Below, piece by piece: positions 1-64,000 of a stretch of DNA of 64,000 bases. The stretch comes from a phage. The stretch's first letter is position 1. The number at the start of each line of letters is the position of its first letter. A model generated the notes under the pieces. The model worked only from the letters and a program-made list of their open reading frames with translations, did not search any database and was not told where the DNA came from. A program made the translations under genes and the position numbers. The stretch lies in the NCBI GenBank assembly GCA_024673055.1, contig GCA_024673055.1_4537.1. The stretch is one strand, 5' to 3'.

Positions 1-156
1 AAAAAAACTTTAAATACTGTGGGCGCGCAAAATTTTTAAAATTTTCCTTGACTTTTGAGTTTTGTTTTGTATCTAACATTTTAATATAATTTTTCCTAAA
101 CTTTAAATTTTGGTTTTCAACTTTCACTTTTGTAAATTCTTAAAAAGTTTAAATAA

Positions 157-201
157 TTTGAGGAATTTTTGAGATAACAGGTAGTGGTAATTTGAGATAA
201 C
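157..201. repeat. Three phased copies of TTTGAG (two as TTTGAGATAAC at 168-178 and 191-201) in AT-rich non-coding leader
   Basis: Direct reading; copies at 157, 168 and 191, spacing 11 and 23 bp. Confidence 0.4.
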
Positions 202-297
202 CTTTAATCTTATTGGTAAACCTTCAGGAACCCACCTAGATCGAATCCTAGTGATGCAAACTGAAAAAGACAAAGGTTTGTATAGGACAAAATAACA

Positions 298-322
298 GGC
301 TCTCTACGGTGCTGTAGGAGCC
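298..322 (-). terminator. Stem-loop GGCTC-CTAC...GTAG-GAGCC flanked by T-rich tracts on both strands; likely terminator of minus-strand early operon
   Basis: Inverted repeat 298-322; minus strand reads hairpin then TGTTATTTTGT. Confidence 0.4.
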
Positions 323-378
323 TTATTTCTGTGCTACAAAGTGACACCTTTGTTCTAAAAATGAAAAAAGTTAAAATA

Positions 379-921
379 TCACAAATATCGTCTTTGCGGT
401 ATTTTGTCTGGGAAAAGTATTTCGATCAGTTTATTATGATATTTGCCTAAAAGATTCTGCCCTTTCCAGGTGGCAGGGTTTAGCACCCCTGGTTCATACA
501 TCCCCATTCCAATTCCGTAAACCTTATCGTAGGGGCTTGCTTCAACAAACGTTTTGTATTGGTAAAGGTGTAAGTCTGCATACAAATCTGGATTCTGTAC
601 ATATTTCAAGCATAAACCTCGCATAACAATACGCTCACGGTTCTCTTCCCATACGTTGTTATCAAAATCCGACACTGCCCTACCCATACGTTTGTAATAA
701 GCTTGTTTCCTCTCGTTGTCACGTATAGTCGAGTGATCAAGGATAGCTGCTGCAATCGCATGATCCTTGAACAGCAAAGCCTTACGCCACATCATATATT
801 GCTCAACACAACAGAAAGTCTCATTGTAACCTGGTTCAGTTTCTGTAAAGGGTGCAATATACCAATTACTAAAAACATCTTTATGTGAAAAGAAGAATAC
901 ATAATCATCCGTTATTCGCAT
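379..921 (-). CDS. NADAR (YbiA-like, DUF1768) domain protein; putative ADP-ribose/N-glycoside hydrolase
   Basis: Motifs FSNWY, CVEQYMMWRKALLF, VWEENRERIVMRGLCLKYVQNPDL, VEASPYDKVYGIG match the NADAR family pattern. Confidence 0.7.
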   Translation of the reverse strand: MRITDDYVFFFSHKDVFSNWYIAPFTETEPGYNETFCCVEQYMMWRKALLFKDHAIAAAILDHSTIRDNERKQAYYKRMGRAVSDFDNNVWEENRERIVMRGLCLKYVQNPDLYADLHLYQYKTFVEASPYDKVYGIGMGMYEPGVLNPATWKGQNLLGKYHNKLIEILFPDKIPQRRYL

Positions 922-1132
922 TTTTCACACTCTCCAAAATTTCACGTTGCCCTTTCTGATAGGCTTTCATCAGGACCACTTTAAGGTTTGTCTCCAAAAG
1001 ATCTTCATTGTAGTTATACCGCTCCACAACATATGTCAATTCATCATAAAGATCAAGAACGGGGTAGAATACAGGGTTATCTGCTAAACGTGCCATAGTT
1101 TCTCCTTTGTTAATCCATCCACCAGTAGCCAT
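905..1132 (-). CDS. hypothetical protein (75 aa)
   Basis: ORF in co-directional tightly packed minus-strand array, overlapping neighbours by a few codons. Confidence 0.4.
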   Translation of the reverse strand: MATGGWINKGETMARLADNPVFYPVLDLYDELTYVVERYNYNEDLLETNLKVVLMKAYQKGQREILESVKNANNG

Positions 1133-1475
1133 AAACTGCGTCTGCGTCGATGAGTTTGTGTTTGTTGTTCCGCATGTAGTCTAAGATAAGTAGACGTTTA
1201 TTGTATCTGGAGAGATTATGACCCTCTTTTCCGCCATAGTCAAAATATTTTGCAAGATCTTTACACTCAAACAAAATCAGTTCGGGAGTTTCTTCACACT
1301 GGTCTGTCTGGTACACTTGACGAATGATCATGTATACATCGTCGTCTTCCGCTAAATGCTCTACTGGTCCACATCCAGCAGGAACAAATTCATAGTCCCA
1401 TCGGATCAGATGTTTCTCTACTGCTTCAAAGAAATCCATCCTTTCGTTGCGCATAATTTGAACGTCAACTAACAT
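1110..1475 (-). CDS. hypothetical protein (121 aa)
   Basis: ORF in minus-strand operon; start overlaps upstream gene end. Confidence 0.45.
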   Translation of the reverse strand: MLVDVQIMRNERMDFFEAVEKHLIRWDYEFVPAGCGPVEHLAEDDDVYMIIRQVYQTDQCEETPELILFECKDLAKYFDYGGKEGHNLSRYNKRLLILDYMRNNKHKLIDADAVYGYWWMD

Positions 1476-2695
1476 GTTTCCTCCTGTAATGTTCCACCAT
1501 AAAGTTTATAAATGTTTTGTATTGAGGCCATGCAAGATAACTCTACTGTTTCTGTGTAGCCATCTGGCATAGAATATTTGCTCACTGCTTCCGTGTGAAG
1601 GACACGCTTACAACGCTTCTCTGCATCTTTGCACTGCTTCGCAGTAGGGAAGTGCCACACTTGGACCTGTTTCATAGTAAACACATTACGACTATTTTGT
1701 TCTTTGATACGGCGATCACTATTATTGGCAATTCCAAATTTCAAAGCACAGAGAATACCTTGTTCATCATGAATGTGGTTAATGTAACATTGTTGTTGTG
1801 TCTGGTTAGCACATTGCGGACAACCAGTGCCATGATTTAACAAACTACTGGCACGTCCTATTTGTACCCCATGTTTCTTACATCCATATTTAAACTTACC
1901 TAATCTTACAGACGGTTTGCCTACCCATTCGATAAAAATCAAATCTTTTTTCTGCAACTCCTTTCTCATGCGGTATGTTAACTGCTGATCGCTAAACACA
2001 TAACGTGTAGAACAACGACAAGCGAGACTCCCGTTTTTAAGACTGCCCCTTGTAGAATAAAACTTACCATCACATACTCCAGCTTGTACATATTCGTCGT
2101 ATGAGCAAATAGGACATTTTATATACCAAATACTGTCGCTCTTTCCAGTACGTTCCCCTGTATTGATGAAGATGGTTCCTGGTTGGAAAGCGCCAGTATT
2201 CATGAAATCTTGTATGTGCTGATCGTCTGGGATAACCGCACACTTGCCTAATTCTCCTATTTTCTCAGCTTTGCATTTTGGGCATCCCGAACCTCTCTTG
2301 AAATTGGCAATACTGCAAGTATTCCATTCATGATAACAAACTTTACAACGGTTAATCATTTTAGTCCGTACACCTTTAAAAGGTTTCACAACCCCAATAA
2401 TCTCAATATCTCTTTCCTGTGCTAAAGGTTGACACTCTATAAGACAGGTTTCTAAGTTTTTCTTTTTAGCTTTACCTCTACTTTCCATTTCTTTTGCACA
2501 AACAGGACAACCACTACCCCTTTTAAAATGGTTAAAAGTCGTGGTATTCCATTCATGATTGCAATCTCTTCCCCGTAGGATCATTTTAGTCTTACTTCCC
2601 TTATCCTCTCCATACGTGCCGAGGATGATGATCCCCCTCTCAGTCGCTATCGGTGCGCACTCTTCCATATATTCTTCTATTGATTTACGTCTCAC
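1469..2695 (-). CDS. Cys-rich protein with three repeated zinc-ribbon modules
   Basis: Three copies of CxxxHEWNT...F(K/N)RGSGCP(V/K/Q)C plus additional CxxC pairs. Confidence 0.6.
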   Translation of the reverse strand: MRRKSIEEYMEECAPIATERGIIILGTYGEDKGSKTKMILRGRDCNHEWNTTTFNHFKRGSGCPVCAKEMESRGKAKKKNLETCLIECQPLAQERDIEIIGVVKPFKGVRTKMINRCKVCYHEWNTCSIANFKRGSGCPKCKAEKIGELGKCAVIPDDQHIQDFMNTGAFQPGTIFINTGERTGKSDSIWYIKCPICSYDEYVQAGVCDGKFYSTRGSLKNGSLACRCSTRYVFSDQQLTYRMRKELQKKDLIFIEWVGKPSVRLGKFKYGCKKHGVQIGRASSLLNHGTGCPQCANQTQQQCYINHIHDEQGILCALKFGIANNSDRRIKEQNSRNVFTMKQVQVWHFPTAKQCKDAEKRCKRVLHTEAVSKYSMPDGYTETVELSCMASIQNIYKLYGGTLQEETC

Positions 2696-2724
2696 CTAAC
2701 GATCCTCTCTATTAAACTAAAACC

Positions 2725-2753
2725 AATATAACAAAACCCGCCGAAGCGGGTTT
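2725..2753 (-). terminator. Rho-independent terminator (AAACCCGC-CGAA-GCGGGTTT) downstream of ATPase gene
   Basis: Perfect 8-bp stem at 2734-2753; T-run follows on minus strand. Confidence 0.5.
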
Positions 2754-2769
2754 AATAAATCTCAACTTA

Positions 2770-3909
2770 TTAGAACACGCTACCCAGTGTGGTGGAACGT
2801 TGTGTTACAGGCTCCAGCACCACTCGCAGAGTGTTTCCTGGTGTAGTGCTCATAACCAGAATCTTACCACCTTCAATCAGATCACAAGTTAGACCATCAG
2901 CCGTTGCACATAGATCAATATGTGGATCACCATCTTCATCCAGGATAACATAACTGTTGGTTTCCATTGCTTCCACTTCATCATCTTTCAAACTTTGTAG
3001 ATAGATGTTCAGGGAACAAGCACCCGACAAAAACTTAGTAGGGGTGAAGTCGTGCCAGTTATTGATCCAATTCACCTTCAGGGTTTTGCCATTAGCTACG
3101 ATAGAAGCCACAGTCCATTTAGCATCGTTGCCTAAAGAAATACCCATCATTTCAAGACATTCTTTAAAAGTCATTTTTGGATAGAAATTCAATTCTTCTA
3201 CAATACCTTGAATAACATCGAAAGACAACTCTGTGCTAACATCCCATAAACGTTGGAAGTTATCTACGTGCTTTTTATTTACCAAGTTCTTATCCAAGTA
3301 ATCTAACATAGTTTCACTAGACAGTTTATCGTAATTGAAACTGTAATAGATACGACTAGGACGGTTTACAAAATATTCCGAGATATAACCACTATTTTTA
3401 GTGAGGATGTAAAGTTTATTCCCACTTCCTGTTCCATCCAACAAGGTCAACAGTGCTTCCTGATCTTCTTTCTTAGCATACACTTTATCAAATTCGTCAA
3501 ATAAAACAACAGCACGATCTGTAATTTTACTCATAAATTCTAAGAATCCAGCATCTGTGTAAGGCTGTGTAACCAAAATGGTTGGAATACCTAAACCTTC
3601 TGTGGACATTAGGGACATGCTAATTAGTTTAGCTAACATCGTCTTACCACTGCCTTTTGTGCCTGTCAGTAACACCCCAGTATTTTTACCTTCTTTACTA
3701 CGACGAGCAAATGTTTTAATAACATGTGCGGCGCGATCTTTAGTTTCCCCATAAAGAGTGTTCGGAAGAGAGAAACTTTCGCCACGCACTAAAGAGTAGT
3801 TACCGTGCGGATCGCAGTTGACAACCCAAACTCCAGCAGGAAGTTTATTAGCTTCAACGCCATATTCCTTATTTACAACAGCTACATCTCCAAAAATAGT
3901 GTATTTCAT
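2770..3909 (-). CDS. P-loop NTPase (AAA-type ATPase)
   Basis: Walker A GTKGSGKT, Walker B VVLFDEFD. Confidence 0.65.
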   Translation of the reverse strand: MKYTIFGDVAVVNKEYGVEANKLPAGVWVVNCDPHGNYSLVRGESFSLPNTLYGETKDRAAHVIKTFARRSKEGKNTGVLLTGTKGSGKTMLAKLISMSLMSTEGLGIPTILVTQPYTDAGFLEFMSKITDRAVVLFDEFDKVYAKKEDQEALLTLLDGTGSGNKLYILTKNSGYISEYFVNRPSRIYYSFNYDKLSSETMLDYLDKNLVNKKHVDNFQRLWDVSTELSFDVIQGIVEELNFYPKMTFKECLEMMGISLGNDAKWTVASIVANGKTLKVNWINNWHDFTPTKFLSGACSLNIYLQSLKDDEVEAMETNSYVILDEDGDPHIDLCATADGLTCDLIEGGKILVMSTTPGNTLRVVLEPVTQRSTTLGSVF

Positions 3910-4265
3910 TAGAACGTTTCTCCTTTTAAAATAATTACTGTAAACTTTGCAGTTTTTTCACTCTTAATATTCTTGACTAATAAGTACTCTCCTCCAGGGG
4001 CATCTTTGTATTGTTTAATAGCTACTATTTCATTTTTGCAAGTAGCTATAATCGAATAAAAAGGACGTTTCGTGTTATCTTCTTTTCCTGTATATGCCTC
4101 AACATTTTGGCACTCTTCCAGAACACCATTTCCAGGTGTATAGTAAAATTTGTTGCCTGTGATCACAACATCTTTACCAATATCCGTTTTAACTGCTACA
4201 AATTTTTGAGCGTAAGTGGTGAAGCTTACGGTAGCCAGCAATGTGACTAAGATTAATTTTTTCAT
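3909..4265 (-). CDS. secreted/periplasmic protein with N-terminal signal peptide
   Basis: MKKLILVTLLATVSFTTYAQ signal-like N-terminus; start moved to the internal Met of the track ORF. Confidence 0.5.
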   Translation of the reverse strand: MKKLILVTLLATVSFTTYAQKFVAVKTDIGKDVVITGNKFYYTPGNGVLEECQNVEAYTGKEDNTKRPFYSIIATCKNEIVAIKQYKDAPGGEYLLVKNIKSEKTAKFTVIILKGETF

Positions 4266-4276
4266 AAACTTCCCTC

Positions 4277-4441
4277 CTATTCCCACAACATACAAATCGC
4301 AGCGACAAACATATTAGCAATAGCCGCACCAAGAACTATAAACATCGCCAGTTCTGAACAATATTCACCAACCAGAGGGGATACTATTGCACAAAGTAGT
4401 CCCAATGTTAAACACAAATTGATGATGAAGTTTAAAATCAT
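4277..4441 (-). CDS. small hydrophobic membrane protein (54 aa), not in ORF track
   Basis: ORF MILNFIINLCLTLGLLCAIVSPL... preceded by AAGGAGAG RBS; fills otherwise empty gap. Confidence 0.4.
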   Translation of the reverse strand: MILNFIINLCLTLGLLCAIVSPLVGEYCSELAMFIVLGAAIANMFVAAICMLWE

Positions 4442-4450
4442 ATTCTCTCC

Positions 4451-4642
4451 TTACAACCAACCCTTTGCCTGGTAGCCTTTAGAAAATCCATCTTCCCATT
4501 CTTCGAATTCCTTTTTGTGTGTCATTGGACAGTATGGATTTACTTTATTAAACATACCAAACTTGAACCCTGCGGTATACCCTTTCTTAAAAGCTATTGA
4601 TTCTAAAGAGATCATATTCTTTCTCCTCTTAGAACTCGACAA
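4451..4642 (-). CDS. hypothetical protein (63 aa)
   Basis: ORF in minus-strand operon. Confidence 0.35.
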   Translation of the reverse strand: MSSSKRRKNMISLESIAFKKGYTAGFKFGMFNKVNPYCPMTHKKEFEEWEDGFSKGYQAKGWL

Positions 4643-4880
4643 TGATTTTGTCTAAGTGTTCTGCTTCAATTTGGGATAATGTTAACACCTGCACCAAACC
4701 TCTGTCAATGCCTAATTTGATCACTTGCAAATAATCACCGAAAAGATCAGAGATTTCAATCTGGTGTTCAGTAACCACCACGACCTCGTTACCCTTGGTA
4801 TACTCTCTCCAGATTCGTCCACACTTGTAAATGAAATCTTTCTGGTCTTCACTGATCATCTTAGGCTTAACGCTTAACAT
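4629..4880 (-). CDS. hypothetical protein (83 aa)
   Basis: ORF in minus-strand operon. Confidence 0.4.
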   Translation of the reverse strand: MLSVKPKMISEDQKDFIYKCGRIWREYTKGNEVVVVTEHQIEISDLFGDYLQVIKLGIDRGLVQVLTLSQIEAEHLDKIIVEF

Positions 4881-5236
4881 TACATACTCCCGTATTCTGG
4901 TTCAATATTATGTTTACGACAAATGGTATCCCAACGTTCATTACCAAAACTTCTTCCATGTAGAGCGTTAAATGCGAAATGCTCTGCCAACCACAATACT
5001 ACATCATCAGGATCTGTGTCAAGAGGAATTCTAAACTCTCGATCATAACGCATACGCAGAATAAAATCCTTATCATCTTCAAGGAGATACATGTGACTTT
5101 TAGCCCGTGATGCCAAATCAAAGAAAGGAGGCTCATCTTTCCAAACGTGACGCTCAACTTCAACACCATGATCAACTACCAGAGTAGCGATCACCTCTCT
5201 CATTTCTTTACTAAACATATTACCTCCATTAACCAA
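4880..5236 (-). CDS. hypothetical protein (118 aa)
   Basis: ORF, start overlaps previous stop (ATGA-type coupling). Confidence 0.45.
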   Translation of the reverse strand: MVNGGNMFSKEMREVIATLVVDHGVEVERHVWKDEPPFFDLASRAKSHMYLLEDDKDFILRMRYDREFRIPLDTDPDDVVLWLAEHFAFNALHGRSFGNERWDTICRKHNIEPEYGSM

Positions 5237-5417
5237 TTAGTTCAACCGATTTGCAAATGTAAATCCAAACTGGAGTGAGCATAAGAGCTATACCGAATAC
5301 ACAATTCCACTTAATTCCCATTTCCTCTATTAGAGACATGATTAAGCCAACAGCACTAATAATCAGATAGATCCCTAAGAAAGCCATTGTGAAGAATTCA
5401 GACATATTTAGCTCCAA
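5229..5417 (-). CDS. small membrane protein (62 aa)
   Basis: Two hydrophobic segments. Confidence 0.4.
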   Translation of the reverse strand: MELNMSEFFTMAFLGIYLIISAVGLIMSLIEEMGIKWNCVFGIALMLTPVWIYICKSVELIG

Positions 5418-5764
5418 AGATTATCAAAATAACTAGCGAATAAAAGACGGCCCTCTAATCGTGCCTTCCTTTGATCTTCAGCATACACGATTTCTGGATT
5501 ACCACTATCAATAAAAGCATTCTCCATCTTTTCTAAAATATTTAACCACTCTCTTCTACCTGTCTCCTCTTCTTCATCTGTATACGGCGCACTTCTATTT
5601 GGATACAAAACACGCATCAGTTTAGTGGGGATCATGACAAACGTGCTATTGTTTGCCTTCTCACGGAAGGCTTTAATTCCTGCATAGATTACCTTCCCCA
5701 AAGCTGCATCCAAATCCATCAGGTCACTTTCTTCTATTTGAATTTCATCGTGTACAATTTTCAT
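5408..5764 (-). CDS. hypothetical protein (118 aa)
   Basis: ORF in operon. Confidence 0.45.
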   Translation of the reverse strand: MKIVHDEIQIEESDLMDLDAALGKVIYAGIKAFREKANNSTFVMIPTKLMRVLYPNRSAPYTDEEEETGRREWLNILEKMENAFIDSGNPEIVYAEDQRKARLEGRLLFASYFDNLWS

Positions 5765-6048
5765 CGTGCCTTCTCCCGATCTGCATCTAATTTCAACAAG
5801 AAAGCTGTATACTCTTCCGAACCTTGGTGTAAAAACATGTGATAAGAGCTTACCAGTTTCTTCGTTGTCGTATAACGTTCCATTTCCCCAACAACACCTC
5901 CACCTAGTGTGTAGAGCACAATACCTTCAACTCCAACATGGGTTACTACTTCAACCAAGTCTGTGTTATCCCAATAGTAGTTAGGTGACACAATAAGATC
6001 GCCAACTGCCAGTTTAATGTTTGCTACTTCGTCTTGTGAATAATACAT
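5761..6048 (-). CDS. hypothetical protein (95 aa)
   Basis: ORF in operon. Confidence 0.45.
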   Translation of the reverse strand: MYYSQDEVANIKLAVGDLIVSPNYYWDNTDLVEVVTHVGVEGIVLYTLGGGVVGEMERYTTTKKLVSSYHMFLHQGSEEYTAFLLKLDADREKAR

Positions 6049-6060
6049 TTGGTTCTCCTT

Positions 6061-6354
6061 TCACATTAAGACACGTTTTGTGTCGATGGGCGCATTATCA
6101 AACATGTTAAGAACATTGTCAAGCAGTTTTACTAATTCATTTGTAATTTGTTCTTTTGAACGGGAGGAAGTGAGCACTTTGCTTTCACCAACGATATGCA
6201 TAACTTTTATAGGGGCATCTAAAATAATGTTGTGTTGACGATCCTCTTCAAAAGAAGCCAACCATTTCTCATTGTTACCGTGCAAGGCTACAATCACACC
6301 AAAACCGTTAATTGTTTCAGAAATATTCTTAGTTGCTAAAGTAATGTTCATCAT
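6061..6354 (-). CDS. hypothetical protein (97 aa), first gene of minus-strand block
   Basis: ORF adjacent to divergent promoter region. Confidence 0.45.
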   Translation of the reverse strand: MMNITLATKNISETINGFGVIVALHGNNEKWLASFEEDRQHNIILDAPIKVMHIVGESKVLTSSRSKEQITNELVKLLDNVLNMFDNAPIDTKRVLM

Positions 6355-6379
6355 CTACCTCTCTTGTTAATGTTCATAC

Positions 6380-6407
6380 ATGATACCTGAAAATAATTTC
6401 AGATCAA
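6380..6407 (-). promoter_or_regulatory. sigma70-like promoter for the minus-strand block (TTGATC-16-TATCAT on minus strand)
   Basis: Reverse complement of 6380-6407. Confidence 0.35.
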
Positions 6408-6410
6408 GTA

Positions 6411-6438
6411 TTGACATACTTTTTAATCTTGTTAAGAT
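6411..6438 (+). promoter_or_regulatory. sigma70-like promoter TTGACA-16-TAAGAT for the plus-strand block
   Basis: TTGACA 6411-6416, TAAGAT 6433-6438, 30 bp upstream of the 6469 ATG. Confidence 0.45.
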
Positions 6439-6468
6439 CAACTCCTACCAAACAAAAGGAGAAAACAA

Positions 6469-6912
6469 ATGCAAAACATCCAAAACATCAAACTGACTTG
6501 GCCCGAAGCTAAAGAAGCGATGAAGGAAGGTAGACGTGTTGAGCACCGCTATTTTTGTGGTGGCGAATGGTTTGAGATGCGAGATGGTGTTATTCTCGAT
6601 GAACAAGGTTATAACATGGAAACTTGGTTCAGAGGGGAAGCTTGGCAGGAAGAGGGTTGGTCTGTAATTGAAAAAGAAGACAGTAAGGAAGAAGGCGTGT
6701 TGTCTAATGTAGAACGCAAGATGAGGGAAACAAAGATACCTGCTTTGGATTTTGTATACCTGGAAGAACTTGTGGCAGCATCTTTTGTAGCAGGAAATCT
6801 TTGGAATACACCTGTTAGCCGACTGGAGAACCAAAATAACCCATCTGCTCGTAATCACAAGCTTTATAAGGGTAAAGGTCACAACAAATTAAAGAAAGGA
6901 AAGAAGAAATGA
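6469..6912 (+). CDS. hypothetical protein (147 aa), Lys-rich C-terminus
   Basis: ORF with AAAGGAG RBS. Confidence 0.5.
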   Translation: MQNIQNIKLTWPEAKEAMKEGRRVEHRYFCGGEWFEMRDGVILDEQGYNMETWFRGEAWQEEGWSVIEKEDSKEEGVLSNVERKMRETKIPALDFVYLEELVAASFVAGNLWNTPVSRLENQNNPSARNHKLYKGKGHNKLKKGKKK

Positions 6913-7058
6913 TCTACAAAAACAAGTTCACTGGTTGTCTCCGTAAATTTATCAATAAGAAAGGGTATGTTTCTCTTGACAAGGGTGTTACGTGGGTGCA
7001 AAATGGCACTTCAGAACAACTGATCAAGGCTTTACCTTACTATGAGGAGGTTTTATGA
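6909..7058 (+). CDS. hypothetical small protein (49 aa), not in ORF track
   Basis: ATG overlaps upstream stop (ATGA) and its stop overlaps the next ATG. Confidence 0.3.
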   Translation: MIYKNKFTGCLRKFINKKGYVSLDKGVTWVQNGTSEQLIKALPYYEEVL

Positions 7059-7315
7059 CACTTTATCACGTAACTACAGAAGGCGACTGTGAAGGCCGCA
7101 CTACAAAAGATTTGGGGTATGTTGAAGCAGATTCACCTGAACATGCTATCAAATACCTGCATTCCATCGGGAAGTATGCGGGTTATGAGTATACTATCTA
7201 CGAGGTTGAAATTATTAACCTTATACAAGTGGCAACTCCTATGGCAGAGTTGAAACATCTTAAGGCAAAAGTAAGACCTGGTATAGTGTCCGATTACAAA
7301 GGGGAAGTAAAGTGA
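7055..7315 (+). CDS. hypothetical protein (86 aa)
   Basis: ORF, GAGGAGG RBS. Confidence 0.5.
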   Translation: MTLYHVTTEGDCEGRTTKDLGYVEADSPEHAIKYLHSIGKYAGYEYTIYEVEIINLIQVATPMAELKHLKAKVRPGIVSDYKGEVK

Positions 7316-7524
7316 GTGGATGGATTAAAGTATCTGGTACCGAGGATGTTCCTATCGGAGAGTGGCTTGTAATCATGGCAAACGGCAAGAAGGGATTCTG
7401 TGAAGTTAACAAAACACGCAATGGCACGATAGCTGTTATCAATGGTCATTTTTATTTTGACTTGGCACCTGTGATCGCATACCATGCACTACCAACGTAT
7501 GAAGAGGAGATTAACAATGGCTAA
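7312..7524 (+). CDS. hypothetical protein (70 aa)
   Basis: ORF with start overlapping previous stop. Confidence 0.45.
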   Translation: MSGWIKVSGTEDVPIGEWLVIMANGKKGFCEVNKTRNGTIAVINGHFYFDLAPVIAYHALPTYEEEINNG

Positions 7525-7834
7525 CAAAGAACCACATGTATATACTGCACTGGTAAAGCACTTGAACAAAGAACGTAACAAGATCATTGCAGATTATCGT
7601 AAATTTAAACGTAGTAGTCTAAATCGTAAATACATGCCACATGCAGCTTTTGACGCTACACGTGCAGTATTTCGTGCAAAGATTGCGGAAATGGATAATC
7701 TGCTTAAGCTTGCACGATTATCTATTCATGCATCCAAAGTAACAGGAGTCACTCACTTCTTTGACTTCGATACTAAAGCACTATATGCACCAGAAGCAGG
7801 TGAACAATTGATTTATCTACTTAACAAAAAATAA
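7517..7834 (+). CDS. hypothetical protein (105 aa)
   Basis: ATG at 7517 after GAGGAG RBS (track ORF starts upstream at 7484). Confidence 0.5.
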   Translation: MANKEPHVYTALVKHLNKERNKIIADYRKFKRSSLNRKYMPHAAFDATRAVFRAKIAEMDNLLKLARLSIHASKVTGVTHFFDFDTKALYAPEAGEQLIYLLNKK

Positions 7835-7882
7835 GTGTTGACTTTTTTCAAAAAATATGCTACCCTAACCCCGAAGGGTCGA

Positions 7883-7977
7883 GCGATAGCGAGTATAGAT
7901 TATGTAATAGATTAATCTCTATCGTTAGATGTTCGAAGAACAGAGATTTAAGTACTTGTTCTTATCGGTAGATGATC
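7883..7977 (+). promoter_or_regulatory. Structured intergenic element: inverted repeat CGATAG/CTATCG, tandem ATAGATTA, hairpin AAGAACA-N14-TGTTCTT, flanking 16-nt direct repeats
   Basis: Direct reading of 7883-7977; preceded by a weak TTGACT promoter-like site at 7837. Confidence 0.35.
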
Positions 7978-8010
7978 GTAAGATCAAGAACAATAATAGG
8001 AGAGTGTGTT

Positions 8011-8208
8011 ATGTTAGTCAGTGAAATACTACCTGACTCTAATGGTAATCAGATCACTATTGATTGGTTTCCTGGTACTGGTACACTAGATCTAACTGCT
8101 GAATGGTCTGGTGATATTTATGGAGAAGGTGTATTATCATTGTCTACAGAACAAATGATCATCCTTCGTGACTTCTTAATTAGTTTAGATCTAGGAGAAA
8201 ACAAATGA
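8011..8208 (+). CDS. hypothetical protein (65 aa)
   Basis: ATG at 8011 after TAGGAGAG RBS. Confidence 0.4.
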   Translation: MLVSEILPDSNGNQITIDWFPGTGTLDLTAEWSGDIYGEGVLSLSTEQMIILRDFLISLDLGENK

Positions 8209-8474
8209 GTAAAACTTCTGTTGAGTTTATCGAGAAATCCCCTGTTCCAAAATTATATCGTTTAGATGAAATTGAACCTATGTCTGTTTTCTACTACTAC
8301 GATTCAGAAGTAAGTGAACAAGAACGGGACTACTACCTAGCTACAGATACAGGTGCAGTGTGCTTAACAGGTTCTCGTGCAGGAGAATACATTGTGACTA
8401 GTCGTTTTAATGAAGCAGATTACTGTTGGGCTAAGGTTGAAACTAAGATTGTCATCAACATCATTAATCATTAA
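8205..8474 (+). CDS. hypothetical protein (89 aa)
   Basis: ORF, start overlaps previous stop. Confidence 0.5.
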   Translation: MSKTSVEFIEKSPVPKLYRLDEIEPMSVFYYYDSEVSEQERDYYLATDTGAVCLTGSRAGEYIVTSRFNEADYCWAKVETKIVINIINH

Positions 8475-8484
8475 GACTAATCTG

Positions 8485-8526
8485 ACAAAGAGTTACTTGA
8501 CATGTGCAAAGCTCTTTGTGTAGAAT
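8485..8526 (+). promoter_or_regulatory. sigma70-like promoter TTGACA-18-TAGAAT bracketed by inverted repeat ACAAAGAG/CTCTTTGT (operator-like)
   Basis: TTGACA 8497-8502, TAGAAT 8521-8526; repeat arms at 8485-8492 and 8512-8519. Confidence 0.4.
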
Positions 8527-8556
8527 AAAGATTCACTTACTAAGGAGATTTTATAA

Positions 8557-8754
8557 ATGGCCACAAAGAAACAGAAAATGAAATGTCTTACTCTCACTGA
8601 ACTGGGTCAAGCTTCCAACTGCGTTACTGTTGGTAAGATTTATTCTACAGTTCTTGATAAAGACAACAACAGTTTTACTTTCAAAGATGATAACGGAAAC
8701 CCTCAAGTTGGAATCTACCCTTCCTGTGCTTTTGGTACTTGGGAAAAAGTGTAA
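8557..8754 (+). CDS. hypothetical protein (65 aa)
   Basis: ORF with AAGGAG RBS. Confidence 0.45.
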   Translation: MATKKQKMKCLTLTELGQASNCVTVGKIYSTVLDKDNNSFTFKDDNGNPQVGIYPSCAFGTWEKV

Positions 8755-8797
8755 CTAATTAGAGGGTATACTTGTAAACAAGATTAAGGAGGCATTT

Positions 8798-8971
8798 ATG
8801 GGAGATAAACAAAGTAACATCCGTTACGCGCTTTATGGAAGAATGGGTGCAGATTGTGAATGGATGCTTCTGTCGCAACGTATACCCTCTTACAAAGAGG
8901 CTCTTGAAAAAAGAGACTATTATAAACAAACATGGCGTTTTGTCATTTGTAAACACTATTTGGAGGCGTGA
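8798..8971 (+). CDS. hypothetical small protein (57 aa), not in ORF track
   Basis: ATG at 8798 after AAGGAGG RBS; stop overlaps next start. Confidence 0.4.
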   Translation: MGDKQSNIRYALYGRMGADCEWMLLSQRIPSYKEALEKRDYYKQTWRFVICKHYLEA

Positions 8972-9279
8972 TGAGTACATTATCATTAGCAGTTACGGTG
9001 CACCAGTATTACGAAGAAGCTGTAAAAGATTCAGAAAACCCATCTACATTGGTGTTTGAAGATCGGACTGGTCTTAAATGGGTAGAATCTGGGGATGAAC
9101 TCTACTTTTGGTATCCACAAGGTTGCACAAGTAATTCTAATTTGTATAGTTATGAACTGGAGTATCGTGCGCCTGTAGACGAAGATGACAATTACATCAT
9201 GTATTATGTTAATAATGGTTGCGGTGAAACGTTTAATGTAGTATTCTCTAAAGCCTTGAAGTCCGACGAGGAGATGTAA
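8971..9279 (+). CDS. hypothetical protein, tandem paralog 1
   Basis: Shares TLSLAV...H..Y...VKD...P..L.F......W...G.E.Y...ELE(Y/H)RAP...DD..IM..VN.G.GE...VVF with the next gene. Confidence 0.5.
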   Translation: MSTLSLAVTVHQYYEEAVKDSENPSTLVFEDRTGLKWVESGDELYFWYPQGCTSNSNLYSYELEYRAPVDEDDNYIMYYVNNGCGETFNVVFSKALKSDEEM

Positions 9280-9584
9280 TGCGGCACAATACGACTTTAA
9301 GTTTGGCAGTTGCAGCCCACATGCTGTACAATGATTCTGTGAAGGATGAGTTGTCGCCTGTGAGTTTAGCTTTCTATCTGATAGACAGGGATTGGATGTT
9401 CTCTGGTGAGGATGAAATCTACTACGTAAATTCACGCGGTTTTATTGAAAGTTTTGAACTTGAACATCGCGCACCAACAGCAGAAGATGATCGTTTTATT
9501 ATGTTCTGTGTAAATGATGGTTACGGAGAGGTGTATGACGTAGTATTCTTCAAAAACCGACAGAAGACTGAAGAGGAATTCTAA
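9279..9584 (+). CDS. hypothetical protein, tandem paralog 2
   Basis: Paralog of 8971-9279. Confidence 0.5.
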   Translation: MRHNTTLSLAVAAHMLYNDSVKDELSPVSLAFYLIDRDWMFSGEDEIYYVNSRGFIESFELEHRAPTAEDDRFIMFCVNDGYGEVYDVVFFKNRQKTEEEF

Positions 9585-9947
9585 ATGAAAAGGCTACTTT
9601 GTATCCTGATGTTGATGATTGCCACCAATGCTACAGCCGCCCGTGATGGTTTCAAGATTGGGGTGGAAGGTAGCCAATTCTTCACTTGGTATGGTGGTGA
9701 AGCTGTCTACCAGGTGGATGATAAAAAGTATAACTGCAAGTTTGATCGTATAGATCGTGGAGTGGATAATTGGGGTGACGCTTACAAAGCCACAGGTTTC
9801 TATTGCACAAAAGATTTATATATTACAGTCAAAGAACCACAAGACAATAGAAAGGTGTTGTTCATTGTGGTAAACCCTGCTAAATTTGAAGAACGTAAAG
9901 CTTACTATGCAGATATGTTCATTGAATACAAAAAGGAGGAAAAATGA
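9585..9947 (+). CDS. secreted protein with signal peptide
   Basis: MKRLLCILMLMIATNATAA signal-like N-terminus. Confidence 0.5.
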   Translation: MKRLLCILMLMIATNATAARDGFKIGVEGSQFFTWYGGEAVYQVDDKKYNCKFDRIDRGVDNWGDAYKATGFYCTKDLYITVKEPQDNRKVLFIVVNPAKFEERKAYYADMFIEYKKEEK

Positions 9948-10306
9948 GAGAAACAATCGTAGATGTTGTTATTAATGGTCAACGTTATGTGCCTGTTGTA
10001 GAGAAAGCTGAACCAGATGCTTTAGATGTTGTTTTTGAAGACGATGATCTTGGCACTGTTACTGTGCGTGAATATTTCAGACGACTGCTCTCTACACTTT
10101 GGGAAGAAGAAGATAGTTTCAGTGGAAAACGCCCTTTCGGTAACTCTTGCTGGCAGTTCGATTTGATTATTGGTTTGATCGATGCTGGGTACCTGGAAGG
10201 TAAAGTTTATCGTGACGAAGATGGTGGTATAGAAGATACCGACTATGATCGGGAAGAAGCAGATAAACTCATCCAGGGTCTGATCGCACGTATGTGTTTA
10301 GGTTAA
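9944..10306 (+). CDS. hypothetical acidic protein (120 aa)
   Basis: ORF in operon. Confidence 0.5.
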   Translation: MRETIVDVVINGQRYVPVVEKAEPDALDVVFEDDDLGTVTVREYFRRLLSTLWEEEDSFSGKRPFGNSCWQFDLIIGLIDAGYLEGKVYRDEDGGIEDTDYDREEADKLIQGLIARMCLG

Positions 10307-10310
10307 TATT

Positions 10311-10853
10311 GTGGACATAAAAGAACAACTGTTTTATGCTTACTACGCAGGTTGCATAGATTGTGATGGGTCTATTATAAGCAGAAACAGGGAGACTTCA
10401 GACTCCTACACAGTAAACCTTACACAACACGAGAGATCGGCAGAAGAAATGACCGATTTGGCTAAAGAGTTGGAAAGTTATGGATATACTGTCTCTTTCA
10501 CATCGCGCGTAGCTTGGGCTGAAAAATATGATAATTTGATGTATAATATCAATGTTAGCAGCAGAGAAAGTGTGATAAGATTGCTTGAGAATTTAATCCC
10601 TTATCTCCGTTTCAAAAAAGAGAAAGCGGAAGAGGCTGTCAGATTGCTAAAAGTGATGGATGTAAAGCAACCTATCATGTATGGTGTGGATGATAGACAA
10701 GCTAAACGCCGCTACTGGACAGAGGAAGAAGACCAGATTCTTGAAAAGTTAAATAGTGAAGGGTATAGTCATGCAGGGATTGGTAAGGTTCTAAACAGAT
10801 CTCGCAACTCTGTATCCCACAGGTTAATGCGAAATAAGGTCAACACAAAATAA
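10311..10853 (+). CDS. LAGLIDADG-type homing-endonuclease-like protein with C-terminal helix-turn-helix
   Basis: YAGCIDCDGSI resembles LAGLIDADG; LENLIPYLRFKKEKAEEAVRLL typical downstream block; GTG start. Confidence 0.55.
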   Translation: MDIKEQLFYAYYAGCIDCDGSIISRNRETSDSYTVNLTQHERSAEEMTDLAKELESYGYTVSFTSRVAWAEKYDNLMYNINVSSRESVIRLLENLIPYLRFKKEKAEEAVRLLKVMDVKQPIMYGVDDRQAKRRYWTEEEDQILEKLNSEGYSHAGIGKVLNRSRNSVSHRLMRNKVNTK

Positions 10854-10865
10854 GAGGAGAATTTT

Positions 10866-11219
10866 TTGAAAAATATTATTGATGTAGATGTGTTTGGTAT
10901 CACAACACTACAAGACAAACAAGCAACATTGTATTATCATAAAAAAGAGGACCAAGCTTACATCTACATCGGGGCAGAAAAGTTTGGTGTCGGAGATATG
11001 GTTTTAAATGTTGAAGGAGATCTTCCTTTAGAACAAAAGTTGAAAGTTTTTCGTTTCACAAGAGATGTTAAACTAGACGGCGTTATCGCAATCCTACAAG
11101 AAGACCATTATTATATGGTAACTTTCGTTACTCCTGCTTTCTCTGGTCTTAATGGAGAAGAAGCTCTTAACGATGTTATTATCTTAAAGATTGGTAATGC
11201 TTTAAACGATGTAAACTAA
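10866..11219 (+). CDS. hypothetical protein (117 aa)
   Basis: ORF in operon. Confidence 0.45.
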   Translation: MKNIIDVDVFGITTLQDKQATLYYHKKEDQAYIYIGAEKFGVGDMVLNVEGDLPLEQKLKVFRFTRDVKLDGVIAILQEDHYYMVTFVTPAFSGLNGEEALNDVIILKIGNALNDVN

Positions 11220-11233
11220 AGGAGGGAGTGTGT

Positions 11234-11743
11234 ATGTTCTTTGATGCAAATTCTCTTTTTGTATCTACAGCAGGGCAGTCTGCTGTTAATGCAGAATTTG
11301 AGGAAAGAGAAGAATGGATTGATAATCACAACTATGATCCAAGTAATCTAAACTGGTGCAGTTTGGCTGTTGGTAATCTTAGTAGAGATAATGCACTTAG
11401 AGCATACTACTCTGTATATACTGTTGACAATCTTTATCAATACTACGTGTTTCGTAGTTTTATTGTTAATCTTAATTTAGCTGGACGTTTAAAGAACAAT
11501 AAAGCATTCACATTGGGACATTATATTCCCTTCCGTAAAGGTGGTGTGCATTTTCCATGTAATTGGATCATTCAAACACGAAAAGAAAACAGTTTAGCAG
11601 GAGACACCATGCCAAGATTTAAAGATAAGTGGACATGGGAAAAACAAATGGGGTACATTAATGCACATTTGCCACCTAATCTAAAAGAACCTTATGCCAG
11701 CAGAGCTAAGGAAATGATGAGGATTGTCAAGAGTTTTTATTAA
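11234..11743 (+). CDS. hypothetical protein
   Basis: ATG at 11234 after GGAGGG RBS. Confidence 0.5.
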   Translation: MFFDANSLFVSTAGQSAVNAEFEEREEWIDNHNYDPSNLNWCSLAVGNLSRDNALRAYYSVYTVDNLYQYYVFRSFIVNLNLAGRLKNNKAFTLGHYIPFRKGGVHFPCNWIIQTRKENSLAGDTMPRFKDKWTWEKQMGYINAHLPPNLKEPYASRAKEMMRIVKSFY

Positions 11744-11757
11744 GAGAGGAGAAATAC

Positions 11758-13350
11758 GTGTCTACACAATTGAGTTTTACACCTACCGAGGAACAATACG
11801 CTATTGAAAGCGGGTATAAAGAAAATCGTTTCGTTACAATTCAAGCTAAATCTGGATCAGGTAAAACGTCAACACTGTATATGTTGGCTAATGGCACAAA
11901 TGATAGTATTCTATATTTGGCGTTTAACAAAAGTATGGCAGAGGAAGCTCGACGTAAAATGCCGCCTAACGTTATGTGCCGAACGCTACATTCAATCTGT
12001 TACCAGCGTCTTCCACAAAACCTTCGACACAAATTGTCTCGTCCAGAAGGTCAATATGTTAACGTAGCTGGAACTGGTAGTGAGATTGCCAAAAAATTCA
12101 AGATTCAGAATTTGATTGATAAGAATGGTAAAGTGCTACTGACTCGTGCAATGATCGGGTTAATGGTAAAACAAACTTTAGCTAAATATGAGTTTTCTGA
12201 CGATGAACATATTGGACATAAACATTTTCCTAAAGTGCATATGTCAGATCTTAAACGTAAGAACATCAACGAACAAAAACTTATTAACGAAGTTGTTAAA
12301 TATGCGAAGCAACTTTGGCGTGAGCGTATTGATCCTAAATCAGAAACCATTATGACTCATGACACCTATGTGAAACTCTTTGAATTGAGCAAAGAAGATC
12401 TAGGATACGATATTATTTTTGGAGATGAATTCCAGGATGTTAACCCTGCATTCCTGTCTATCCTTCGCAATGCTAAATCGGCTAAACGTATTGTTGTTGT
12501 GGGTGATGAATTTCAGAGTATTTATCAGTTCCGTGGAAGCCAGAACATGATGAAGCAAACGGCTACATATGGGGTTGAGTTGCCTCTGACAGCTTGTTTT
12601 CGCTTTGGTCCTAAAGTTGCGGACATTGCTAATGCGATCCTTTCTGATCGTTCACCTTTGAAGCATCCGCTGGTAGGCAAAGGTTATGATACTGTCACTG
12701 GAAGTTTTCATTCTGATGTGGTAGATTATAGTAAACCTTACACCATTATTTTCCGTAAGAATTTGACTCTGTTGCTCGAAGCTATGGACCGAATCGCTAA
12801 CGGAGAAGAGATTATTATTAACGTAGATACCAAAGATTTCATTTCTATGGTTGATAGTGTTAATGCTTTACGTAGAGGTGATTTGGACAAAGTTAAGCAT
12901 GAGACAGTTCTCCCTTACACTTCTTGGGAAGAATTTGTAGAGTGTGCAGAATCAGATCCTGATGCAAAACGGCTTTTAAACATTGTTGTTTCTGGTAAAG
13001 CTAATAATATTGCATACACTTTACGTATGCACCGTAACTCTCCAACGGCTAAAGTTACTTTAACTACAGCCCACAAATCAAAAGGTTTGGAATGGGATCA
13101 GGTTATTGTTGCAAATGACTTCCCTTCTAATTATGATAAGAAGGGTGAATGGGTAGGTCTTGAAGAATCAGAACGAAATCTTCTGTATGTTGCACATACA
13201 CGTTGTATTAAATGTCTACAATGGAACCGGACTGTTCAAGAGATTCTAGACATGCATCGTTTAGGTAAGAGCACGGCTCCTGTATCCGAAGAAGATAAGC
13301 TTATAGCTGCCCTTGCTCGTAAGATTAATCAAATCAGAGAGGATCGTTAA
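11758..13350 (+). CDS. UvrD/Rep-like superfamily 1 DNA helicase
   Basis: Walker A AKSGSGKTST, Walker B/motif II GDEFQDVN, motif III VVVGDEFQSIYQFRGS. Confidence 0.75.
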   Translation: MSTQLSFTPTEEQYAIESGYKENRFVTIQAKSGSGKTSTLYMLANGTNDSILYLAFNKSMAEEARRKMPPNVMCRTLHSICYQRLPQNLRHKLSRPEGQYVNVAGTGSEIAKKFKIQNLIDKNGKVLLTRAMIGLMVKQTLAKYEFSDDEHIGHKHFPKVHMSDLKRKNINEQKLINEVVKYAKQLWRERIDPKSETIMTHDTYVKLFELSKEDLGYDIIFGDEFQDVNPAFLSILRNAKSAKRIVVVGDEFQSIYQFRGSQNMMKQTATYGVELPLTACFRFGPKVADIANAILSDRSPLKHPLVGKGYDTVTGSFHSDVVDYSKPYTIIFRKNLTLLLEAMDRIANGEEIIINVDTKDFISMVDSVNALRRGDLDKVKHETVLPYTSWEEFVECAESDPDAKRLLNIVVSGKANNIAYTLRMHRNSPTAKVTLTTAHKSKGLEWDQVIVANDFPSNYDKKGEWVGLEESERNLLYVAHTRCIKCLQWNRTVQEILDMHRLGKSTAPVSEEDKLIAALARKINQIREDR

Positions 13351-13602
13351 ATGGCGGGGTATCACATAACAGACATTAAGAAACAACCTTATGGCAGCAT
13401 AGAAAAGATTAAAGAGGAAGTAGAAGAACTTTTTGATGCTGTTGAACAGGATTGCAAAATAATGCAACTTGTGGAATTATCAGATATTATAGGTGCTGTC
13501 GAGGGAGTTTTAGAACAACAGTTCCCAGATATGACTTTACAAGACTTAATCATTATGTCCAACATTACTAAACGCGCTTTCCGCACAGGAGGAAGATCAT
13601 GA
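13351..13602 (+). CDS. small all-alpha protein, possibly MazG-like NTP pyrophosphohydrolase
   Basis: Acidic pattern KIKEEVEELFDAVE...ELSDIIGAVEGVLEQ; weak. Confidence 0.4.
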   Translation: MAGYHITDIKKQPYGSIEKIKEEVEELFDAVEQDCKIMQLVELSDIIGAVEGVLEQQFPDMTLQDLIIMSNITKRAFRTGGRS

Positions 13603-14153
13603 ACGTAGCTGTTATTGCTCAAGCTATTGATTACTACGGGCGATTTGCGGAGATGTTGGAAGTCCCTTATCTTGTAGATGCGGATATCCTTGCATATACA
13701 TTACCAGAAGGTAAAGAGGATCGCCCCTTGGGGCATCCTAATGGTAAGTTCTACGTAGCCAGTGCAGAGCAGTCTTTCCTCCAGATGGAGAAAGATGGGT
13801 TTGAATTTTCAACAGATCATCCTTATATGGCTCTAACACCTTGCTACCGAACAGAAGAAGAGTTGGATGATGTTCATTTTAACATTTTCTTAAAGTTGGA
13901 AATTATTGAGTTTTATCCAGGAGCGTCCGTCAAAGAATATGCCGAAACTATGCGCTATTTCTTTTGGACGTATTACAAAGTTCAAACTCAAATCATAGAG
14001 ACAGATATTGGTCTTGACGTGGAAGATATGTATGGGTTAGAATTAGGTTCGTTTGGGATGAGAACTTCTCCACAAGGTCATCCATATTTATACGCCACTG
14101 GTATCGCAGAGCCTAGGGCATCTATTGCAATAAAACGAGGAGGGTTATTATGA
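13599..14153 (+). CDS. hypothetical protein (184 aa)
   Basis: ORF in operon. Confidence 0.5.
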   Translation: MNVAVIAQAIDYYGRFAEMLEVPYLVDADILAYTLPEGKEDRPLGHPNGKFYVASAEQSFLQMEKDGFEFSTDHPYMALTPCYRTEEELDDVHFNIFLKLEIIEFYPGASVKEYAETMRYFFWTYYKVQTQIIETDIGLDVEDMYGLELGSFGMRTSPQGHPYLYATGIAEPRASIAIKRGGLL

Positions 14154-15496
14154 ATGTATATGCACATAAGCAAGATTTGGTAACAGCGGCAAACAATCGG
14201 GGCTTGTTCGATAGGCTTTGCAAAGCTATTGAGATTGCATATGGTTGGACTAAAGAGACAGATCCTAAACTTACAGGACAATATGCTCTTTTACACGGTT
14301 GCACAAATTTTCCATACATCTGTCACACAGTCGGGACCGATGAATTTTCTGGAGAGCCGACAGTAGGAGATAATGAACTACGTTTTACAGGAGATGCAAT
14401 GCTAGATTTAATTTTTAAGAAAACTAAAATGCTAAAAATTGAAGATGTTTACACAGACACTAGTAACCTTTCTGAAGAAGAAATTGGAGAAATGATTACT
14501 ACTTTCAATAATACAACAGGGAAGAGTTTTTGGACTAAAAGCGATGCTTCCCGTCTTAAACGAGTAGACCCTGCTATTCCAGAAGACGGTAAGAAGTATC
14601 GAAAAGTTATCTTTTACGATAAAATGGCAGGTCTGGATGCTCTACATCTTGAGTGTGGAAGCCTTGTGCCTCCGGCTGTTAGAGAACATGAATTTGCAGT
14701 TGAGGTTGAAGCACAGGAGTTTAAAGATATGTTTTATACTAAGCATGTAAGAAAAGTGGAAGATGTGGAACAACAAAAAGAGACTTTTGAACCAGAAGAC
14801 ACAGAGCCTACCTATATTCCTAATACAGGTATTCAACCTTGTGAGGACTTTGTTCAAGTCCGTTACAAAAATGGTGTTTTAGAAGTATGTAAAGCCAACC
14901 ACTTCGAATGGGAGAAATACGACAGTGAATGGCAGATTGAAGAATATTTTGTTCTCCCAAGAACAGCAAAATACCAAGCCCACATCGGAGGTAGACGCCC
15001 TTGTGATGGTCCTGTTAATGTTCTTTTTCGAAATGGGGACCAAGGAAAAGGTTTGGCAGAGACGTTTTATTGGAGCCACTCTGGAGATGGATCAGATATT
15101 GTAGGTTATATTAAACTTAACCCGTCTCCCCGTTACCGCAAGCGTCGTCAGAAGCCTCCAGTAGGTAAGAAGAGTGTCGTTCGTGTCCTTTACACTACAC
15201 AGCAGACATACACATTTAAAAATGTGGTAGACGTGCAAGTGACCGAGGAGCGAGTTTATATCCAATATGATCGTGAAGTTACAGAGGGTATTAAAGAATC
15301 GGTTACTACCGAAATTGAAAATAAGCTTGTTATGGCAATCATTGTTGAAGAAAGTAAAGTAGAGAACGGTAAAGCCTACACTGTTCGTGATAGCTTCTTG
15401 CGCAACATTGATGGAACTTGGGATTATAATGGACACGATGGGACCGCTGTAAAGAACGGTAAGATCATGGGAAGACAATTCCTCTCCAAACGATAA
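14150..15496 (+). CDS. hypothetical protein (448 aa); weak RNase III-like signature ELRFTGDAML
   Basis: Long ORF followed by a strong terminator; motif resemblance only. Confidence 0.5.
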   Translation: MNVYAHKQDLVTAANNRGLFDRLCKAIEIAYGWTKETDPKLTGQYALLHGCTNFPYICHTVGTDEFSGEPTVGDNELRFTGDAMLDLIFKKTKMLKIEDVYTDTSNLSEEEIGEMITTFNNTTGKSFWTKSDASRLKRVDPAIPEDGKKYRKVIFYDKMAGLDALHLECGSLVPPAVREHEFAVEVEAQEFKDMFYTKHVRKVEDVEQQKETFEPEDTEPTYIPNTGIQPCEDFVQVRYKNGVLEVCKANHFEWEKYDSEWQIEEYFVLPRTAKYQAHIGGRRPCDGPVNVLFRNGDQGKGLAETFYWSHSGDGSDIVGYIKLNPSPRYRKRRQKPPVGKKSVVRVLYTTQQTYTFKNVVDVQVTEERVYIQYDREVTEGIKESVTTEIENKLVMAIIVEESKVENGKAYTVRDSFLRNIDGTWDYNGHDGTAVKNGKIMGRQFLSKR

Positions 15497-15504
15497 AACT
15501 TAAA

Positions 15505-15526
15505 GGCGCACTTTGCGCCTTTTTTG
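15505..15526 (+). terminator. Rho-independent terminator GGCGCA-CTT-TGCGCC + TTTTTTG
   Basis: Hairpin 15505-15519 followed by T-run. Confidence 0.6.
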
Positions 15527-15596
15527 ATTTTCCTCAAAGCTTTTTTCGGTTGGAAGAGGTAGAATAATAGTTCTACTCACAAAATAAGGATTAATA

Positions 15597-17411
15597 ATGA
15601 AAGATTTGTACCAAGATGTTTTTTCTTTTTTAGATCGCACTTCAGAAACATACACTAGAGAGAATGCAAACAAACCTTCCCACCTCGTTAACACGCACAG
15701 GGATCTCTTGGCGGGGATTTTAAGCAAACATATGGCAATGACACAGATACTGCCAAAAAACTTGTCAGAATGGCATACAGAAGGTTTTGGACATATTCAC
15801 GACTTGGATTATCTACTCTCTCCTCTTACAAACTGTTGTCTTGTTAATTATCAAGATATGTTAGAAAATGGTTTTAAGATCGGTGCTGCACAGATAGAAA
15901 AACCAAAATCTATTGGAGTAGCTACCACAGTGCTAACTCAAATTATCCAAGCTGTTGCCTCCAGTCAGTATGGAGGTCAGACGTGTGCGCACATTGATAA
16001 AGGTCTTAGTCCTTATGTTGAAGCTAGTTTCCTTAAAAACATGGAGATAACCAAACGTCGCTACGGTTGTTATGCAAGGAAAGAAGCCCTGGAAATGACC
16101 GAACAAGATGTATATGATGCTATGCAAACTCTCTTGTATCAGGTTAATACTTTAATGAGTGTTAATGGACAATCTCCTTTTATTACAATCAGTATGGGTC
16201 TGGATACCTCTGTTTTTGGCAGAATGATCACAGCTAATTATCTTAAAGTGCATAGTAATGGTCTAGGCAAAGATCATGTAACGCCTGTATTCCCTAAAGT
16301 TATTTTCTTTTTACAAGAAGGTGTTAACATGAAACCTAGTGATCCTAACTATGACCTTAAGCAACAAGCTTTGGCATGTTGTGCTGATCGTATTTATCCA
16401 GATTTTATTTCTGTTCCTTTGAACAAAGAAGTTACGGGATCAGCAGATGGCACTGTTACGAGTATGGGTTGTCGTTCCTTTTTGTCGTACTATGCCACCG
16501 AACAAGGAGAAAAATACGATGGACGATTCAACCTTGGAGTAGTTTCTATCAACTTACCTCTGATCGCTGCGGAAGCGAGAAGTAAAGGAGAATCTTTCAC
16601 CGATCTTCTTAATAAACATATGGAGATAGCCTACGATGCTCACATGCTACGTGTAAACCGTATCAGACATACCAAAGCATCTGAAAACCCTATTCTTTTC
16701 ATGGAAGGGGCTTTAGCGCGTTTAAATGCCAATGATGAAATTGGTGTTTTGTTTGAAGGTGGTTATGCTTCTATTAGTATTGGTTATGTAGGTCTTGCCG
16801 AAGCTTTGGAAATCCTTTATCCAGAAGAAAAAGATAAAAAGGAACTTGGTAAAAGCATTCTGCAACATATGAAAGATGTGTGTGCTGTGTTTAAAGAACG
16901 ATCTAAGCTGGCGTTTAGTCTCTATGGAACTCCAGCAGAATCCTTGTGCTATAAGTTTGCAACAGCTTTAAATGAAAAATACCCAGGTTTGGTAGAAAGA
17001 GACTATCTTACTAACTCTTTTCATCAACCTGTATGGTTGGTAACAAATCCTTTTGAAAAATGGGATTATGAAGCAGGTTTTGCACAGATTAGTAATGGTG
17101 GTAACATAAGTTATGTCGAAACACCAAACTTAAAGAATAACTTAGAAGCTTTGGAGACTTTAGTAGACTACGCTTATGAACATATTCACTATTTTGGTAT
17201 TAATCAGCCCGTGGATCAATGCTTTAAGTGTGGTTTTCATGGAGAATTTAAGGCAACGGCTAAAGGGTTTGAGTGTCCTGATTGTGGCAACCATGAAGAA
17301 GAAACTATTTCTGTAGTTAGACGTGTATCAGGGTATCTTTCTGCCCCTAATTCACGGCCTTACAACAAAGGTAAAATGCAGGAAGTTTTGCAAAGGGAGA
17401 AACATCTTTGA
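15597..17411 (+). CDS. nrdD: anaerobic ribonucleoside-triphosphate reductase (class III RNR)
   Basis: C-terminal zinc ribbon CFKCGFHG...CPDCGN and glycyl-radical motif RRVSGYL. Confidence 0.9.
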   Translation: MKDLYQDVFSFLDRTSETYTRENANKPSHLVNTHRDLLAGILSKHMAMTQILPKNLSEWHTEGFGHIHDLDYLLSPLTNCCLVNYQDMLENGFKIGAAQIEKPKSIGVATTVLTQIIQAVASSQYGGQTCAHIDKGLSPYVEASFLKNMEITKRRYGCYARKEALEMTEQDVYDAMQTLLYQVNTLMSVNGQSPFITISMGLDTSVFGRMITANYLKVHSNGLGKDHVTPVFPKVIFFLQEGVNMKPSDPNYDLKQQALACCADRIYPDFISVPLNKEVTGSADGTVTSMGCRSFLSYYATEQGEKYDGRFNLGVVSINLPLIAAEARSKGESFTDLLNKHMEIAYDAHMLRVNRIRHTKASENPILFMEGALARLNANDEIGVLFEGGYASISIGYVGLAEALEILYPEEKDKKELGKSILQHMKDVCAVFKERSKLAFSLYGTPAESLCYKFATALNEKYPGLVERDYLTNSFHQPVWLVTNPFEKWDYEAGFAQISNGGNISYVETPNLKNNLEALETLVDYAYEHIHYFGINQPVDQCFKCGFHGEFKATAKGFECPDCGNHEEETISVVRRVSGYLSAPNSRPYNKGKMQEVLQREKHL

Positions 17412-17878
17412 ATTTTGCAGGATATGAACCTGTAGATCTTATTAATGGTGAGGGAGTTAGGTGCTCCCTCTGGGTTAGTGGTTGTAGCCACGGTTGTCGT
17501 GGCTGTTTTAACCAAAAAGCCTGGTCTTATTCTTATGGGAAACCATTTACTCACGAAAATGTAGAGCAAGTTTTAAAAGATTTGTCAAGACCGTTTGTAA
17601 AAGGTTTAACAATTTTAGGAGGAGAGCCATTAGATCCGCAGAATATTTACAATGTTAAAAACCTTATAGAAAAGGTTAGAGACGTTTATGGGTCAAGCAA
17701 AGATATAATGGTGTATACAGGATATACTTTTGAGGAAGTGCCTTTGTATATTAAAAATCTTGTTGACATTATTGTAGACGGAAAGTATGAAATAAACAAT
17801 CCAACTACAAAACCTTTCAGAGGGTCAGATAATCAAAGATTATGGACCAAAACGGCAAGTGGTTGGCAATCAGATTAA
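17408..17878 (+). CDS. nrdG: anaerobic RNR activating protein (radical SAM)
   Basis: CSHGCRGCFN cysteine cluster; start overlaps nrdD stop. Confidence 0.85.
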   Translation: MNFAGYEPVDLINGEGVRCSLWVSGCSHGCRGCFNQKAWSYSYGKPFTHENVEQVLKDLSRPFVKGLTILGGEPLDPQNIYNVKNLIEKVRDVYGSSKDIMVYTGYTFEEVPLYIKNLVDIIVDGKYEINNPTTKPFRGSDNQRLWTKTASGWQSD

Positions 17879-17891
17879 CTTAGGAGGTTTC

Positions 17892-18083
17892 ATGGTTACA
17901 TATTTTGCTGTAGGAGATAGAGTAGGGACGGCAGGAGAACTTTTGAAGAACAGTGATCGGGACGTTAAGGACATTCTTGCAACCCTTGTGGATATTTTAC
18001 AAAGAAAAGAGTTGCTTTCTGATCGAGATGTTGCTAAATTACTTGATATCGGAGGAGATGAACTTCAAAGACTTCCATTTTAA
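17892..18083 (+). CDS. hypothetical small protein (63 aa)
   Basis: ATG at 17892 after TAGGAGG RBS. Confidence 0.35.
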   Translation: MVTYFAVGDRVGTAGELLKNSDRDVKDILATLVDILQRKELLSDRDVAKLLDIGGDELQRLPF

Positions 18084-18098
18084 GTGAGGAGATAAGTG

Positions 18099-18704
18099 AT
18101 GCAACATAGTGTAGTAGTTAACATGCCAAATAGCGGGGATAAATCTTTTGGTGTCCCTGCTAAAAAAGTGTGGAAAGCCCATTTTCATCTTACTTTATCT
18201 AACGTTAGTTCTGAAGAGTTGATGAAAGCAGCTAAGATTATTGGTGCCAAATGCACAACAATTGATTTACATCGGGATACAAAATCTCAACGTGATCGTA
18301 TGTTAACAAAATATCAAAGCGATCTCGACACTACTTTAATGTTGCAGTGTGTAGAAAAACTTGAGAATGCAGGTTTCAATGTTGTTCGTTACAAACTGGA
18401 ACGAATGTTTAAACATGTCGCCTGTGTTCTTTTCATGGATCTAAGTAAAGAAAATTATGGAGAAGTTCACATTAAGACTTCAGCAAGTGATCCCGAAGTA
18501 GAAACAAACTTCTTCCGTATTTCTTCTAATGCTGAAGAAATTGATTACCGATTTTATAATGCTCGCTTATATTCCGCAGAAGATAAGTTGCGTTTCAATG
18601 AAGCGTATGAGATGCTCTTGAACAGTGGGACACAGATAAAAGGCTACCACATAGAACAAGTGGTAGTGGACAGTAATCTTAATTTAGACGCATGGTGGGC
18701 TTAA
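18099..18704 (+). CDS. hypothetical protein; possible 2H-phosphoesterase-like fold
   Basis: HFHLTLS (HxTx) near N-terminus, second His-containing block GEVHIKTS; uncertain. Confidence 0.45.
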   Translation: MQHSVVVNMPNSGDKSFGVPAKKVWKAHFHLTLSNVSSEELMKAAKIIGAKCTTIDLHRDTKSQRDRMLTKYQSDLDTTLMLQCVEKLENAGFNVVRYKLERMFKHVACVLFMDLSKENYGEVHIKTSASDPEVETNFFRISSNAEEIDYRFYNARLYSAEDKLRFNEAYEMLLNSGTQIKGYHIEQVVVDSNLNLDAWWA

Positions 18705-18705
18705 T

Positions 18706-19362
18706 ATGACTATTAAACATATCTCTTTTGATGTATGGAACACACTGATCACAGCAAACTCCAATTACGCAGATATGCGAGCCTGGACTATCGCAAAATA
18801 TGGAGATATTACGGAAGTGGAAGCAAGAGCAGCTTATAAGAAGATCAAAAAGGAACTGGATAATGCAGCACTTCAAGGCAAAGCTGAGTGTGCAGCATAC
18901 GCCTGGGAAAGACTTGGTTCTGAACTTGGGATAACCCCTTGGAAGTCTGCAAAGCTTCGTTTCGAGTGTGAACAGTGGTTCCTTAAGTTTCCACCACACG
19001 TAGCCGTGGATCTGCCGATGTACTTGCTGTATCTTTCGGGACGTTATGATTTGAGTATTAAGAGCAATACCAACTTCATATCAGGAGATATCCTGCGTCG
19101 TGCTTGTAAGTTTGATAGTTGGAATTGTTTTGAGTTCACCCATTTCTCGGATGAAGCTTTACTTTGTAAACCAGATCCGCGATTCTTTGCTCGCACGCTC
19201 ACGTATTCTCCGATCCCTCTATTAGGGCACGAAGTATTGCACGTAGGCGATAGTGAAGAATACGATGGAAAATGTGTTGACTTAGGATTTAACTTCTGTC
19301 ATATTAGGAACCCTAACGACTTACTAGAGAAACTTAAAAGAGGAGAAATTGTAAATGCGTAA
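18706..19362 (+). CDS. HAD-superfamily hydrolase/phosphatase-like protein
   Basis: Motif I-like ISFDVWNTLI, motif III K-PDPRFF, motif IV HVGDSEEYD. Confidence 0.6.
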   Translation: MTIKHISFDVWNTLITANSNYADMRAWTIAKYGDITEVEARAAYKKIKKELDNAALQGKAECAAYAWERLGSELGITPWKSAKLRFECEQWFLKFPPHVAVDLPMYLLYLSGRYDLSIKSNTNFISGDILRRACKFDSWNCFEFTHFSDEALLCKPDPRFFARTLTYSPIPLLGHEVLHVGDSEEYDGKCVDLGFNFCHIRNPNDLLEKLKRGEIVNA

Positions 19363-20182
19363 TCAAACTCAAATTTTTGCAAATAAATTTGATGACCTGG
19401 AAACTGCTACTTTTGATATTAAAGATTATTCAAAATTGAAATTTGGTAGTAACCAGGCTGCGCGTCGTATGGGTAAAGAATTGGCACTTCAGTTTTTTGC
19501 TCAAGTGGCAATGAAACATATTGGGGAACAATTTGTTATAATCCCTTCTCCTTACAACCATGTGCATAATGCTGCAACAATGATGACAGATCATTTTATT
19601 AATTACTTTAATATGTTGCAATCACAATATGATCAAGGTCGTTCAGCAGAACTGGATATTATTCATCGTAAAGTTAGCTATATCAACGATTATGGTTTCT
19701 TGGATAAAGCTAGTCGTAAGAAACTTATTGATGGGGATACATTCTACTGCAACAAAGAATTCTGGGGTGATAAGAAGCTTGTGTTTATTGATGATGTAAA
19801 TATCACTGGAACTCATGAAGACAAACTGATTGAGATCCTTGATGAAAATCAAGTTAAAAATGATGTTTACTTCTTGTATTTTGCAAAATATGAAGGTAAT
19901 CAAGCAGATACCGAAGCTAAACTGAATTTTAATTATATTAATACACCAGAAGCGTTTATTAAAATGATTAATGAAGAACGTGATGCACAGTGCCTTGTTC
20001 GTCCTATTAAGTATCTTATGGGCCAAAATCACGAAGACTTCAAAATCATTCTTAGCCAATTGCCACACTACTATGTAGAGCAACTTTTCTTCGGATGTTT
20101 GGGAGAAGGTTACAACCGAATTTCAAAGTATGCTGAAAACTTTGAATTCTTGGATCGTTACACAAAACAACACATTCTGTAA
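19355..20182 (+). CDS. type I phosphoribosyltransferase-like protein
   Basis: PRPP-binding-like motif KKLVFIDDVNITGTHEDK. Confidence 0.55.
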   Translation: MRNQTQIFANKFDDLETATFDIKDYSKLKFGSNQAARRMGKELALQFFAQVAMKHIGEQFVIIPSPYNHVHNAATMMTDHFINYFNMLQSQYDQGRSAELDIIHRKVSYINDYGFLDKASRKKLIDGDTFYCNKEFWGDKKLVFIDDVNITGTHEDKLIEILDENQVKNDVYFLYFAKYEGNQADTEAKLNFNYINTPEAFIKMINEERDAQCLVRPIKYLMGQNHEDFKIILSQLPHYYVEQLFFGCLGEGYNRISKYAENFEFLDRYTKQHIL

Positions 20183-20195
20183 TAAGGAGCTAAAA

Positions 20196-20681
20196 ATGCT
20201 TAAAATGAAAACAGGTAATCTTATTGATGCCGCTAAAGCAGGTGAAGTAACTGTTATTGCTCATTGTTGCAACTGTATGTGTAATATGGGGGCAGGTATT
20301 GCCCCACAAATAAAATATGCGTTTCCATATGCATACGAAGCAGATTTAGCTACAGGAGCAGGAAACCAGAAAAAGCTTGGTTCTTTTAGTTTAGGAGAAC
20401 CAGAAGATTATCCTAATCCTATGGTATACAACCTTTATGGACAGTATCGTTATGGATACAATAGTAAAGGTCGTCAACTAGATTATGATGCACTGTATGA
20501 TGCTCTTGCAGCTATGGCAATGGACTTACACAATTACGATAAAGGAGATCAACCAGCACATAAGATTGGTCTACCTATGATTGGCGCTGGATATGCTGGA
20601 GGTAATTGGGCTATCATCCAAGTGATGATTGAAGAAACTTTAGTAAAAACAGGTCACGATGTGACTATTTATAAACTTTAA
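20196..20681 (+). CDS. macro-domain protein (ADP-ribose binding/processing)
   Basis: VIAHCCNCMCNMGAGIA and IGLPMIGAGYAGGNW resemble macro-domain Gly-rich motifs; ATG at 20196 after AAGGAG RBS. Confidence 0.6.
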   Translation: MLKMKTGNLIDAAKAGEVTVIAHCCNCMCNMGAGIAPQIKYAFPYAYEADLATGAGNQKKLGSFSLGEPEDYPNPMVYNLYGQYRYGYNSKGRQLDYDALYDALAAMAMDLHNYDKGDQPAHKIGLPMIGAGYAGGNWAIIQVMIEETLVKTGHDVTIYKL

Positions 20682-20693
20682 GAGGAGATTAGT

Positions 20694-20915
20694 ATGGGTG
20701 TTTTTGCAGGTATTGTTGCAGTGGTAAGCTTTTTTGTTATTGCTTTTATGCTTAGTTTGATTCCAGCTTGGTTACTGTTGCTGGCTTACAACTATGTTGC
20801 TGAAGTTATGGGTCATGCAGATATCACTGTCCCAGTAACCTTCTGGACCGTGGTTTGTGTTTCGTTTATTCTGGCTGTATTACGAGGAATCTTTTCCTCT
20901 CATTCAACAAAATAA
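20694..20915 (+). CDS. small membrane protein (2 predicted TM helices)
   Basis: Hydrophobic segments GIVAVVSFFVIAFMLSLIPAWLLLLAY and VTFWTVVCVSFILAVL. Confidence 0.45.
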   Translation: MGVFAGIVAVVSFFVIAFMLSLIPAWLLLLAYNYVAEVMGHADITVPVTFWTVVCVSFILAVLRGIFSSHSTK

Positions 20916-20918
20916 GTG

Positions 20919-20946
20919 TTGACATAGTTCTTAAAAAGAGTAAGAT
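20919..20946 (+). promoter_or_regulatory. sigma70-like promoter TTGACA-16-TAAGAT upstream of terC; 5'UTR hairpin GCGGGGA-ATAGT-TCCCCGC at 20959-20977
   Basis: Direct reading. Confidence 0.45.
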
Positions 20947-20994
20947 ATATCACATGAAGCGGGGAATAGTTCCCCGCAAAGAGAGGAGAAAAGA

Positions 20995-21969
20995 ATGCAA
21001 CTTGGTTTCCCAATTATTGATGTAGTTGTTTTAGTTGGTATTTTGGCATTGTCTATTGGTATCGATTTCTTTGGTCATAAAGAGAATAAAGAAATTGGAA
21101 TTAAATCTGCTTTGCTTTGGTCTGTTTTTTGGATTGCTTTAGCTTTAGGATATTACGCATTCATTTGGGTAGAACATGGTAAAGAGTTTGCCGCGCTTTT
21201 CCTAAGTGGCTATGTGTTGGAAAAGAGTCTTTCTGTAGATAACCTGATGGTGTTCATGGCAATTTTTGCAAGCTTTGGAATTAAGAGCACACATCTCCAA
21301 CATAAGATTTTACTTTGGGGGATTGCAGGAGCCATTGTCTTCCGAGGTATTTTTGTTGCAGCAGGGACCGCTTTGTTTAACCTTCATTGGTCGGTCCAAG
21401 TGTTGTTCGGTTTGATTGTAGCTTGGTCTGCCGTGGCTATCATCAAAGGTGGTGACGAAGAAGAGGATATTGATTACTCTAAGCATTGGGCTGTTCGTTT
21501 AGTAGGTAAAGTTCTGCCTGTGCACAATGCACTGGATGGTGAAAAGTTCATCACCATTAAGAATGGTATTAAATATGCAACTCCTGCTCTTCTTTGTGTG
21601 TTTGTTATTGAGCTTACAGATATTGTCTTCTCTTTTGATTCAGTTCCGGCTGTGATCGGTGTGACACAAGAACCTCTGCTAGTTTATTCTGCAATGCTGA
21701 TGGCTGTTCTTGGTTTACGTGCACTTTTCTTTGTGTTAAGTGTGGCTGTGAAATATCTGGTTCACTTAGAGAAAGCTGTTGCTGTGGTTCTGGTGTTTGT
21801 CGGTGCTAAACTTATGTATCACCCGTTCGGTGAAACACTTCATGCCAAATGGTCATTCCTCCCGCATGATATTTCCCCTAACGTAAGTCTGATGATTGTT
21901 CTAGGCACATTAGCTCTTGGTGTTATTGCAAGTTTTATCTTCCCTGAAAAAGAAGAAGCTGCTGTTTAA
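20995..21969 (+). CDS. terC: TerC-family integral membrane protein
   Basis: Multiple TM segments; EKSLSVDNLMVF and ELTDIVFSFDSVPAVIGVT match TerC signature blocks. Confidence 0.75.
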   Translation: MQLGFPIIDVVVLVGILALSIGIDFFGHKENKEIGIKSALLWSVFWIALALGYYAFIWVEHGKEFAALFLSGYVLEKSLSVDNLMVFMAIFASFGIKSTHLQHKILLWGIAGAIVFRGIFVAAGTALFNLHWSVQVLFGLIVAWSAVAIIKGGDEEEDIDYSKHWAVRLVGKVLPVHNALDGEKFITIKNGIKYATPALLCVFVIELTDIVFSFDSVPAVIGVTQEPLLVYSAMLMAVLGLRALFFVLSVAVKYLVHLEKAVAVVLVFVGAKLMYHPFGETLHAKWSFLPHDISPNVSLMIVLGTLALGVIASFIFPEKEEAAV

Positions 21970-21975
21970 TAGATG

Positions 21976-22000
21976 AGCCTCCTTCGGGAGGCTATTTTAT
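21976..22000 (+). terminator. Rho-independent terminator AGCCTCC-TTCG-GGAGGCT + ATTTTAT
   Basis: Hairpin directly after terC stop. Confidence 0.55.
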
Positions 22001-22011
22001 AGGAGAGACTT

Positions 22012-22362
22012 ATGAATAATTTTGATGAAATTCAAGAACTTATTTGGGATTTATCTGGTGATGTGGATTACGTTTTAGATTATCTTTCAAAAGTTTACCC
22101 TGGGGTAAGCGTTATGATTGTGACCAAAGATCCAATTAATTTGCCTCCTAATGTTGTAGCTTGTTGTGGAAGTGGTTCAGGAGAAGTAGAGCCTGTATCT
22201 CGTTGGGAATTAACTAAAGCTGTTTCAAAACGAAACGGTGAAGTTTTGAATATTGATATCGAACAAATATGGACTTCTCCAGCAGCCAAATGGAACGATC
22301 CAAATGGTTGGGATTTGTTCTTCTGGGATAATGAAACTGATGATGAGGTATTTTTAAAATGA
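22012..22362 (+). CDS. hypothetical protein (116 aa)
   Basis: ORF with RBS. Confidence 0.5.
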   Translation: MNNFDEIQELIWDLSGDVDYVLDYLSKVYPGVSVMIVTKDPINLPPNVVACCGSGSGEVEPVSRWELTKAVSKRNGEVLNIDIEQIWTSPAAKWNDPNGWDLFFWDNETDDEVFLK

Positions 22363-22530
22363 AATACTTGTTGGTTGTGTTTGAAAATATCTGTTTTGCA
22401 ATAGGGTTGTTTGTTGTAATTTTTGTATTGACAAGCGTAATCAACGGCAGTAAAGTGAGTTTATACCGAGATGGAGAGCAACTTTATTGCTTCTCTGGAG
22501 ATTTCAAACATAGATGTATTAATAGTCAAA

Positions 22531-22983
22531 ATGAGGAAAGCAAATATGAAAAAACTAGCCCTGATTTTAATTGGTTGTATCTTTTTAACAGCTTGCGAGG
22601 ATGAAACAAATCCTGCACAATACCAACAACCTCCTCAACAATACGCTCAACAAGGATCTGACGGAGATACAACTATTATCAACAATGGTGGCGGTTCTAG
22701 TAGTAGCGGTGTTGGTGAGTTTGCTACAGGTATGTTGTTAGGGCATATGATGAGTGGTGGTAGTAATCGTAACAGTGGAGATTATAACGATAACAGAACG
22801 ATTATTAATAAGCATTATAATACACCTAAACCGAAAACTAATTTTTATGGTAAGCCTAAACAAGAGATAAAAACTTATGAAAAGCCGAGACAAACTTTTA
22901 AAACAAATAGTAGCTATACAACTCGTAAATCTTACAATAGCCCTTTAAGTAAAAAGAGTTCATCTCGTAGCAAGCGACGTTAA
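22531..22983 (+). CDS. putative lipoprotein (Gly/Ser/Asn-rich, basic C-terminus)
   Basis: Signal peptide with lipobox LTAC; start may be 22531 or 22546. Confidence 0.5.
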   Translation: MRKANMKKLALILIGCIFLTACEDETNPAQYQQPPQQYAQQGSDGDTTIINNGGGSSSSGVGEFATGMLLGHMMSGGSNRNSGDYNDNRTIINKHYNTPKPKTNFYGKPKQEIKTYEKPRQTFKTNSSYTTRKSYNSPLSKKSSSRSKRR

Positions 22984-22997
22984 TAAGGAGAAAAACA

Positions 22998-23591
22998 ATG
23001 ACAATTTCTATTCGTACTTCCATTACAGGTGTTAAAAGTTTGCCTAATGCTTTGCAAATCACACGTGCTTTGAGGGATACGTTCTCTGCTGTGGATGAGC
23101 ATAAGATGCTCGATAATCTCTCAAATTGGCCCTATTTTCATTATTTTAAAAACGAAGACGACGAGTTTATAGACGCTGTTTCTTACGGTTATGATTTCGG
23201 TAAGGAAGTTTCCCCTGAAGAATTTGTAGCTACTGTGTTCCCAAACGGTTTGCCTACTCGCAGTAAACGTAAAAAAGGACCAAAAAACAAGAAACGTGCT
23301 ACTAATAAAGCTACCATTTTCTTTACTGATGGCACACAATATACGATTAAAGATTTTGAAGAGGTATCTTATACAGCAGGTGGGAGTCTTTCTTTCTACA
23401 CCATCAAAAAACAAAACTATACGTTCAGCCATGTTTCTAACATGATTGAAATGTTAGTAGAAGATATTGAAAGCGTGGCTGTGTTAGGTATGCATAAAAG
23501 CTTTTTAATTACAAATATTTCAGATTTCAGTGCAAGTTTATCTGGCCCTGATTTTGAAGCCACGACCACGTATTTCGCTTTTAAGGTGTAA
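22998..23591 (+). CDS. hypothetical protein (197 aa)
   Basis: ORF with AAGGAG RBS. Confidence 0.5.
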   Translation: MTISIRTSITGVKSLPNALQITRALRDTFSAVDEHKMLDNLSNWPYFHYFKNEDDEFIDAVSYGYDFGKEVSPEEFVATVFPNGLPTRSKRKKGPKNKKRATNKATIFFTDGTQYTIKDFEEVSYTAGGSLSFYTIKKQNYTFSHVSNMIEMLVEDIESVAVLGMHKSFLITNISDFSASLSGPDFEATTTYFAFKV

Positions 23592-23594
23592 GTT

Positions 23595-24185
23595 ATGCAT
23601 ACCGAGAGAGACTTGCAACTCTTGTGGTGGGAAGTGATGCAGGAAATAAAAGAAGATTTTCCTGTTTACTACAACATGTTACGTGAAGCAGGATATAAAG
23701 CTTGTGTTAGAAACAAAGTGAATAACTCTTTCGGTTGGTGCAACTACCGAGATAAAATTGTTGTTGTAAATTGGCACTTGCATAAGAACTCCACAAGAGA
23801 TATGATCGTGGATACAATGAAGCACGAAATTGCTCATGCTATTGATGGTTGTATGGGTAAGTTTAGTAGGCACGGTGCTCATTGGCAAAAACTGGCAGCA
23901 GAATTAGGGGCTAATCCTAAAGCCACTTCCAAAGAGCCGTTGAACCACGAATATAAATATGTTCTTGTTCTGGTAGATAGGTTTGCGACAAGATGTGTTA
24001 GAGGTTATAATCGTAAACCTAATCGCATGTACCCAGGTAAGCAACCTAATATGTGGTTGAAATCAGATAAAGAAGGGACCGAAGGAAAATTATGGTTGTA
24101 TAAATGGGACGATTGGGTTAAAGTAGCTAAAGAGTACGGTGTTTCACCATATATAAGAGATGCAGAAGAGGAGAATGAAGAATGA
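23595..24185 (+). CDS. SprT-like zinc metallopeptidase
   Basis: HEIAHAIDG (HExxH) followed by HGAHWQKLAAELG, as in SprT-like proteins. Confidence 0.55.
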   Translation: MHTERDLQLLWWEVMQEIKEDFPVYYNMLREAGYKACVRNKVNNSFGWCNYRDKIVVVNWHLHKNSTRDMIVDTMKHEIAHAIDGCMGKFSRHGAHWQKLAAELGANPKATSKEPLNHEYKYVLVLVDRFATRCVRGYNRKPNRMYPGKQPNMWLKSDKEGTEGKLWLYKWDDWVKVAKEYGVSPYIRDAEEENEE

Positions 24186-25294
24186 CAAGTCCATTTTTAA
24201 AAGCAGCTACTGGTGGTCAGAAGAAGCCTGAAATGAGCGTATTTGCTGCAACAACAGATGCAAGTAAATCTGTATTCGCTCCAAGCGTGTTAGATGCCAG
24301 TCCTGTTTATGCACCAGCGGCACCGCAAGAAGTTCCAGTTTTGCCTTCTATGACCCGACAAGAGATTGAAGAGATTGGGGCAGAGGCAGGAACAACCTTG
24401 CGTTCCTTGAATGCCGAGGTGTTAAAACATCAACGTAGTAATCAAGGCGATCAGATGAGTGAACGACTCACAGCTTTGATTAAACAGGCAAAACAACTTG
24501 ATCCAAACTCTATTAAACAAAGCAAGGGTATTACTAAACTCATTAAAAAAGTTATGGGTATGAAAGAAGACCTGTTCGGGGAGTTTGATAATGTTAATAA
24601 CCGTATTGAAGAGTTGGTAAAGAACCTTCAAATGGATATTCGCAAAGAAGAAGATTCCTTAGTATATCTTGAAAAGCTACATCAAGCTATTGGACAATAT
24701 GCTGCAAGTTTGAACCGAGATATGCAGCTTCTAACAGCAACCTATGAAAAAGAAGAACAAGCTTTGGCTGCTCTTCCAGAAGATGCAGTAGAACAGCGAC
24801 AAGTGATCCGAGATACTTTGGATCTTCTGGAGATTCGTATTGCAGATTTAAAAGCATTGCGCCTACTGTGTGTCCAAATGGGACCGCGTGTACAAGGTAT
24901 GCAAAAAGTTTCTGCAAGCTTAATGCGATCTGCGCGTAACATAGTAAATAATGTTATTCCTGCTTACTCTGCTAACTTCTCAATGTATATCGAGAGCTTA
25001 CGTCAAATGAAAGCAGCAGAGACGCAGAATAACGTTCTTGATGAATTTAACCTGGCAATTAAACTGGGTAGCGATCTTGCCACACAGAATCAGATCGAAG
25101 CAGCAGCACTGGCTAACCGTCAAGTGTTGGATATTGAAACTCTGCGTCACGATCAGGAAAACTTGGTTAAGATGTTGGAAGAAACTAACCGCATCAATAC
25201 GGAAGCCCGTGCTGCTCGTGTTGATTATATTAATGAAGTTCAGTCTCTGGAAGACGGGATGGTAGCTGCTGTGAAACGAGGGCTTGGTAAATGA
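24182..25294 (+). CDS. coiled-coil protein, possibly TelA-like toxic-anion-resistance family
   Basis: 370-aa helical protein inside a Ter-like gene neighbourhood; family assignment by size and context only. Confidence 0.4.
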   Translation: MTSPFLKAATGGQKKPEMSVFAATTDASKSVFAPSVLDASPVYAPAAPQEVPVLPSMTRQEIEEIGAEAGTTLRSLNAEVLKHQRSNQGDQMSERLTALIKQAKQLDPNSIKQSKGITKLIKKVMGMKEDLFGEFDNVNNRIEELVKNLQMDIRKEEDSLVYLEKLHQAIGQYAASLNRDMQLLTATYEKEEQALAALPEDAVEQRQVIRDTLDLLEIRIADLKALRLLCVQMGPRVQGMQKVSASLMRSARNIVNNVIPAYSANFSMYIESLRQMKAAETQNNVLDEFNLAIKLGSDLATQNQIEAAALANRQVLDIETLRHDQENLVKMLEETNRINTEARAARVDYINEVQSLEDGMVAAVKRGLGK

Positions 25295-25488
25295 GAATCC
25301 GTATCTATATAATTGATGAGGACATTGGTGTCCGTTATGATGACGAAAAACGATTCGCACCGATGGGAGGCATATATCCCCCAAGTGTTCTAGCAGTTTG
25401 TCGTGATTGTTATATTTATGAAGGTTGTCGTAACTTCCGTAAATTCGAACTCCTTGCAGATATTGACTTCAATGAGGAGGAGGAGTAA
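25291..25488 (+). CDS. small Cys-containing protein (65 aa)
   Basis: ORF, CRDCYIYEGC. Confidence 0.4.
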   Translation: MRIRIYIIDEDIGVRYDDEKRFAPMGGIYPPSVLAVCRDCYIYEGCRNFRKFELLADIDFNEEEE

Positions 25489-25661
25489 TGAAAATATTAC
25501 GAGTGAATATTGAAACTGCTTGGTGTGGATGCAATGAGGTTGTGGATATCGAAATTGAAGATGATATGTCTCAAGAGGATATAGAAGATCTTGCACACGA
25601 AACCTTTCAGGATTATTGTAATTACGGGTTCCATATTTTAGAGGAGGAAGAAGATGTATAA
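25488..25661 (+). CDS. hypothetical small acidic protein (57 aa), not in ORF track
   Basis: ATG overlapping previous stop (TAATG); GGAGGAGG RBS. Confidence 0.3.
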   Translation: MKILRVNIETAWCGCNEVVDIEIEDDMSQEDIEDLAHETFQDYCNYGFHILEEEEDV

Positions 25662-26052
25662 TCCAACAGGTATTCTTTTAAAACTTACAGTAACAGACCC
25701 TACTCTTTTCACTAAGTTAGCAAGTGGTGAAGTTTATGAAGTAATGAAAGATGATGACGGTTGGTGTTATCTTTGTGGCTACTTCCTCTGTGATGCAGAA
25801 GAGTTAGAATCCATTGTAACTAAAGGTTTTTATGAAGAACCAGGGTTCCGTGTGGAAACTACGCAGAAACCTGATACCATTACGTTGACTCGACAGGAAC
25901 TGATCACAATCATTGAAGATGCTTTTATTGATGGCTGGAATACACAAGATAATGACTGGGGTGGACCCGAAGCTTTTCTGGAACATCATAAAGCTTATGG
26001 AGAATTTTGTGAAACCACTGTAGCTCTTGATAATCTGAAGGAGGGTTTGTAA
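25654..26052 (+). CDS. hypothetical protein (132 aa)
   Basis: ORF with RBS. Confidence 0.45.
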   Translation: MYNPTGILLKLTVTDPTLFTKLASGEVYEVMKDDDGWCYLCGYFLCDAEELESIVTKGFYEEPGFRVETTQKPDTITLTRQELITIIEDAFIDGWNTQDNDWGGPEAFLEHHKAYGEFCETTVALDNLKEGL

Positions 26053-26615
26053 TGGGTTGTTTTAGCTTTTTGTGCAAAGAATCGGGCAAAGCTGCCCTTT
26101 CTACTTCTTTCGACGGATCACCTTGCTACCTCTTTCTTTTGAAGGACGGTGTTGTTATTGAAGAGATGTATGGCAACTATGATAGTTATGGTTGTGTTTT
26201 CTCTGGAAAGGAGGATGAAAATGGTGTTCGTGAACGATTTGAATGGGCTATGGATTGGAGTAAGGTTTGTGATTTGATGCATTCCTCAAATCCAAGGGAC
26301 GGTATCGCTATGGTGCTGGAAGAGTACTTTACAGGTGAAATCCCTACAGAACAATCTGACGGAGATCCTAACCAAGGTTGGGGTGATGGTGAAGAAGATC
26401 CAGATTGTTTTTTCAGCACAGAAAAGAATAAGTTTAAACGTGTTGACAACCCTTATCACAAAGTGCATAATACTCTCATTGAAACAGAAGATGACAAGAT
26501 GGAAATTGAAGAAGATGATCCTCTTGTAACACTTCCTATAAGTGAGTTACAAAAGATCACTAAGGAAGCTTACGATTTGGGCTTCAAAATTGGTAGAGGA
26601 GGTATGCGTGTTTAG
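26052..26615 (+). CDS. hypothetical acidic protein (187 aa)
   Basis: ORF with RBS. Confidence 0.45.
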   Translation: MGCFSFLCKESGKAALSTSFDGSPCYLFLLKDGVVIEEMYGNYDSYGCVFSGKEDENGVRERFEWAMDWSKVCDLMHSSNPRDGIAMVLEEYFTGEIPTEQSDGDPNQGWGDGEEDPDCFFSTEKNKFKRVDNPYHKVHNTLIETEDDKMEIEEDDPLVTLPISELQKITKEAYDLGFKIGRGGMRV

Positions 26616-26886
26616 ATTCAATATTCAAGAAGAAAAAAGTCAAGATTTACCTATTGCTTTCGAAGATCTTGACGTAGGGGCAACATTCATGTATTATGAT
26701 GCCTATGAAGACGCAGGGTTGGATACCTACCGTAACTTGGTGTTCATTAAAAATTCCACAAACAGTGCGATTTGTATTAATGGATCACTAGCACAACGAG
26801 GCTATACTCATTGCATCCCACCAGATACAAATATGGTGGAAGTAGATTTAGAAGTTACCAATATTACACTTAAGAAGGAGAAATAA
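26608..26886 (+). CDS. small protein, paralog A of 27908-28177
   Basis: GTG start after AGGAGG; shares (I/F)xDLDVG(A/D)TF(M/V)Y...GLD...EV(D/E)L(E/T)VT(N/G)ITLK with 27908-28177. Confidence 0.45.
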   Translation: MFRFNIQEEKSQDLPIAFEDLDVGATFMYYDAYEDAGLDTYRNLVFIKNSTNSAICINGSLAQRGYTHCIPPDTNMVEVDLEVTNITLKKEK

Positions 26887-26887
26887 T

Positions 26888-27682
26888 ATGTCCGAGAAAA
26901 TCAGCCTGAAAAAACGTCAAGAAAACCTTGCTTTCTCTCTGAAAAAGAATAAGAACCTGAATGAAGGTAAGATTGTTCTTCGTGTAGCATGTGCTCTAGA
27001 TATTTCTGGTAGTATGCATGGTCTATATTCTAGTGGGGTAGTGAGTGATTTTGTAGGTAAACTGCTTCCTTTTGGTATGCTGTTCGACGATAATCAACAA
27101 ATTGATATGTGGGCCTTCAATACGAGTTCCCAAGAGCTTACTCCAGCAACAGCAGACGTTTACGATGACTATGTTGGTAAATGTATGCGTAATGTTCGTA
27201 TCGGAGGTGGAACAAATTACGCCCCTGTAATGGCAGATATCTACGATGAGTATTTTGGCACTGTTACCAAATATATTACCACTAAACAAGTGGTACAAGA
27301 GGAGGCTCCAAAGAAAGGCTTCTTTAATCGTCTGCTTGGTAAAACTGAAACAGTGTCTGTAGAGCGTGAAAAAGTTGTAGCTGTATCTGAACCAGGTGCT
27401 GACGTTACCCCTGGTGTTGTATTCTTCCAGACGGATGGTGAGAATGGTGATCCTAGTGCTGTTCGTCGTCTTATTGAAGAGAATAAGAATAAACCTATTT
27501 ATTGGTTCATGGTTGGCGTTGGTAATGAGAAGTTTGGCTTCCTGAAAGAACTGGCAAATGCTTATGATAATGTTGGTTTTATTGGCATTAAAGATTTAGA
27601 CTTGACAGATTCAGAGCTTTATGACAAACTCTTATCTGAAGAGTTCGGAGAGTGGGTTGTTAAAGTAGGTGCTAAAAAATGA
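26888..27682 (+). CDS. von Willebrand factor A (vWA) domain protein, TerY-like, with TerD-like N-terminal leader
   Basis: MIDAS motifs DISGSM, GGTN, QTDGE; N-terminus KISLKK...SLKK resembles TerD N-terminus. Confidence 0.7.
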   Translation: MSEKISLKKRQENLAFSLKKNKNLNEGKIVLRVACALDISGSMHGLYSSGVVSDFVGKLLPFGMLFDDNQQIDMWAFNTSSQELTPATADVYDDYVGKCMRNVRIGGGTNYAPVMADIYDEYFGTVTKYITTKQVVQEEAPKKGFFNRLLGKTETVSVEREKVVAVSEPGADVTPGVVFFQTDGENGDPSAVRRLIEENKNKPIYWFMVGVGNEKFGFLKELANAYDNVGFIGIKDLDLTDSELYDKLLSEEFGEWVVKVGAKK

Positions 27683-27927
27683 TCGACGAGCTTGCCTCTC
27701 AAGTCATAGAAAATTATTGGCGCGAGAGAGAAGCTTTCATTATGCGCAGTCTCAAAGAGTATTTCATTGGGACTGTGCGAATGGAAGATATTGTAAGTAG
27801 AGTAGAGATTCATGTATGGCCCGATTATGAAGAATGGGTTGACAAAGAAAATGAAAATGCTATAATTCTTCGTATATACAAACCGGAGATAACATTAGGA
27901 GGAAGAAGTGTTAAACTTCGAAATTGA
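27679..27927 (+). CDS. hypothetical protein (82 aa)
   Basis: ORF, start overlaps previous stop. Confidence 0.4.
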   Translation: MIDELASQVIENYWREREAFIMRSLKEYFIGTVRMEDIVSRVEIHVWPDYEEWVDKENENAIILRIYKPEITLGGRSVKLRN

Positions 27928-28177
27928 TGAGCAAAAAGTAAATAAACGATGTCTTACCATTAAAGATTTGGATGTAGGAGATACTTTCGTCTATGAAAAT
28001 GCATTTGACGAAAATGGTTTAGACCTTAGTGAAATCATTGTTTATTTAAAAGTAGATGATGGGGAAAATGATTGTTCTGCTGTAGAACTAAACCATCATG
28101 CACAATTAGTATCAATCCAAAACACATCCAAGCTTTTGGAAGTAGAATTGACTGTAACTGGTATTACACTTAAATAA
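27908..28177 (+). CDS. small protein, paralog B of 26608-26886
   Basis: See 26608-26886. Confidence 0.45.
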   Translation: MLNFEIDEQKVNKRCLTIKDLDVGDTFVYENAFDENGLDLSEIIVYLKVDDGENDCSAVELNHHAQLVSIQNTSKLLEVELTVTGITLK

Positions 28178-28192
28178 TAGAGGAGACAAAAG

Positions 28193-28795
28193 ATGACTGA
28201 TAAAATTTCCCTGAAAAAAGGCTCTAGCGAAAAAATTTCCCTGAAGAAAGTTGCTCCGGCTCTGAAAGAACTGCGCCTGGAATTCTCTTGGAAATCTGAT
28301 TCTAAACTGGATCTGGATGTAAGTGCACTGGTTTGTCGTCACAATGCCACTGGCAATCCTGAAATGCTGTCTGCACGTCACCTGGTTTGCTATGCTAACA
28401 AGTTTGATCCTGAACGTTCTACCTTCGCTGGTGACGATGTTCGTGATGGAACTGGCAGCATGGAGCAGATTGATATTACTCTGGCTAAAATCTCTCCTGA
28501 TGCACAAGAGATTGCCTTTGTTCTGACCATTGATGATGATACAGGTCTGAAACGTTTTGGTCATGCTTCTGAAGGTATGCTTAAAATCTTTGACTCCGAG
28601 CGCAATGTTGAAATTCTGGATTTTGACTTCCTGGCTCCTGAAGTAGCTGGCAACACAATCTGCCACGTGGCTTCCTTGGTTCGTGAAGATGGGGAATGGA
28701 AGCTGAAAGCATATGGTGTAGGTAAAGCTGGTCTGGATATTTGTGATGTGGTGATGGCCTTCGGTGGTAAAAAAGAATGGTATGAATGTCCATAA
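28193..28795 (+). CDS. terD: TerD-family protein
   Basis: Duplicated KISLKK leader, DLDVSAL, AGDDVRDGTGS, AFVLTIDDD, DGEWKLKAYGVG align to TerD-family blocks; CTG/CGT/GGT-dominated codon usage. Confidence 0.8.
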   Translation: MTDKISLKKGSSEKISLKKVAPALKELRLEFSWKSDSKLDLDVSALVCRHNATGNPEMLSARHLVCYANKFDPERSTFAGDDVRDGTGSMEQIDITLAKISPDAQEIAFVLTIDDDTGLKRFGHASEGMLKIFDSERNVEILDFDFLAPEVAGNTICHVASLVREDGEWKLKAYGVGKAGLDICDVVMAFGGKKEWYECP

Positions 28796-28813
28796 TAATT
28801 AACAAATGATTTT

Positions 28814-28836
28814 GAGGGGGAGAAATCCCCCTCTTG
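28814..28836 (+). terminator. Rho-independent terminator GAGGGGG-AGAAAT-CCCCCTC
   Basis: Hairpin after terD stop; T-run weak. Confidence 0.5.
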
Positions 28837-28862
28837 CAATAAAGCCTCTATCGTGTTATACT
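28834..28862 (+). promoter_or_regulatory. sigma70-like promoter TTGCAA-17-TATACT
   Basis: Direct reading upstream of the 28895 gene. Confidence 0.45.
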
Positions 28863-28894
28863 AGAAATTCGTTAACTTAAAAAGGAGGCAAAAT

Positions 28895-29416
28895 TTGCTG
28901 ATAAAAAACTTTGTAACAGTTGCGTTACTATCCTTAACTGCTTTTACATTTACACCTGTTGTGGCGAAAGCCGAAGCTGCAAACGTAAAAACCGCTAAAG
29001 TAGTTCACAAATGTACAAAGCAATATAATGATAAAATTCTATTAGCTTGTGCAATTTACGCAGAAGGTCGCGGTCTGGGTAAAAAAGGAATGAATGCCGT
29101 TGGGAATGTGGTAATCAACAGAAGAAATGATACCTACTTCCCTAACACAGTCAGAGGAGTCTTGTTCCAGAAAGGACAATTCTCATATGCGAAAACTTTT
29201 AACGTAACAGAGAAAGATAAGTGGCAGGAAGCAAAAGCAATAGCGGAGCGTTTACTTTATCTAGAGAAACATTTTCCTGAATTGCGGTCTGTTTTAGATG
29301 TTACTAAAGGTGCTCTATACTTCAAGAAACGGAATATAAAGACACACTGGGAACGTGATATGCGTCTTGTTTATCGAGATAAAGTGCATGGTTTCTATCT
29401 ACCAAAGGGGAGTTAA
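28895..29416 (+). CDS. SleB-like cell-wall hydrolase with signal peptide (candidate endolysin)
   Basis: AIYAEGRG...MNAVGNVVINR...FPNTVRGVLFQKGQFSY matches the SleB/Hydrolase_2 pattern; TTG start. Confidence 0.65.
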   Translation: MLIKNFVTVALLSLTAFTFTPVVAKAEAANVKTAKVVHKCTKQYNDKILLACAIYAEGRGLGKKGMNAVGNVVINRRNDTYFPNTVRGVLFQKGQFSYAKTFNVTEKDKWQEAKAIAERLLYLEKHFPELRSVLDVTKGALYFKKRNIKTHWERDMRLVYRDKVHGFYLPKGS

Positions 29417-29417
29417 A

Positions 29418-29702
29418 ATGCAAGAAGATAATACTGTTGTTGTAGCAAGTTACCTGGTTGTCGGTCTTACCGAAGAGGATGTATACTACACCCGTAAGCA
29501 TTTAGAAGCATACGCTACTTTGTTTATGGAAGATGAAAAGGATGTAGATAAATATAGCATTGATATGATCAACGACAGTATTTATCCTTGTATGGTTCTT
29601 AAAGTAGATGCTGTGTTGTGGGAGCGTTTTGCAAGGACTCATGATGCTGTAGAATGCTCCGCAGTAATGTCTCAAAACAACATTTTAGGGGAGATTCATT
29701 GA
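29418..29702 (+). CDS. hypothetical protein (94 aa)
   Basis: ATG at 29418 (track ORF starts upstream at 29355). Confidence 0.4.
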   Translation: MQEDNTVVVASYLVVGLTEEDVYYTRKHLEAYATLFMEDEKDVDKYSIDMINDSIYPCMVLKVDAVLWERFARTHDAVECSAVMSQNNILGEIH

Positions 29703-29932
29703 TGGGAGAAGTCATTGAAGTCAATTTTCGCACTAAACAGAAAGTGCAAAAATATGTCGTTATTAAAAACATTTGCGTTGTCTGCTTCAATACAGTAATA
29801 TACGACTCACGACGCGGAGAAAACGAAAATGAACCTTACATTGAAATTTCTAAGAACAAAGGTCAATGTATTTGTAAGAACTGTGCAGTAGCTATTAAGG
29901 AGGTTGTAAATGAAAACGCTTGGGACCAATGA
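29702..29932 (+). CDS. small Cys-containing protein (76 aa)
   Basis: ATG overlapping previous stop (TGATG); CVVCF...CICKNC. Confidence 0.4.
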   Translation: MGEVIEVNFRTKQKVQKYVVIKNICVVCFNTVIYDSRRGENENEPYIEISKNKGQCICKNCAVAIKEVVNENAWDQ

Positions 29933-30101
29933 AACTGGCGAAATCTCTCTTCAAGAAGTGACAAACGACAAACTGATTAAGCTACGAGACGTAGCTCGTG
30001 ACCATCTTCAAGAATCTTTTAAAGAATACATGGAAGCACGAGATCGTGTCATCCAAATCCAACAGGAAATGATTAAACGCGGGATTGTAGCCGACAGTTA
30101 A
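29910..30101 (+). CDS. hypothetical protein (63 aa)
   Basis: ORF. Confidence 0.35.
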   Translation: MKTLGTNETGEISLQEVTNDKLIKLRDVARDHLQESFKEYMEARDRVIQIQQEMIKRGIVADS

Positions 30102-30117
30102 TATAACGGAGGGGAGA

Positions 30118-30681
30118 ATGATTTATTATATTACTCCCTATCTGACAGGAAATATCGGCAAGGCTATCAATGAAGCCATTGCCGTTCTTCCAGATGATAG
30201 TTGGGTGTGTTTAAGAGATACCGATACAATGTTCCTCCTACCTGATCAACCATCTATGCTTGAAGAGCTTGTTATGTCAAACCCGCCTTTTGATGTAATA
30301 GGTGCAACTTGTAACAGGTTAGGCAGTGGTTATCAGCTTTTCTCTAACCAAATTAACGATGATCCAGATATTCTAAACCATATAGAATATGCTAAGATTG
30401 CAAAAGAATATCATAAAGTGAGTGTTGAAGAAGTTCCTTTCGGAACACCTCTGGCAGGTTTCTTTTTGCTTTTTAGAAAATCATTGTGGAATGAAATTCC
30501 TTTCGAAGAAAAATCTATCCAATTCGACTTAATTTTCTCTCGCACTTTACATGAAAAAGGAAAGAGGTTAGGATTGATGCGGGGAATGTATCTGTTTCAC
30601 ATTTACAGATTAGGTCAAACAAATCCTCAACGGTCTATACATCATTTATTACACTGTCACGATCACAGTAAAACTATTTAG
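30118..30681 (+). CDS. hypothetical protein, possibly glycosyltransferase-like
   Basis: LRDTDTMF (DxD-like); weak. Confidence 0.4.
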   Translation: MIYYITPYLTGNIGKAINEAIAVLPDDSWVCLRDTDTMFLLPDQPSMLEELVMSNPPFDVIGATCNRLGSGYQLFSNQINDDPDILNHIEYAKIAKEYHKVSVEEVPFGTPLAGFFLLFRKSLWNEIPFEEKSIQFDLIFSRTLHEKGKRLGLMRGMYLFHIYRLGQTNPQRSIHHLLHCHDHSKTI

Positions 30682-30689
30682 GAGAGAAA

Positions 30690-31373
30690 ATGGAAAATAT
30701 TAAAATCGGAGTGGGTGTTATCACTGTAGGTGTCCGTCCACTTAAAGACTACCTTGTAACAGATCCACGTGCAGATTTTCGAGTATTCAACGATCCAGAC
30801 CGTAAAGGTGTAGCTTATGCCAGGAATGAACTTATGCACCAGTTTTATGAAGAAGGTTATGATTATTGGTTTATTTTTGACGACGATTGCTACCCAGTCA
30901 TGGAAGGATGGGAAACATACTTTGTAGATCAAGCTGTTTCTGGAGGATGGGATTTCTTTGGTATGCCGGAGTACTTCAAAGATAAAGTTGTTGGAAGCAA
31001 AGGAGAAGTTATTCTCTGGGAACTTGCAATGTGTCAATTTGCAATGTATTCTCGTGCCGTTGTTGAGAAGATGGGTTATTTCCGCCCTTACACTCACGGT
31101 TATGGTTTTGAAGATGCCGAATGGGGACACCGTTTGAAAGCTGCTGGTTTGAATCATGGTATTCAGGCAACACCTTGTCCACTTCGTATCATGGCTTATA
31201 TCCACCCAGACGATGTTTTTGGAAACAATCCTATGCCTTTTGCTAATCTGACAAAAGAAGAGAAAGAAGCTGCTATCGGGATTAACTGGGAAGAATATAA
31301 AGCATCTTTAGAGGATATTAAAAATGGGAAAATCCGAATTTCCTATGAGGAGGCACTGGCACATGTCAAATAA
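30690..31373 (+). CDS. GT-A fold glycosyltransferase-like protein
   Basis: FIFDDDCYP (DxD), YGFEDAEWGHRL. Confidence 0.55.
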   Translation: MENIKIGVGVITVGVRPLKDYLVTDPRADFRVFNDPDRKGVAYARNELMHQFYEEGYDYWFIFDDDCYPVMEGWETYFVDQAVSGGWDFFGMPEYFKDKVVGSKGEVILWELAMCQFAMYSRAVVEKMGYFRPYTHGYGFEDAEWGHRLKAAGLNHGIQATPCPLRIMAYIHPDDVFGNNPMPFANLTKEEKEAAIGINWEEYKASLEDIKNGKIRISYEEALAHVK

Positions 31374-32310
31374 AAAATGGTCTAAACTAAAAATTGATGC
31401 GAAACCTCACAGCGGTTGTGACTATCATCGTATTGTTATGCCACTTAACAACCATAATCTTCAACCTAAGAAAGATGTTGTTGTGTTTAACCGTATCCAC
31501 TCTAAAGGTGCAGAATACGTTTTATCTTTGAAACGTCAAGGTGTTAAGATTGTTGTAGATTTAGATGATTTCTACCAACTTAATCCAGAACATTATTTAG
31601 CAAGTCTATACGAGTCAAACACTCATACTATTGTAGCTATGGTTAAGCTTGCTGATGTGGTTATTGTGACTACAGAATATTTGGCATATAAGATCCGTCA
31701 CTTAAATAGGAATGTTGTTGTGATCCGAAATGCACTTCCTTTTGATAGTGGACAATTCACTTTGTCAAATGATCGTTCATCCGGTACCCCTGTTGTATGG
31801 GCTGGAGGTGCTAGTCACGAACCAGATTTACGACTAGTCTCTAATACTTTCGATGATGAGCTTCTTACTATTGCGGGATATGAAGCATCGCAGAGCATCA
31901 CGGGACAAGAGTGGATTAAGATTCGCAGAAATTTACCAAATGCTAAATATAAAGCTGCTGTAAAAGATTTAGATAATTACATGAGTGTTTACGAAAGTCA
32001 TGCTATTGCTATAGCTCCTTTGGTAGATAATGATTTTAATAATTGTAAAAGTAATCTCAAAATCCTAGAAGCTGGAGCAAAGGGTATTCCGATTGTTTGT
32101 TCTAAGGTATTACCTTATTTTAACCCTGTAGATGCTCGTGCTGTTGCTTACGCAGAGAACAAAGCAGAATGGCATTACGAAATTGTTAAGCTTCTTCGCA
32201 ATCCAAACTATCGGGAAGATCGTGGCTTGTTCTTGGCTGAACATGTTCGAACACATTATAATCTGGCAGATGCAAATGAGTTGCGACGCCAGGTTATTGA
32301 AAGTTTGTAG
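31363..32310 (+). CDS. GT-B fold glycosyltransferase-like protein, paralog 1
   Basis: SNLKILEAGAKGIPIVCS resembles GT4-type E-A-x-A-x-G-x-P motif; ATG at 31363 after GAGGAGG. Confidence 0.55.
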   Translation: MSNKKWSKLKIDAKPHSGCDYHRIVMPLNNHNLQPKKDVVVFNRIHSKGAEYVLSLKRQGVKIVVDLDDFYQLNPEHYLASLYESNTHTIVAMVKLADVVIVTTEYLAYKIRHLNRNVVVIRNALPFDSGQFTLSNDRSSGTPVVWAGGASHEPDLRLVSNTFDDELLTIAGYEASQSITGQEWIKIRRNLPNAKYKAAVKDLDNYMSVYESHAIAIAPLVDNDFNNCKSNLKILEAGAKGIPIVCSKVLPYFNPVDARAVAYAENKAEWHYEIVKLLRNPNYREDRGLFLAEHVRTHYNLADANELRRQVIESL

Positions 32311-32317
32311 GTGAAGT

Positions 32318-33262
32318 ATGGGACAAATAATTCTTGACAATCGTAACGGAATCAATTATAGTGTCTGCGATTTCCATAGGGTAGTGCTGCCTTACTCAAG
32401 GCAGTTCTCTTCACAACCTAAATACAACGTTTTCGTTTTTAACGGAGTGCCAACAAAAGGTAAAGAGGGCTTTTTAGCCCTTAAAAACCTAGGCTTTAAA
32501 ATGGTTATGGATTTGGATGACTCTTTAGTTATTCCAAAAGGACACATGTTAGAAGGTATTTTTGAATCAGGTATTCGTGAACATTTAAAATGGTTTTTAG
32601 AGCACAGCGATCTTGTTACAACTACGACACCTGCTTTGCAAGTTGAACTTTCACAATACAATGATAATGTGCACATAATCCCTAATGGACTTCCTTACGA
32701 TGAAGGTCAATTTGTGTTGACCCGTGATCGCTACTCCAAAACTCCATTAGTCTGGGCTGGAAGTGAAACACATAAACAAGATTTGGCTATCTTACCTGAT
32801 TTTGGTAAAGATCTTACAATATGTGGTTTTCGTAGGGATTCTGAAGTTTTAAGTAGTCGTGAATGGTCTGTAATCAGAGAAAATGTAGCACCAACTTGTG
32901 TTTATGAAGGTGTAAGACCATATGCCAACTACATGGAATCTTACGATGGTCATCAAATCAGTCTTGCGCCATTGATTGATAACGTGTTTAATAATGCAAA
33001 AAGCAATCTTAAAATTCTTGAGGCAGGTGCTAAGGGTTTACCTTTGATCTGTTCTCCTCGTGAGAATTATCATACGCAAGAGTTTAAAGATTTGTTATTC
33101 TTTGCTGAAACACCTTCCGAGTGGAAAGATATTACGGAATACTTATTAAGTGCTCCCGATGTTTGCATGGAGAAAGGATTAGCATTAGCTAAGTATGTCA
33201 GGACTCATTATCACATTGATGTGTTGAATGAGCGTCGTAGACTTTTATTTGAGGAGCTATAA
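32318..33262 (+). CDS. GT-B fold glycosyltransferase-like protein, paralog 2
   Basis: Collinear similarity to 31363-32310 (VVFN..., DLDD, SNLKILEAGAKGLPLICS, YVRTHY). Confidence 0.55.
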   Translation: MGQIILDNRNGINYSVCDFHRVVLPYSRQFSSQPKYNVFVFNGVPTKGKEGFLALKNLGFKMVMDLDDSLVIPKGHMLEGIFESGIREHLKWFLEHSDLVTTTTPALQVELSQYNDNVHIIPNGLPYDEGQFVLTRDRYSKTPLVWAGSETHKQDLAILPDFGKDLTICGFRRDSEVLSSREWSVIRENVAPTCVYEGVRPYANYMESYDGHQISLAPLIDNVFNNAKSNLKILEAGAKGLPLICSPRENYHTQEFKDLLFFAETPSEWKDITEYLLSAPDVCMEKGLALAKYVRTHYHIDVLNERRRLLFEEL

Positions 33263-33540
33263 TGATTAACACTTTTGATTTTGAATACACCACTCGTAAC
33301 GGGAAAGCTTTAGTCGTGGAGGTGGATTACTATTATGAAGAGCCTAACCCGCTTTCTCGTGAAAGTGATTGGGATTACCACGGAGGGCTTTTAATTGACG
33401 GTATTCGTTTTTACGAAGGCTCTACAGAAGTTTTTGAAAAAGATTTAAATGTAACTGTAGCAGAAATTGCTTTCCAATTTAGAAAGCACATGGAAGAACT
33501 AGAAGCAGAATATATGATGGAGACTAACGAACCATTTTAA
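33262..33540 (+). CDS. hypothetical protein (92 aa)
   Basis: ORF, start overlaps previous stop. Confidence 0.45.
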   Translation: MINTFDFEYTTRNGKALVVEVDYYYEEPNPLSRESDWDYHGGLLIDGIRFYEGSTEVFEKDLNVTVAEIAFQFRKHMEELEAEYMMETNEPF

Positions 33541-33552
33541 CAGGAGAACAAA

Positions 33553-35331
33553 GTGTCGCACATTATAACTAAATATGGATTTGATGTTGATCTTAGCAAG
33601 GAAGGGCATACAGGTTGTCCGCGCTGCATGAAAAATGGCAAGGATCGCTCTCGTAATAACCTGATGGTTTATGGATTAGATTCTAATGGAGAGCATAAAG
33701 GTGCTAAGTGCTTTGCGTGTGAATACACTATTCCTAGCGTAGAATGGTTACGAGAAAATGGTGAAGTTTTAGAAGAAGAGGAGGAGATTGTGGGTTCGGA
33801 ATTTAATAAACAGATTCATCGTAAAATTGTTCAAGAAACATCAACCAACCCACGTGGTTATCGAGGCATTAAAGAAAAAGTTTCATCTTTCTATGGTGTT
33901 CGTTATGAATACCGTCAGGAAGGGGATCAGATGGTAGTAGAAAGTTGTTTATATCCAACTACTATCGGTAAAGAATTGGTTGGTTTTAAGCGTCGTATTC
34001 ATCCTAAAGATTTCAGTAAACCTATTGGTCAAGTAGGTAAAGATGTAGATCTTTTTGGACAAATTCGTTTTGCAGACCGTTCTCATACTGTGGTAATTAC
34101 AGGTGGTGAACACGATGCTCTGGCAGCTTATCAAATGCTGTCTGAAAACTTGGACAACAAATATGAACTTCCAGCAGTAGTTAGTGGCACAACTGGTGAA
34201 ACCAGTATGTATAAACAAGTTCAGGCACAATATCCTTTTTTTGAAAAATTTAAGAAGATTATTGTTTGCATGGATAATGACAAAGCAGGTAATGAGGCAT
34301 TTGAAAATATTGTTAAGGTGCTGCCTCGTAACAAAGTCTACCGTATGCAGATGGATCTTAAGGATGCCAATCAGTATCTGGAAGAAGGTCGTGCAAAGGA
34401 TTTCGTAAAAGCTTTTTGGAGTGCTCGTCTATACACCCCAGCAGGTGTTTATGCTTCTAATGTCTTGTATGAAGCTGCATTAGAATGCTTGGAATCCAAG
34501 ATGATTACCTTGCCTCCTTTTATGCGTGTTGCTGCAAATATGCTGGGTGGTGGTTTAGTAGAGGAAGAGATTACAGTCATCCTGGCAAAGACCAGTATCG
34601 GTAAAACTTTGATGGTGAACGAGATCACCAAACATATTATTGTTGCGCACCCAGAACATACCCTAGGTATTCTGTCCTTGGAAGCAACTTATAAGAAATA
34701 TTCTCGTAACCTGTTGTCCTCGTTCCTGCATATTCCTCTACACAGGAAAACACCGGAAGAGAAATTTCAAATCTTGGAAGAGAATAAAGAAAAAATCCTA
34801 GATTTTTACGAAAGAGAAGATGGATCACCACGTTTTTATGTATGTGATGATCGTGGAGCAGATGTGGAGTCTATCAAAGAAAAAGTTTTGGAGATGATCA
34901 TCTATTTTGGAGTAACAATTCTTGTTATCGACCCTTATTCTGATTTGCTTTCTGGTATGGATGTTCAAGCCCAGGAAGAGTTAGCAACATGGTTGAAGCG
35001 CATCATGAAAGAGTATGCTATAACTATTATCGTCATCTCACACGTTAAGAAATCGGCTAATGGTGGCAATGAACACTTAACAGAGGACGATGCAATGGGT
35101 AGTAGTTTCTTGGCTAAAGGTGCTGGTATTACCTTGGCTTTGGAACGAGATAAAGCCGCTGAAGACCCTGTAGAACGCAATACGACTCATTGCTTTATCC
35201 TAAAAAACCGTGAGTTTTCGGAAACTGGTCCGGCAGGGCAGTTTTACTATGACATTAGAACTGCAACTCTGCATGACAAAGAGCAGTATTTCAACAATCC
35301 TGCTAATTTGCCTACGGATAGCAACTATTAA
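33553..35331 (+). CDS. bifunctional DNA primase-helicase (T7 gp4-like)
   Basis: N-terminal zinc ribbon CPRC...CFAC, TOPRIM-like VVITGGEHD/CMDNDKAG, Walker A AKTSIGKT, Walker B LVIDPYSD; GTG start. Confidence 0.85.
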   Translation: MSHIITKYGFDVDLSKEGHTGCPRCMKNGKDRSRNNLMVYGLDSNGEHKGAKCFACEYTIPSVEWLRENGEVLEEEEEIVGSEFNKQIHRKIVQETSTNPRGYRGIKEKVSSFYGVRYEYRQEGDQMVVESCLYPTTIGKELVGFKRRIHPKDFSKPIGQVGKDVDLFGQIRFADRSHTVVITGGEHDALAAYQMLSENLDNKYELPAVVSGTTGETSMYKQVQAQYPFFEKFKKIIVCMDNDKAGNEAFENIVKVLPRNKVYRMQMDLKDANQYLEEGRAKDFVKAFWSARLYTPAGVYASNVLYEAALECLESKMITLPPFMRVAANMLGGGLVEEEITVILAKTSIGKTLMVNEITKHIIVAHPEHTLGILSLEATYKKYSRNLLSSFLHIPLHRKTPEEKFQILEENKEKILDFYEREDGSPRFYVCDDRGADVESIKEKVLEMIIYFGVTILVIDPYSDLLSGMDVQAQEELATWLKRIMKEYAITIIVISHVKKSANGGNEHLTEDDAMGSSFLAKGAGITLALERDKAAEDPVERNTTHCFILKNREFSETGPAGQFYYDIRTATLHDKEQYFNNPANLPTDSNY

Positions 35332-35350
35332 GGGCTTCGGCCCTTTTATT
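35331..35350 (+). terminator. Rho-independent terminator GGGC-TTCG-GCCC + TTTTATT
   Basis: Hairpin immediately after primase-helicase stop. Confidence 0.5.
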
Positions 35351-35361
35351 AAAAATACCTG

Positions 35362-35390
35362 TTGACAACTTTACGGAAGGGACTTATACT
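35362..35390 (+). promoter_or_regulatory. strong sigma70-like promoter TTGACA-17-TATACT
   Basis: Near-consensus hexamers. Confidence 0.5.
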
Positions 35391-35422
35391 TGTCTCATCA
35401 ACCAAACAAGAGGAGAAGTAAA

Positions 35423-35854
35423 ATGCGTATGACAATCGATCTGAATGCAAAAGTTAAAGCTGCTGGTGCTCTGGGTGCTGGTGTTATTAAACACAAACAA
35501 GCGTTGGCATTTGCCATCCCACATATGATTGTTGAGGATCATCCTGAAGAGTTTGCTGTAAAAGTTGTTGAGAATAATGTCTCTGTTATTGAACATCTTC
35601 CAACTGGACGTTCTTACCGTGTTGTTTCTTCTAAAGGTTTCCGTTTCGATGTAAGCCCTTCTTTCACAAAAGGTGCTGGTCGTAGTAAAGTGGGTATTCT
35701 TTCTTACAAATATTATATCGATAAAGTTGCAGATGGTGTTGCCTTCTGTCGTGTAAGTGAAGGTAAAGTAGATATCATCTTTAAAAATACCAAAAACATG
35801 GTTATTTCTGACGATGGTAAAGTTGACCTCACTATTGAGTTCGCTAACAACTAA
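35423..35854 (+). CDS. hypothetical protein, likely highly expressed (143 aa)
   Basis: ATG at 35423 after AGGAGAAG; CTG/CGT/GGT-rich codon usage. Confidence 0.55.
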   Translation: MRMTIDLNAKVKAAGALGAGVIKHKQALAFAIPHMIVEDHPEEFAVKVVENNVSVIEHLPTGRSYRVVSSKGFRFDVSPSFTKGAGRSKVGILSYKYYIDKVADGVAFCRVSEGKVDIIFKNTKNMVISDDGKVDLTIEFANN

Positions 35855-35863
35855 GGAGGACTA

Positions 35864-36658
35864 TTGAGCAAGTTGAACACACTTGATCAATATTACACTA
35901 ACCCCGCTTATGCGGGGTTCTTATGTGATAAGATCAAAGAAATTTTTGGAGAGGAAGCTAACTACGTAGAACCATCTGCGGGAGAAGGAGCTTTCTCTTC
36001 TTGTTTTAAAAACATAACTTCTTTTGATATTGACCCTAAGTTTGAAGATTGTATTGAGGCAGATTTTTTAGCTCAATCTGTTGAGTCTGTTGGTAGTGTA
36101 ACTGCTTTTGTCGGTAATCCCCCGTTTGGAAAAAATGCTAGTCTTGCCATTAAGTTCTTTAACCATTGTGCTGAAATGTTGGATAACGAAGGTGGTATTT
36201 GTTTTATCTTGCCTCGCACATTTCAAAAAATCTTTTTTGCACACAAACTAAATCCCCACATGCATCTTCTTTACGAAGAAGAATGTCCAAAAGGATCTTT
36301 TATTCTTCATGGAGAACCTTGGGATGTTCCTTGCGTATTCCAGATATGGATTAAACGCAATGAGAAGCGTTCTCCCGTTGTTTTAGGAGAGAATCGACTG
36401 TTCGTATTAGGTAACAGTAAAGACTACGATATAGCCGTTAGGAGAGCGGGAGCAAGTGCAGGTAAAGTGTTATCAGAAGAAGATTCTTTATCTGAAGCAT
36501 CCACCTATTTTTTAAAAGCCTTGACTTCTGATCTTAAAACGCGTATCATTGAGGCTTACCCGTTACTTAAAGCTGAAGCTAGTAAAACTGCGGGAGTAAG
36601 AAGTTTAAGTTTAAAAGAACTTCAGTGGGTTCTGGAGAACATTAGAAAGGAGGAATAG
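35864..36658 (+). CDS. SAM-dependent N6-adenine/N4-cytosine-type methyltransferase (orphan)
   Basis: Motif I EPSAGEGAF, motif IV NPPF; TTG start after GGAGGA. Confidence 0.55.
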   Translation: MSKLNTLDQYYTNPAYAGFLCDKIKEIFGEEANYVEPSAGEGAFSSCFKNITSFDIDPKFEDCIEADFLAQSVESVGSVTAFVGNPPFGKNASLAIKFFNHCAEMLDNEGGICFILPRTFQKIFFAHKLNPHMHLLYEEECPKGSFILHGEPWDVPCVFQIWIKRNEKRSPVVLGENRLFVLGNSKDYDIAVRRAGASAGKVLSEEDSLSEASTYFLKALTSDLKTRIIEAYPLLKAEASKTAGVRSLSLKELQWVLENIRKEE

Positions 36659-39600
36659 TGAGTAAGTTTACATGGGATATTGAAGCAAACGGATTGTTGA
36701 ATAATGACACTATTGATTATTTAGCTAGTCCTTATCGTCTCAAAGACACATTTCAAATGCACTGTATTGTCTTAGAGAACCATGAAACAGGAGAAATAGT
36801 AGCTTTCCACGATGGCCCTAAATACATCTTTGATGGGCGTCCTTATGAAGAGTCAGATGGTAAATACACATATGTTCTTAAAGAGTATGTGGCGCAAGAT
36901 TACACACATTTTCAACTAAAAGATTTCCCAGACTTTATTAATCATGAAGGTTATTTTAAAGATAAGCCTGAATATCTGGTTGAAATGGCTGTGGCTCACA
37001 ACGGTATCAACTACGACTGGTTGGCTACAAAACTGTTTTATGGCTTAGATTACAGTGTTAAATATAACACGTGGGGCAAAAATAAGGTAAAACTTATTGA
37101 CTCCTTGATTTTGAGTAAAGTGTTAAACCCAGATCGAAAGATTGAGGGCAAATCAGGACATAGTTTGGCAGCACTTTCTCGAAAGGCAGGTGGTGATGTA
37201 AAAATAGATTTCCGTAAAGAGATTCCAGAAGAAGATCGATTTAAGACTTTTGCTGCGGATATGCTTTATTACTGTATTTATGACAACAAAGCCAATACGA
37301 GCGTATATAATTACCTTATGGAAGAATGGGGCGATTATGATAAATGGGAAGGTCCATTTGAACTTGAACAACGTGTAGCAGACATTATTACACGCCAGGA
37401 ACACCGTGGGTTTGCTTTTAACATGAAGCAAGCAGAAGAGAACCTTGCTTTTTTGGATGCAGAAATGGAGCGTCTTCGTTTACTCGTTGAGCCTATTTTG
37501 CCACCTAAACCAGCAACAAAAGGTTATCTTAAGGCTTTTATTCCACCTAAGTTGCAAATTAAAAAGAACTTAGAGCCAACTAACCATATGATCAATTTTG
37601 CTAAGAAACATGATGGTCATTTGGAAGAGAGGGATGGCGATTGGTGGTTAGTTATGTTGGGGAAAGAGTGGAAACTGCCAGTTGCAGCAGATGAGCCTCT
37701 ATGTGATCCTAACATTCCTGCAACATTGAACGATACAACCCATATTAAAAACTGGCTCGTAGGATTAGGTTGGGTACCGTCTGAATATAAAGATAAAGAC
37801 TTGACGCTTAAATCTGGCACCAAAATTAAAAAGAGCGAGGAAGAACTTCAGAAAGGTATTAGAGCTTACGTTGAGCAAACTCTATCTTCTAATTTTTGTC
37901 AGGATCGTTGTGATCATCTGGAGTGCACACCGGAAACTTTGGAAAGGAAGATTCAAGAGCGTATAGCAAAAGGTAAAGGTCGCGGTCTTAAAGTATTGAC
38001 TAACCCATGTTTTACCAAAGGTCAGGAAAAAGAAATTTGTCCTAACCTGCAAGCTTTGGGTGAGAAATTTCCTTATGCTACACAGATTGTAGAATACTTA
38101 ACGTATAAGCATCGTAGGAACTCTATTTTAGGTGGCGGTGCTGATTGGGAAGAAGATGAAGAAGATCAAGAATACGATAAAGGTTTCTTAGCCGCAGTAA
38201 GGGCGGATGGGCGTATTCCTACACCAGCCGCTACATGTGATGCTGCAACCTCTCGTATGAAACATAGATCTGTAGCTAATATTCCTCGTGTCACATCTTT
38301 GTTTGGATGGGAGATGCGTAACTTGTTTGGTGTAGAGGTTCCTAAATACTTCCAGATTGGCTACGACTTCGACTCTTTGGAAGCAAAAATTGAATCGCAT
38401 TACTGTGTGCCGATGGATGCTCAAGCTTTGACTCGTAAAGGTTGGGTAGGATATCACGACCTGAAGGAAGGGGATGAGATTTTAGGGTACAATGCTGAAA
38501 CAGGTCTGAAAGAATGGACTAAAGTAAAAGGTAAGGTCTTCTATAAAAATAGTAAGACGTTTGAGATTAAAGGGAAATCACACACTTACCGTGCAACAGC
38601 AGATCACCGTTGGTATGTTAATACCCGTAGTAAAGGGAATACTTATGTGCCTAAAGTCAGAACAACTGCCGAGCTTTGCACAGGAGATAACATTATTTGT
38701 AATGCTCCATTTAACATGGAACAAGATCAGGTAAATAGTTTAACTTCTGTTCAACAGGGTAAATGGGATGTTCCGTGGGTAGAACGTGTAGTTAATATGT
38801 CTCATGCCGAGCGTGTAGCTTTCTTGGAAGGTTTCTTGATTGCAGATGGTTACTGGCACGAACATAAACAAAAACCTGTTTGGCGTTGGGCGCAGAACCC
38901 AGGTGAACTTTTTGAAGCAGCTTTAACTGCCTCGTACCTGGTGCATGGAGGCAATATCTCTGTAGCTTTCAATACAAAAGAGCAGAAAGTAAAAGTGGCA
39001 ACATTGACTAACCGCTCTCACATTCCTGTTCAAAGTTTGACTATTGAAGAGTGGGGTGTAGAAGATGTTTGGTGTCCACAAACAGAACTTGGTACGTGGG
39101 TCATGCGTCAGAAAGACTGCATTACCATCACAGGAAACTGTTGGCGGTACGAGCCGGAGCCACACGAATATTGTAACGCTCTGTTGTTAGAGAAACCTAA
39201 TGATGTTCACACAATGATGGCAAAACGTATCACTGAAACTATTGGACGTAAATTTGAACGTAGTCCTGCTAAATCTGTTAAGTATGGTATTACCTATGGT
39301 GCACAAGCCGACAAGGTTGCTAAAACAATTGGTAGCGACAAGTTTACAGGTCAATTGGTGTTCGATGCTTTCTGGGAAGCTGCATTCCCATTGGCGCGTC
39401 TTAAAGAACGTTTAAACGATTTCTGGGTTAAGACTGGTAAACAATATGTTTTGGGTATTGACGGTCGTAAGGTTCCTACTCGTTCTGCTCACGCGATTCT
39501 TAACTCTCTGTTCCAAAGCGGTGGGGTTATCTGTGCTAAACGTGCAATGGTTATTTATGATGACATGATCGAAGAAGAAGGGCTAAGTGTTGACTTCTTT

Positions 39601-39990
39601 AAAGATGACTGGAAGAATAAAGACTTCGTGCAACAAATGATTGCATATCACGATGAAGCCCAGCTTGAAGTTTCTCGTAACCTTGTAGAATTCAAATGGT
39701 TTTCACCGGAATCATTAGGTTGGAAGAAAGTAGACGATCCTGAAGAACAAAAGAAAATTGATAAAGAATGCCTTGCTAAAGTTGAAGAATGGAAGCATAA
39801 TAAGGAAAAAGAGACAGGGCAAATTTGGGCTAACATTCATGAATCTCCCAAAGGTGGATGGTTTACAGCTTATAGTCGGGCAGGTGAACTTGCTGCTTTA
39901 GCTGTTACTAAGGCTGGAGAATTTTACAATCTTAATGTTCAGCTTACTGCTGGATATGACGTGGGGAATTCCTGGGCCAGTTGTCACTGA
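36658..39990 (+). CDS. family A DNA polymerase with 3'-5' exonuclease domain, interrupted by an intein
   Basis: Exo I WDIEANGL; motif A DFDSLEAKIESHY; motif B RSPAKSVKYGITYG; motif C YHDEAQLEV; about 245-aa insert between motifs A and B. Confidence 0.9.
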   Translation: MSKFTWDIEANGLLNNDTIDYLASPYRLKDTFQMHCIVLENHETGEIVAFHDGPKYIFDGRPYEESDGKYTYVLKEYVAQDYTHFQLKDFPDFINHEGYFKDKPEYLVEMAVAHNGINYDWLATKLFYGLDYSVKYNTWGKNKVKLIDSLILSKVLNPDRKIEGKSGHSLAALSRKAGGDVKIDFRKEIPEEDRFKTFAADMLYYCIYDNKANTSVYNYLMEEWGDYDKWEGPFELEQRVADIITRQEHRGFAFNMKQAEENLAFLDAEMERLRLLVEPILPPKPATKGYLKAFIPPKLQIKKNLEPTNHMINFAKKHDGHLEERDGDWWLVMLGKEWKLPVAADEPLCDPNIPATLNDTTHIKNWLVGLGWVPSEYKDKDLTLKSGTKIKKSEEELQKGIRAYVEQTLSSNFCQDRCDHLECTPETLERKIQERIAKGKGRGLKVLTNPCFTKGQEKEICPNLQALGEKFPYATQIVEYLTYKHRRNSILGGGADWEEDEEDQEYDKGFLAAVRADGRIPTPAATCDAATSRMKHRSVANIPRVTSLFGWEMRNLFGVEVPKYFQIGYDFDSLEAKIESHYCVPMDAQALTRKGWVGYHDLKEGDEILGYNAETGLKEWTKVKGKVFYKNSKTFEIKGKSHTYRATADHRWYVNTRSKGNTYVPKVRTTAELCTGDNIICNAPFNMEQDQVNSLTSVQQGKWDVPWVERVVNMSHAERVAFLEGFLIADGYWHEHKQKPVWRWAQNPGELFEAALTASYLVHGGNISVAFNTKEQKVKVATLTNRSHIPVQSLTIEEWGVEDVWCPQTELGTWVMRQKDCITITGNCWRYEPEPHEYCNALLLEKPNDVHTMMAKRITETIGRKFERSPAKSVKYGITYGAQADKVAKTIGSDKFTGQLVFDAFWEAAFPLARLKERLNDFWVKTGKQYVLGIDGRKVPTRSAHAILNSLFQSGGVICAKRAMVIYDDMIEEEGLSVDFFKDDWKNKDFVQQMIAYHDEAQLEVSRNLVEFKWFSPESLGWKKVDDPEEQKKIDKECLAKVEEWKHNKEKETGQIWANIHESPKGGWFTAYSRAGELAALAVTKAGEFYNLNVQLTAGYDVGNSWASCH
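38404..39138 (+). mobile_element. intein (about 245 aa) within the DNA polymerase, with degenerate LAGLIDADG-like block
   Basis: Starts with Cys right after motif A; block B-like RATADHRWYV; LEGFLIADGYW; ends ...ITGN followed by Cys; flanks resemble uninterrupted T7-type pol sequence. Confidence 0.65.
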
Positions 39991-40008
39991 TCTAACGTAT
40001 TGTTTTAT

Positions 40009-40030
40009 AAGGGGCTTCTGCCCCTTTATA
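40009..40030 (+). terminator. Rho-independent terminator GGGGC-TTCT-GCCCC + TTTATA
   Basis: Hairpin after polymerase stop. Confidence 0.55.
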
Positions 40031-40039
40031 GGAGAAGAT

Positions 40040-40231
40040 ATGAGTTACGATTTAGATTGTTTTGGTATGCCTTATCTACCAGATGAATTTGAAGGTGAAG
40101 AAGAACGTGAATGGGACGATGGGGATATCCGTTGTTGGTCTTGTGGCAAAGATATGTCTTATGAACAACATATGCACAATGATGGTTTCTGCATACATTG
40201 TTATAATGAAATTGATCTGGAGGAAGATTAA
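40040..40231 (+). CDS. small zinc-ribbon protein (63 aa)
   Basis: CWSCG...CIHCY; ATG at 40040 after GGAGAAG. Confidence 0.4.
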   Translation: MSYDLDCFGMPYLPDEFEGEEEREWDDGDIRCWSCGKDMSYEQHMHNDGFCIHCYNEIDLEED

Positions 40232-40398
40232 TGGGAAATGGTATCATGATTTGCTATAAAATTGTGCGTATTGTCGGAGACGAAATTACCACTCGGTATT
40301 TTATGATAGAGTCTCAAGCCGATGAGGTTTACAATGACTGGCTTGAAAAAGGTGGGTACGATTTTGTATCTAAAGAAACTTTCCGTTTAGAAGTATAA
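40231..40398 (+). CDS. hypothetical small protein (55 aa), not in ORF track
   Basis: ATG overlapping previous stop (TAATG). Confidence 0.3.
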   Translation: MGNGIMICYKIVRIVGDEITTRYFMIESQADEVYNDWLEKGGYDFVSKETFRLEV

Positions 40399-40408
40399 GG
40401 AGAAAACA

Positions 40409-40627
40409 ATGCGTAAATTAGTGAGCTTTAATGTTTCAATTTTTGTTGATGAACAAAATGAAGATGTTATTAAGGGTCTTGCAAATAAGATTGCAGGTGG
40501 AATGACGGAAGCTGAAGTGTGGGAAGAATGTGCTCGACTTTATGAGGAAGGTGTTATTGAGGTCTTGGGGGATGAGATTAATATGGACGATGTTGTAAAA
40601 GTAACTGTGGAGCGTATCAATGACTAA
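40409..40627 (+). CDS. hypothetical acidic protein (72 aa)
   Basis: ORF with AAGGAG RBS. Confidence 0.4.
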   Translation: MRKLVSFNVSIFVDEQNEDVIKGLANKIAGGMTEAEVWEECARLYEEGVIEVLGDEINMDDVVKVTVERIND

Positions 40628-41213
40628 ATCAAAACAAATCAATATTGCCAAAGAAATTCTTACCGTATTAAAGATCGCTGATCCTAATTCTGTCTTGGCT
40701 GGCGGTGCTGTTCGTGATTGGCGTATTCTTGATATTGCTGGACGTGATCTGGATTTCTATACATCCCTTCCTGCACATCGGACTGAAGAACAAATACAAG
40801 GATTAATTGCATCTGCTTTAATGGGAACCAATATTCGTAAACTAGGAAACAAAGAGGCTTCTGACAATTATGAAGGTGTTACTGGTCTTAAACACGTTTT
40901 TGAGTTTGAACGTGATGGTCAGCTTTGCAACCTTATGATTATGGAACCAAGCGTAATGACAACCTTTCTAAATGAGTTCGATCTGTCCATCTGCCAAGCT
41001 GCATTTGATGGGAAGGATTGTTATTATTCTAAAGATTTTGAAACAACCTTGGAAACAGGGATCTGCTTCTTGCACAAAGACGTTAGAGAAGATGCCAAAC
41101 ACGTTATTAAAATTGCTACACGTTTCCCATATCTTCGTTTTGTGAAAGAGGTTAAGGTTCCACGTCCACCTCAAGTAGATACCAGATTGGAAGAAGATGA
41201 TATTCCTTGGTAA
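40620..41213 (+). CDS. nucleotidyltransferase-fold protein (Pol-beta superfamily) with SSB-tail-like C-terminus
   Basis: LAGGAVRDWRILDIAGRDLDFY resembles the GGxVRD...DxD head motif of CCA-adding/polyA polymerases; C-terminus ...LEEDDIPW. Confidence 0.45.
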   Translation: MTKSKQINIAKEILTVLKIADPNSVLAGGAVRDWRILDIAGRDLDFYTSLPAHRTEEQIQGLIASALMGTNIRKLGNKEASDNYEGVTGLKHVFEFERDGQLCNLMIMEPSVMTTFLNEFDLSICQAAFDGKDCYYSKDFETTLETGICFLHKDVREDAKHVIKIATRFPYLRFVKEVKVPRPPQVDTRLEEDDIPW

Positions 41214-41220
41214 TTAAAGC

Positions 41221-41250
41221 TTGACAATATTAAACATTTTATGATAGGAT
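41221..41250 (+). promoter_or_regulatory. sigma70-like promoter TTGACA-18-TAGGAT
   Basis: Direct reading. Confidence 0.35.
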
Positions 41251-41258
41251 AGCATTCA

Positions 41259-41651
41259 ATGACTGAACGTTCTAAGATAGCTGTTGAAACTGTTTATGGA
41301 AACTATACCAGTTTGACACTAGTTGAGAAAAATGTTGTAGGTCTTGACAACTCTTTTTATTTTCAAATTTTGGTTATTCAAGGTGGAAACAAGAAGCTAA
41401 CTGCTCGTGTTGAAACATCTGAAATAATTGAAACCACTGTTACAAACAAAGAATTCATTTCACTGCAAGATACAATCCGAAACGTTATAGACGAAGAAGG
41501 CAAAGCTGCCACAATTAAACTCGGAGGTTTTCCAGTGCAAATAGTTCATTTCCCTAATGGTGAAATTGGAGTTGGAATAGGTAAAGGTAAATACCTGTTA
41601 GAGCAAGATGATATGGAAAGACTCCGCTCTTTCTGTGCAAAATTAATGTAA
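41259..41651 (+). CDS. hypothetical protein (130 aa)
   Basis: ORF. Confidence 0.45.
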   Translation: MTERSKIAVETVYGNYTSLTLVEKNVVGLDNSFYFQILVIQGGNKKLTARVETSEIIETTVTNKEFISLQDTIRNVIDEEGKAATIKLGGFPVQIVHFPNGEIGVGIGKGKYLLEQDDMERLRSFCAKLM

Positions 41652-41667
41652 TGTAGAGGAGATAATA

Positions 41668-42600
41668 ATGTCCGTAATTAATACTGAAACTGATCGTAAA
41701 GGCAAAACCGTAACTTATGCAACTGGTATCGTAGACTACGTTAAACTGGATAAATTCGCTGAACCTAAAACTTTTCATTGGGAAGGAAAAACGATTGTTT
41801 CAACTCACCGAGCTTCTCTTGTTCTGAAAGAGAAAGGTGCTAAACCAGATGAGAAAGGTGTTTGGATTTCTCTTGGTGACATTGAACTGAAAGAAGGTTA
41901 TGAAAACCTGCAAGTCAAAGAAGGTGATAATTGGATCACTATTGAAAAAGGTGTAGAAGTAAGTATTGATATTGATCGCGTTGATAATAAAGGCGGTAAA
42001 ACTTACTACAATACTAAAAAATCTCGTATTACAGTATTGTCTACCGATGGTGTTCAGAAGTCTAACAAATCTTCTGGCAATAAAGGTTCCAACGATGCTG
42101 CTCCTAAGCAATCCTATAAAAAACGTGATACTGTAGGTCTGGAAACTGGTCACGCAGTAAATGGTGCACTGGAACTGATTCGTAATGGTGTTAAAGGCGA
42201 TGCTTTCGATATCGCTGGGGTTGTTCAATCTGCAACTGTCACGCTGAAATCGGAAATTGCTGAATCTCGTGGCGTTGATATTAATGATTATGATCTTGGG
42301 GCATCTGTTGGTCACGCTATTCTTAATGCTTGTAAAGACCATACCATTAAGACTGTATCTGTAGAAGATCTGATTGACTCTGCTCGTAAAGTTCTAGCTC
42401 TGTCTGATAAAGTTGCTGCTGCCATTCGTGGTTCCGCAGAACAACCTAAGAAAGAAGAGAAGAAAGAAGTTAAAAAGCCTGAACCACAACCAGAACCAAC
42501 TCCAAGTAATCAAGAAGAACCTCCAATGGACTTCGACGATGATATTCCATTTGCTCCTATTGGACTGCAATATGGTCGAAACTTCCTGCATTGCTTCTAA
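41668..42600 (+). CDS. single-stranded-DNA-binding-protein-like (SSB-like)
   Basis: Contains ...EEPPMDFDDDIPF, matching the E. coli SSB C-terminal tip, followed by 15 extra residues; CTG/CGT/GGT-rich codon usage. Confidence 0.55.
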   Translation: MSVINTETDRKGKTVTYATGIVDYVKLDKFAEPKTFHWEGKTIVSTHRASLVLKEKGAKPDEKGVWISLGDIELKEGYENLQVKEGDNWITIEKGVEVSIDIDRVDNKGGKTYYNTKKSRITVLSTDGVQKSNKSSGNKGSNDAAPKQSYKKRDTVGLETGHAVNGALELIRNGVKGDAFDIAGVVQSATVTLKSEIAESRGVDINDYDLGASVGHAILNACKDHTIKTVSVEDLIDSARKVLALSDKVAAAIRGSAEQPKKEEKKEVKKPEPQPEPTPSNQEEPPMDFDDDIPFAPIGLQYGRNFLHCF

Positions 42601-42635
42601 GGTTTGTTTCAAGTGTGTGAGGTTGAACGCTGAAT

Positions 42636-42670
42636 AAAAGAAAGGAGCCATTTGGCTCCTTTTCTTATTT
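42636..42670. terminator. bidirectional terminator between convergent gene blocks (A-run, GGAGCC-ATTT-GGCTCC, T-run)
   Basis: Hairpin 42644-42659 flanked by A-rich and T-rich tracts. Confidence 0.6.
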
Positions 42671-45337
42671 ATAATTGGAAGGAATGTTGTTATAATCAGA
42701 AAGTTTTGTGCAATACCTGAATAGGTAACTATTAGCTACTCCGCCTAATGTATTTGTTAATGTTGTTCCTGTTCCTGTAAGATTTGTGCATCCACTAAAG
42801 AAAGAAGATAATGCTCCACGTTTACCACAAACAGTTAACCCTGGGTTGTCATTAAAGATTTTATTAAAATCTGTAAGTGCTAAACAACCTTGGAATGTGG
42901 CTGTTAAAGAGGTCACTTTCGTTGGAATATTATCAAACATTCCTGCTGGAACTTCTGCAAGAGAGGTGCAATCTTTAAAGGTGTAAGAATATCTTGTAAC
43001 TTTTGATAGATTCTTAAATAAATCTGAAGGAATAGATGTTAAAGATGTACAACCTTCAAACGTGCTTGACATTGTTGTCATTGAAGGAAATAAAGCATCA
43101 CTGAATAATCCTTCAGGGATAGCTGTCAAACTTGTGCAGCCAGAGAAGATACCGCTTATAGATGTTCCGGTGTAAGATGTGTTACTAAAACAATCAGAAG
43201 TTATTCGTCTTAAGTTAGCACAACCTTTTAAGAATTGTGAGGCTGGGCTTGTAGAATAACCAATTCTGTTGCCGCCCCATAATTCTAAAAGATCTGGATT
43301 TGCTTCCATAGACACATCAACACTATTCACTACTGAAGCACTTGCAAATTCAATAGCCAGTCTATATTCTCCTGCTGGATAACTATCCACTGTAGAGAAA
43401 GCTTTATTTCTAAATATTACTTTATTTGAAGGTATTACAACGTCATCCACCTTAACTACAAAGTTAGCTGGTGTGACAGTACCCGATAAAATTGGGAACG
43501 TAATTGCCCCATCTGCCGAGTGGTTGAAATATCCGTTTAGAACCGTTAAACTACTACTCGGAGATGGAGCTAACTCCTTTCCCGCAACAGCGTTCACCGT
43601 TAAATAAGAACTATCAGAAGCGGTAACAACACCTTGATATGTAGCTGTGCAACCAATCCTACAACCACCATCACCAACACCAGTTATTACACCAGTTGTA
43701 GGATCTACTGTAGCAACACTAGGATCTGTAGTTGTATACTCAACAACCATACCAGGTAAGCTTGCTGCTCCTGTTGGTGTTATTTCTGCTACCATTGTTT
43801 GTGTTGTTCCTACATCCATCGCAGATAAGCTAGGGGTGTAAACACTCAATGTTGAAGCATACCCTCCAGAGGTATCTGATAAAGTTGTTCCTTCAGCGTT
43901 TAAGGCTGTCATACCTGCATCAAAACCACCTTCTGCATGGAAAGTCATTAAACCAGTAGATGATATTGTCATGTTTGCAGGGGCAGAAGAAGTGTATTTA
44001 ATATTGAAAAGTTTACCTCCTTCTGGGCTAACAGAATGTGTCAACTGTTTAGTTCCACCTACAATACAAATTCCTAAAGAATCTGTAGTTAAGCTAGTTG
44101 CCAGCACATCTCCCGTAATCACAGAGCTTGCTATCGGTGTGAATTTATTATAATTTAGACCACTGTTGAACAGATACGAGGCTTTCCCATCTTTCCAAAT
44201 ACCGGAATAATACATATCCCCGTTATAAACGAAAAAGGTTCCTTGATAACCTAATTGGTTAGTAATATCCATATTCAGCGTATGAACGCTTGTGAGCTTG
44301 TTTATATCCCAGGAACCCACTCCTTCAGGTTTAACTGGTTTTCCCACTTGGAGTGGATCTCCGCTCGCAGAATCATACCCCAAACCTAAGTTTGCAGTGT
44401 AGTTCTTACCAATAGCCCACAAGGAATTATTGATCCCAACGAAAAAAGAGTGGCGGCTTGGTGGAAATTTCCATGTTGAGAAACCTGCTGCAAAGGTGTC
44501 CAGTTTAGTGTAGGTTGTTTCTGTATTAGACCTAACATATAAGTAGTTTACTGTACCCGTGCCGCCGGAGGTATCTCCTACAACTATTGTCTGGGAAACT
44601 GTATTGATGTAATCTTTGACATACACTGTTTCAGTAGTGGATATCGTGGCATTGACAAAAGCGGTTGTTGTGTTATTATTACCTGCTAAACCTTTACTAG
44701 CTCCACAAACACGCAAGGTTCCCACATTGTTGACATAAGAGCATTGGTTGTAACCTGCATCAAAAGCAACTGCTGAACTTGTTATCTGACGAGGAGTAGA
44801 AACTTCGTTAGTAGTGCTTGCACCTAAACTACCTACTGTGTTTTGACCCGATCCATAAAGAACACCACTATTCATTAACCAGAGAGTATTGTTATACCCT
44901 CCTTTAACCTCTTTAAGATTGGCTAAAGAAATAGTCCCTGTTATTACAGATGGAAAGCTGGTCCAAGTAGTTACACATGCATCCGTACCACCTGCTGCTA
45001 TAGATCCTACCAACCCTGCTGTCAATCCTGAATATTGCCATCCCCCACTATTAGTTTTAATAACAAAACAACGATCTGCGGTAAACACATCCGCTACTAC
45101 AGTAGAAGCTAAGTGGAAATTATTGAATCGTGCACTACGAGTTCCATCTGCAATCTCACCAAAGAGGTTTGCGCCTTGAGTAAACAATCTACCATCATTA
45201 AGCAAAATTGCTAAACTACTGTTAGAATTACCAGCGTTATCTGGGTAATCTAAAGTAATTACTTTTTTAACAATACCTGCTGGCAGAGGAACGACACCAG
45301 TACTGGTCATAATAGTAAATATTGGAATTGGAAACAT
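42665..45337 (-). CDS. multidomain tail fibre-like protein: RCC1-like repeats, Ig-like segment, C-terminal BspA-type leucine-rich repeats
   Basis: Repeats FxGCTSLTxIPxxLF, FKDCTSLAEVPAGMF, FQGCLALT, FSGCTNLTG; Gly-rich propeller-like repeats near N-terminus. Confidence 0.6.
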   Translation of the reverse strand: MFPIPIFTIMTSTGVVPLPAGIVKKVITLDYPDNAGNSNSSLAILLNDGRLFTQGANLFGEIADGTRSARFNNFHLASTVVADVFTADRCFVIKTNSGGWQYSGLTAGLVGSIAAGGTDACVTTWTSFPSVITGTISLANLKEVKGGYNNTLWLMNSGVLYGSGQNTVGSLGASTTNEVSTPRQITSSAVAFDAGYNQCSYVNNVGTLRVCGASKGLAGNNNTTTAFVNATISTTETVYVKDYINTVSQTIVVGDTSGGTGTVNYLYVRSNTETTYTKLDTFAAGFSTWKFPPSRHSFFVGINNSLWAIGKNYTANLGLGYDSASGDPLQVGKPVKPEGVGSWDINKLTSVHTLNMDITNQLGYQGTFFVYNGDMYYSGIWKDGKASYLFNSGLNYNKFTPIASSVITGDVLATSLTTDSLGICIVGGTKQLTHSVSPEGGKLFNIKYTSSAPANMTISSTGLMTFHAEGGFDAGMTALNAEGTTLSDTSGGYASTLSVYTPSLSAMDVGTTQTMVAEITPTGAASLPGMVVEYTTTDPSVATVDPTTGVITGVGDGGCRIGCTATYQGVVTASDSSYLTVNAVAGKELAPSPSSSLTVLNGYFNHSADGAITFPILSGTVTPANFVVKVDDVVIPSNKVIFRNKAFSTVDSYPAGEYRLAIEFASASVVNSVDVSMEANPDLLELWGGNRIGYSTSPASQFLKGCANLRRITSDCFSNTSYTGTSISGIFSGCTSLTAIPEGLFSDALFPSMTTMSSTFEGCTSLTSIPSDLFKNLSKVTRYSYTFKDCTSLAEVPAGMFDNIPTKVTSLTATFQGCLALTDFNKIFNDNPGLTVCGKRGALSSFFSGCTNLTGTGTTLTNTLGGVANSYLFRYCTKLSDYNNIPSNYK

Positions 45338-45349
45338 TTAAACCCTCCA

Positions 45350-45375
45350 TAAAAAGAAAGCCCCTTTCGGGGCTT
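45350..45375 (-). terminator. Rho-independent terminator (GCCCC-TTTC-GGGGC) for the collagen-like fibre gene
   Basis: Hairpin followed by T-run on minus strand. Confidence 0.55.
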
Positions 45376-45378
45376 CTG

Positions 45379-47403
45379 TTATCGTGTTACAACAACCATG
45401 TCCACGACATTACCCACACCAGGATACGTTAATTGCAAAATTGTTACTGCGTTAGCAGTAGTTGCTATTTCTGTATCATTCAGTGCTCCATAAGACGCAT
45501 CTAGTGTAACCGTGTGTCCCGTTGTATCTTGAATCAAATAAATCATTGCTGAAAACGCTTTAGGCTTTGTAGAGCCAGTGACACCAGGCCATGCTCCAAC
45601 TGTTAAAGCATCGGTTACTGTAACAACATACATATTGGAAGTTCCAGAAGGAGTCCAAGATGCTCCAGAGTTGGCAGTAGTTGTTTCAAGTTCCATGAAA
45701 CCTGCTGTAACTCTAGTTGGTGTTATAGCTTCCGTAGGATCTGATCCTGATATTTCAATCCAGTTCCCATCAGAACGACCATACGTCAAGCCGTCTTGAG
45801 GTGCTTCTGGTATACTAGGAAGAGTTCCTATAAGTGTCCAAGTAGAAGAATCTGTTTTCTTGAACACTGCTCCAGTGGTAGTATTGAAGGCGTAATCATT
45901 GATAACACCGTCTCCTGCGACTGGATTAGTTGTTGCTACAAACCACTGTGCGCCGTCCTTACCGTTGGTCCCATCAGTACCGTTGGTTCCGTTTGTTCCA
46001 GGATCACCCTTATCTCCTTTATCCCCTTTTTCACCTTTGTCGCCTTTAATACTTCCCATGTCAATAAAAGATGCGGAATTGGTGTCTTGATCGTAGGTAT
46101 AGATGTAAAGATTACTAGTGTCTTCAGTTAAATAGGCATCGCCATAGTTATTATAAACAGGGAGAGCTTCACTGTTCGGAACATGACCTTTAGCTGTAAT
46201 TGATGTTCCTCCAAGACTGCCAACATTCATCCATTCCGTAGCATCTTGAACCCAAACATATAAATCATTATTAATTTTATATGCATCACCCACTTCTCCG
46301 GTAGGAGGAAGTTCAGCTTCACTGTTCAGAACCCCGATAATATCTAAGCCTGATCCTGTTGCACCCACTGGTCCTTGTGGACCTAGTTCACCTTGTGGAC
46401 CTCGCTCTCCTTGATCACCCTTGTCTCCTTTTGGACCTTTAAGTGAGGCAATAAAATCTACTTCTGTCCCTTCATTACCAGCATCCAGCCAACTTTGATA
46501 TGCAGATTTCCCTTCATCTCCATCTGTTCCATCAAGACCGTCTTTACCTGCCTCACCTTGTGGACCTTGAGGACCAACAATATTACCCATGTTGACCCAA
46601 GCTGTCCCATTAGAAACATAAAGATTACCATTGATAGAATAAGCTTGACTTACGTTTTCAGAGTTTGGTTGTGGTAAGTTACTTGTAGAAGGCAAATCCC
46701 CACGATAATCAAAACCGTTGGCGTTAACACCAGGTGCTCCCTGTGGCCCTGTAGGACCAACATCACCTTTATCACCTTTTATAGAGGTAAGAAAATCATA
46801 AACAGATCCTGTATTACCATCTGCCAACCATACCTCGTAAGCTGATTTACCTTCTGGCCCAAGAGAAGAAATAAGTTTCCAAACAGAACCATCCCAAGCG
46901 TAGATTACATCACCTACGATATAACCATCCCCTGCAACGTTACCTGTGGATGGTAGTTCACTAGTGCTTGCTAATGATCCTTTAATATTAAGTTGAGCAC
47001 CAGTATCCCCTTTCAAAGAAGCAAGCCATTGTGCTTCTGTTCCAACAAAACCATTATCAAGCGCGATCTGATAAGCCGATTTACCAGCTTCAGGTATTGT
47101 TTCCGACAGATCATCAATCTGTTGCTGCATTGCCGTAAACTTGGCATTGATAATTGCTATATCATCAGCGGTCCCAACACTTTGCCATGCAAGGGAAGAA
47201 ATACCACCTGTGGTGGCTGGCGTAGAGTTTGCTGGAACAACTTTAGGAAAAGTTCCTTTCCATTGGTAATAATTCCCTTCTGCTGCTAACAGCAAAACTT
47301 CACGGGAATTACGTAATGTAAAACCTGCCTCAAAGCTGCGACGTTTTCGATAAGTAGCTTCTACCAGATCGGCTATCGCACTATTAGGTCTTGTTAAATT
47401 CAT
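45379..47403 (-). CDS. collagen-like tail fibre protein
   Basis: Gly-X-Y runs (GPQGPQGEAGKDGLDGTDG; GDKGEKGDKGDKGDPGTNGTNG); three repeats of GKSAY(Q/E).W...G..G.....(F/W)L.S(L/I)KG; N-terminal W.G.FPK.VPA.STP module. Confidence 0.8.
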   Translation of the reverse strand: MNLTRPNSAIADLVEATYRKRRSFEAGFTLRNSREVLLLAAEGNYYQWKGTFPKVVPANSTPATTGGISSLAWQSVGTADDIAIINAKFTAMQQQIDDLSETIPEAGKSAYQIALDNGFVGTEAQWLASLKGDTGAQLNIKGSLASTSELPSTGNVAGDGYIVGDVIYAWDGSVWKLISSLGPEGKSAYEVWLADGNTGSVYDFLTSIKGDKGDVGPTGPQGAPGVNANGFDYRGDLPSTSNLPQPNSENVSQAYSINGNLYVSNGTAWVNMGNIVGPQGPQGEAGKDGLDGTDGDEGKSAYQSWLDAGNEGTEVDFIASLKGPKGDKGDQGERGPQGELGPQGPVGATGSGLDIIGVLNSEAELPPTGEVGDAYKINNDLYVWVQDATEWMNVGSLGGTSITAKGHVPNSEALPVYNNYGDAYLTEDTSNLYIYTYDQDTNSASFIDMGSIKGDKGEKGDKGDKGDPGTNGTNGTDGTNGKDGAQWFVATTNPVAGDGVINDYAFNTTTGAVFKKTDSSTWTLIGTLPSIPEAPQDGLTYGRSDGNWIEISGSDPTEAITPTRVTAGFMELETTTANSGASWTPSGTSNMYVVTVTDALTVGAWPGVTGSTKPKAFSAMIYLIQDTTGHTVTLDASYGALNDTEIATTANAVTILQLTYPGVGNVVDMVVVTR

Positions 47404-47430
47404 TTATCTCTCCTATCATTAGACCATTCT

Positions 47431-47459
47431 ATTGGAAGAAGAGGGGGAATCCCCCCTCT
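47431..47459 (-). terminator. Rho-independent terminator (GAGGGGG-AATC-CCCCCTC)
   Basis: Hairpin downstream of 47466 gene on minus strand. Confidence 0.5.
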
Positions 47460-47465
47460 ATTCCA

Positions 47466-50400
47466 TTAGGTTGTTGGCACATCTACTACTGGCGTTGGGC
47501 GAATAACCGCAGTATTACCTACAGAAACATTACTGGAATCATTAGGTATGGTTTTAATTCTAACTCCAGCACTTGTAGGCGTTACAATTGGATCTGCAAT
47601 GTCTATTTTAACTGGGTTAGTCCACGTATCATTATCTTGATAAGGTGCACGAGTAATAACTGTGTCCAAATCTGCTCCACCTACACCAGCGCCAGGAATA
47701 CGGATACGTGTCCCTGCTGACAGAGGGTAATGATACAACCAAGAAGCATTTGTTGCTGTCCCGTTAGGAGTCAAGTTCTGTGTCAGGAAGGTATCTCCTG
47801 CCTGTGTAGCTCGAATACCGAAAGCTGGAATATCTGGAATATATGCCCCACTTGTTGTTACAAGGAAGAACGTATTATCCGCCTTGACTATCATATCACC
47901 TTTGTCAAACTCTTTCCCTGTTGGGAAATGCATTCCATCAATGTTTCGACTAGGATTAGGCTCTAAGTAATAAACTTTGCCCGTTGTCCCTACAATAGCT
48001 CCAATACCACCTGCGATATTGGTATACATATTAGCTTCAACATTACAGTTGACACGATGAATATCCGAGTAACGGCAACGGCTCCACTGTGGACGACCAG
48101 TAACCATCGTCTTGCCATCTGGGTAACAGTTTACGTTAACCATTTCAAGAACAGATTTTTCTCTACGGAAGAATCCATCATAAAATGTCCCTGGACCAGA
48201 TTCAGGTTGACCAACACAATCGAAGATATTACAGGTGATATTAGACATTGAAAGCCAAGAAGCTATACCGAACAACTGCAATGCAGCGCAACGAATATTT
48301 TCAAAGCTAACTCTGTTTTCATAACCTGGCCCAGCGGAAACTCCCGCAAAAACACGCCCAGTTTTGGTGTGAATGTTACGAACAGAATAGTTAAAACATG
48401 GATTTGAAGGTCTGCCCTGTGCCGGAACTACCGGATTACCCTCTTCGTCCAGAACTGCGTTAGTTCCCCACTCCAAATAAATCATACGGATATTACTTGC
48501 AAGTGTGCTACCGTCTGTTTTAGGCTCTCCATAAACACCGTCAATCGTAAAATCTTTACTTCCGTACATTACAACTGCGCCAGTTGCCAAACCTGTCCCA
48601 ACAGATACAGTCTGATCTGGATCGCCATGAATGTTTTCGATAGAGATATTACGACCAACTTCTACGTGGACAATCTGACGACAACGTTTTGCAAAAACGT
48701 TACGAATTGTAATATTCTTGCAATATTGATCATCAGGGATTCCGTAACCATATGGTCCTTTACCAGCTACACCGATACCGATACCCCAGTTGGACAGAGG
48801 AATAGGAGCGTTAGTCCCATCGATATTAGACAGGTAAATATTCTCAATCACACAACCATCGTCATAATGTTTATTGATGACGTTCAGTTCTATTGCATCA
48901 CCTTGCATGTCCATGAAGGTAAGGTTACGGAAGACACCACGTGTTACTGGTTCCCCTGTTCCTTGTTGAAGGATGCCATACAACCCGTTTTTAAAAGTAC
49001 AGTTATCAATTTCAAAAGTACCTGATATTGGGTTGCCTTGGAATACCAAGCTACCAACTTGACCTGCGCGAGGAGCACCGTCCCACAAACAATCGAACAT
49101 GCGCACAGCACCACCCCAATACATAACACGAGAGTTACGGAAAGTTGTGCCTTCTACTGTAGCATTTTGCACACGATAGTCGCGTTGACCACGGAACACA
49201 CCCCCACGCAAAGTGATACCTTGAATATCAAAAGAGCTTGTCGTGAAAGTCATATCGCAACCGTAAGCATCGAGAATCTTGCTTTTCGAAGCTTTTGCTG
49301 CTAACAGTGCCGCTTGGAAAGCTGCTTCTGGTGTGGTATAGGTAGTTGTATTGTTAGCAAATTCGGACAAGTAGACAACATCGAATAAATCGTTGTATGT
49401 TCCACCACGAGGGGTTAACAGTCCTTCTGTATTAGTCAGAACCCATGCATTTGGACCTAATCCTCCGCTCGTCTCCAAGGTATCGGAAGCCAAAATACTT
49501 TTTGGTAAACTTCCAGCCCAACGATAACGACCAGCGCCACGTCCAATCGTCTGATTTTTAGCTGTCAGAGTTACATTATTACCAAAGCTTGTAGGCAAAT
49601 GAACAAACTGTCCACGCTCAACAGCCAGTGCAGAAAGGTCTACAGATCCTCCAGAATAAGTCATTACTCCAGAAATAGACAAGGATGTTAAAGTGCCTGT
49701 AATGTTAGGAGGTAATGTGTAGGAAGACTGCGCTACCGGATCATACAGAGCTTTAATCCCTGTTAACGATTGACCTGCTGTTGCGTAAGCCACCTCATCA
49801 TCTAACAAACCATACTTACGAGCAATAGTTTGCAGAGGGACTTTATCCATGCTTTCTGTTAGTTCTTCCGTTTTTGTTTCTAAACTAACAAGACGGTTCT
49901 CTAGATTAGGATCTGTATCTGCTGAAGCTACGATTTTGCCAATATAAGCAAAAAGTTTGTTTGGCAGTCCTGTTGCAGGATCGTGTCCCAAAGGTTCAGA
50001 TAAGATGATCTTACTATCTTCTATACGGAAAGCTTCCCCCAGAACCTGAATAACACCATTGATCGTAACAATAGCACTATCAAAGATGTAAGGAGGACTA
50101 ATTACTGTTTCATAACCAGTTGCACCAGAATATACCCAAGGGGTGACTTCTGTTGCCAATTGTTCTGTCTTCAGTCCCCACAATACCCAGTTGTTATCTC
50201 CTACTGGAGTCCCTTGCATAGGGATTGGGTTAACCAATGTAGCGTTAGGGGCATAGTAATAACCGCTCAATACTCCATTCTGGAAATAACGAAGTTGGTT
50301 AAAAACTGTTTCGTTTGTGCCTTGCGCCCAATCCAATGGGCTTTTAAAGAAAAAGTTGTCAACAAGGGCTTTTCTCAGGGTTGGTATCAACCCTGATTCT

Positions 50401-50519
50401 GTTTCAATACTCTCTGTAGCACTTCCATTAATAACATCATGGAGTTGGTTAGATGAGAAAATAACCAGGTCTACGCCCTGTTCGAGAGACGTTGCTGGAT
50501 ATGTTGGGAATGTTGCCAT
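47466..50519 (-). CDS. tailspike/tail fibre protein with right-handed beta-helix (pectin-lyase-like) domain
   Basis: Periodic N/G/I/V-rich repeats typical of parallel beta-helix (e.g. NITIRNVFAKRCRQIVHVEVGRNISIENIHG). Confidence 0.7.
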   Translation of the reverse strand: MATFPTYPATSLEQGVDLVIFSSNQLHDVINGSATESIETESGLIPTLRKALVDNFFFKSPLDWAQGTNETVFNQLRYFQNGVLSGYYYAPNATLVNPIPMQGTPVGDNNWVLWGLKTEQLATEVTPWVYSGATGYETVISPPYIFDSAIVTINGVIQVLGEAFRIEDSKIILSEPLGHDPATGLPNKLFAYIGKIVASADTDPNLENRLVSLETKTEELTESMDKVPLQTIARKYGLLDDEVAYATAGQSLTGIKALYDPVAQSSYTLPPNITGTLTSLSISGVMTYSGGSVDLSALAVERGQFVHLPTSFGNNVTLTAKNQTIGRGAGRYRWAGSLPKSILASDTLETSGGLGPNAWVLTNTEGLLTPRGGTYNDLFDVVYLSEFANNTTTYTTPEAAFQAALLAAKASKSKILDAYGCDMTFTTSSFDIQGITLRGGVFRGQRDYRVQNATVEGTTFRNSRVMYWGGAVRMFDCLWDGAPRAGQVGSLVFQGNPISGTFEIDNCTFKNGLYGILQQGTGEPVTRGVFRNLTFMDMQGDAIELNVINKHYDDGCVIENIYLSNIDGTNAPIPLSNWGIGIGVAGKGPYGYGIPDDQYCKNITIRNVFAKRCRQIVHVEVGRNISIENIHGDPDQTVSVGTGLATGAVVMYGSKDFTIDGVYGEPKTDGSTLASNIRMIYLEWGTNAVLDEEGNPVVPAQGRPSNPCFNYSVRNIHTKTGRVFAGVSAGPGYENRVSFENIRCAALQLFGIASWLSMSNITCNIFDCVGQPESGPGTFYDGFFRREKSVLEMVNVNCYPDGKTMVTGRPQWSRCRYSDIHRVNCNVEANMYTNIAGGIGAIVGTTGKVYYLEPNPSRNIDGMHFPTGKEFDKGDMIVKADNTFFLVTTSGAYIPDIPAFGIRATQAGDTFLTQNLTPNGTATNASWLYHYPLSAGTRIRIPGAGVGGADLDTVITRAPYQDNDTWTNPVKIDIADPIVTPTSAGVRIKTIPNDSSNVSVGNTAVIRPTPVVDVPTT

Positions 50520-50522
50520 TAA

Positions 50523-50858
50523 TTACCCCTTATTCTGTGTACGTTTAACTATGTCATCTAGCATCATTTGGATAGTCGCATTCTTGAGGTCCATAATCTT
50601 TTCAATTTTTTGCTCAAGGGTGTTATTATTTGCCATTAATGTAGAGTTAATTTGATTTAGCATCTGGGTAAGTTCGGCTTTAGTTGCATAAGTTGATTCA
50701 ACAAAGACCAACTTCTTCTCTAGCTCTCGACTTTTCTCCTCCATTTCCTCAAGATCAGAGCCGAATTTATCCATTTTTTGTTTGAAAAAGAACCAGATGA
50801 CTCCGATTAAAGGGATTATTGCATCCTTTGCAAGTCCCCATGCTTCTTGAAATTCCAT
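50523..50858 (-). CDS. membrane-anchored coiled-coil protein (111 aa)
   Basis: N-terminal hydrophobic helix IIPLIGVIWFFF then coiled-coil-like sequence. Confidence 0.45.
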   Translation of the reverse strand: MEFQEAWGLAKDAIIPLIGVIWFFFKQKMDKFGSDLEEMEEKSRELEKKLVFVESTYATKAELTQMLNQINSTLMANNNTLEQKIEKIMDLKNATIQMMLDDIVKRTQNKG

Positions 50859-50867
50859 AGTGATCCC

Positions 50868-51413
50868 TTATTTTGTCGGTAATGTAGGCCAATCTATAGC
50901 GTAAGGATAGTCTTTTTGAAGCGGAACACGATTTAGTTTAACTACATAAACTTGAAGATTTTTAAGATAAGCTAATTCGTCTTCAGTAGCCATTTCTAAA
51001 TCTTTAGCATACTGTAAAGGTGTTATAAGTGCTACCGCTGTTTCTTGTAAAGAGCGAATTTTTGCACTAGCTTGTGTCATCAACTCTTCACGGGAATACT
51101 CTTTATCCTTAAGAGTTAAGGTTTCTAAATCCAGAACCTTGTTCCTAATATCCTCAAAAGTATCTATATTAAAGTCTACTTGTGCTATAGAAAGATCTTC
51201 AGGGCAAAGTAGTGTAGGATCAGTATTCCAAAACACAATACGATTTTGATCATCAAAAACGACTTTCATTTTATCGTTATTGAATTCTGTGCTACGTAAA
51301 TCATACCAATCGTAACCTTGATCGCAACGAAGAAAAAGAATGTTCTCTGCTTCTACCAATTCTTTTAGTTCAGGGTCTTCAGGAATATATTTTTTAAAGT
51401 TTGTAAATATCAT
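50868..51413 (-). CDS. tail fibre assembly chaperone (Tfa-like)
   Basis: C-terminal ...LAYLKNLQVYVVKLNRV...YAIDWPTLP resembles Tfa C-terminal motif. Confidence 0.5.
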   Translation of the reverse strand: MIFTNFKKYIPEDPELKELVEAENILFLRCDQGYDWYDLRSTEFNNDKMKVVFDDQNRIVFWNTDPTLLCPEDLSIAQVDFNIDTFEDIRNKVLDLETLTLKDKEYSREELMTQASAKIRSLQETAVALITPLQYAKDLEMATEDELAYLKNLQVYVVKLNRVPLQKDYPYAIDWPTLPTK

Positions 51414-52475
51414 TTAGCCTCCAATATCGTACCAGTTTCCGTTAACGTTGCGCTGGAGGCGTTTGAAGTAAACCCCACCGATGTTATCCGCAGAGCTACG
51501 TCCTGTTTCCTGTACGATAATACCAGAAAGAACATAACCAGAAGAACAGATATAAGTCCAAGAAACTTCGTTCCCTGGTGGATAATACACACCTTGGCTA
51601 GTATAACGAATATCTCTTACAAAGGTTCCGTTAGCATAATTGTAGTTATTTGTAATCTGATTTTGATGATTACTTTCTACATTGTTTATACGGGAAGAGA
51701 GGTTGCTGTTAACACTATTCAGGTTGTTTTGAACAGTGTTAATATTCGTCTGCAATGTGTTCTGAAGAGAAGTCAAACGAGAATTCAGATAATCTAAGCG
51801 AACTAAAGCGTTTCCGTTAGAAGTATCTTGTCCACTGTTTGATCTTGGACTGTCTATTAGAACATAACCTGCATCATATAAACGAACACCTGCCGATACA
51901 TTACCTGTGCTAGGATTTCTACGATAGATGTAAAGCTGACCTCCGCTTTGATACTCGGCAGAAATCTCACCATTTGTTTGTCCTGCGAAGTTTTTGAAGA
52001 ACAGTGTTGCAGGATCTGTTGTGGAAGTACCGTTAACATAAACATCGCCACCATAAATAGCACCACCCGCATCACGTTTTACCAGCACGTTTGGTGTTAC
52101 TGTTGAACTAGTGGCATCTGTAATGTTTGCCGACAAGTGATTATGACTGTTATCTTGAACCTGGATAGATAAAGTAACTTCTTTGTTACCGTTCCAAGTA
52201 GCCTCACCAGTAGCATCACCTGCCATTGTAATCTTAGTTCCCACTAAAGGCAAGTAAGTATCAGGTAAAGTTGGAAGAAAGTCATCCACCAAATAGCGAA
52301 TCCATAAACCGATATTATTAAGAATCCAGTTCATTTCTTCGCAAGTCATGATTTGACCATAATCCATACCAACTGTGCGGATGGTTTCTTTAGGTCTAAT
52401 TTTGTTTGTGTTTAAAGTTCCTGGGAGCGTTACAGTTTGTGTAGCCCAGTCAGGATAATATATTGGCTTCGCCAT
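51414..52475 (-). CDS. tail fibre protein
   Basis: Asn/Ser/Thr-rich repeats (NTLQTNINTVQNNLNSVNSNLSSRINNVESN) and C-terminal globular tip. Confidence 0.6.
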   Translation of the reverse strand: MAKPIYYPDWATQTVTLPGTLNTNKIRPKETIRTVGMDYGQIMTCEEMNWILNNIGLWIRYLVDDFLPTLPDTYLPLVGTKITMAGDATGEATWNGNKEVTLSIQVQDNSHNHLSANITDATSSTVTPNVLVKRDAGGAIYGGDVYVNGTSTTDPATLFFKNFAGQTNGEISAEYQSGGQLYIYRRNPSTGNVSAGVRLYDAGYVLIDSPRSNSGQDTSNGNALVRLDYLNSRLTSLQNTLQTNINTVQNNLNSVNSNLSSRINNVESNHQNQITNNYNYANGTFVRDIRYTSQGVYYPPGNEVSWTYICSSGYVLSGIIVQETGRSSADNIGGVYFKRLQRNVNGNWYDIGG

Positions 52476-52484
52476 TTAAACTCC

Positions 52485-53114
52485 TTAATCTATTTGCTTG
52501 AGAAGCGTACACATGCGTCCTGTTTCATCCCCAGTAGATTCCATGTACAGGGAACCTAAACCACCAATACCATGAGGCGGTTTGGTAGCATAATAAGAAC
52601 TAAAACCAAAAGCTGATCCTGCTTTTGCTCCAAGACGGTAGCTACTAATAATAGGGAAAACACTTAGCAACTGCTCTAAAGCTTGATCAGATTGAAGACA
52701 CAGGTTGTAGAAAAACACATCAAAGGTTTTATTCAAACCTACGTAAGTATTAAGCGTTTCACGTTCTGTTCCTGTGAAACGGGCGAAGATATCAATTATG
52801 TCACCACGAGTCCCCGATGAGGCTACGCGGTAAGCCCTGATTTTTAATATTGTTCTATACTCTTCATCATCAGAGCCATTACGTTCGATCCCCATTTCTT
52901 CCCCTAGAATATCTAGGTATTTGCCTGTGGCTGTAGAGATCAAGCGGTGTTTAGCAAGATAGATCATTGCCTGATCTATCTTTTGCTTTTCACTGGATAC
53001 GATGTAGAGGAGCTTGACAATGTTAGGAGAAGATTTAAAATCTTCAATCAGAAGGTTTTTAACGTCTTCATTGATACTGGCCCAAGTTGTTACATGGTCA
53101 ACACTCACTGCCAT
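52485..53114 (-). CDS. baseplate-associated protein (209 aa)
   Basis: Position between J-like and tail fibre genes. Confidence 0.45.
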   Translation of the reverse strand: MAVSVDHVTTWASINEDVKNLLIEDFKSSPNIVKLLYIVSSEKQKIDQAMIYLAKHRLISTATGKYLDILGEEMGIERNGSDDEEYRTILKIRAYRVASSGTRGDIIDIFARFTGTERETLNTYVGLNKTFDVFFYNLCLQSDQALEQLLSVFPIISSYRLGAKAGSAFGFSSYYATKPPHGIGGLGSLYMESTGDETGRMCTLLKQID

Positions 53115-53116
53115 TT

Positions 53117-54604
53117 TTACACTCCATACTCGTAAGAAATGTTATCAAGGTCAAAAGAAGGGACAACATTATAAGCAGGAACTATATTATTCTCTGTATA
53201 TTTACTGTCATCCTCAGTATTAAGTTTAACATAAACACGAAGAGAAGTCAAGCGTCCAAAAGCAAGTGCTGCATAAATAACACCTTTGATTTGATCGTTC
53301 GTTACTGAAGAACCTAATTCAAAGTAAGCTTGCAGGTTTTGTAAAGCTTCTACGATGTTTTGTTTTTCTGTTCCACTTAAAGTTGTTCCGTTGACAGTTT
53401 GATAAACAAGTTTTACAGAATACATAGCAGAAGCACCAGGAGAGAAGCGAATAATTTCTTGTCCTCCATCTTCTGTTGTAACTGTTATGTTAGTTGTTCC
53501 GTGTGTCAAAGTGTTGATTGGTTTGGTTTTATAGATAACATTTGCAATTTCTTCTGCACTGCCACCATAAACTATGGTCTGGAAAGTCATAGCTGGAGCA
53601 TGTTCTTGATCGTGTAATGTGGGGTTATCGTAGATTTTCACTTTGGTAACACCATCTGTAAGCAGTAGTGCTTTCACAATAGCTGCTCGTGTCCCCGCAT
53701 TAGCTTCATCAACGTTGTCATTGAAACGAGAGCGGAATTCTGCGTCTGTCTCAACATCCCGACCAGGAGAAAATGAATAAAAGTTACCACTGTCAAGATA
53801 ACCTGTAAAGGTAGAAGATATCCCTGTAATAGACTCCACACCAACAGGATTGTATCCTTTCTCTGCTGCAACTACTGGAATTTCACTCCATTTGGTTCCA
53901 ACTGGAACACTGGCATAAAATTTGATAGGAGTTACTAGTCCCACTGGAGTATCGCTGGTTAAAGAAGTAAAACCAATTGATAAGTTACCTGAATCAGAAA
54001 ATACAAGACTACGATCAGCTTCTGTTAAATTCGCCTTGATAAAAGTTTCAAGATCGGCTATAAATGTAGAAGAACCAGGTGCAAGTGTTTTACTGTTTAA
54101 TCCTCCGTCTACCGCACTTTGTGCATAAAAAGTAATATTTGGAACACCTGTAGCAGTTGCATTAGCACGAGAGATTTGATAAGCTGCAATCTTAGCATTC
54201 AACATAGTTGGTGTGCTAACATAGTAGTTCATATCACTGTCAGAGTTGAAGTAAATATCCGTGCCTAGTTCATAAGTCCAAGCTGCTTTGTTATTACTCT
54301 TAACATATGCATAACCTGTACTTGCTGCTGCACCTGCTCGATAGAAACCGCGTTTAGAAAAGATTTCATCAAGATAAATACCTTCTGCACCATCCAGTGT
54401 TTGAGTATTATAAACACCTTGCATACCTTCCCACAATGTGTAATCTGTGTATGCAATTATTCTAAACAGTTGTCCGATCACAGTATCTTCCGAAGTGGCT
54501 GCATCTGCACCAAATGTGTTTTTTACTGCTGTCATGTAGTTGTTTAAAACATCGTCAAAAGTCGGGATTACAAATCCCGCATCTGTCAAACCATATTCGT
54601 CCAT
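53117..54604 (-). CDS. baseplate wedge protein (J/gp6-like), tentative
   Basis: Size, position and general resemblance to baseplate J-like proteins. Confidence 0.45.
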   Translation of the reverse strand: MDEYGLTDAGFVIPTFDDVLNNYMTAVKNTFGADAATSEDTVIGQLFRIIAYTDYTLWEGMQGVYNTQTLDGAEGIYLDEIFSKRGFYRAGAAASTGYAYVKSNNKAAWTYELGTDIYFNSDSDMNYYVSTPTMLNAKIAAYQISRANATATGVPNITFYAQSAVDGGLNSKTLAPGSSTFIADLETFIKANLTEADRSLVFSDSGNLSIGFTSLTSDTPVGLVTPIKFYASVPVGTKWSEIPVVAAEKGYNPVGVESITGISSTFTGYLDSGNFYSFSPGRDVETDAEFRSRFNDNVDEANAGTRAAIVKALLLTDGVTKVKIYDNPTLHDQEHAPAMTFQTIVYGGSAEEIANVIYKTKPINTLTHGTTNITVTTEDGGQEIIRFSPGASAMYSVKLVYQTVNGTTLSGTEKQNIVEALQNLQAYFELGSSVTNDQIKGVIYAALAFGRLTSLRVYVKLNTEDDSKYTENNIVPAYNVVPSFDLDNISYEYGV

Positions 54605-54846
54605 TAGTCATCCTCTTTGGTAGATTGTGATCTGCCCCAGCGTAAATCAATAAGATTTTTCATGAGGCGAGAAGGAGTTATCATGAAAACAAAAGCCCAA
54701 CCCATCCATTCAGGAATTTCTTTTTCTATTCCTAAAAAGATAAACATGCCTGTCATAACCGACATGCCTACAGCGTTCCAGACTTTCGTAGAACTGACTT
54801 TATTATCAGGATATGTACAGAACATACCTATTAAAAATTTTCTCAT
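54604..54846 (-). CDS. small membrane protein (2 TM)
   Basis: Hydrophobic segments; start overlaps upstream stop. Confidence 0.45.
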   Translation of the reverse strand: MRKFLIGMFCTYPDNKVSSTKVWNAVGMSVMTGMFIFLGIEKEIPEWMGWAFVFMITPSRLMKNLIDLRWGRSQSTKEDD

Positions 54847-55151
54847 AGTGCGTTCCCATTACTTTTTAAATCACGAGATACAGCTAATTCCCCAAGGTCT
54901 ACAGAACCCGCTGAATGCACAAGTACAGCAGCACTAAGACTAATGGCAGTAATACCTGAGGCAATATCAGCAGGTAGGGAATACGCCCTTTGCGTCTCCT
55001 TATCATAGATAACCTTATACCCACCCAAATCCACACCAACTGAGAAGTAAACAACCTCAGATTGTTTGACTCCAAAGTAACGGGCTACTGCTTGTTTATT
55101 GGTTAAGATTCCGGTTGAACCTTTACCACCTTGGGAGAACATTTCGTTCAC
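54843..55151 (-). CDS. hypothetical protein (102 aa)
   Basis: ORF downstream of 240-bp non-coding gap. Confidence 0.45.
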   Translation of the reverse strand: MNEMFSQGGKGSTGILTNKQAVARYFGVKQSEVVYFSVGVDLGGYKVIYDKETQRAYSLPADIASGITAISLSAAVLVHSAGSVDLGELAVSRDLKSNGNAL

Positions 55152-55390
55152 AACAACCTCTTTGTTTTTCTAAGTAAGCCCCTCTTTGGAGGGGCTTGCA
55201 GTGGTAGTGACAACACTTTGAGTTAGTACGATAGTAACTAAAGACAAGATTAACCCTGCTACGATATGTTTTCATCATTTTATCACATGGCGATGAGATT
55301 CGCTTGCAGGACATAGTTTGTGTGAGTCGTAATGAAGTCCATGATGTCACATTTATAATTTCCCCGCCGAAGCGGGGTTATTGTTTGCTC

Positions 55391-57490
55391 TTACATACTG
55401 CTTATGAACTCAAGCTCGTAAAGCTGAACACGGTCTGTTGTGATATTTGCCTCAAAGTACGTTCCATCGTAGCTAGCAAGTTTCACATCATTTATATGCC
55501 CAGCATAGGCATCATCATACATAAAAATAACCTGACCTGTTCCTTTACCTACATACTTACACGTCCAGGTTCCTAGGGTTGTAGTGTTATTCGCCAGAGC
55601 GATTGTTGTCTCTACACCGCCTGTAGCGATAACTCCATATGCAGTGTTAGCTACATATTTAATACCAAAGTAGTTACCTGACGCGACAGAGCCACAAACC
55701 AGATAACCCGCTAAGGCTGTGACACCTGATGGTATGGCAAATGCCACTGCAAATCCAAGGTAGTTAGAGTTCTCAAACTGCCTTACCAAACGACGCTCTC
55801 GCTTATATCTCTGGATTGCAGTACCCCCAGCAGTACCAGCTCGAACAACTAAGCCACCTTCTACATAGTATTCGATACCAGATCCAGTACCGGTTACAGT
55901 ATTGGTGAACTTGTCATAATCCTGAAATTGCGTATGGTGGCGGGTGGTATCTAGTCTGAAAGAGGATGTCACACCGTTGATGGATTTGGTGGCTGTTTCT
56001 ATAATGACTCCAGCCTGTACACCATCAACCCGTGATTGTGCCACTTTACCTATTGCCATACCAAGGTCATTAGCGATTATTGTCCCGCCGATAGCCACTG
56101 CTACCCACGATTTGAGCACACCAGACATAGGAGCTAAAGCACTACCAATGCGAGTGGAGTTTGACATGATGGTCCCACCATGTTTAACCACCATACCCTT
56201 GTCATTTATATCTGTCCCAAAATCACAACCTTCAACACTGATAGTAGAGTTATATGCCTCTATACACTTGTCGACTCCAACACCATTGAAAGAGCATTTA
56301 TTAACGGCCCCGCTAGTGCAACCGTAAAATTCAACTGAACAATTCTCGTCGCTGTGGGTTCGATTGGTAAAGTTCAGGTTTTCTAAGTTAGGTGAGTAAG
56401 GCGTACCACCGCAAGAAAATACTTGTGCAGATCTGTAACTTACTTTTGTGCGGTCTTTGGATTTACTGGTAATAACCAAAATAGCCTGTTGACCGGACTC
56501 AGGCGGGAAGTTTGGAGTACACCCTCGTTTATTACGAATCACAAGGTCTTCATCGTAGGTTCCATCGGAAACCTGAATAGTAATAAATTGCCAGTAGTTG
56601 TCCGGCACCGCGTCAATGGCGGCCTGCATAGTAGGGTAGTCCTCTGGCACGTTTACCGTAACGTTGTAGGTGTAGACGCCAGGGACGGTAGAGGAATCAA
56701 CCCCGTATTGTTTGATATAGTTACGATACGGATCACCCCCGCCAATTGAGTTGATAAAACCCTCAATGCGAACTTTATTTGTTGTTGAGTATATATATCC
56801 GTTTTCACCTACATCTACGCGGAAAAGACGCGGGATTGTCAAATCCTCTTTAATCTCAACAGGGACATTAATGTAAACGCGACCACGACCACTTGCTATA
56901 GCTCGCTTTAATGCCTGAGTATAGTCTGGAGCGATGGGATCGCCGTCTCTAACGTAAGCACGAATGTCATCGTTAACTTCATCTCGCCCACCTATAAGGG
57001 TGAATCCTTTGCTGCTAGTTAATTCGTTTCGCAATGAAGCATTACCAACACTAACCCATGCACCTGTTCCAACACCACCTGTTGATGTAGGGGTTGAGTC
57101 AGCGGGAACAGCTTTAGGGAAAGCACCATCCCATGTATAGCACTGTCCACCAGCAATGTGCCAAACAGCATCGGTTGAACTATTGGCTGTCGCCCCTTCT
57201 TCAAAGCTACCATCAACAAGAGTTAACCCAGCCTCGGCAAGACTACGACACCACTGTTCACGATCATTAAGAAGATTGTTATTCAACTCTTCCTGAACAG
57301 TATTACCATTTGAGGATTGTATTAAATCTGCTCCATCTGTATCTTTCAACTGGGTGGCTAAAACCACCCCAGTGTCAGTAAGAAATTTGGAAACTGTGCT
57401 TTTAACAGTCTTATCAGGTTGGTCTAAAACCAGGTAATCAGAATCATTAACTTTTGATGTTTCGGGTAAATTAGTAATTGTAGTTGACAT
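55391..57490 (-). CDS. tailspike protein with beta-helix domain
   Basis: Shares the W.G.FPK.VPA.STP..TGG module with the collagen-like fibre; N/G-rich beta-helix-like repeats. Confidence 0.7.
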   Translation of the reverse strand: MSTTITNLPETSKVNDSDYLVLDQPDKTVKSTVSKFLTDTGVVLATQLKDTDGADLIQSSNGNTVQEELNNNLLNDREQWCRSLAEAGLTLVDGSFEEGATANSSTDAVWHIAGGQCYTWDGAFPKAVPADSTPTSTGGVGTGAWVSVGNASLRNELTSSKGFTLIGGRDEVNDDIRAYVRDGDPIAPDYTQALKRAIASGRGRVYINVPVEIKEDLTIPRLFRVDVGENGYIYSTTNKVRIEGFINSIGGGDPYRNYIKQYGVDSSTVPGVYTYNVTVNVPEDYPTMQAAIDAVPDNYWQFITIQVSDGTYDEDLVIRNKRGCTPNFPPESGQQAILVITSKSKDRTKVSYRSAQVFSCGGTPYSPNLENLNFTNRTHSDENCSVEFYGCTSGAVNKCSFNGVGVDKCIEAYNSTISVEGCDFGTDINDKGMVVKHGGTIMSNSTRIGSALAPMSGVLKSWVAVAIGGTIIANDLGMAIGKVAQSRVDGVQAGVIIETATKSINGVTSSFRLDTTRHHTQFQDYDKFTNTVTGTGSGIEYYVEGGLVVRAGTAGGTAIQRYKRERRLVRQFENSNYLGFAVAFAIPSGVTALAGYLVCGSVASGNYFGIKYVANTAYGVIATGGVETTIALANNTTTLGTWTCKYVGKGTGQVIFMYDDAYAGHINDVKLASYDGTYFEANITTDRVQLYELEFISSM

Positions 57491-57498
57491 TTTTACTC

Positions 57499-59652
57499 CT
57501 ATATATAAAATTTTTGTGTTGTTACTAAATCTTCTCCAGATTTAGTAGCTAATGTAATTCCACTTATGGTAGCAATCTCAACATTTGCTTGTTTAAGAGT
57601 GATATCTTGCAAATAACAATTCAAAGGCACATTACCCATATAGAAAACTTGGGATTGAGAATTAACTACCGTGATAGAATCGTGCATTATTTGAGGATAG
57701 GCCCATATATATTGTGTAAGTCCATTGAACTTATTGGCGTTCAACACTATGTTACCTATAATCATTTTCCAAAGATACGTGCGGTAGTTTGATTCAGGAT
57801 CAAAGCCATACAAAGGTGCAAGAGTAGCATCTGGAACAAAACCTGCAAGATAGTGAATATCAGAATATTCAAAACCTAATTTTTCATGTGGTATGGTAAT
57901 TGCATCAAATGCTTTCATCATTTTACCTTCCAGAAGCCAGTCGTAACACTCCGAACAGTAAAAATCAAAAGCTTCAGGAATGTAGTAATCAGACGGAAAG
58001 TTAACTTTCTCCATCAATCCGTTGCCAATAATTGATGGTAAGAATGGAAGCAATGTTACTTTAGCTCCTGGATAAGTTGCTCTGGTGTCTGTTGCAAACT
58101 TTGTAACTCTTAACCCTAGTTTACGAGACAAAAATGCATAGTATTCGTCAAATGGTGTTCCTGTTTTATAATTATCTATTGTTCCTGCATCTTGTGCAAA
58201 TAAGCCTGTTTCTGTATTGAATGCCAGTTTGGTAGTGTAATCATATATACAAGGCATTTTACTTGCTGTATTATACCACCACCAAGGTTCACCAATTTGA
58301 ATTACGACTGGAATATTGTTAGCTTGAGAAATAGATGCTATTTTGTTAATAACATTTTGCAAATATTCCATGCCTTCGTCAATAGTTGGAGACAACACGT
58401 AACTAGGAGGCTTATACCCTGTTGCTGCAAGAGCATCGTTCCAATCATGCTGGACCCATTCAACAGGACAAACTGTGCTCATCAACTCAAAACTTAAAGA
58501 GTTCATTATTGTGTAACCCTTCTCGTTCGCTATAGAATGGAAACTATTTAGCCAAGCTTCTGTAGCTGGATTCAGGAAGACAGATCTATTTAAAGCCCAA
58601 GATGTTCCGTTCCATGAGAACTCATAATAGTGAGACATTCCGTTGTAATGGTTAATCATTCCACGATAACCTAGTGCATATGTATTATAAATAACTCTCT
58701 CTGGAGTCAGGTTATACATATCATCATAAGATGTGCACATGCGAATATCATGTTCAGGCTGGACAAGGTTGCTGACTTTCATCATACTGTAACCAGAAGT
58801 AGGTTCAAGAAGAGTGAAAGTAAACCAAGCCTCTTGACTGGCAATAGGTACAATCTCTTCTATTTCTTCATACCTTGCTGTAATCAAAGAGAAGAAAATA
58901 TTATCTACAGCACTCATATCCAAAGGAATATCATTATTAGGGCCAGAAAAGATATTACCAAAATCTAACTTTATTGTGGCTGTTTTACCATCTTCTGAAA
59001 TATCTGAAGCGTAGAATCCTAAACTGACATAATGAACACTTTTATCCAGGAGAGTTACAGTCAAAGTCGGCACCAAAGGTTCTTCTTTAAAACCTGGCAT
59101 GTTTTGACTAATTTCCATTTTAAACCAAAGTTTCTCTGAACTTAAATCTGTGTGAGGCAAATACCCAACACCTTTATGGTCATATTTGTCAACTGTACTC
59201 CAGATAACCCCTGCCAAACCTGCTGTTGTTCTGTTTACAAATCTTGCAGTAAAAGAGTCTCCATGAGATACAATAGAACAACTTTCCGTTGCTTGAGAAT
59301 CTATTGTCCAATACATAGGAGAGAACATTTTAACGTCTTTTGTAGTCCAAGTTATTGGAGTAGTATTTTCTTGGATAGTAGTTATAATACAATTGATGGT
59401 TGTTTCAACCATCATGTTATTTTGACTAATCCCTGAAACTTGGAGGGAGAAGTTAAGATCTATTGAGTTCTTTGGTCGTTCAAATACTTCAACCACAATA
59501 GTAGCAGAATCAGCATCATCAGGGAACACAAGTGTTCCCGATTTTGCAATATAATCTCTACCAGCGACTGCTGTTCCGTCAACAGTCGTGTAGTTAAATG
59601 AACTCGCATTTACTCTCTTGTCTCGCGTGACAGTAAATATAGCTTGTTTCAT
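57499..59652 (-). CDS. virion-associated protein with N-terminal Calx-beta-like domain and large putative carbohydrate-active domain
   Basis: YTTVDGTAVAGRDYIAKSGTLVFPDDADSATIVVEVFERP matches Calx-beta pattern. Confidence 0.6.
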   Translation of the reverse strand: MKQAIFTVTRDKRVNASSFNYTTVDGTAVAGRDYIAKSGTLVFPDDADSATIVVEVFERPKNSIDLNFSLQVSGISQNNMMVETTINCIITTIQENTTPITWTTKDVKMFSPMYWTIDSQATESCSIVSHGDSFTARFVNRTTAGLAGVIWSTVDKYDHKGVGYLPHTDLSSEKLWFKMEISQNMPGFKEEPLVPTLTVTLLDKSVHYVSLGFYASDISEDGKTATIKLDFGNIFSGPNNDIPLDMSAVDNIFFSLITARYEEIEEIVPIASQEAWFTFTLLEPTSGYSMMKVSNLVQPEHDIRMCTSYDDMYNLTPERVIYNTYALGYRGMINHYNGMSHYYEFSWNGTSWALNRSVFLNPATEAWLNSFHSIANEKGYTIMNSLSFELMSTVCPVEWVQHDWNDALAATGYKPPSYVLSPTIDEGMEYLQNVINKIASISQANNIPVVIQIGEPWWWYNTASKMPCIYDYTTKLAFNTETGLFAQDAGTIDNYKTGTPFDEYYAFLSRKLGLRVTKFATDTRATYPGAKVTLLPFLPSIIGNGLMEKVNFPSDYYIPEAFDFYCSECYDWLLEGKMMKAFDAITIPHEKLGFEYSDIHYLAGFVPDATLAPLYGFDPESNYRTYLWKMIIGNIVLNANKFNGLTQYIWAYPQIMHDSITVVNSQSQVFYMGNVPLNCYLQDITLKQANVEIATISGITLATKSGEDLVTTQKFYI

Positions 59653-59660
59653 TTTACCCC

Positions 59661-62537
59661 TTACTCGGTAACGTCCACACTAATGTTTGCCATTGTCAAA
59701 ACAGTAAGTGCAGGAATATTGCTCGAATCCAAAACAGGTGATGCATTTTGGGGATTAAGTTTTTTGTATAAAGCATACAACCCAAAACCACGTAACAACT
59801 CTCCAGCGTGGAAGCCAAAGAAGACTCCGTTATCACTGTCTGGTCTAGGAGCAGCACTCCAACAACCATTCATAACGTGATTAGGACCAAGAACAATATA
59901 GTTTTCCTGAATAAGTTCAAAACAGCGGTCTGCTACTATTTTAATGTTAGGAATTTCTGAATCATATCCAGCCATCCCCATTATAGCACATCCCGCCATA
60001 AAGAGCGCAGACATGTGACTTGTAAAGTCATCTACAGGCGCAGCCACTTCTCCGTTGGGATAAAATATTGTTGGTGTTCTTCCTTCGTTGTTATCTTGGA
60101 ACCACTTCAGGTAGTTGATCCAGTTTTTACAAACTGTTAAAAGTTTTTCAGGAACTTCGGCTCCTCGTCGCTTTAGTTCGTATACCGTATGACACGCACA
60201 GAAGAATGCTCGTGCTTCATAACCATCCCAAGCTTTATCGTTCCAATGATACATTGTGAACTCATTTTTGTTTCCATATTTATGAGCATCCCAACGATCC
60301 CAAACATAAGCTTGTGCCATTGGCCCAGGCATTACAGGGGCAAACTTATTATAAAACCACATTTGTGAATCATATAAAAAGTCTATACTGTTGTTCATAC
60401 GAACCCAGTCAATATCTCTCCCTTTAAAACAATATAAGGATGGGTATTGATAACCTGGGTAAGGAATACCACGCCAACCGTCATATAATGCTGTGTTAGG
60501 ATCACTAATATTGGAAAATGGAATGATTCCTGGAGTATAATTCAAACTGTCAAGTTTGTAGTCCAGTATTGTACAATCTCCAAGTTTTGCTGTATAAGGA
60601 TTTTCAGATGAAACTGTAACCCTGAAATACATTGTGTAATCATCACCAGCGGCTGAAGAATACAAAGATGGGATATCGTTAACACAATAAAAATCGATTG
60701 CCCCTGTCAAGCCATTTGCAGGTTCAGAATCCAATGCAATGTTGATCTGATCAACAGCAGTCAGGTTTATTGACGAAGGTTTTGTCTCTGTGTCGTTATG
60801 ATCGGGTTGCCAAGTGCTTAATTTGAAATCAGCAGGACTTAAAGCTTTAGTAACCCATGTAGAATTTGTTTTTTCTAACATGGCCCACCATCTCCAACCT
60901 GCGGAATCCGTAATAGTGATGTTAAAATCATCTGCGTATGAACGATATGTAATAGATTTTAAATTGGCTGTTTTAGTTGGTGTTAACCAAAACCCAACAG
61001 TAAAACCACCATCTGAATCCATATTAGCAGAAACTATCTGATCACTATTTGTCCCAGCAATACCAGTTGCATATTTATATTGTATCACAGTATTGCTTCC
61101 CCAGTCAACAATAATTCTGGGTTCAGCAATAATATATACACCACCTCCAGGAGGTTCTGTGCGCATAAAACTAGATAAAGGTATATCCATCTTAGTCATA
61201 TTAGCTGCACCAAGAGGTAAGCCACAACGATATGTCACTGTGTCTGTTTCACTCTTAGTTTTGCTTAATTCTAGCTCTGGACGGAAAAGAACACCTTCCC
61301 CTGCATCATCTACACCTTGAAACTCAATACGCAGTTTTGAATTCTGATCTACTCTGAACCAAACTGCCTGTTGTTCTAGAGTTGTTTGTGCTGAAACATC
61401 TTGGCGAATTACTGTGTATCCTAATTCGTCACGAGAATATTTAGGTATTGCTGTAGATGGGTATGAGTAATCATACGAGATACCATCTGTAAAAGGAATT
61501 ATTGCTGTCGTAGATCTACGGAAGAATTTATCAAACATATCGATGTTTGAGTAGTCTTGACACAACAATAAAGAAGATTGCCAGCAAAGCCAGTATTTTC
61601 TCTCTCCTGTGATCTGATACATCAAGTAGTTTGCATCACACCACCACGTTTCAGCATCGGAAGCATTATCTTGATAACCTAACCCTACCGGAACGTTTAC
61701 AGGACGGTTATGCCACATCTCATTACGCTTAAGCAGATATCCACCGTGTTCTACAGGGTTGCATGTAGCGTAGTTGAATTTATAATCACCGTTCACAGAA
61801 GCATTTTTAAGTTGCACTGTTCCATATTCTGCGAAGCTGTGACCTGTAGATAAAATGTTACCATCCCAATCAACTTTACGTCCTAGACGATCTATAATCC
61901 ATTCAACGTCCCACTGATCTCCGTATTCTTTCCAGTTGGTTGAACCATCTGGATTAGTTGCATAAACTGTTGCGTTAACGGAGTTCCAACCAAGATTGCC
62001 ATTGAAAGCAAACCAAGCTTTATCTAAGTATTCCCCCCAATGCGGTGCACCTTTAGGAATAACAGTCCTTCCGTTAATCCAAGTCATCATGCTACCTTTG
62101 AACCCACCGTGCGTAGGATACCCATCATCTGTGAGAGGGTAATGTGCTAAACGTGGTTCTTTACCATTGATGATCCAGTTGGGACGATACTTAGCCGGAG
62201 GATCAGGAATAGGTTGGCCCCCGAAGAAGTGATCTATATAGGCTTGCCAATACTTCTCGGCAGATTCAAGATATTTTTTATCCCCTGTAGCCAAATATGC
62301 ATAAGCAAAACCAGTGATAAGCACAGATTGACCTTCGGTAGTAGCGTCACCGTTTGGTTGCCCTTCCTGCGCTGTCCAGTTAATAAAGTGTCTGTTGTTC
62401 GCCAATACGTTTTGTGGGTTGATAATGTAATGCTGAACCGTAGGATCTATGGTAAGCCCAGTATTTCTTTCCAAAAACTGAACCAACCCTTCAATCAACT
62501 GAAACGTGTTGTCAATATTGTGCTTAACTCTTGACAT
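59661..62537 (-). CDS. large structural protein (958 aa), possible polysaccharide-degrading domain
   Basis: Long ORF in structural operon; Trp/Tyr-rich segments; function not resolved. Confidence 0.55.
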   Translation of the reverse strand: MSRVKHNIDNTFQLIEGLVQFLERNTGLTIDPTVQHYIINPQNVLANNRHFINWTAQEGQPNGDATTEGQSVLITGFAYAYLATGDKKYLESAEKYWQAYIDHFFGGQPIPDPPAKYRPNWIINGKEPRLAHYPLTDDGYPTHGGFKGSMMTWINGRTVIPKGAPHWGEYLDKAWFAFNGNLGWNSVNATVYATNPDGSTNWKEYGDQWDVEWIIDRLGRKVDWDGNILSTGHSFAEYGTVQLKNASVNGDYKFNYATCNPVEHGGYLLKRNEMWHNRPVNVPVGLGYQDNASDAETWWCDANYLMYQITGERKYWLCWQSSLLLCQDYSNIDMFDKFFRRSTTAIIPFTDGISYDYSYPSTAIPKYSRDELGYTVIRQDVSAQTTLEQQAVWFRVDQNSKLRIEFQGVDDAGEGVLFRPELELSKTKSETDTVTYRCGLPLGAANMTKMDIPLSSFMRTEPPGGGVYIIAEPRIIVDWGSNTVIQYKYATGIAGTNSDQIVSANMDSDGGFTVGFWLTPTKTANLKSITYRSYADDFNITITDSAGWRWWAMLEKTNSTWVTKALSPADFKLSTWQPDHNDTETKPSSINLTAVDQINIALDSEPANGLTGAIDFYCVNDIPSLYSSAAGDDYTMYFRVTVSSENPYTAKLGDCTILDYKLDSLNYTPGIIPFSNISDPNTALYDGWRGIPYPGYQYPSLYCFKGRDIDWVRMNNSIDFLYDSQMWFYNKFAPVMPGPMAQAYVWDRWDAHKYGNKNEFTMYHWNDKAWDGYEARAFFCACHTVYELKRRGAEVPEKLLTVCKNWINYLKWFQDNNEGRTPTIFYPNGEVAAPVDDFTSHMSALFMAGCAIMGMAGYDSEIPNIKIVADRCFELIQENYIVLGPNHVMNGCWSAAPRPDSDNGVFFGFHAGELLRGFGLYALYKKLNPQNASPVLDSSNIPALTVLTMANISVDVTE

Positions 62538-63010
62538 TAAATAACTCCTGCTAAAACTAAGCTACCTGTCCAAGTTGCACCATTATCATAACTGATAAAC
62601 TCAAAAGTGTCTGTTGCACCTTGACGATAACTCAAAACTGGGGAACGACCAAAACTCCATTTTACAGAAGAAGGCCATACGACTTTATTTGCGCCACTTC
62701 CTTGACGCAAAGCTAAAGTAAAGTTTAAAACTGCATTCGTTGCTACTGGAATATTAGTAAAACTAATTGTGCATGTTGCAGAAGATAAAGTTGCCGAAAA
62801 ATATTCTGCTGAACTAATATCTAATGCCAAGGTGCTAGTTACTGTTCCACGTGCATTTAAACGGTTTCTAGTTACCCCTGCACCACTCAACAGCACTTTC
62901 AAAGAAGTCTTCTTTGTTATTCCAGCCTGATCTGTTACAAAGAAATCTGTATCAGATACAGAGGTTGTTTGTGTAAGATCAGAAACTTTGATCGTAGTTA
63001 AATCTGCCAT
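62537..63010 (-). CDS. baseplate/tail-fibre-adaptor-like protein (157 aa)
   Basis: N-terminus D.T....DTDFFVTDQ similar in pattern to the N-terminus of 55391-57490. Confidence 0.45.
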   Translation of the reverse strand: MADLTTIKVSDLTQTTSVSDTDFFVTDQAGITKKTSLKVLLSGAGVTRNRLNARGTVTSTLALDISSAEYFSATLSSATCTISFTNIPVATNAVLNFTLALRQGSGANKVVWPSSVKWSFGRSPVLSYRQGATDTFEFISYDNGATWTGSLVLAGVI

Positions 63011-63636
63011 TATTCTTCTACTCCTGTCATAGCTGTTATACCGAAATTATTGTTTGTAGCTAATGCATCACCTTTTTCGTTAACCATGATTCTTTCCCCT
63101 GCTGACTCTGTAGACCATTCATTCCACCAAGTAGAGTAGGTATCACGTGGCAAACCAACAAAGTTGATAAAGCGATAAAGTCTATTCGAATTCTCAACAA
63201 TACTGTAAGCTTCACAAATGATCGCTGCATTGTCTTCACCAGCTTCAGGGTAAATAAACTCTTCAGAAGGTTGAGTATTGAATATGGATGTTACTGTATC
63301 TGCTCCAACTGTCACCATAACTGTCATTGAGTAATAACGTTGGTCCATGTCATAAGCAGATTTATAACTGTTTATTGTATCTATGTAAACGTTTTTGGCA
63401 ATCTCCGCTAAAAATATTCTGTCTACAATATCTTTCTTTCTAGCAACACCAATAATCTCTTGTAAGTAAGGAACACCGAAGTTAGTATTTAAAAACCACT
63501 CTCCACGATACGTGTTCAGAGTTATCCCAAGAGTTTGTGCTGCAATTTCTGTTCTGGTTGTGGTGAGGACCAAATCCCCATCATCCATGATGAGGTCGTT
63601 GTTTGGTCCAAGTTTTAAGTCAAAAGGGATTCCCAT
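63010..63636 (-). CDS. baseplate wedge protein, gp25/GpW-like (tentative)
   Basis: YRGEWFLNTNFGVPYL resembles the GER...P.FG block of GpW/gp25-family proteins. Confidence 0.4.
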   Translation of the reverse strand: MGIPFDLKLGPNNDLIMDDGDLVLTTTRTEIAAQTLGITLNTYRGEWFLNTNFGVPYLQEIIGVARKKDIVDRIFLAEIAKNVYIDTINSYKSAYDMDQRYYSMTVMVTVGADTVTSIFNTQPSEEFIYPEAGEDNAAIICEAYSIVENSNRLYRFINFVGLPRDTYSTWWNEWSTESAGERIMVNEKGDALATNNNFGITAMTGVEE

Positions 63637-63637
63637 G

Positions 63638-63877
63638 TTAGGCTCCTGTTGGTTTTAAGGACTCGGCACTTGAGCTACCGCTCTGAATGTTACGAACCGT
63701 GTGCGTGTGAGTATGGAATCCGATGCCATTACCATCTGTCATCAAACCGTTCTGATCTATTTTAAGACCATTGATATCTGCTACGCCGCCTTTGAAAGTT
63801 AAATTACCACCTTTTAGATCCAAAGTCCCTGTGCCATCTGTAATAGTAATACCAGAGGTAGTAATATCTATTTTCAT
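63638..63877 (-). CDS. baseplate spike tip-like protein (tentative)
   Basis: Gly-rich beta-strand repeats ending in GFHTHTHTV histidine cluster. Confidence 0.35.
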   Translation of the reverse strand: MKIDITTSGITITDGTGTLDLKGGNLTFKGGVADINGLKIDQNGLMTDGNGIGFHTHTHTVRNIQSGSSSAESLKPTGA

Positions 63878-64000
63878 CCCTTGACTATTCCATATTGAAA
63901 TATTACCTGTAGGGTCGAAAGAAGCGTACGTGTTTTTGTTATTAGAAATAACTACCTTTTCAGAATCTACAGCTTCTGTTGAATCTGTTCCTGTAGCTAT

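What the first reader, a model, noticed from the sequence alone, without database searches (positions are those of the whole stretch)
22012..26615. Block of family-less genes plus SprT-like peptidase embedded between terC and the vWA/TerD genes
Eight consecutive ORFs with no recognisable family (apart from an HExxH SprT-like protein, a lipoprotein and a coiled-coil TelA-like candidate) are co-transcribed with the Ter-like genes. They are candidates for unknown partners of the system.
Basis: inference. Interest (0 to 1): 0.4.

Follow-up and report, generated by a model that had tools for sequence, protein, structure and literature searches.

The report
Accessory genes inside a phage Ter cluster
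This stretch of a phAPEC8-like E. coli phage holds ten real genes inside the phage's known tellurite-resistance-like (Ter) cluster, but only a few look like true partners of that system, so the finding is largely ordinary.

Summary
The window comes from a Phapecoctavirus (phAPEC8-like E. coli myophage), about 99% identical to published genomes. Positions 22012-26615 hold ten same-strand, tightly packed ORFs, all under purifying selection. They lie between terC and K92-vWA(TerF-like)-L82-M89-TerD, downstream of a HAD/PRTase_3/Macro module.

The block is not family-less throughout. One ORF is a clear TelA (Pfam E 3e-33), a core Ter component. One is SprT-like (E 4e-9). One is a borderline DUF7167.

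It is also not a coherent partner set:
- The SprT-like protein, H57, the I132 C-domain and the J187 N-domain all have relatives in phages with no Ter genes.
- A116, the lipoprotein, SprT, G65, H57 and J187 are each missing from at least one otherwise syntenic relative.
- Only B81 (a single-pass membrane protein) tracks TelA one-to-one, 132 versus 132 phage records.
- The lipoprotein C and the D family stay between terC and telA in most lineages of the subfamily. These, with K92/M89 just outside the interval, are the only credible lineage-specific Ter accessories.
- A structurally conserved terminator hairpin separates terC from the block, and an internal promoter precedes M89/TerD.

Phage Ter clusters are already described, so interest is low. 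One side result: the J187 N-domain is a widespread, strongly conserved phage family with no Pfam entry and no fold match.

The parts
18706..20681 (+). Upstream nucleotide-metabolite module: HAD-like hydrolase (18706-19362), ComF-like PRTase_3 (19355-20182), Macro domain protein (20208-20681)
   Evidence: Pfam: PRTase_3 7e-42; HAD E 4e-4 and Macro E 4e-4, both below their cut-offs. Annotated as HAD hydrolase, phosphoribosyltransferase and Macro/phosphatase in SKA64 and SF1-1. The same component types are listed for Ter systems in PMC7824862.
20919..20946 (+). Sigma-70-like promoter upstream of terC (TTGACA-16-TAAGAT)
   Evidence: Consensus scan 10/12. The same site is annotated as a promoter in phage ASO2A. 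Consensus match only.
20995..21969 (+). TerC integral membrane protein
   Evidence: PF03741 E 3e-40. 70-73% aa identity in alia, Tr1 and phiWec179.
21976..21993 (+). Intrinsic-terminator-like hairpin AGCCTCC-TTCG-GGAGGCT followed by ATTTTAT, between terC and the block
   Evidence: Scan. Predicted by TransTermHP and WebGeSTer in ASO2A. A stem-loop sits at the same place in phiWec179, alia and Tr1, with compensatory stem changes, dG -14.5 to -17.
22012..22362 (+). A116: acidic soluble ORFan (pI 4.1), essentially genus-restricted
   Evidence: phrog_27498 only. No Pfam, NCBIfam or PDB match. 74 phage records, almost all Phapecoctavirus plus one weak (28% identity) Salmonella phage match. Absent from alia and Tr1. 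pN/pS 0.07-0.21.
22359..22604 (+). B81: small single-pass membrane protein with conserved motif RDGEQxYCFSxDFK
   Evidence: Hydropathy 2.64 over residues 6-24. Orthologues in phiWec179, alia and Tr1. 132 phage records in identity bands 65/6/61, identical to TelA's bands.
22546..22983 (+). C: lipoprotein (lipobox LTA|C) with conserved glycine-rich core GGGSSSSGVGEFATGMLLGHMMSGG and a basic S/K/R-rich tail. Its start overlaps the B81 3' end by 59 nt
   Evidence: Sequence read. Orthologues with lipobox LLVG|C and the same core motif in alia and Tr1. Absent from phiWec179. phrog_21570/32479; weak Rz-like spanin hit, E 0.008.
22998..23591 (+). D197: variable N-terminal part, K/R-rich linker (RSKRKKGPKNKKRATNK), conserved all-beta C-terminal domain (about residues 100-197)
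   Evidence: Alignment with the 283-289 aa versions in phiWec179, alia and Tr1. Only 8 clusters in 5.8 billion proteins and 25 representatives in 1.84 billion, and none of the ten D-family representatives scanned has a D-related Pfam domain. AF2 C-domain pLDDT about 88, N-part below 50. No PDB fold match, best E 0.04 with TM below 0.2.
23595..24185 (+). SprT-like zincin (H77ExxH81, H93G), without the C-terminal zinc ribbon
   Evidence: PF10263 4.2e-9, 36.7 bits. NCBIfam SprT equivalog only 21 bits against a cut-off of 175. 293 distant relatives in T4-like Klebsiella/Enterobacter/Vibrio, Streptomyces and Pseudomonas phages. Absent from alia.
24182..25294 (+). TelA (toxic anion resistance family), a core Ter-system component
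   Evidence: PF05816 3.2e-33, residues 59-361 against profile 13-327 of 332. phrog_5890 'tellurite resistance' 1.5e-139. 223 phage records, including compact TelA-vWA-TerC-TerD modules in phiPsa267 and RB23.
25291..25488 (+). G65: small acidic ORFan
   Evidence: phrog_24000 only. 62% identity in phiWec179. Not detected in alia or Tr1.
25488..25661 (+). H57: small acidic protein, DUF7167-like
   Evidence: PF23768 23.2 bits against a cut-off of 24.4. phrog_1997. 105 distant relatives in about 41-kb Salmonella phages, Enterococcus phages and others.
25654..26052 (+). I132: variable N-terminal half plus conserved C-terminal domain (residues 73-132)
   Evidence: phrog_14200 covers only residues 67-132. 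Only 30 of 139 records cover at least 80% of I132, and the shorter matches listed span only its C-terminal part. The C-domain is a stand-alone ORF between Sir2 and DNA ligase in Erwinia phage Hena1, with no Ter genes.
26052..26615 (+). J187: N-terminal domain of about 138 aa from a widespread phage family of unknown function, plus a lineage-specific acidic/helical tail
   Evidence: 314 clusters at 50-65% identity with no Pfam entry. 32 invariant positions, including G2, C3, C8, GNYDSYG, DPNQGWG and H136. AF2 pLDDT 85.5. No fold match in PDB or BFVD. 46 of 48 viral loci lack Ter genes. Absent from phiWec179 and Tr1.
26608..26886 (+). K92: small protein directly upstream of vWA, paralogue of M89 (just outside the reported interval)
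   Evidence: phrog_11278 for both K92 and M89. 127 records, all in the Stephanstirmvirinae group. The junction repeat K-end/vWA-start resembles M-end/TerD-start. No relation to TerD.
26888..27682 (+). vWA-TerF-like protein with intact MIDAS motif (D38-I-S-G-S42)
   Evidence: PF10138 1.6e-37. Motif read.
27679..27927 (+). L82: Phapecoctavirus-restricted small ORF between vWA and M89
   Evidence: phrog_22387. 59% identity in phiWec179. Absent from alia and Tr1.
27839..27866 (+). Perfect sigma-70 consensus (TTGACA-16-TATAAT with TG), inside L82 and upstream of M89/TerD
   Evidence: 12/12 match. Both hexamers are intact in phiWec179 and L015 although 5 spacer bases differ.
27908..28177 (+). M89: paralogue of K92, directly upstream of TerD
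   Evidence: phrog_11278. Alignment A5.
28193..28795 (+). TerD domain protein
   Evidence: PF02342 2.9e-28.
28814..28833 (+). Hairpin GAGGGGG-AGAAAT-CCCCCTC after TerD, a probable operon end with a weak T-tail
   Evidence: Sequence. The corresponding site is annotated as a rho-independent terminator in ASO2A.

Best explanation
The interval is the middle of the Ter-like cluster of a virulent Phapecoctavirus. The cluster has a four-gene core: terC, telA, a TerF-type vWA gene and terD. The same four genes sit next to each other in unrelated phages. In this subfamily the core has been pulled apart by a plastic stretch of small genes.

The ten ORFs of the finding fall into three classes:
1. telA, a known core component.
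2. Lineage-specific genes locked in position next to the core: the single-pass membrane protein B81, the lipoprotein C and the D-family protein. K92 and M89, immediately upstream of vWA and TerD, belong with them. These are the only plausible accessory subunits.
3. Independent, exchangeable phage accessory genes that merely reside here: the SprT-like zincin, H57, I132, J187, and probably A116 and G65.

Proposed mechanism, inferred and not shown: terC is made from its own early promoter. Read-through of the terC hairpin, or unrecognised promoters, then expresses A116 to TerD. TelA, the MIDAS-containing vWA protein and TerD assemble under the inner membrane beside TerC. B81 and the lipoprotein extend the assembly into the periplasm and outer membrane. 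The complex stabilises or closes the infected cell's envelope against superinfecting phages, colicins or ion stress. The upstream PRTase/HAD/Macro enzymes would make the nucleoside-like ligand proposed for Ter systems. The SprT-like protease and the small acidic proteins would act on other targets.
For: Shown:
- Identity of the genome and conserved gene order in over 60 records.
- Pfam assignments of TerC, TelA, vWA-TerF-like, TerD and PRTase_3.
- The compact TelA-vWA-TerC-TerD order in phiPsa267 and RB23, with none of the block's unknowns nearby.
- Purifying selection on every ORF.
- B81 record counts and identity bands identical to TelA's, 65/6/61.
- C and D orthologues between terC and telA in alia and Tr1.
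- B81's transmembrane segment and C's lipobox.
- Presence/absence differences among syntenic relatives.
- Non-Ter contexts for SprT, H57, the I132 C-domain and the J187 N-domain.
- Allele swaps and indels confined to single genes. J187 is 84% nt identical in ASO2A and terC 73% in SKA64, while their neighbours are 99%. J187 is present in L015 but absent from its close relative phiWec179.
- The conserved hairpin after terC and the conserved internal promoter.

From the literature: phage Ter systems with PRTase, HAD, TerD, TerC, TerF-vWA and TelA, and their proposed role against superinfecting phages (PMC7824862).
Against: - No experiment or interaction prediction links B81, C, D or K/M to the Ter proteins. 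Co-location within one phage subfamily could be simple inheritance.
- The lipoprotein is dispensable in phiWec179-type phages, and K92 in Tr1.
- The function of any phage Ter cluster is unknown, and tellurite resistance was judged unlikely for PhiPsa374 (PMC9796965).
- The hairpin after terC may uncouple terC from the rest.
- D and J187 gave confident domain models but no fold match, so structure adds no functional support.
- The record lists for B81 and TelA were compared by counts and bands only, not record by record.
Confidence: 0.55

Rival explanations
1. One reading: the whole block is a dedicated, co-transcribed set of unknown subunits or regulators of the phage Ter system.
For: All ten ORFs are on the same strand and tightly packed, with overlapping start and stop codons, between terC and vWA/TerD. 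The order is conserved at 96-99% identity in more than 60 Phapecoctavirus genomes. All are under purifying selection.
Against: Six of the ten ORFs are absent from at least one otherwise syntenic relative, and I132 is cut down to its C-domain in many records. Four families occur mainly or often in phages without Ter genes. Compact Ter modules in other phages lack all of them. A conserved terminator hairpin follows terC.
Confidence: 0.08
2. None of the non-Ter ORFs, including B81, C, D and K/M, has anything to do with Ter. The space between the core genes is just a tolerated insertion site for early or accessory genes such as host take-over, anti-defence or exclusion proteins, each acting alone.
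For: Plasticity of the region, with indels and single-gene allele swaps. The small acidic proteins, pI 4.1-4.5, are typical of phage early genes. B81, C and D occur only in one subfamily, so their linkage to Ter cannot be separated from common descent. The lipoprotein is lost in phiWec179.
Against: B81 is retained in every lineage examined and matches TelA's distribution band for band, although neighbouring genes come and go. K92 and M89 are duplicated together with the start regions of vWA and TerD. Membrane and lipoprotein products next to terC fit the envelope location proposed for Ter complexes (PMC7824862).
Confidence: 0.3
3. B81 and the lipoprotein C are a two-component spanin (inner-membrane i-spanin plus outer-membrane lipoprotein o-spanin) used for lysis.
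For: The architecture is right: an N-terminal transmembrane protein whose gene's 3' end overlaps the start of a lipoprotein gene by 59 nt. C gives a weak PHROG hit to Rz-like spanin, E 0.008. An endolysin lies 6 kb downstream.
Against: The phAPEC8 spanin pair was assigned to phAPEC8_00145/00146 at 62.0-62.6 kb of that genome, far from the Ter block at 114-122 kb, and has the expected coiled-coil i-spanin (PMC6139136 supplement). Those sequences have no match in this window. B81's periplasmic part is only about 55 residues. C has no periplasmic cysteine. C is absent from phiWec179.
Confidence: 0.03

Closest known systems
Ter-dependent stress-response systems (terZABCDEF / telA; Anantharaman, Iyer & Aravind 2012) and their phage-encoded versions (Iyer et al. 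2021, PMC7824862)
   Same: TerC, TelA, a TerF-type vWA protein and TerD are all present, with a PRTase and a HAD enzyme nearby. This is the component list given for phage Ter systems, which that paper also notes occur in some smaller tailed phages.
   Different: There is one TerD copy instead of several paralogues, and no TerB was noticed in the ORFs examined. The core genes are separated by up to eleven extra genes. B81, C, D and K/M have no detectable counterpart in the compact Ter modules of phiPsa267 and RB23. The 2012 paper could not be read here, so what is said about it rests and on my own knowledge.
SprT / Spartan / Wss1 zincin metallopeptidases (Pfam PF10263)
   Same: The HExxH motif plus a downstream His-Gly, and a score above Pfam's cut-off.
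   Different: It is not an orthologue of E. coli SprT: 21 bits against the 175-bit NCBIfam cut-off. There is no C-terminal CxxC zinc ribbon; the C-terminal half has one Cys. No PDB relative is found by sequence. Nearest relatives are uncharacterised proteins of large virulent phages.
Two-component spanins (lambda Rz/Rz1 type)
   Same: A membrane-anchored protein gene overlapping a lipoprotein gene.
   Different: The phage's spanins are elsewhere. The periplasmic domain is too short, the lipoprotein has no disulfide-forming cysteines, and it is dispensable in a close relative.
Early phage exclusion lipoproteins (e.g. T5 Llp; from my own knowledge)
   Same: A phage-encoded lipoprotein placed among non-structural genes, and a possible role in closing the envelope to further infection.
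   Different: No sequence similarity was detected in Pfam, PHROGs, NCBIfam or PADLOC. No receptor-blocking evidence exists. This is a functional analogy only.

Membership tests
TelA (PF05816) | Near full-length match to the family profile above the curated cut-off | tested here: met
   115.7 bits against a cut-off of 30; residues 59-361 cover profile positions 13-327 of 332.
TelA (PF05816) | Genomic association with other Ter genes | tested here: met
   TerC, vWA-TerF-like and TerD lie within 4 kb. The same association is seen in phiPsa267 and RB23.
SprT-like zincin (PF10263) | HExxH with a third His ligand downstream, and a profile score above the cut-off | tested here: met
   H77-E78-I-A-H81 and H93-G94, read; 36.7 bits against a cut-off of 25.6.
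SprT (E. coli SprT equivalog, NCBIfam NF003421) | Equivalog-level score and a C-terminal zinc ribbon | tested here: not met
   21.1 bits against a cut-off of 175. There is a single Cys in the C-terminal half.
DUF7167 (PF23768), for H57 | Score above the gathering cut-off | tested here: not met
   23.2 bits against 24.4. This is borderline, and relatedness remains likely.
Phage/bacterial Ter system | Presence of TerC, a TerD-domain protein, a TerF/TerY-type vWA protein and TelA | tested here: met
   PF03741 3e-40, PF02342 2.9e-28, PF10138 1.6e-37 and PF05816 3.2e-33.
Phage/bacterial Ter system | Linked nucleoside-metabolite enzymes (PRTase, HAD) | tested here: met
   PRTase_3 7e-42. The HAD match is weak (E 4e-4, below cut-off) but the gene is annotated as a HAD hydrolase in relatives.
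Phage/bacterial Ter system | The block's unknown ORFs co-occur with Ter genes outside this phage subfamily | tested here: not met
   None were found within 9 kb of TelA in 121Q, phiPsa267 or RB23. J187-N, SprT, H57 and I132-C occur without Ter.
Phage/bacterial Ter system | Resistance to tellurite, colicins or phage conferred by the genes | not testable with these tools
   This needs an experiment.
TerY-P and other catalogued defence systems (PADLOC) | Match of vWA, TelA, TerD or block proteins to defence-system models | tested here: not met
   No PADLOC hit for vWA, TelA, TerD, A116, I132, J187 or K92. D197 and SprT gave only chance-level hits.
Two-component spanin | i-spanin with a transmembrane segment plus a long periplasmic coiled coil; o-spanin lipoprotein; the only such pair serving lysis | tested here: not met
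   Gene overlap, transmembrane segment and lipobox are present. However, the spanins of phAPEC8 are assigned elsewhere, B81's periplasmic part is about 55 aa, and C is lost in phiWec179.

The most novel reading that the evidence does not exclude
B81, the glycine-rich lipoprotein C and the D-family protein (with K92/M89 beside vWA and TerD) are subfamily-specific subunits. They would turn the sub-membrane TelA/vWA/TerD/TerC assembly into a trans-envelope device that a virulent phage uses to seal its host against superinfection or colicins. These would be the first defined accessory subunits of any Ter system. Separately, the J187 N-domain would be a new-fold, probably metal-binding, phage protein family that is common in uncultured phages.
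Probability: 0.15. Interest if true: 0.5.

Novelty: already known. Interest (0 to 1): 0.2.

Why it matters
The function of Ter clusters is a long-standing puzzle, and virulent phages carrying them offer a simple genetic handle. This analysis narrows about fifteen uncharacterised neighbours to three to five candidates worth testing: B81, C, D and K92/M89. It shows that the SprT-like protease and several small proteins should not be read as Ter components. It also flags the J187 N-domain as an unannotated family that is abundant in environmental phages. Beyond that, the locus is a previously sequenced and annotated part of phAPEC8-like genomes, and it does not change the current understanding of Ter systems.

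Tried and rejected
- **K92/M89 as degenerate TerD paralogues.** hhalign probability was 0.2%. Rejected.
- **A peptidase next to TelA as a recurring theme.** The 121Q 'metallopeptidase' beside TelA shows no similarity to the SprT-like protein and is an Rv2179c-like exoribonuclease. Rejected.
- **B81/C as spanins.** Rejected.
- **Fold assignment.** The J187 model (pLDDT 85.5) has no PDB or BFVD neighbour. The D197 C-domain model (pLDDT about 88) has no PDB neighbour. PDB sequence and profile searches were empty for SprT, TelA, J187, D, I132 and A116.
- **Recurrent neighbours of J187-N homologues in 46 viral loci.** Clustering found only other unknown families and an M48/M78-like peptidase, with no functional clue.
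- **Defence-system models.** PADLOC gave nothing for the block.
- **The Anantharaman 2012 paper.** Not available.
- **Other features.** No tRNA, Rfam family or tandem repeat in the region, and no compositional anomaly.

Full report
**What the window is.** A 7.8-kb query covering terC to terD matches 100 phage records. Sixty-two of them cover at least 80% of the query, and identity reaches 99.3%. The best matches are phAPEC8, anhysbys, ABPW7 and other members of Phapecoctavirus in the Stephanstirmvirinae. The window is therefore part of a virulent E. coli myophage genome of about 150 kb. Base composition across the block is 0.37-0.41 GC, no different from the rest of the window.

**Gene content.** All genes below are on the + strand.
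- Upstream: nrdD and nrdG, two small or unknown ORFs, then a HAD-like hydrolase, a ComF-like PRTase_3 (7e-42), a Macro-domain protein and a 73-aa two-transmembrane protein.
- TerC (3e-40).
- The block of the finding, ten ORFs from 22012 to 26615.
- Downstream: K92, a vWA-TerF-like protein (1.6e-37, MIDAS DISGS intact), L82, M89, TerD (2.9e-28) and a SleB-type endolysin.

**The observation.** The interval's ends are exact ORF boundaries, but it holds ten ORFs rather than eight. Three have family assignments:
- A full-length TelA, 115.7 bits against a cut-off of 30.
- An SprT-like zincin, 36.7 bits against 25.6, with H77ExxH81 and H93G.
- H57, which falls just under the DUF7167 cut-off.

C is a lipoprotein with signal peptide MKKLALILIGCIFLTA|C. 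B81 has one strong hydrophobic segment. The other proteins are soluble and mostly very acidic. Every ORF shows pN/pS well below 1 against SKA64, ASO2A and phiWec179 wherever substitutions exist, so all are genuine genes. GenBank records already annotate them as hypothetical proteins, 'SprT-like domain-containing protein', 'TelA-like protein' and 'TerD family protein'.

**Transcription.** From A116 to TerD, neighbouring genes either overlap by 1-59 nt or are separated by at most 15 nt. That fits one operon with translational coupling. Three features complicate 'co-transcribed with the Ter-like genes':
- The 42-nt terC-A116 spacer is almost filled by the hairpin AGCCTCC-TTCG-GGAGGCT followed by ATTTTAT. 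The annotators of phage ASO2A predicted the same terminator with two programs.
- phiWec179, alia and Tr1 each have a hairpin at the same place with different but complementary stems (AACCTCC/GGAGGTT, GCCCC/GGGGC, GAGCCTCC/GGAGGCTT). The structure, not the sequence, is conserved.
- terC has its own promoter-like site (20919-20946). A perfect TTGACA-16-TG-TATAAT lies inside L82 before M89/TerD, and its hexamers are unchanged in phiWec179 although five spacer bases differ.

A further hairpin follows TerD. Co-transcription of the block with vWA/TerD is plausible. Co-transcription with terC would need read-through.

**Test 1: syntenic relatives.** I compared the locus with phiWec179 (a divergent Phapecoctavirus), alia (Justusliebigvirus) and Citrobacter phage Tr1. 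All keep TerC, TelA, vWA and TerD in the same order.
- B81 is present in all three (49-70% identity).
- The D family is present in all three as a 283-289 aa protein. It shares only the K/R-rich linker and the C-terminal beta domain with D197.
- The lipoprotein is present in alia and Tr1, with a lipobox and the same GVGEFATGMLLGH core, but absent from phiWec179.
- SprT is absent from alia.
- A116, G65 and H57 are absent from alia and Tr1.
- J187 is absent from phiWec179 and Tr1, yet present in L015, a close relative of phiWec179.
- Only 30 of 139 records cover at least 80% of I132, and the shorter matches listed span only its C-terminal part.

Record counts in the 50,697-phage collection tell the same story:

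| Protein | Records |
|---|---|
| TelA at 60% identity or more | 132 (bands 65/6/61) |
| B81 | 132 (bands 65/6/61) |
| K92 | 127 |
| J187 | 120 |
| A116 | 74 |
| D197 | 71 |
| Close SprT | 71 |
| Close H57 | 71 |
| C (by tblastn) | 65 |

Single genes also carry swapped alleles. J187 is 84% nt identical in ASO2A and terC 73% in SKA64, while their neighbours are 99%. The region is therefore recombinationally plastic.

**Test 2: Ter clusters in unrelated phages.** TelA relatives occur in 223 phage records. In Pseudomonas phage phiPsa267 and Caulobacter phage RB23 the order is TelA-vWA-TerC-TerD with nothing in between. None of the block's unknowns is detectable within 9 kb. In 121Q, TelA stands without the other Ter genes. 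The neighbouring 'metallopeptidase' is an Rv2179c-like exoribonuclease unrelated to the SprT-like protein.

**Test 3: the block's families outside Ter contexts.**
- The SprT-like protein has 293 distant relatives (about 27% identity over 65-70% of its length) in T4-like Klebsiella, Enterobacter, Citrobacter and Vibrio phages, and in Streptomyces and Pseudomonas phages. The Vibrio, Streptomyces and Enterobacter groups do not appear among the leading TelA-bearing groups.
- H57 has relatives in about 41-kb Salmonella phages and in Enterococcus phages.
- The I132 C-domain is a stand-alone ORF between Sir2 and DNA ligase in Erwinia phage Hena1.
- The J187 N-domain is the most striking case, described next.

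**The J187 N-domain.**
- It has 314 protein clusters at 50-65% identity, typically 130-145 aa, with no Pfam domain.
- There are 32 invariant positions, including G2, C3, C8, GNYDSYG, DPNQGWG and H136.
- Homologues sit in replication or RNA-repair-type neighbourhoods of uncultured phages.
- Of 48 IMG/VR loci with 10-kb flanks, only the two Stephanstirmvirinae loci contain Ter genes. This holds both by tblastn and by profile HMMs built from diverse phage TelA, TerC, TerD and vWA sequences.
- The AlphaFold model is confident (pLDDT 85.5, above 90 over most of residues 11-110) but has no neighbour in the PDB (best E 0.33) or in BFVD apart from itself.

**The D family.** D is the largest position-locked unknown, so it received the remaining deep searches.
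- It has only 8 clusters in the 5.8-billion-protein collection, and 25 representatives at E<=0.001 in the 1.84-billion library.
- None of the ten D-family representatives scanned has a D-related Pfam domain.
- The C-terminal domain models confidently as an all-beta domain, but its best PDB match is E 0.04 with TM below 0.2.

D is a true subfamily-restricted ORFan.

**Rival for B81/C.** A transmembrane protein gene overlapping a lipoprotein gene is the spanin architecture, and C has a weak Rz-like PHROG hit. However, the curated spanin survey places the phAPEC8 pair at phAPEC8_00145/00146 (62.0-62.6 kb), with a coiled-coil i-spanin. That is far from the Ter block at 114-122 kb. Those proteins have no match in this window, and C is dispensable in phiWec179. 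I reject the spanin reading.

**What it most likely is and does.** The Ter core is known: terC, telA, TerF-type vWA and terD, with PRTase and HAD upstream. Phage versions have been described, with a proposed role in competition with superinfecting phages (PMC7824862). Other authors note that the function in phages is unknown (PMC9796965; PMC8386662).

- Within the finding's interval, telA belongs to that core.
- B81, probably C and D, and K92/M89 just outside the interval, are the only candidates for lineage-specific accessories. K92/M89 are duplicated together with the ribosome-binding site and the first codons of vWA and TerD, and both of those proteins start M[ST][ED]KISLKK.
- Their membrane, lipoprotein and basic-linker features fit an envelope-associated complex.
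- The SprT-like zincin, H57, I132 and J187, and probably A116 and G65, are independent accessory genes in a plastic region.

The assembly and exclusion mechanism is inference. Nothing here shows interaction or phenotype.

**Novelty and score.** The locus is present and annotated in more than a hundred public genomes. The Ter assignment of its core genes is in those annotations, and phage Ter systems are in the literature. The analysis mainly shows that the proposed partner set is not coherent. What remains is a short list of testable candidates and an unannotated, widespread phage domain (J187-N). Interest is low, 0.2. The most novel reading still open is a trans-envelope Ter variant built with B81, C and D. 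I give it about 15% probability, and it would be of moderate interest if true.

Noticed in passing
window 26052-26465 (J187 residues 1-138); homologues in L008-L011 and L017-L062: The J187 N-domain is a strongly conserved phage protein family. It has 314 clusters at 50-65% identity and invariant MGC..C, GNYDSYG, DPNQGWG and H136. It has no Pfam entry and no structural neighbour in the PDB or BFVD despite a confident model. Among cultured phages it occurs only in the Stephanstirmvirinae group, but it is common in uncultured marine and other phages.
   Followed up: partly
window 18096-18704: The 202-aa ORF just upstream of the HAD/PRTase/Macro genes matches two PADLOC models named AbiEi (E 7e-13 and 1e-11), has no Pfam family, and is absent from alia. 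It may belong to the nucleotide-metabolite module or be a separate conflict gene.
   Followed up: no
window 27839-27866: A perfect extended sigma-70 consensus (TTGACA-16-TG-TATAAT) lies inside the L82 coding sequence, 40 nt before M89. Both hexamers are unchanged in phiWec179 and L015 while five spacer bases differ. This suggests a functional internal early promoter for M89-TerD.
   Followed up: partly
window 21976-21993; L012 5398-5417, L003 5729-5746, L004 5001-5025: The hairpin after terC is conserved in four lineages through compensatory stem substitutions, usually with a UUCG loop. It is likely a terminator or attenuator that sets terC apart from the downstream genes.
   Followed up: partly
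window 26837-26914 and 28137-28219: A direct repeat of about 80 nt (76-77% identity, spacing about 1300 nt) covers the 3' end of K92, the RBS and the first codons of vWA, and likewise the 3' end of M89, the RBS and the first codons of TerD. Both downstream proteins start M[ST][ED]KISLKK. This points to a duplicated 'small protein plus Ter protein' junction.
   Followed up: partly
L001 4001-4975 (SKA64 terC); L013 5558-6121 (ASO2A J187 homologue): Single-gene allele replacement: terC is only 73% nt identical in SKA64, and J187 only 84% in ASO2A, while all flanking genes are 99% identical. Recombination has swapped individual genes within the cluster.
   Followed up: partly
L004 2047-3147 (Citrobacter phage Tr1): Tr1 encodes a 366-aa protein with collagen triple-helix repeats (9e-22) and a YadA-type membrane anchor (3e-11) two genes upstream of terC. 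It resembles a trimeric autotransporter and sits in the same neighbourhood.
   Followed up: no
L003 11367-11969 (alia) and L004 11179-11823 (Tr1): Justusliebigvirus and Tr1 carry an extra protein of about 200 aa, with no Pfam family, directly after TerD. Phapecoctavirus lacks it. Alia also has an AAA ATPase inserted after nrdG.
   Followed up: no
search results: Records named Campylobacter phage B15, C3, A145 and A110a, Acinetobacter phage ABPW7, Pseudomonas phage PsgM04F and Dompiswa phage TSP7_1 match E. coli Phapecoctavirus or Justusliebigvirus genomes across this locus, several of them at 95-99% identity. Their host labels look doubtful.
   Followed up: no
window 20960-20978: A GC-rich hairpin (GCGGGGAA-TAG-TTCCCCGC) lies between the terC promoter-like site and the terC ribosome-binding site, with no T-tail. 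It is annotated as a terminator in ASO2A but looks more like a 5'-UTR stem-loop.
   Followed up: no

Follow-up and report, generated by a model that had tools for sequence, protein, structure and literature searches.

A small phage-restricted protein family duplicated next to vWA and TerD in the Ter gene cluster of a Phapecoctavirus-like coliphage

Ter clusters occur widely among bacteria, plasmids and large phages. Phage-encoded Ter systems were reportedly described by Anantharaman, Iyer and Aravind in 2012. Such systems, comprising TerC, TelA, a TerF-type vWA protein, TerD and a PRTase/HAD branch, are described in the consulted sections of Iyer et al. 2021 (PMC7824862), where superinfection exclusion or stress protection is proposed as the role of phage Ter clusters, and a Ter system is also noted in the corresponding sections on Klebsiella phage phiKp34 (PMC8386662). 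The DNA analyzed here, a stretch of 64,000 nucleotides referred to as the window, belongs to a Phapecoctavirus-like coliphage. Its Ter block, on the plus strand like all features below, contains genes for PRTase_3 (19355-20182), a macro-like protein (20130-20681), TerC (20995-21969), a SprT-like protein (23595-24185), TelA (24182-25294), a vWA-TerF-like protein (26888..27682) and a TerD-domain protein (28193..28795). The set and order of components match those given in the consulted sections (PRTase_3, macro/HAD-like hydrolases, TerC, TelA, vWA-TerF-like, TerD). These sections mention no small SH3-like accessory gene, whereas in the window the vWA and TerD genes are interspersed with members of a lineage-specific family, which has been duplicated. 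A literature search returned no paper tying Phapecoctavirus or phAPEC8 to TerD function, and the PADLOC anti-phage defence models matched none of seven Ter-block proteins. The explanation that we favor as a whole, with a probability of roughly 0.45, is that the small proteins are ancient, phage-only paralogs and an optional accessory of the vWA-TerD pair, with a presumed role as modulators. Its descriptive and evolutionary part is very likely by itself; the functional part, taken by itself, is doubtful.

The two small genes encode acidic proteins of 92 aa (copy A, 26608..26886, pI 4.4) and 89 aa (copy B, 27908..28177, pI 4.3), and both have a GTG start preceded by GGAGG/AGGAGG. The initial annotation had described them as paralogs, and pairwise alignment bore this out: 31 of 89 residues (35%) were identical without any gap (BLASTP, E=2e-16), and both proteins matched the same family, PHROG 11278 (A at 4.2e-51 over residues 1-92 of 92, B at 2.6e-45 over residues 1-89 of 92). 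Their placement was also correctly described, as both lie within the Ter block and each is located directly 5' of a Ter gene, A of the vWA-TerF-like gene (PF10138; "pre-vWA" type) and B of the terD gene (PF02342; "pre-TerD" type). Both are genuine coding genes, since they are kept across phages at 26-90% identity with a dN/dS of ∼0.2-0.5 and A yields a confident AF2 model (pLDDT 84.6). Residues 1-28 are conserved throughout the family, which backs the long GTG start of A. A shortened 65-aa version is annotated in at least one GenBank record, that of EF1-1. A and B are ancient paralogs. Across phages the A-type and B-type copies clustered apart (NJ bootstrap 60% and 66%), and A and B as sisters reached an NJ bootstrap of only 18%, a tree that does not settle the order of duplication.

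The family (∼90 aa, annotated as of unknown function in PHROG 11278) is small and restricted to phages. It formed 23 clusters among 5.8 billion proteins, and when 1.84 billion representatives were searched exhaustively with HMMER, 24 matches at E <= 0.001 were obtained, ∼20 of them true members or fragments (∼50-93 aa) and the rest repeat proteins. The long matches P0025, P0035 and P0040 were repeat proteins that aligned only in pieces and were not retained; besides these, word-indexed and exhaustive HMMER searches recovered phage proteins of ∼90 aa and fragments. A scan of 185,579 species genomes resulted in one match, on a phage contig that had been assigned to a MAG, and a search of Pfam for remote homologues gave no match. 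The small proteins are acidic and fast-evolving and are predicted to be SH3-like small beta-barrels, with a predicted topology of five short strands and one short helix like that of the ribosomal L2 C-domain, KOW/EF-P domain I, FeoA, Tudor and HspQ. In BFVD, the structural neighbors were exclusively uncharacterized small phage proteins. The C-terminal strand is conserved and ISLK-like (ITLKK, ITLK or ISL), and in the AF2 model it is unpaired within the molecule. The Asp of the GLD motif (D39) is near-invariant, although some distant members, such as P0038, lack it. B was 42-51% identical across phages versus 90-91% for TerD, dN/dS for TerD was only 0.06-0.13, and the CAI of the small genes was 0.22-0.26 versus 0.54 for terD. 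This combination of fast evolution and low CAI argues against a tight stoichiometric complex. In two GenBank records the locus carries the labels "RNA ligase" or "RNA-binding protein", for neither of which support was found; the "RNA ligase" label in EF1-1 falls on copy B.

The protein encoded downstream of A (264 aa) scores above the gathering cutoff of PF10138 (1.6e-37) and has a complete MIDAS (DxSxS...T...D) formed by D38, S40, S42, T109 and D183. In bacterial TerF-type TerD-vWA fusions (e.g., P0099 and P0102) and in stand-alone PF10138 proteins, the vWA domain and MIDAS are like those of the phage protein, and in all of them an hSLxK-rich segment directly precedes the vWA domain (ISLSKQRLISLEK...LINLAKQ in the fusions, IDLEKRAETV.I.LEK in the stand-alone bacterial proteins). 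The phage protein differs from the bacterial fusions in that it has no TerD domain, TerD being encoded by a separate downstream gene: only 30 residues lie N-terminal to the vWA domain, and these gave no Pfam match even at E <= 10 and are predicted to be helical, so that it is not a TerF-type fusion. Residues 125-169 form a long beta-hairpin arm with a KGFFxxLxGK tip. Both arm and tip are absent from the copine and RGLG vWA domains (BON1, 6KXK; RGLG2, 8HMG), which are eukaryotic and membrane- or ubiquitin-linked.

The TerD protein (200 aa) matched PF02342 at 2.9e-28 with 99 bits (cutoff 25.3), its residues 5-179 corresponding to profile positions 3-177, so that the whole beta-sandwich with the N-terminal VSLxKG..VSLxK hairpin is covered, and its alignment with 2KXT, a solved structure of TerD, starts at residue 3. 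Its GDDVRDGTGS lines up with GDNRTGEGDGD of 2KXT and is a candidate for the Ca2+-binding acidic motif (GDN(R/L)TG-type), a correspondence seen at the level of the alignment. The codon adaptation of the gene is strikingly high, with CTG used for 17 of 19 Leu codons.

The vWA and TerD products begin with MSEKISLKK and MTDKISLKK, respectively, which had previously been read as a shared ISLKK leader. In TerD this stretch is where the domain begins, as both the Pfam and the 2KXT alignments begin by residue 5, and KISLKKGSSEKISLKK (nt 28202-28249) makes up strands 1 and 2 of the fold. In the vWA protein the KISLKK...FSLKK segment (residues 4-20, nt 26897-26947) is an N-terminal element that is conserved throughout PF10138, including bacteria and phages that have no small gene, and it is predicted to be alpha-helical. 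The motif is thus a predicted helix in one protein and a beta-hairpin in the other. Within genomes, the hSLxK motifs at the N-termini of vWA and TerD vary together (p ∼1e-4 to 2e-3, in a sample of phages and one bacterial-looking locus); recent gene conversion is not the cause, and the co-variation suggests some common constraint on the motif.

These observations bear on the idea of a duplicated two-gene module. The small gene is indeed duplicated; the remainder of that claim did not hold, as vWA and TerD differ in Pfam family and fold and their resemblance is confined to the N-terminal ∼9-19 residues. Dedicated partner/effector cassettes that arose by duplication, in which A would serve vWA and B would serve TerD through recognition of the shared KISLKK "leader", would fit the position of each copy directly 5' of one KISLKK protein and at the head of its own putative transcription unit, the separate grouping of the A and B types, and the way in which the N-termini of vWA and TerD vary together. 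We nevertheless consider such cassettes unlikely: the two presumed clients have unrelated folds and are commonly adjacent without a small gene, phages with a single copy have it in front of vWA in some cases and in front of TerD in others, KISLKK motifs occur equally in phages and in bacteria devoid of the small family, and the motif, a beta-hairpin in TerD, is predicted to be helical in vWA. The small gene is instead an optional add-on, optional because related phages do without it, and not part of a duplicated two-gene module.

Based on consensus matches, A and B each seem to be the first gene of a separate sigma-70-type unit. A sigma-70-like putative promoter (26443..26471; TTGACA-17-CATAAT, 11/12) lies inside a 187-aa ORF, ∼140 nt 5' of A, and an 11/12 promoter is found at the equivalent place in three related loci (L001, L002 and L004), in L004 in an intergenic position right before A. 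The second putative promoter (27839..27866; TTGACA-16-TGnTATAAT), located 42 nt 5' of B, has a perfect consensus with an extended -10 and is the sole 12/12 match on the plus strand of the 64-kb window. It lies within the coding sequence of ORF82 (27679..27927, 82 aa; PHROG 22387, annotated as of unknown function), a gene whose occurrence is limited to phages with copy B. Four lineages with ORF82 proteins only 55-60% identical share the hexamers, spacing and TG of this putative promoter unchanged. A G+C-rich hairpin (28814..28833; 8-bp stem, GAAA loop, -17.2 kcal/mol, z = -3.15) begins 19 nt past the terD stop; it has a weak U-tract and was not picked up by the terminator scan, and it is probably the 3' end or a stabilizer of the B-TerD transcript. 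The last codons of A (AAG GAG AAA TAA) hold the Shine-Dalgarno sequence of the vWA gene, and the A-vWA junction AGGAGAAATAAtATG (TAAtATG) is conserved in all nine loci that were compared, a configuration that points to translational coupling of A to vWA. The locus may accordingly be laid out as one unit running from the promoter at 26443 through A to vWA, and possibly on to ORF82, and a second running from the promoter at 27839 through B and TerD to the hairpin.

Related phages have zero, one or two copies of the small gene in varying positions. The order small-vWA-TerD was found in Justusliebigvirus and Klebsiella phage 05F01, vWA-small-TerD in L005 and L006, and vWA-small-small-TerD in L011 and L013, while the window, L004, L008 and L017 carry a small gene at both positions. 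Local duplication is thus recurrent: it gave rise to A and B in the window and, apparently independently, to the tandem copies of L011/L013. In all loci examined (the window, L001-L013, L017, L020, L021 and L025) the small gene adjoins vWA, TerD or both. Seen from the vWA-TerD side the co-occurrence fails, which speaks against an obligate partner: 35 of 40 IMG/VR loci had vWA-TerD without the small family, as confirmed by six-frame search, and L018 has no small gene even though its vWA is 69% identical. Unrelated small ORFs fill the same slots in L014 (86 aa) and L015 (116 aa). These two, ORF82 and the window ORFs of 57, 65, 132 and 187 aa were considered as diverged family members and rejected (hmmsearch E >= 0.09, hhalign probability 0.2%).

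All carriers are broadly syntenic (TerC...TelA...vWA...TerD...SleB-like hydrolase), and the adjacency of the small gene may for this reason reflect descent and not selection. The small gene could then be a hitchhiking early gene, that is, a fast-evolving accessory with a role in host take-over or anti-defence that came to lie behind strong early promoters, was duplicated locally and is functionally unconnected with vWA and TerD. This is a possible reading that agrees with the acidic character and high evolutionary rate of the proteins, with their sporadic loss in close relatives (L018 and L022-L029), with the occupation of the same slots by unrelated small ORFs elsewhere, ORF82 included, and with structural neighbors that are all uncharacterized; the linkage among syntenic relatives is then not independent evidence. 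Against it, the family was seen only in contact with vWA or TerD across phages with vWA proteins ∼45-60% identical, it was kept through at least two duplications and always within a slot of ∼1.5 kb, and the coupling arrangement between A and vWA is strictly conserved.

The most likely role, albeit unproven, is that of an optional low-abundance modulator of the vWA-TerD pair, with the hitchhiking early gene nearly as likely. The family is an optional accessory of this pair in Stephanstirmvirinae-like myophages of ∼150 kb, where it belongs to the Ter cluster. Its members would lack enzymatic activity and, present in sub-stoichiometric amounts, would act by protein binding as modulators or adaptors of the vWA/TerD assembly of the phage. 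They might, for example, tune how this assembly forms or how it meets components of the host, and would not be obligatory one-to-one partners. The intact MIDAS of the phage vWA protein, which offers a docking site for an acidic ligand, fits such a role. A phage-specific small protein found only beside vWA-TerD would give a cheap experimental handle, as pull-down bait or deletion target. For annotation the gain is modest: the small family can now be placed in a genomic context and a predicted fold class, and its evolutionary history can be outlined.

The UBL domains of Rsa4/NLE1 bind the MIDAS domain of Midasin. By analogy, the small barrel might dock on the metal site of the phage vWA protein through D39 of the GLD motif and so gate the engagement of vWA with its real target. 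This model is highly improbable, as D39 is missing in some distant members, P0038 among them, and the slot that looks ancestral adjoins TerD and not vWA. It is similarly a long shot that the hSLxK segments are a shared assembly code for Ter proteins and that the small proteins, if their ISLK-like strands and these segments bind to one common surface or swap strands among themselves, are phage-invented competitors or caps that control vWA-TerD polymerization under the membrane. The co-variation of the N-termini of vWA and TerD points to a concrete candidate for a contact element.

Two small plus-strand ORFs, A (26608-26886, 92 aa) and B (27908-28177, 89 aa), start with GTG codons located 5-6 bases 3' of GGAGG/AGGAGG. 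Their products gave a gap-free alignment (35% identity, E=2e-16) and both matched PHROG 11278 end to end, confirming the proposal of the initial annotation that they are paralogs. It was also confirmed by coordinates, family matches and N-termini that A directly precedes the gene for a vWA-TerF-like protein (vWA; 26888-27682, plus strand, PF10138, 264 aa, match 1.6e-37, N-terminus MSEKISLKKRQENLAFSLKK) and B that for a TerD-domain protein (TerD; 28193-28795, plus strand, PF02342, 200 aa, match 2.9e-28, N-terminus MTDKISLKKGSSEKISLKK). Homologs of A and B in other phages were 26-90% identical with length and motifs retained, and pairwise dN/dS was ∼0.2-0.5, a rough estimate given the saturated dS. 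All members of this small family have their own Shine-Dalgarno sequence. AF2, run on a 22-sequence alignment, predicted five short strands and one helix (pLDDT 84.6, pTM 0.75). The family alignment showed a conserved ISLK-like C-terminal strand (ITLKK, ITLK, ISL, VSLK; 26863-26877 in A and 28160-28174 in B) that is similar to KISLKK, with which vWA and TerD start; in the AF2 model neither it nor the F-x-F strand conserved at the N-terminus was paired. Copy B is annotated as 'RNA ligase' in the close relative EF1-1 and another record has an 'RNA-binding protein' at the locus, but no support for these annotations was found.

The small family is narrow and confined to phages. Word-indexed searching of 5.8 billion proteins returned 23 clusters. 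HMMER, run exhaustively on 1.84 billion representatives, returned 24 matches, the genuine ones being proteins of 87-93 aa and a few fragments of ∼55 aa; long matches were rejected as repeat proteins with piecewise matches only. Pfam and PADLOC gave no match for the family. Among single genomes from 185,579 species one copy was found, 99% identical, on an 18.6-kb MAG contig (L057, JAEZZU010000159.1, 'MAG: Proteobacteria bacterium'). This contig is 99% identical to the phage and is probably phage DNA that was binned into the MAG. The host labels of GenBank records MG065650, MG065656, OP562383 and OR584014 look doubtful. The coliphage-type locus was present at ∼99% identity (protein or DNA) in three records labelled Campylobacter or Acinetobacter phage, and MG065656 (labelled Campylobacter phage) and OR584014 (Pseudomonas phage) had only 54-63% protein identity to it.

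The neighbourhood was compared for every family member that could be placed. In all placed loci the small gene adjoins vWA and/or TerD, and its copy number and position vary. The layout of the window (small gene, vWA, an ORF of ∼81 aa, small gene, TerD) was found in L001, L004, L008, L009 and L017. Justusliebigvirus (L002, L020, L025) and Klebsiella phage 05F01 (L003) carry one copy ahead of vWA but lack one ahead of TerD, L005, L006/L021, L007 and L010 have one copy between vWA and TerD, and L011, L012 and L013 have two tandem copies there. In a neighbor-joining tree the pre-vWA copies clustered (bootstrap 60%), as did the Phapecoctavirus pre-TerD copies (66%), and the more distant members were all from the pre-TerD slot. 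As the window, L004 and L008 lineages each have one copy per group, the duplication is older than their split; A and B as sisters had 18% bootstrap, and the tree did not settle the order of duplication. The tandem members in L011 (1180-1725) and L013 (5001-5546) are diverged, belong to a more distant lineage and appear to stem from a separate duplication.

Among 40 IMG/VR loci that encode a vWA-TerF-like protein, only 5 had a member of the family, and a six-frame search up to 3 kb from the vWA gene detected no member in the remaining loci. L018 has no small gene although its vWA is 69% identical to that of the window, and in L022-L029, also devoid of it, vWA and TerD are separated by 30-80 nt. 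Small ORFs in the equivalent slots of L014 and L015 were unrelated, and an 82-aa ORF between vWA and B (ORF82, 27679-27927, plus strand, PHROG 22387) was rejected as a diverged member (hhalign probability 0.2%). As the family is absent from most vWA loci and unrelated ORFs occupy its slots, the vWA-TerD pair is the conserved core, and the small family was added to it as a lineage-specific option. The duplicated two-gene cassette that had been proposed is thereby ruled out; the small gene alone was duplicated.

Both vWA and TerD do start with the KISLKK-type motif, but it is not a leader as had been suggested. Pfam and the solved TerD structure 2KXT both align to TerD from residue 5 on, and ISLKKG..KISLKK aligns to VSLSKGG-NVSLSK, the first hairpin of the beta-sandwich. 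In vWA the Pfam domain covers residues from 31 onward, and nothing matched the 30 residues ahead of it; L7, K9, L18 and K20 reach at least 90% conservation in 37 phage and bacterial homologs, and AF2 (pLDDT 92.5) predicted an alpha-helix for residues 7-20. Stand-alone bacterial vWA-TerF-like proteins start with IDLEKRAETV.I.LEK, while in TerD-vWA fusions the linker immediately before the vWA domain contains ISLSKQRLISLEK...LINLAKQ. The motif is found with or without the small gene and, from the domain alignments, conservation, bacterial homologs and fusions, is an intrinsic, family-wide feature of vWA and TerD. In the AF2 model the vWA fold also contains an insertion, a long beta-arm of two strands (residues 125-169, 27260-27394) with a family-wide KGFFxxLxGK at its tip (conservation of G144 and G151 at least 90%); this loop may contact a membrane or a partner.

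The most interesting by-product was the co-variation of the vWA (26897-26947) and TerD (28202-28249) N-termini across L002-L053. In phages and one bacterial-looking locus their first motifs were more alike within than between genomes (MAKVSLKK/MAKVSLKK, SEKISLKK/SEKISLKK, PLNLEK/PLSLEK; permutation p ∼1e-4, and 2e-3 on a thinned set, both ignoring phylogeny). Recent gene conversion is not the cause, since the serine codons differ (AGC vs TCC). At the sequence level this suggests a shared constraint on both N-termini that would be independent of the small proteins, and it partly vindicates the initial interest in the KISLKK likeness.

A sigma-70 consensus with extended -10 (TTGACA-16-TGnTATAAT, 12/12) lies at 27839-27866 inside ORF82, 42 nt 5' of B, and is the sole 12/12 plus-strand site in the 64-kb window. 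Four lineages that share just 55-60% identity in their ORF82 proteins show no variation in the hexamers, the spacing or the TG of this site. An 11/12 plus-strand site 5' of A (26443-26471) recurs in L001, L002 and L004. These motifs can reasonably be read as two putative units in which a small paralog comes first after the promoter. At the junction 26873-26890, A would be coupled to vWA through TAAtATG, and the vWA Shine-Dalgarno AGGAG forms the last codons of A. This arrangement was present in 9/9 loci, and the conserved '-xEK' tail of the pre-vWA copies, being encoded by the Shine-Dalgarno sequence, probably reflects a nucleotide-level constraint. A stable hairpin lies 3' of TerD. The E. coli CAI of TerD was 0.54 (17 of 19 Leu codons CTG), against 0.15-0.37 for the other 26 genes scored at 19.3-35.3 kb (vWA 0.37, A 0.22, B 0.26); these values, calculated with the w table of Sharp & Li 1987, are approximate. 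Codon usage suggests that TerD may be very highly expressed.

The best reading is that the small proteins would modulate the phage vWA/TerD assembly as optional protein-binding factors of low abundance. Three points disfavour a tight complex with vWA/TerD: the small proteins evolve quickly, whereas TerD remains 90% identical; there is a codon-usage gap to TerD; and the small genes are dispensable in related loci. Almost as likely, the small gene is a hitchhiking early gene without a Ter function, as all carriers are syntenic relatives. Of the partner/effector module initially proposed, the paralogs directly before vWA and TerD stood; the cassette duplication and the leader did not.

Many Phapecoctavirus-type (phAPEC8-like, Stephanstirmvirinae) coliphages of ∼150 kb share the 3-kb region at 99-99.6% identity. 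A and B lie in an extended plus-strand gene block for a fairly complete Ter system, which has PRTase_3 (19355-20182), a macro-like protein, TerC (20995-21969), a SprT-like protein and TelA (24182-25294) besides vWA and TerD, followed downstream by a SleB-type cell-wall hydrolase and four glycosyltransferases. Two earlier reports describe phage-borne Ter clusters with such components (PMC7824862, PMC8386662); the locus is a lineage-specific variant of this known cluster that adds a duplicated accessory gene of unassigned function. Within the block, the ORF at 22546-22983 encodes a putative phage lipoprotein: translated from an internal start it begins MKKLALILIGCIFLTAC..., where a lipoprotein signal containing a lipobox stands ahead of a low-complexity region rich in Q, S and G. 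The glycosyltransferase genes at 31324-32310 and 32318-33262 are adjacent and paralogous, share long motifs such as NN.KSNLKILEAGAKG, and are both annotated as phrog_7162 in EF1-1.

Follow-up and report, generated by a model that had tools for sequence, protein, structure and literature searches.

Three genes of an Escherichia coli myophage, encoding a TerD-family protein, an orphan protein of 143 residues (p143) and an SSB-like protein, were found to be islands of codon choice within the window, by which we mean the whole 64,000-nucleotide stretch of DNA that was analyzed. They are not islands of base composition, as the proportion of G or C at their third codon positions (GC3) is not raised. 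The best explanation, and one that we consider probable, is that all three are long-resident phage genes that are under translational selection because the phage requires their products in great quantity.

The window belongs to a phAPEC8/ESCO5-like E. coli myophage of the genus Phapecoctavirus (Stephanstirmvirinae), and its positions 27000-43000 have 98-99% identity to Escherichia phages anhysbys, ESCO5 and EF1-1 and to other members of that genus. Mapping of the ESCO5 annotation, whose record has the reverse orientation, placed an early/middle arm on the + strand from about 6.4 to 42.6 kb, containing ribonucleotide reductases, a Ter gene set, glycosyltransferases, a primase-helicase, a Dam methylase, a DNA polymerase and the SSB. 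From 42.7 kb on, the genes are those of the tail and tail fibers and are located on the - strand. The genome is AT-rich (about 39% GC) and most of its genes use the codons TTA/TTG/CTT, AGA, GGA, ACA and ATA. The profiles of GC and GC3 along the window were flat, and the possibility of a base-composition island was rejected on this basis. No tRNA genes were found in the 64-kb window. The relatives carry ten elsewhere in their genomes (Arg-tct, Gly-tcc, Thr-tgt, Gln-ttg, Pro-tgg, Ser-gct, Asn-gtt, Ile-gat and two copies of Met-cat).

Codon adaptation was scored for 96 open reading frames (ORFs) called in the window, where in each transcription domain only the strand that is transcribed was considered. 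The codon adaptation index (CAI) was calculated with weights derived from a set of 30 E. coli K-12 genes (those of ribosomal proteins, tufA and fusA; NC_000913.3), and each score was compared with Monte-Carlo sequences in which the amino-acid sequence was fixed and the codons were drawn from the rest of the window. For scale, the same weights gave values of 0.52 for E. coli rpoA, 0.45 for secY and 0.66 for rpsJ. The mean of the window was 0.347 (sd 0.077), and the three highest-ranking of the 96 ORFs were, in order, terD (28193-28795, + strand; CAI 0.640, z 7.1), p143 (35423-35854, + strand; CAI 0.600, z 4.5) and the SSB-like gene (41668-42600, + strand; CAI 0.558, z 6.2), with a Monte-Carlo p<=5e-5 for each. 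All three coordinate pairs correspond to exact ORFs. Their GC3 values (0.36, 0.25 and 0.24, respectively) were not raised relative to that of the window (0.31 +/- 0.05).

These per-gene statistics, set against host ribosomal-protein genes, upheld the deviation in codon usage that had been noticed by inspection of the DNA. The original prediction was that nearly every leucine codon of terD is CTG and nearly every arginine codon CGT, unlike its neighbors. The counts agree with this: CTG accounts for 17/19 leucines, CGT for 6/8 arginines and GGT for 9/15 glycines, whereas in the genes flanking terD (27908-28177 and 28895-29416) CTG was used for 0/12 and 2/16 leucines. The same pattern had been claimed for the two other genes. 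It is present in the SSB-like gene (CTG 12/18, CGT 7/10, GGT 17/26). In p143 the claim held for arginine (CGT 6/6) and glycine (GGT 10/11) but not for leucine, of which only 2/6 are CTG.

When the three genes were pooled, 31/43 leucines were encoded by CTG, as against 208/1627 in the other 93 ORFs (Fisher p=4e-18), and TTA/TTG was correspondingly depleted (p=9e-9). In the rest of the window 13% of leucines are CTG and 48% are TTA or TTG. AGA/AGG was used for 0/24 arginines (p=7e-4) and ATA had a count of 0/42 (p=6e-4), both tested against the same 93 ORFs. AGA, AGG, ATA and TTA have no occurrence at all across the three genes. The codons favored instead were CTG plus mostly T-ending E. coli optimal codons.

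Genes within the same predicted transcription units had ordinary scores, with CAI values of 0.341 for 27908-28177, 0.337 for 35864-36658 and 0.318 for 41259-41651, which indicates that the signal is specific to the gene and not to the operon or to the time of expression. The fourth-ranking gene in the window, with a moderately raised score, was a vWA-TerF-like gene (26888..27682, + strand; CAI 0.461, z 3.5, CGT 8/8; PF10138, 130 bits), which is likely to encode a partner of TerD.

The phage's own abundant proteins are encoded outside the window and for this reason ESCO5, which is annotated and 98% identical, was scored as the decisive control, with positions 1-142000 assembled from five loci. 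Among its 260 ORFs (mean CAI 0.349) the major head protein ranked first (0.651) and the head decoration protein second (0.640), immediately followed by the orthologues of TerD (0.617), p143 (0.612) and the SSB-like protein (0.608), while the scaffold and the tail sheath ranked seventh (0.512) and eighth (0.510). Ordered by z score, the top six were the major capsid protein (MCP), sheath, SSB-like protein, TerD, head decoration protein and p143. A reference-free principal component analysis of relative synonymous codon usage in the 149 genes of at least 100 codons gave a similar picture. Its first component, which held 16% of the variance and correlated with CAI (r=0.83), had the SSB-like gene, MCP, TerD, sheath, p143, vWA-TerF and head decoration genes at its positive end, with loadings that set CGT, CTG, TCT, GCT and GGT against AGA, TTA, ATA and AGG.

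Codon by codon, the shift of the three genes correlated at r=0.71 with that of four structural genes (for MCP, head decoration protein, scaffold and sheath), and at r=0.58 with the weights of the E. coli ribosomal-protein genes. The capsid genes and the three genes are, however, under somewhat different selection regimes, as two shifts were confined to the late structural genes. In the three genes the C-ending fraction of two-fold NNY codons equaled that of the remaining genome (0.33), whereas in the late structural genes it was 0.455; likewise, glutamine codons had moved toward CAG in the late structural genes and not in the three genes. These differences may reflect temporal classes of genes.

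Each of the three genes also lies behind a set of putative expression signals on the + strand; the promoter and terminator calls are consensus matches. Upstream of terD and of the 89-residue ORF that precedes it (27908-28177) is a sigma-70 promoter-like site, TTGACA-16-TATAAT preceded by TG (27839..27866), which at 12/12 is the best in the 26.5-43 kb region. A Shine-Dalgarno sequence, GAGGAG (28180..28185), is located 7 nt before the terD ATG, and a GC-rich hairpin lies just past the stop codon (28814..28833; -16.9 kcal/mol, z -3.5 versus shuffles). This hairpin is without a long T tract and is possibly a terminator or a stabilizer of the 3' end. The stop codon of the primase-helicase gene is followed by a small hairpin and T-rich run that is weakly terminator-like (35330..35345; -9.3 kcal/mol, z -1.65). 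The 91-nt gap before p143 then contains a sigma-70-like site, TTGACA-17-TATACT (35362..35390; 11/12), and the p143 ATG at 35423 is preceded by GAGGAG (35410..35415). A third such site, TTGACA-18-TAGGAT with TG (41221..41250; 10/12), precedes the ORF at 41259-41651 and the SSB-like gene, whose ATG at 41668 likewise follows GAGGAG (41656..41661). The SSB-like gene and the tail-protein gene that converges on it are separated by a predicted bidirectional intrinsic terminator with a GC-rich hairpin (42640..42663; -18.7 kcal/mol, z -5.4).

Three of the four + strand sites at 26.5-43 kb that have a perfect -35 element and a score of at least 10/12 precede these units, although promoter-like sites as a whole were not in excess (50 versus 43.6 +/- 6.2 in shuffles). 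In phage phi92 and Klebsiella phage KP2025, examination by eye revealed comparable sites, TTGACT/TTGACA-16-TAAAAT/TAGAAT, directly upstream of terD. The putative promoters together with the GAGGAG sites suggest strong early or middle expression by the host RNA polymerase. From codon usage and these signals we infer the high abundance of the three products, the activity of the promoters and the timing of expression.

TerD occupies a syntenic position in 146 phage records; its identity is at least 99% in 65 phage records and 80-95% in 67 more. In phi92 (Justusliebigvirus) the TerD protein has 81% amino-acid identity and in KP2025 85.5%, and in both phages terD had the highest CAI of the 40-kb region examined (0.595 and 0.635, respectively). 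The adjoining vWA-TerF orthologues had values of 0.51-0.52. The SSB-like orthologue scored 0.543 in phi92 and a modest 0.453 (z 1.4) in KP2025. TerD, vWA-TerF and SSB thus all have syntenic orthologues in Justusliebigvirus and in the Klebsiella phage. When the window was compared with phi92, no more than 50-60% of conserved degenerate residues had identical codons; as the CAI stays high regardless, the bias has been maintained through extensive synonymous change. Conservation at synonymous sites, considered as a mark of stronger constraint, was rejected as such, since its correlation with CAI was weak and did not reach significance (rho 0.29, p 0.17). No orthologue of p143 was present in the 40-kb regions of phi92 and KP2025. 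A homologue with 50% identity was identified on a metagenomic contig, in the matching position between the primase-helicase and the family-A polymerase (PolA), where it is the best-adapted gene (CAI 0.624), and a distant SSB-like gene on a sister metagenomic contig had a CAI of 0.632.

The original prediction had offered either strong translational selection or a separate origin as the cause of the islands. Translational selection is well supported, since the shift is toward the codons of E. coli ribosomal-protein genes, is common to abundant virion proteins and is kept in diverged orthologues. A separate origin, in which the host, one of its plasmids or another phage with E. coli-like codons donated the three genes recently and these have not yet drifted, fared poorly and we regard it as extremely improbable. 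There are observations that could be read in its favor. Ter genes reside on enterobacterial plasmids and islands, with TerD-family genes in 2,277 plasmids; the tail of the SSB-like protein has the same style of sequence as the tip of E. coli SSB, and 56 nt of this tail match prophage ssb genes in three STEC genomes; and p143 is without an orthologue in the phi92 and KP2025 regions. However, a blastn search of 5,426 complete E. coli genomes retrieved nothing for terD or p143, and for the SSB-like gene nothing beyond those 56 nt of its tail. Of the proteins retrieved by tblastn of TerD against 72,556 plasmids, most had about 31% identity and the best 36.5%, and a transfer from host or plasmid was rejected on these grounds. 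The GC3 of the genes (0.24-0.36) is also well apart from that of the E. coli genes measured (0.44-0.61). Presence was not patchy among close relatives, as would be expected of a recent transfer: TerD is syntenic in many phage records, and p143 occurs in a distant relative. Moreover, the syntenic orthologues of TerD, vWA-TerF and SSB have kept the bias despite a turnover of about 40-50% of codons, the p143 homologue at the equivalent locus (primase-helicase, p143, PolA) also has the top CAI, and the phage's capsid genes show a matching shift. A separate origin, at least as a recent transfer from the host, is therefore already largely refuted.

Two other explanations concern the manner of selection. 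If the genes were translated very early, before phage tRNAs accumulate, then codons that need those tRNAs would be avoided whatever the level of expression. The tRNAs of the relatives do include Arg-tct, Gly-tcc and Thr-tgt, and the three genes use AGA, GGA/GGG and ACA sparingly (0/24, 7/52 and 5/33, respectively). Their predicted sigma-70-type promoters in the early/middle arm and a codon profile that differs in detail from that of the late structural genes would also fit early translation. Yet genes of the same predicted units and of the same arm are unbiased (CAI 0.32-0.34), and the three genes retain CAA (82%) and CCA (43%), both of which are decoded by phage tRNAs. The strongest shift, from TTA/TTG to CTG, involves no phage tRNA, and the main shift is common to the late capsid genes. 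Based on these observations, we consider timing to be an improbable explanation. Selection could instead have acted on the RNA for reasons unrelated to tRNA supply, for example by favoring long-lived messages that lack AU-rich sites for RNase E, motifs for nucleases or restriction enzymes, or certain structures. The stable hairpins 3' of terD and of the SSB-like gene, and the AU-rich nature of the depleted codons TTA, ATA and AGA, are in line with this. Against it, GC3 and overall GC are barely changed and the favored codons mostly end in T; in addition, the shift tracks the usage of E. coli ribosomal-protein genes at the level of single codons and is common to the capsid genes. Such a codon-by-codon match is predicted by tRNA-based selection and not by the avoidance of AU, which favors the former and makes selection at the level of the RNA very improbable.

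Under translational selection, the three genes would have been driven to the codons of abundant E. coli tRNAs (CTG, CGT, GGT, GCT, ACT and TCT), and ribosomes would pass quickly along their mRNAs, without stalling at rare codons. The need for abundance would differ among the products. The SSB-like protein would coat single-stranded DNA stoichiometrically, p143 would be an abundant protein of the replication module that possibly binds DNA, and TerD, together with its vWA-TerF partner and the phage TerC and TelA, would act stoichiometrically and not catalytically, perhaps in a module that binds Ca2+ or responds to membrane stress.

The terD gene, the strongest codon-adaptation island in the window, encodes a protein of 200 residues with a clear match to PF02342 (99 bits, cut-off 25.3). 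It is part of a phage Ter set consisting of HAD-like, PRTase_3, Macro-like, TerC, SprT-like, TelA, vWA-TerF and TerD proteins, of which TerC (PF03741), TelA (PF05816), vWA-TerF (PF10138) and PRTase_3 (PF15610) were identified by domain within 19.3-28.8 kb. The proteins of the set had no match to the defense-system models of PADLOC. A comparable association of Ter genes has been reported in a Klebsiella phage (PMC8386662), and the terD operons of Jug phages, which are unrelated huge gut phages, are highly transcribed (PMC12363816). Given the latter report, the remark in the original prediction that a terD tuned for high expression is unexpected in a phage now applies only mildly.

The p143 gene, which is situated between the primase-helicase and the Dam methylase/DNA polymerase genes, belongs to phrog_9938, a family whose function is not annotated. 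An exhaustive profile search of 1.8 billion proteins identified 21 unannotated representatives, which have a conserved motif, PSxTKGxGRxK. Searches of Pfam, NCBIfam, PADLOC and the PDB with the single sequence and with two profiles produced no match, and an AlphaFold2 model from a six-sequence alignment (pLDDT 46) was too poor for a fold search.

The SSB-like protein has 310 residues, its gene forms part of the replication module, and it is named SSB in the annotation of other records. It is predicted to consist of an N-terminal beta-barrel, a helical domain and a disordered linker, which lead to an acidic tip like that of E. coli SSB, DFDDDIPF, with 15 extra residues. No Pfam SSB domain (PF00436) was detected, and its matches in PHROG, NCBIfam and the PDB are confined to the C-terminal tail. 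In its AlphaFold2 model (pLDDT 79) the beta-barrel spans residues 1-125 and is followed by a four-helix domain at 156-253. Foldseek comparison of the barrel with the PDB had OB domains as its best matches, which were weak (E>=0.026, TM<=0.47).

More tentatively, and as a proposal that could well prove mistaken, TerD with vWA-TerF may be among the few most abundant proteins of the subfamily, with a sigma-70 promoter of its own that raises it to the level of capsid proteins, and may act stoichiometrically; p143 may be a new, abundant protein that belongs to the replisome or binds DNA. If this is true, terD would not be a passenger gene for "tellurite resistance"; its product could, for example, bind Ca2+ or buffer membrane stress in the infected cell, or divert a host response as a decoy. 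The literature searched yielded no RNA-seq or proteome of Phapecoctavirus or phAPEC8, including in connection with TerD or tellurite; one paper described as proteomics was in silico only. Codon adaptation here serves as a free predictor of expression that flags TerD and the orphan p143. The phage group concerned, Phapecoctavirus and Justusliebigvirus, is used in therapy and biocontrol. The two proteins are priority targets, and the prediction offers a foothold on the question of why lytic phages carry Ter-system genes. Its novelty is modest. The phenomenon is already known in phages, the general knowledge of phage codon usage is unchanged, and what is new is the prediction, made from codon usage, of capsid-like levels of TerD and p143 across the subfamily.

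Compared with known TerD proteins, the phage protein has a full-length TerD domain that aligned over residues 5-183 with the solved structures from Klebsiella (2KXT, E=2.5e-15) and Streptomyces (3IBZ, E=4e-14), and it differs from the enterobacterial plasmid proteins to the extent described above. The acidic Ca2+-binding stretch of 2KXT, GDNRTGEGDGDDE, aligns to GDD-VRDGTGSMEQ in the phage protein, in which the DLDxSA segment is kept as DLDVSA and several acidic residues are replaced. The paper on 2KXT reportedly described an acidic Ca2+-binding motif of the type GDN(R/L)TG(E/A)GDGDDE. The system described here also differs from the known one in that its TerD is encoded by a phage, in a gene whose codons are tuned as those of a capsid gene are. 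Similarity of the SSB-like protein to the SSB profiles and to 1EQQ of E. coli is confined to the tail ...PPMDFDDDIPF, and the helical domain at residues 156-253 is extra relative to E. coli SSB. In ESCO5 and most of the SSB-like family the protein ends at IPF. In the window phage this tip is internal and is followed by APIGLQYGRNFLHCF, 15 residues beyond the motif, such that the bacterial-type C-terminal ending ...DDDIPF-COOH is not found there.

With respect to codon usage, translational selection for host-preferred codons in phage genes was reportedly recognized long ago, in T7 by Sharp et al. in 1985 and in T4 by Cowe and Sharp in 1991. Lucks et al. (2008, PMC2266997) reported that the head and tail genes of many phages are biased toward host-preferred codons and attributed this to translational selection. 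Our analysis resembles theirs in method, using CAI relative to highly expressed host genes and randomization that preserves the amino-acid sequence, and in its outcome, a subset of host-optimal genes including those of the head and tail within a poorly adapted genome, independent of GC3. It is unlike theirs in that three non-structural genes match or exceed most of the structural genes, and in that the profile of TerD, p143 and the SSB-like gene is without the shift to C-ending two-fold codons that marks the late structural genes.

The optimal codons of the three most codon-adapted genes in the window, terD (28193-28795), the orphan 143-aa gene p143 (35423-35854) and the SSB-like gene (41668-42600), were compared with those of the late structural genes of high codon adaptation index (CAI; adaptation to E. 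coli ribosomal-protein codons) at 64025-70557 in ESCO5, an annotated 98%-identical phage. Two-fold NNY codons ended in C at a frequency of 0.33, the genome level, in the three early/middle genes versus 0.455 in the late structural genes, and Gln was encoded by CAG in 18% versus 49% of cases. This shift to C-ending NNY codons and CAG, seen in the structural genes and absent from the three early/middle genes, suggests two slightly different optimal-codon regimes for the early/middle and late high-CAI genes.

The codon adaptation of a 385-aa AAA-like protein was extreme in the Klebsiella phage KP2025 (9382-10542 of the region examined; CAI 0.624, z 9.3, given its amino-acid sequence), raised in the Justusliebigvirus phi92 (gp190; 9670-10830 of the region examined; CAI 0.486) and only moderately raised in the window (2770-3909, minus strand; CAI 0.404, z 3.2), whose protein has 43-46% identity to these counterparts. 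The fourth-highest raw CAI of the window, 0.523, belonged to a 65-aa ORF of unknown function (8557-8754; phrog_27862; 0.537 in its ESCO5 orthologue), which is too short for this value to be significant (z 2.3).

Alignment of the SSB-like family revealed two alternative C-termini. Most members, including that of ESCO5, end in an E. coli-SSB-like tip, ...MDFDDDIPF. The proteins of the window phage, phi92 and scattered distant members continue for 15-17 residues past IPF, with a conserved [AS]P[IVL]GL[QP]Y motif, and their IPF is therefore internal and lacks a free carboxylate. In the window the extension occupies the final 15 codons of the gene (42553-42600; APIGLQYGRNFLHCF), and the DNA 3' of the IPF codons differs from that of ESCO5 by replacement and not by point mutation.

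Two GenBank records are named as Campylobacter phages, MG065650.1 ("Campylobacter phage B15") and MG065689.1 ("A110a"). Their TerD proteins share 99.5% and 80.8% identity, respectively, with that of the window, the same values as those obtained for the E. coli phages recorded under Phapecoctavirus and Justusliebigvirus. The assignment of these two phages to a Campylobacter host seems doubtful.

Much of a Ter-type stress system is encoded by the phage (18706-28795), comprising a HAD-like hydrolase, PRTase_3 (PF15610), a Macro-like protein, TerC, a SprT-like protease, TelA, a vWA-TerF-like protein and TerD, with small unknown ORFs scattered among them. None of the set's proteins matched a PADLOC defence model. 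In the window, vWA-TerF and terD are separated by a pair of short, poorly codon-adapted ORFs of 82 and 89 aa (27679-28177), whereas in phi92 and KP2025 this interval is only a 72-95-nt gap bearing a predicted promoter.
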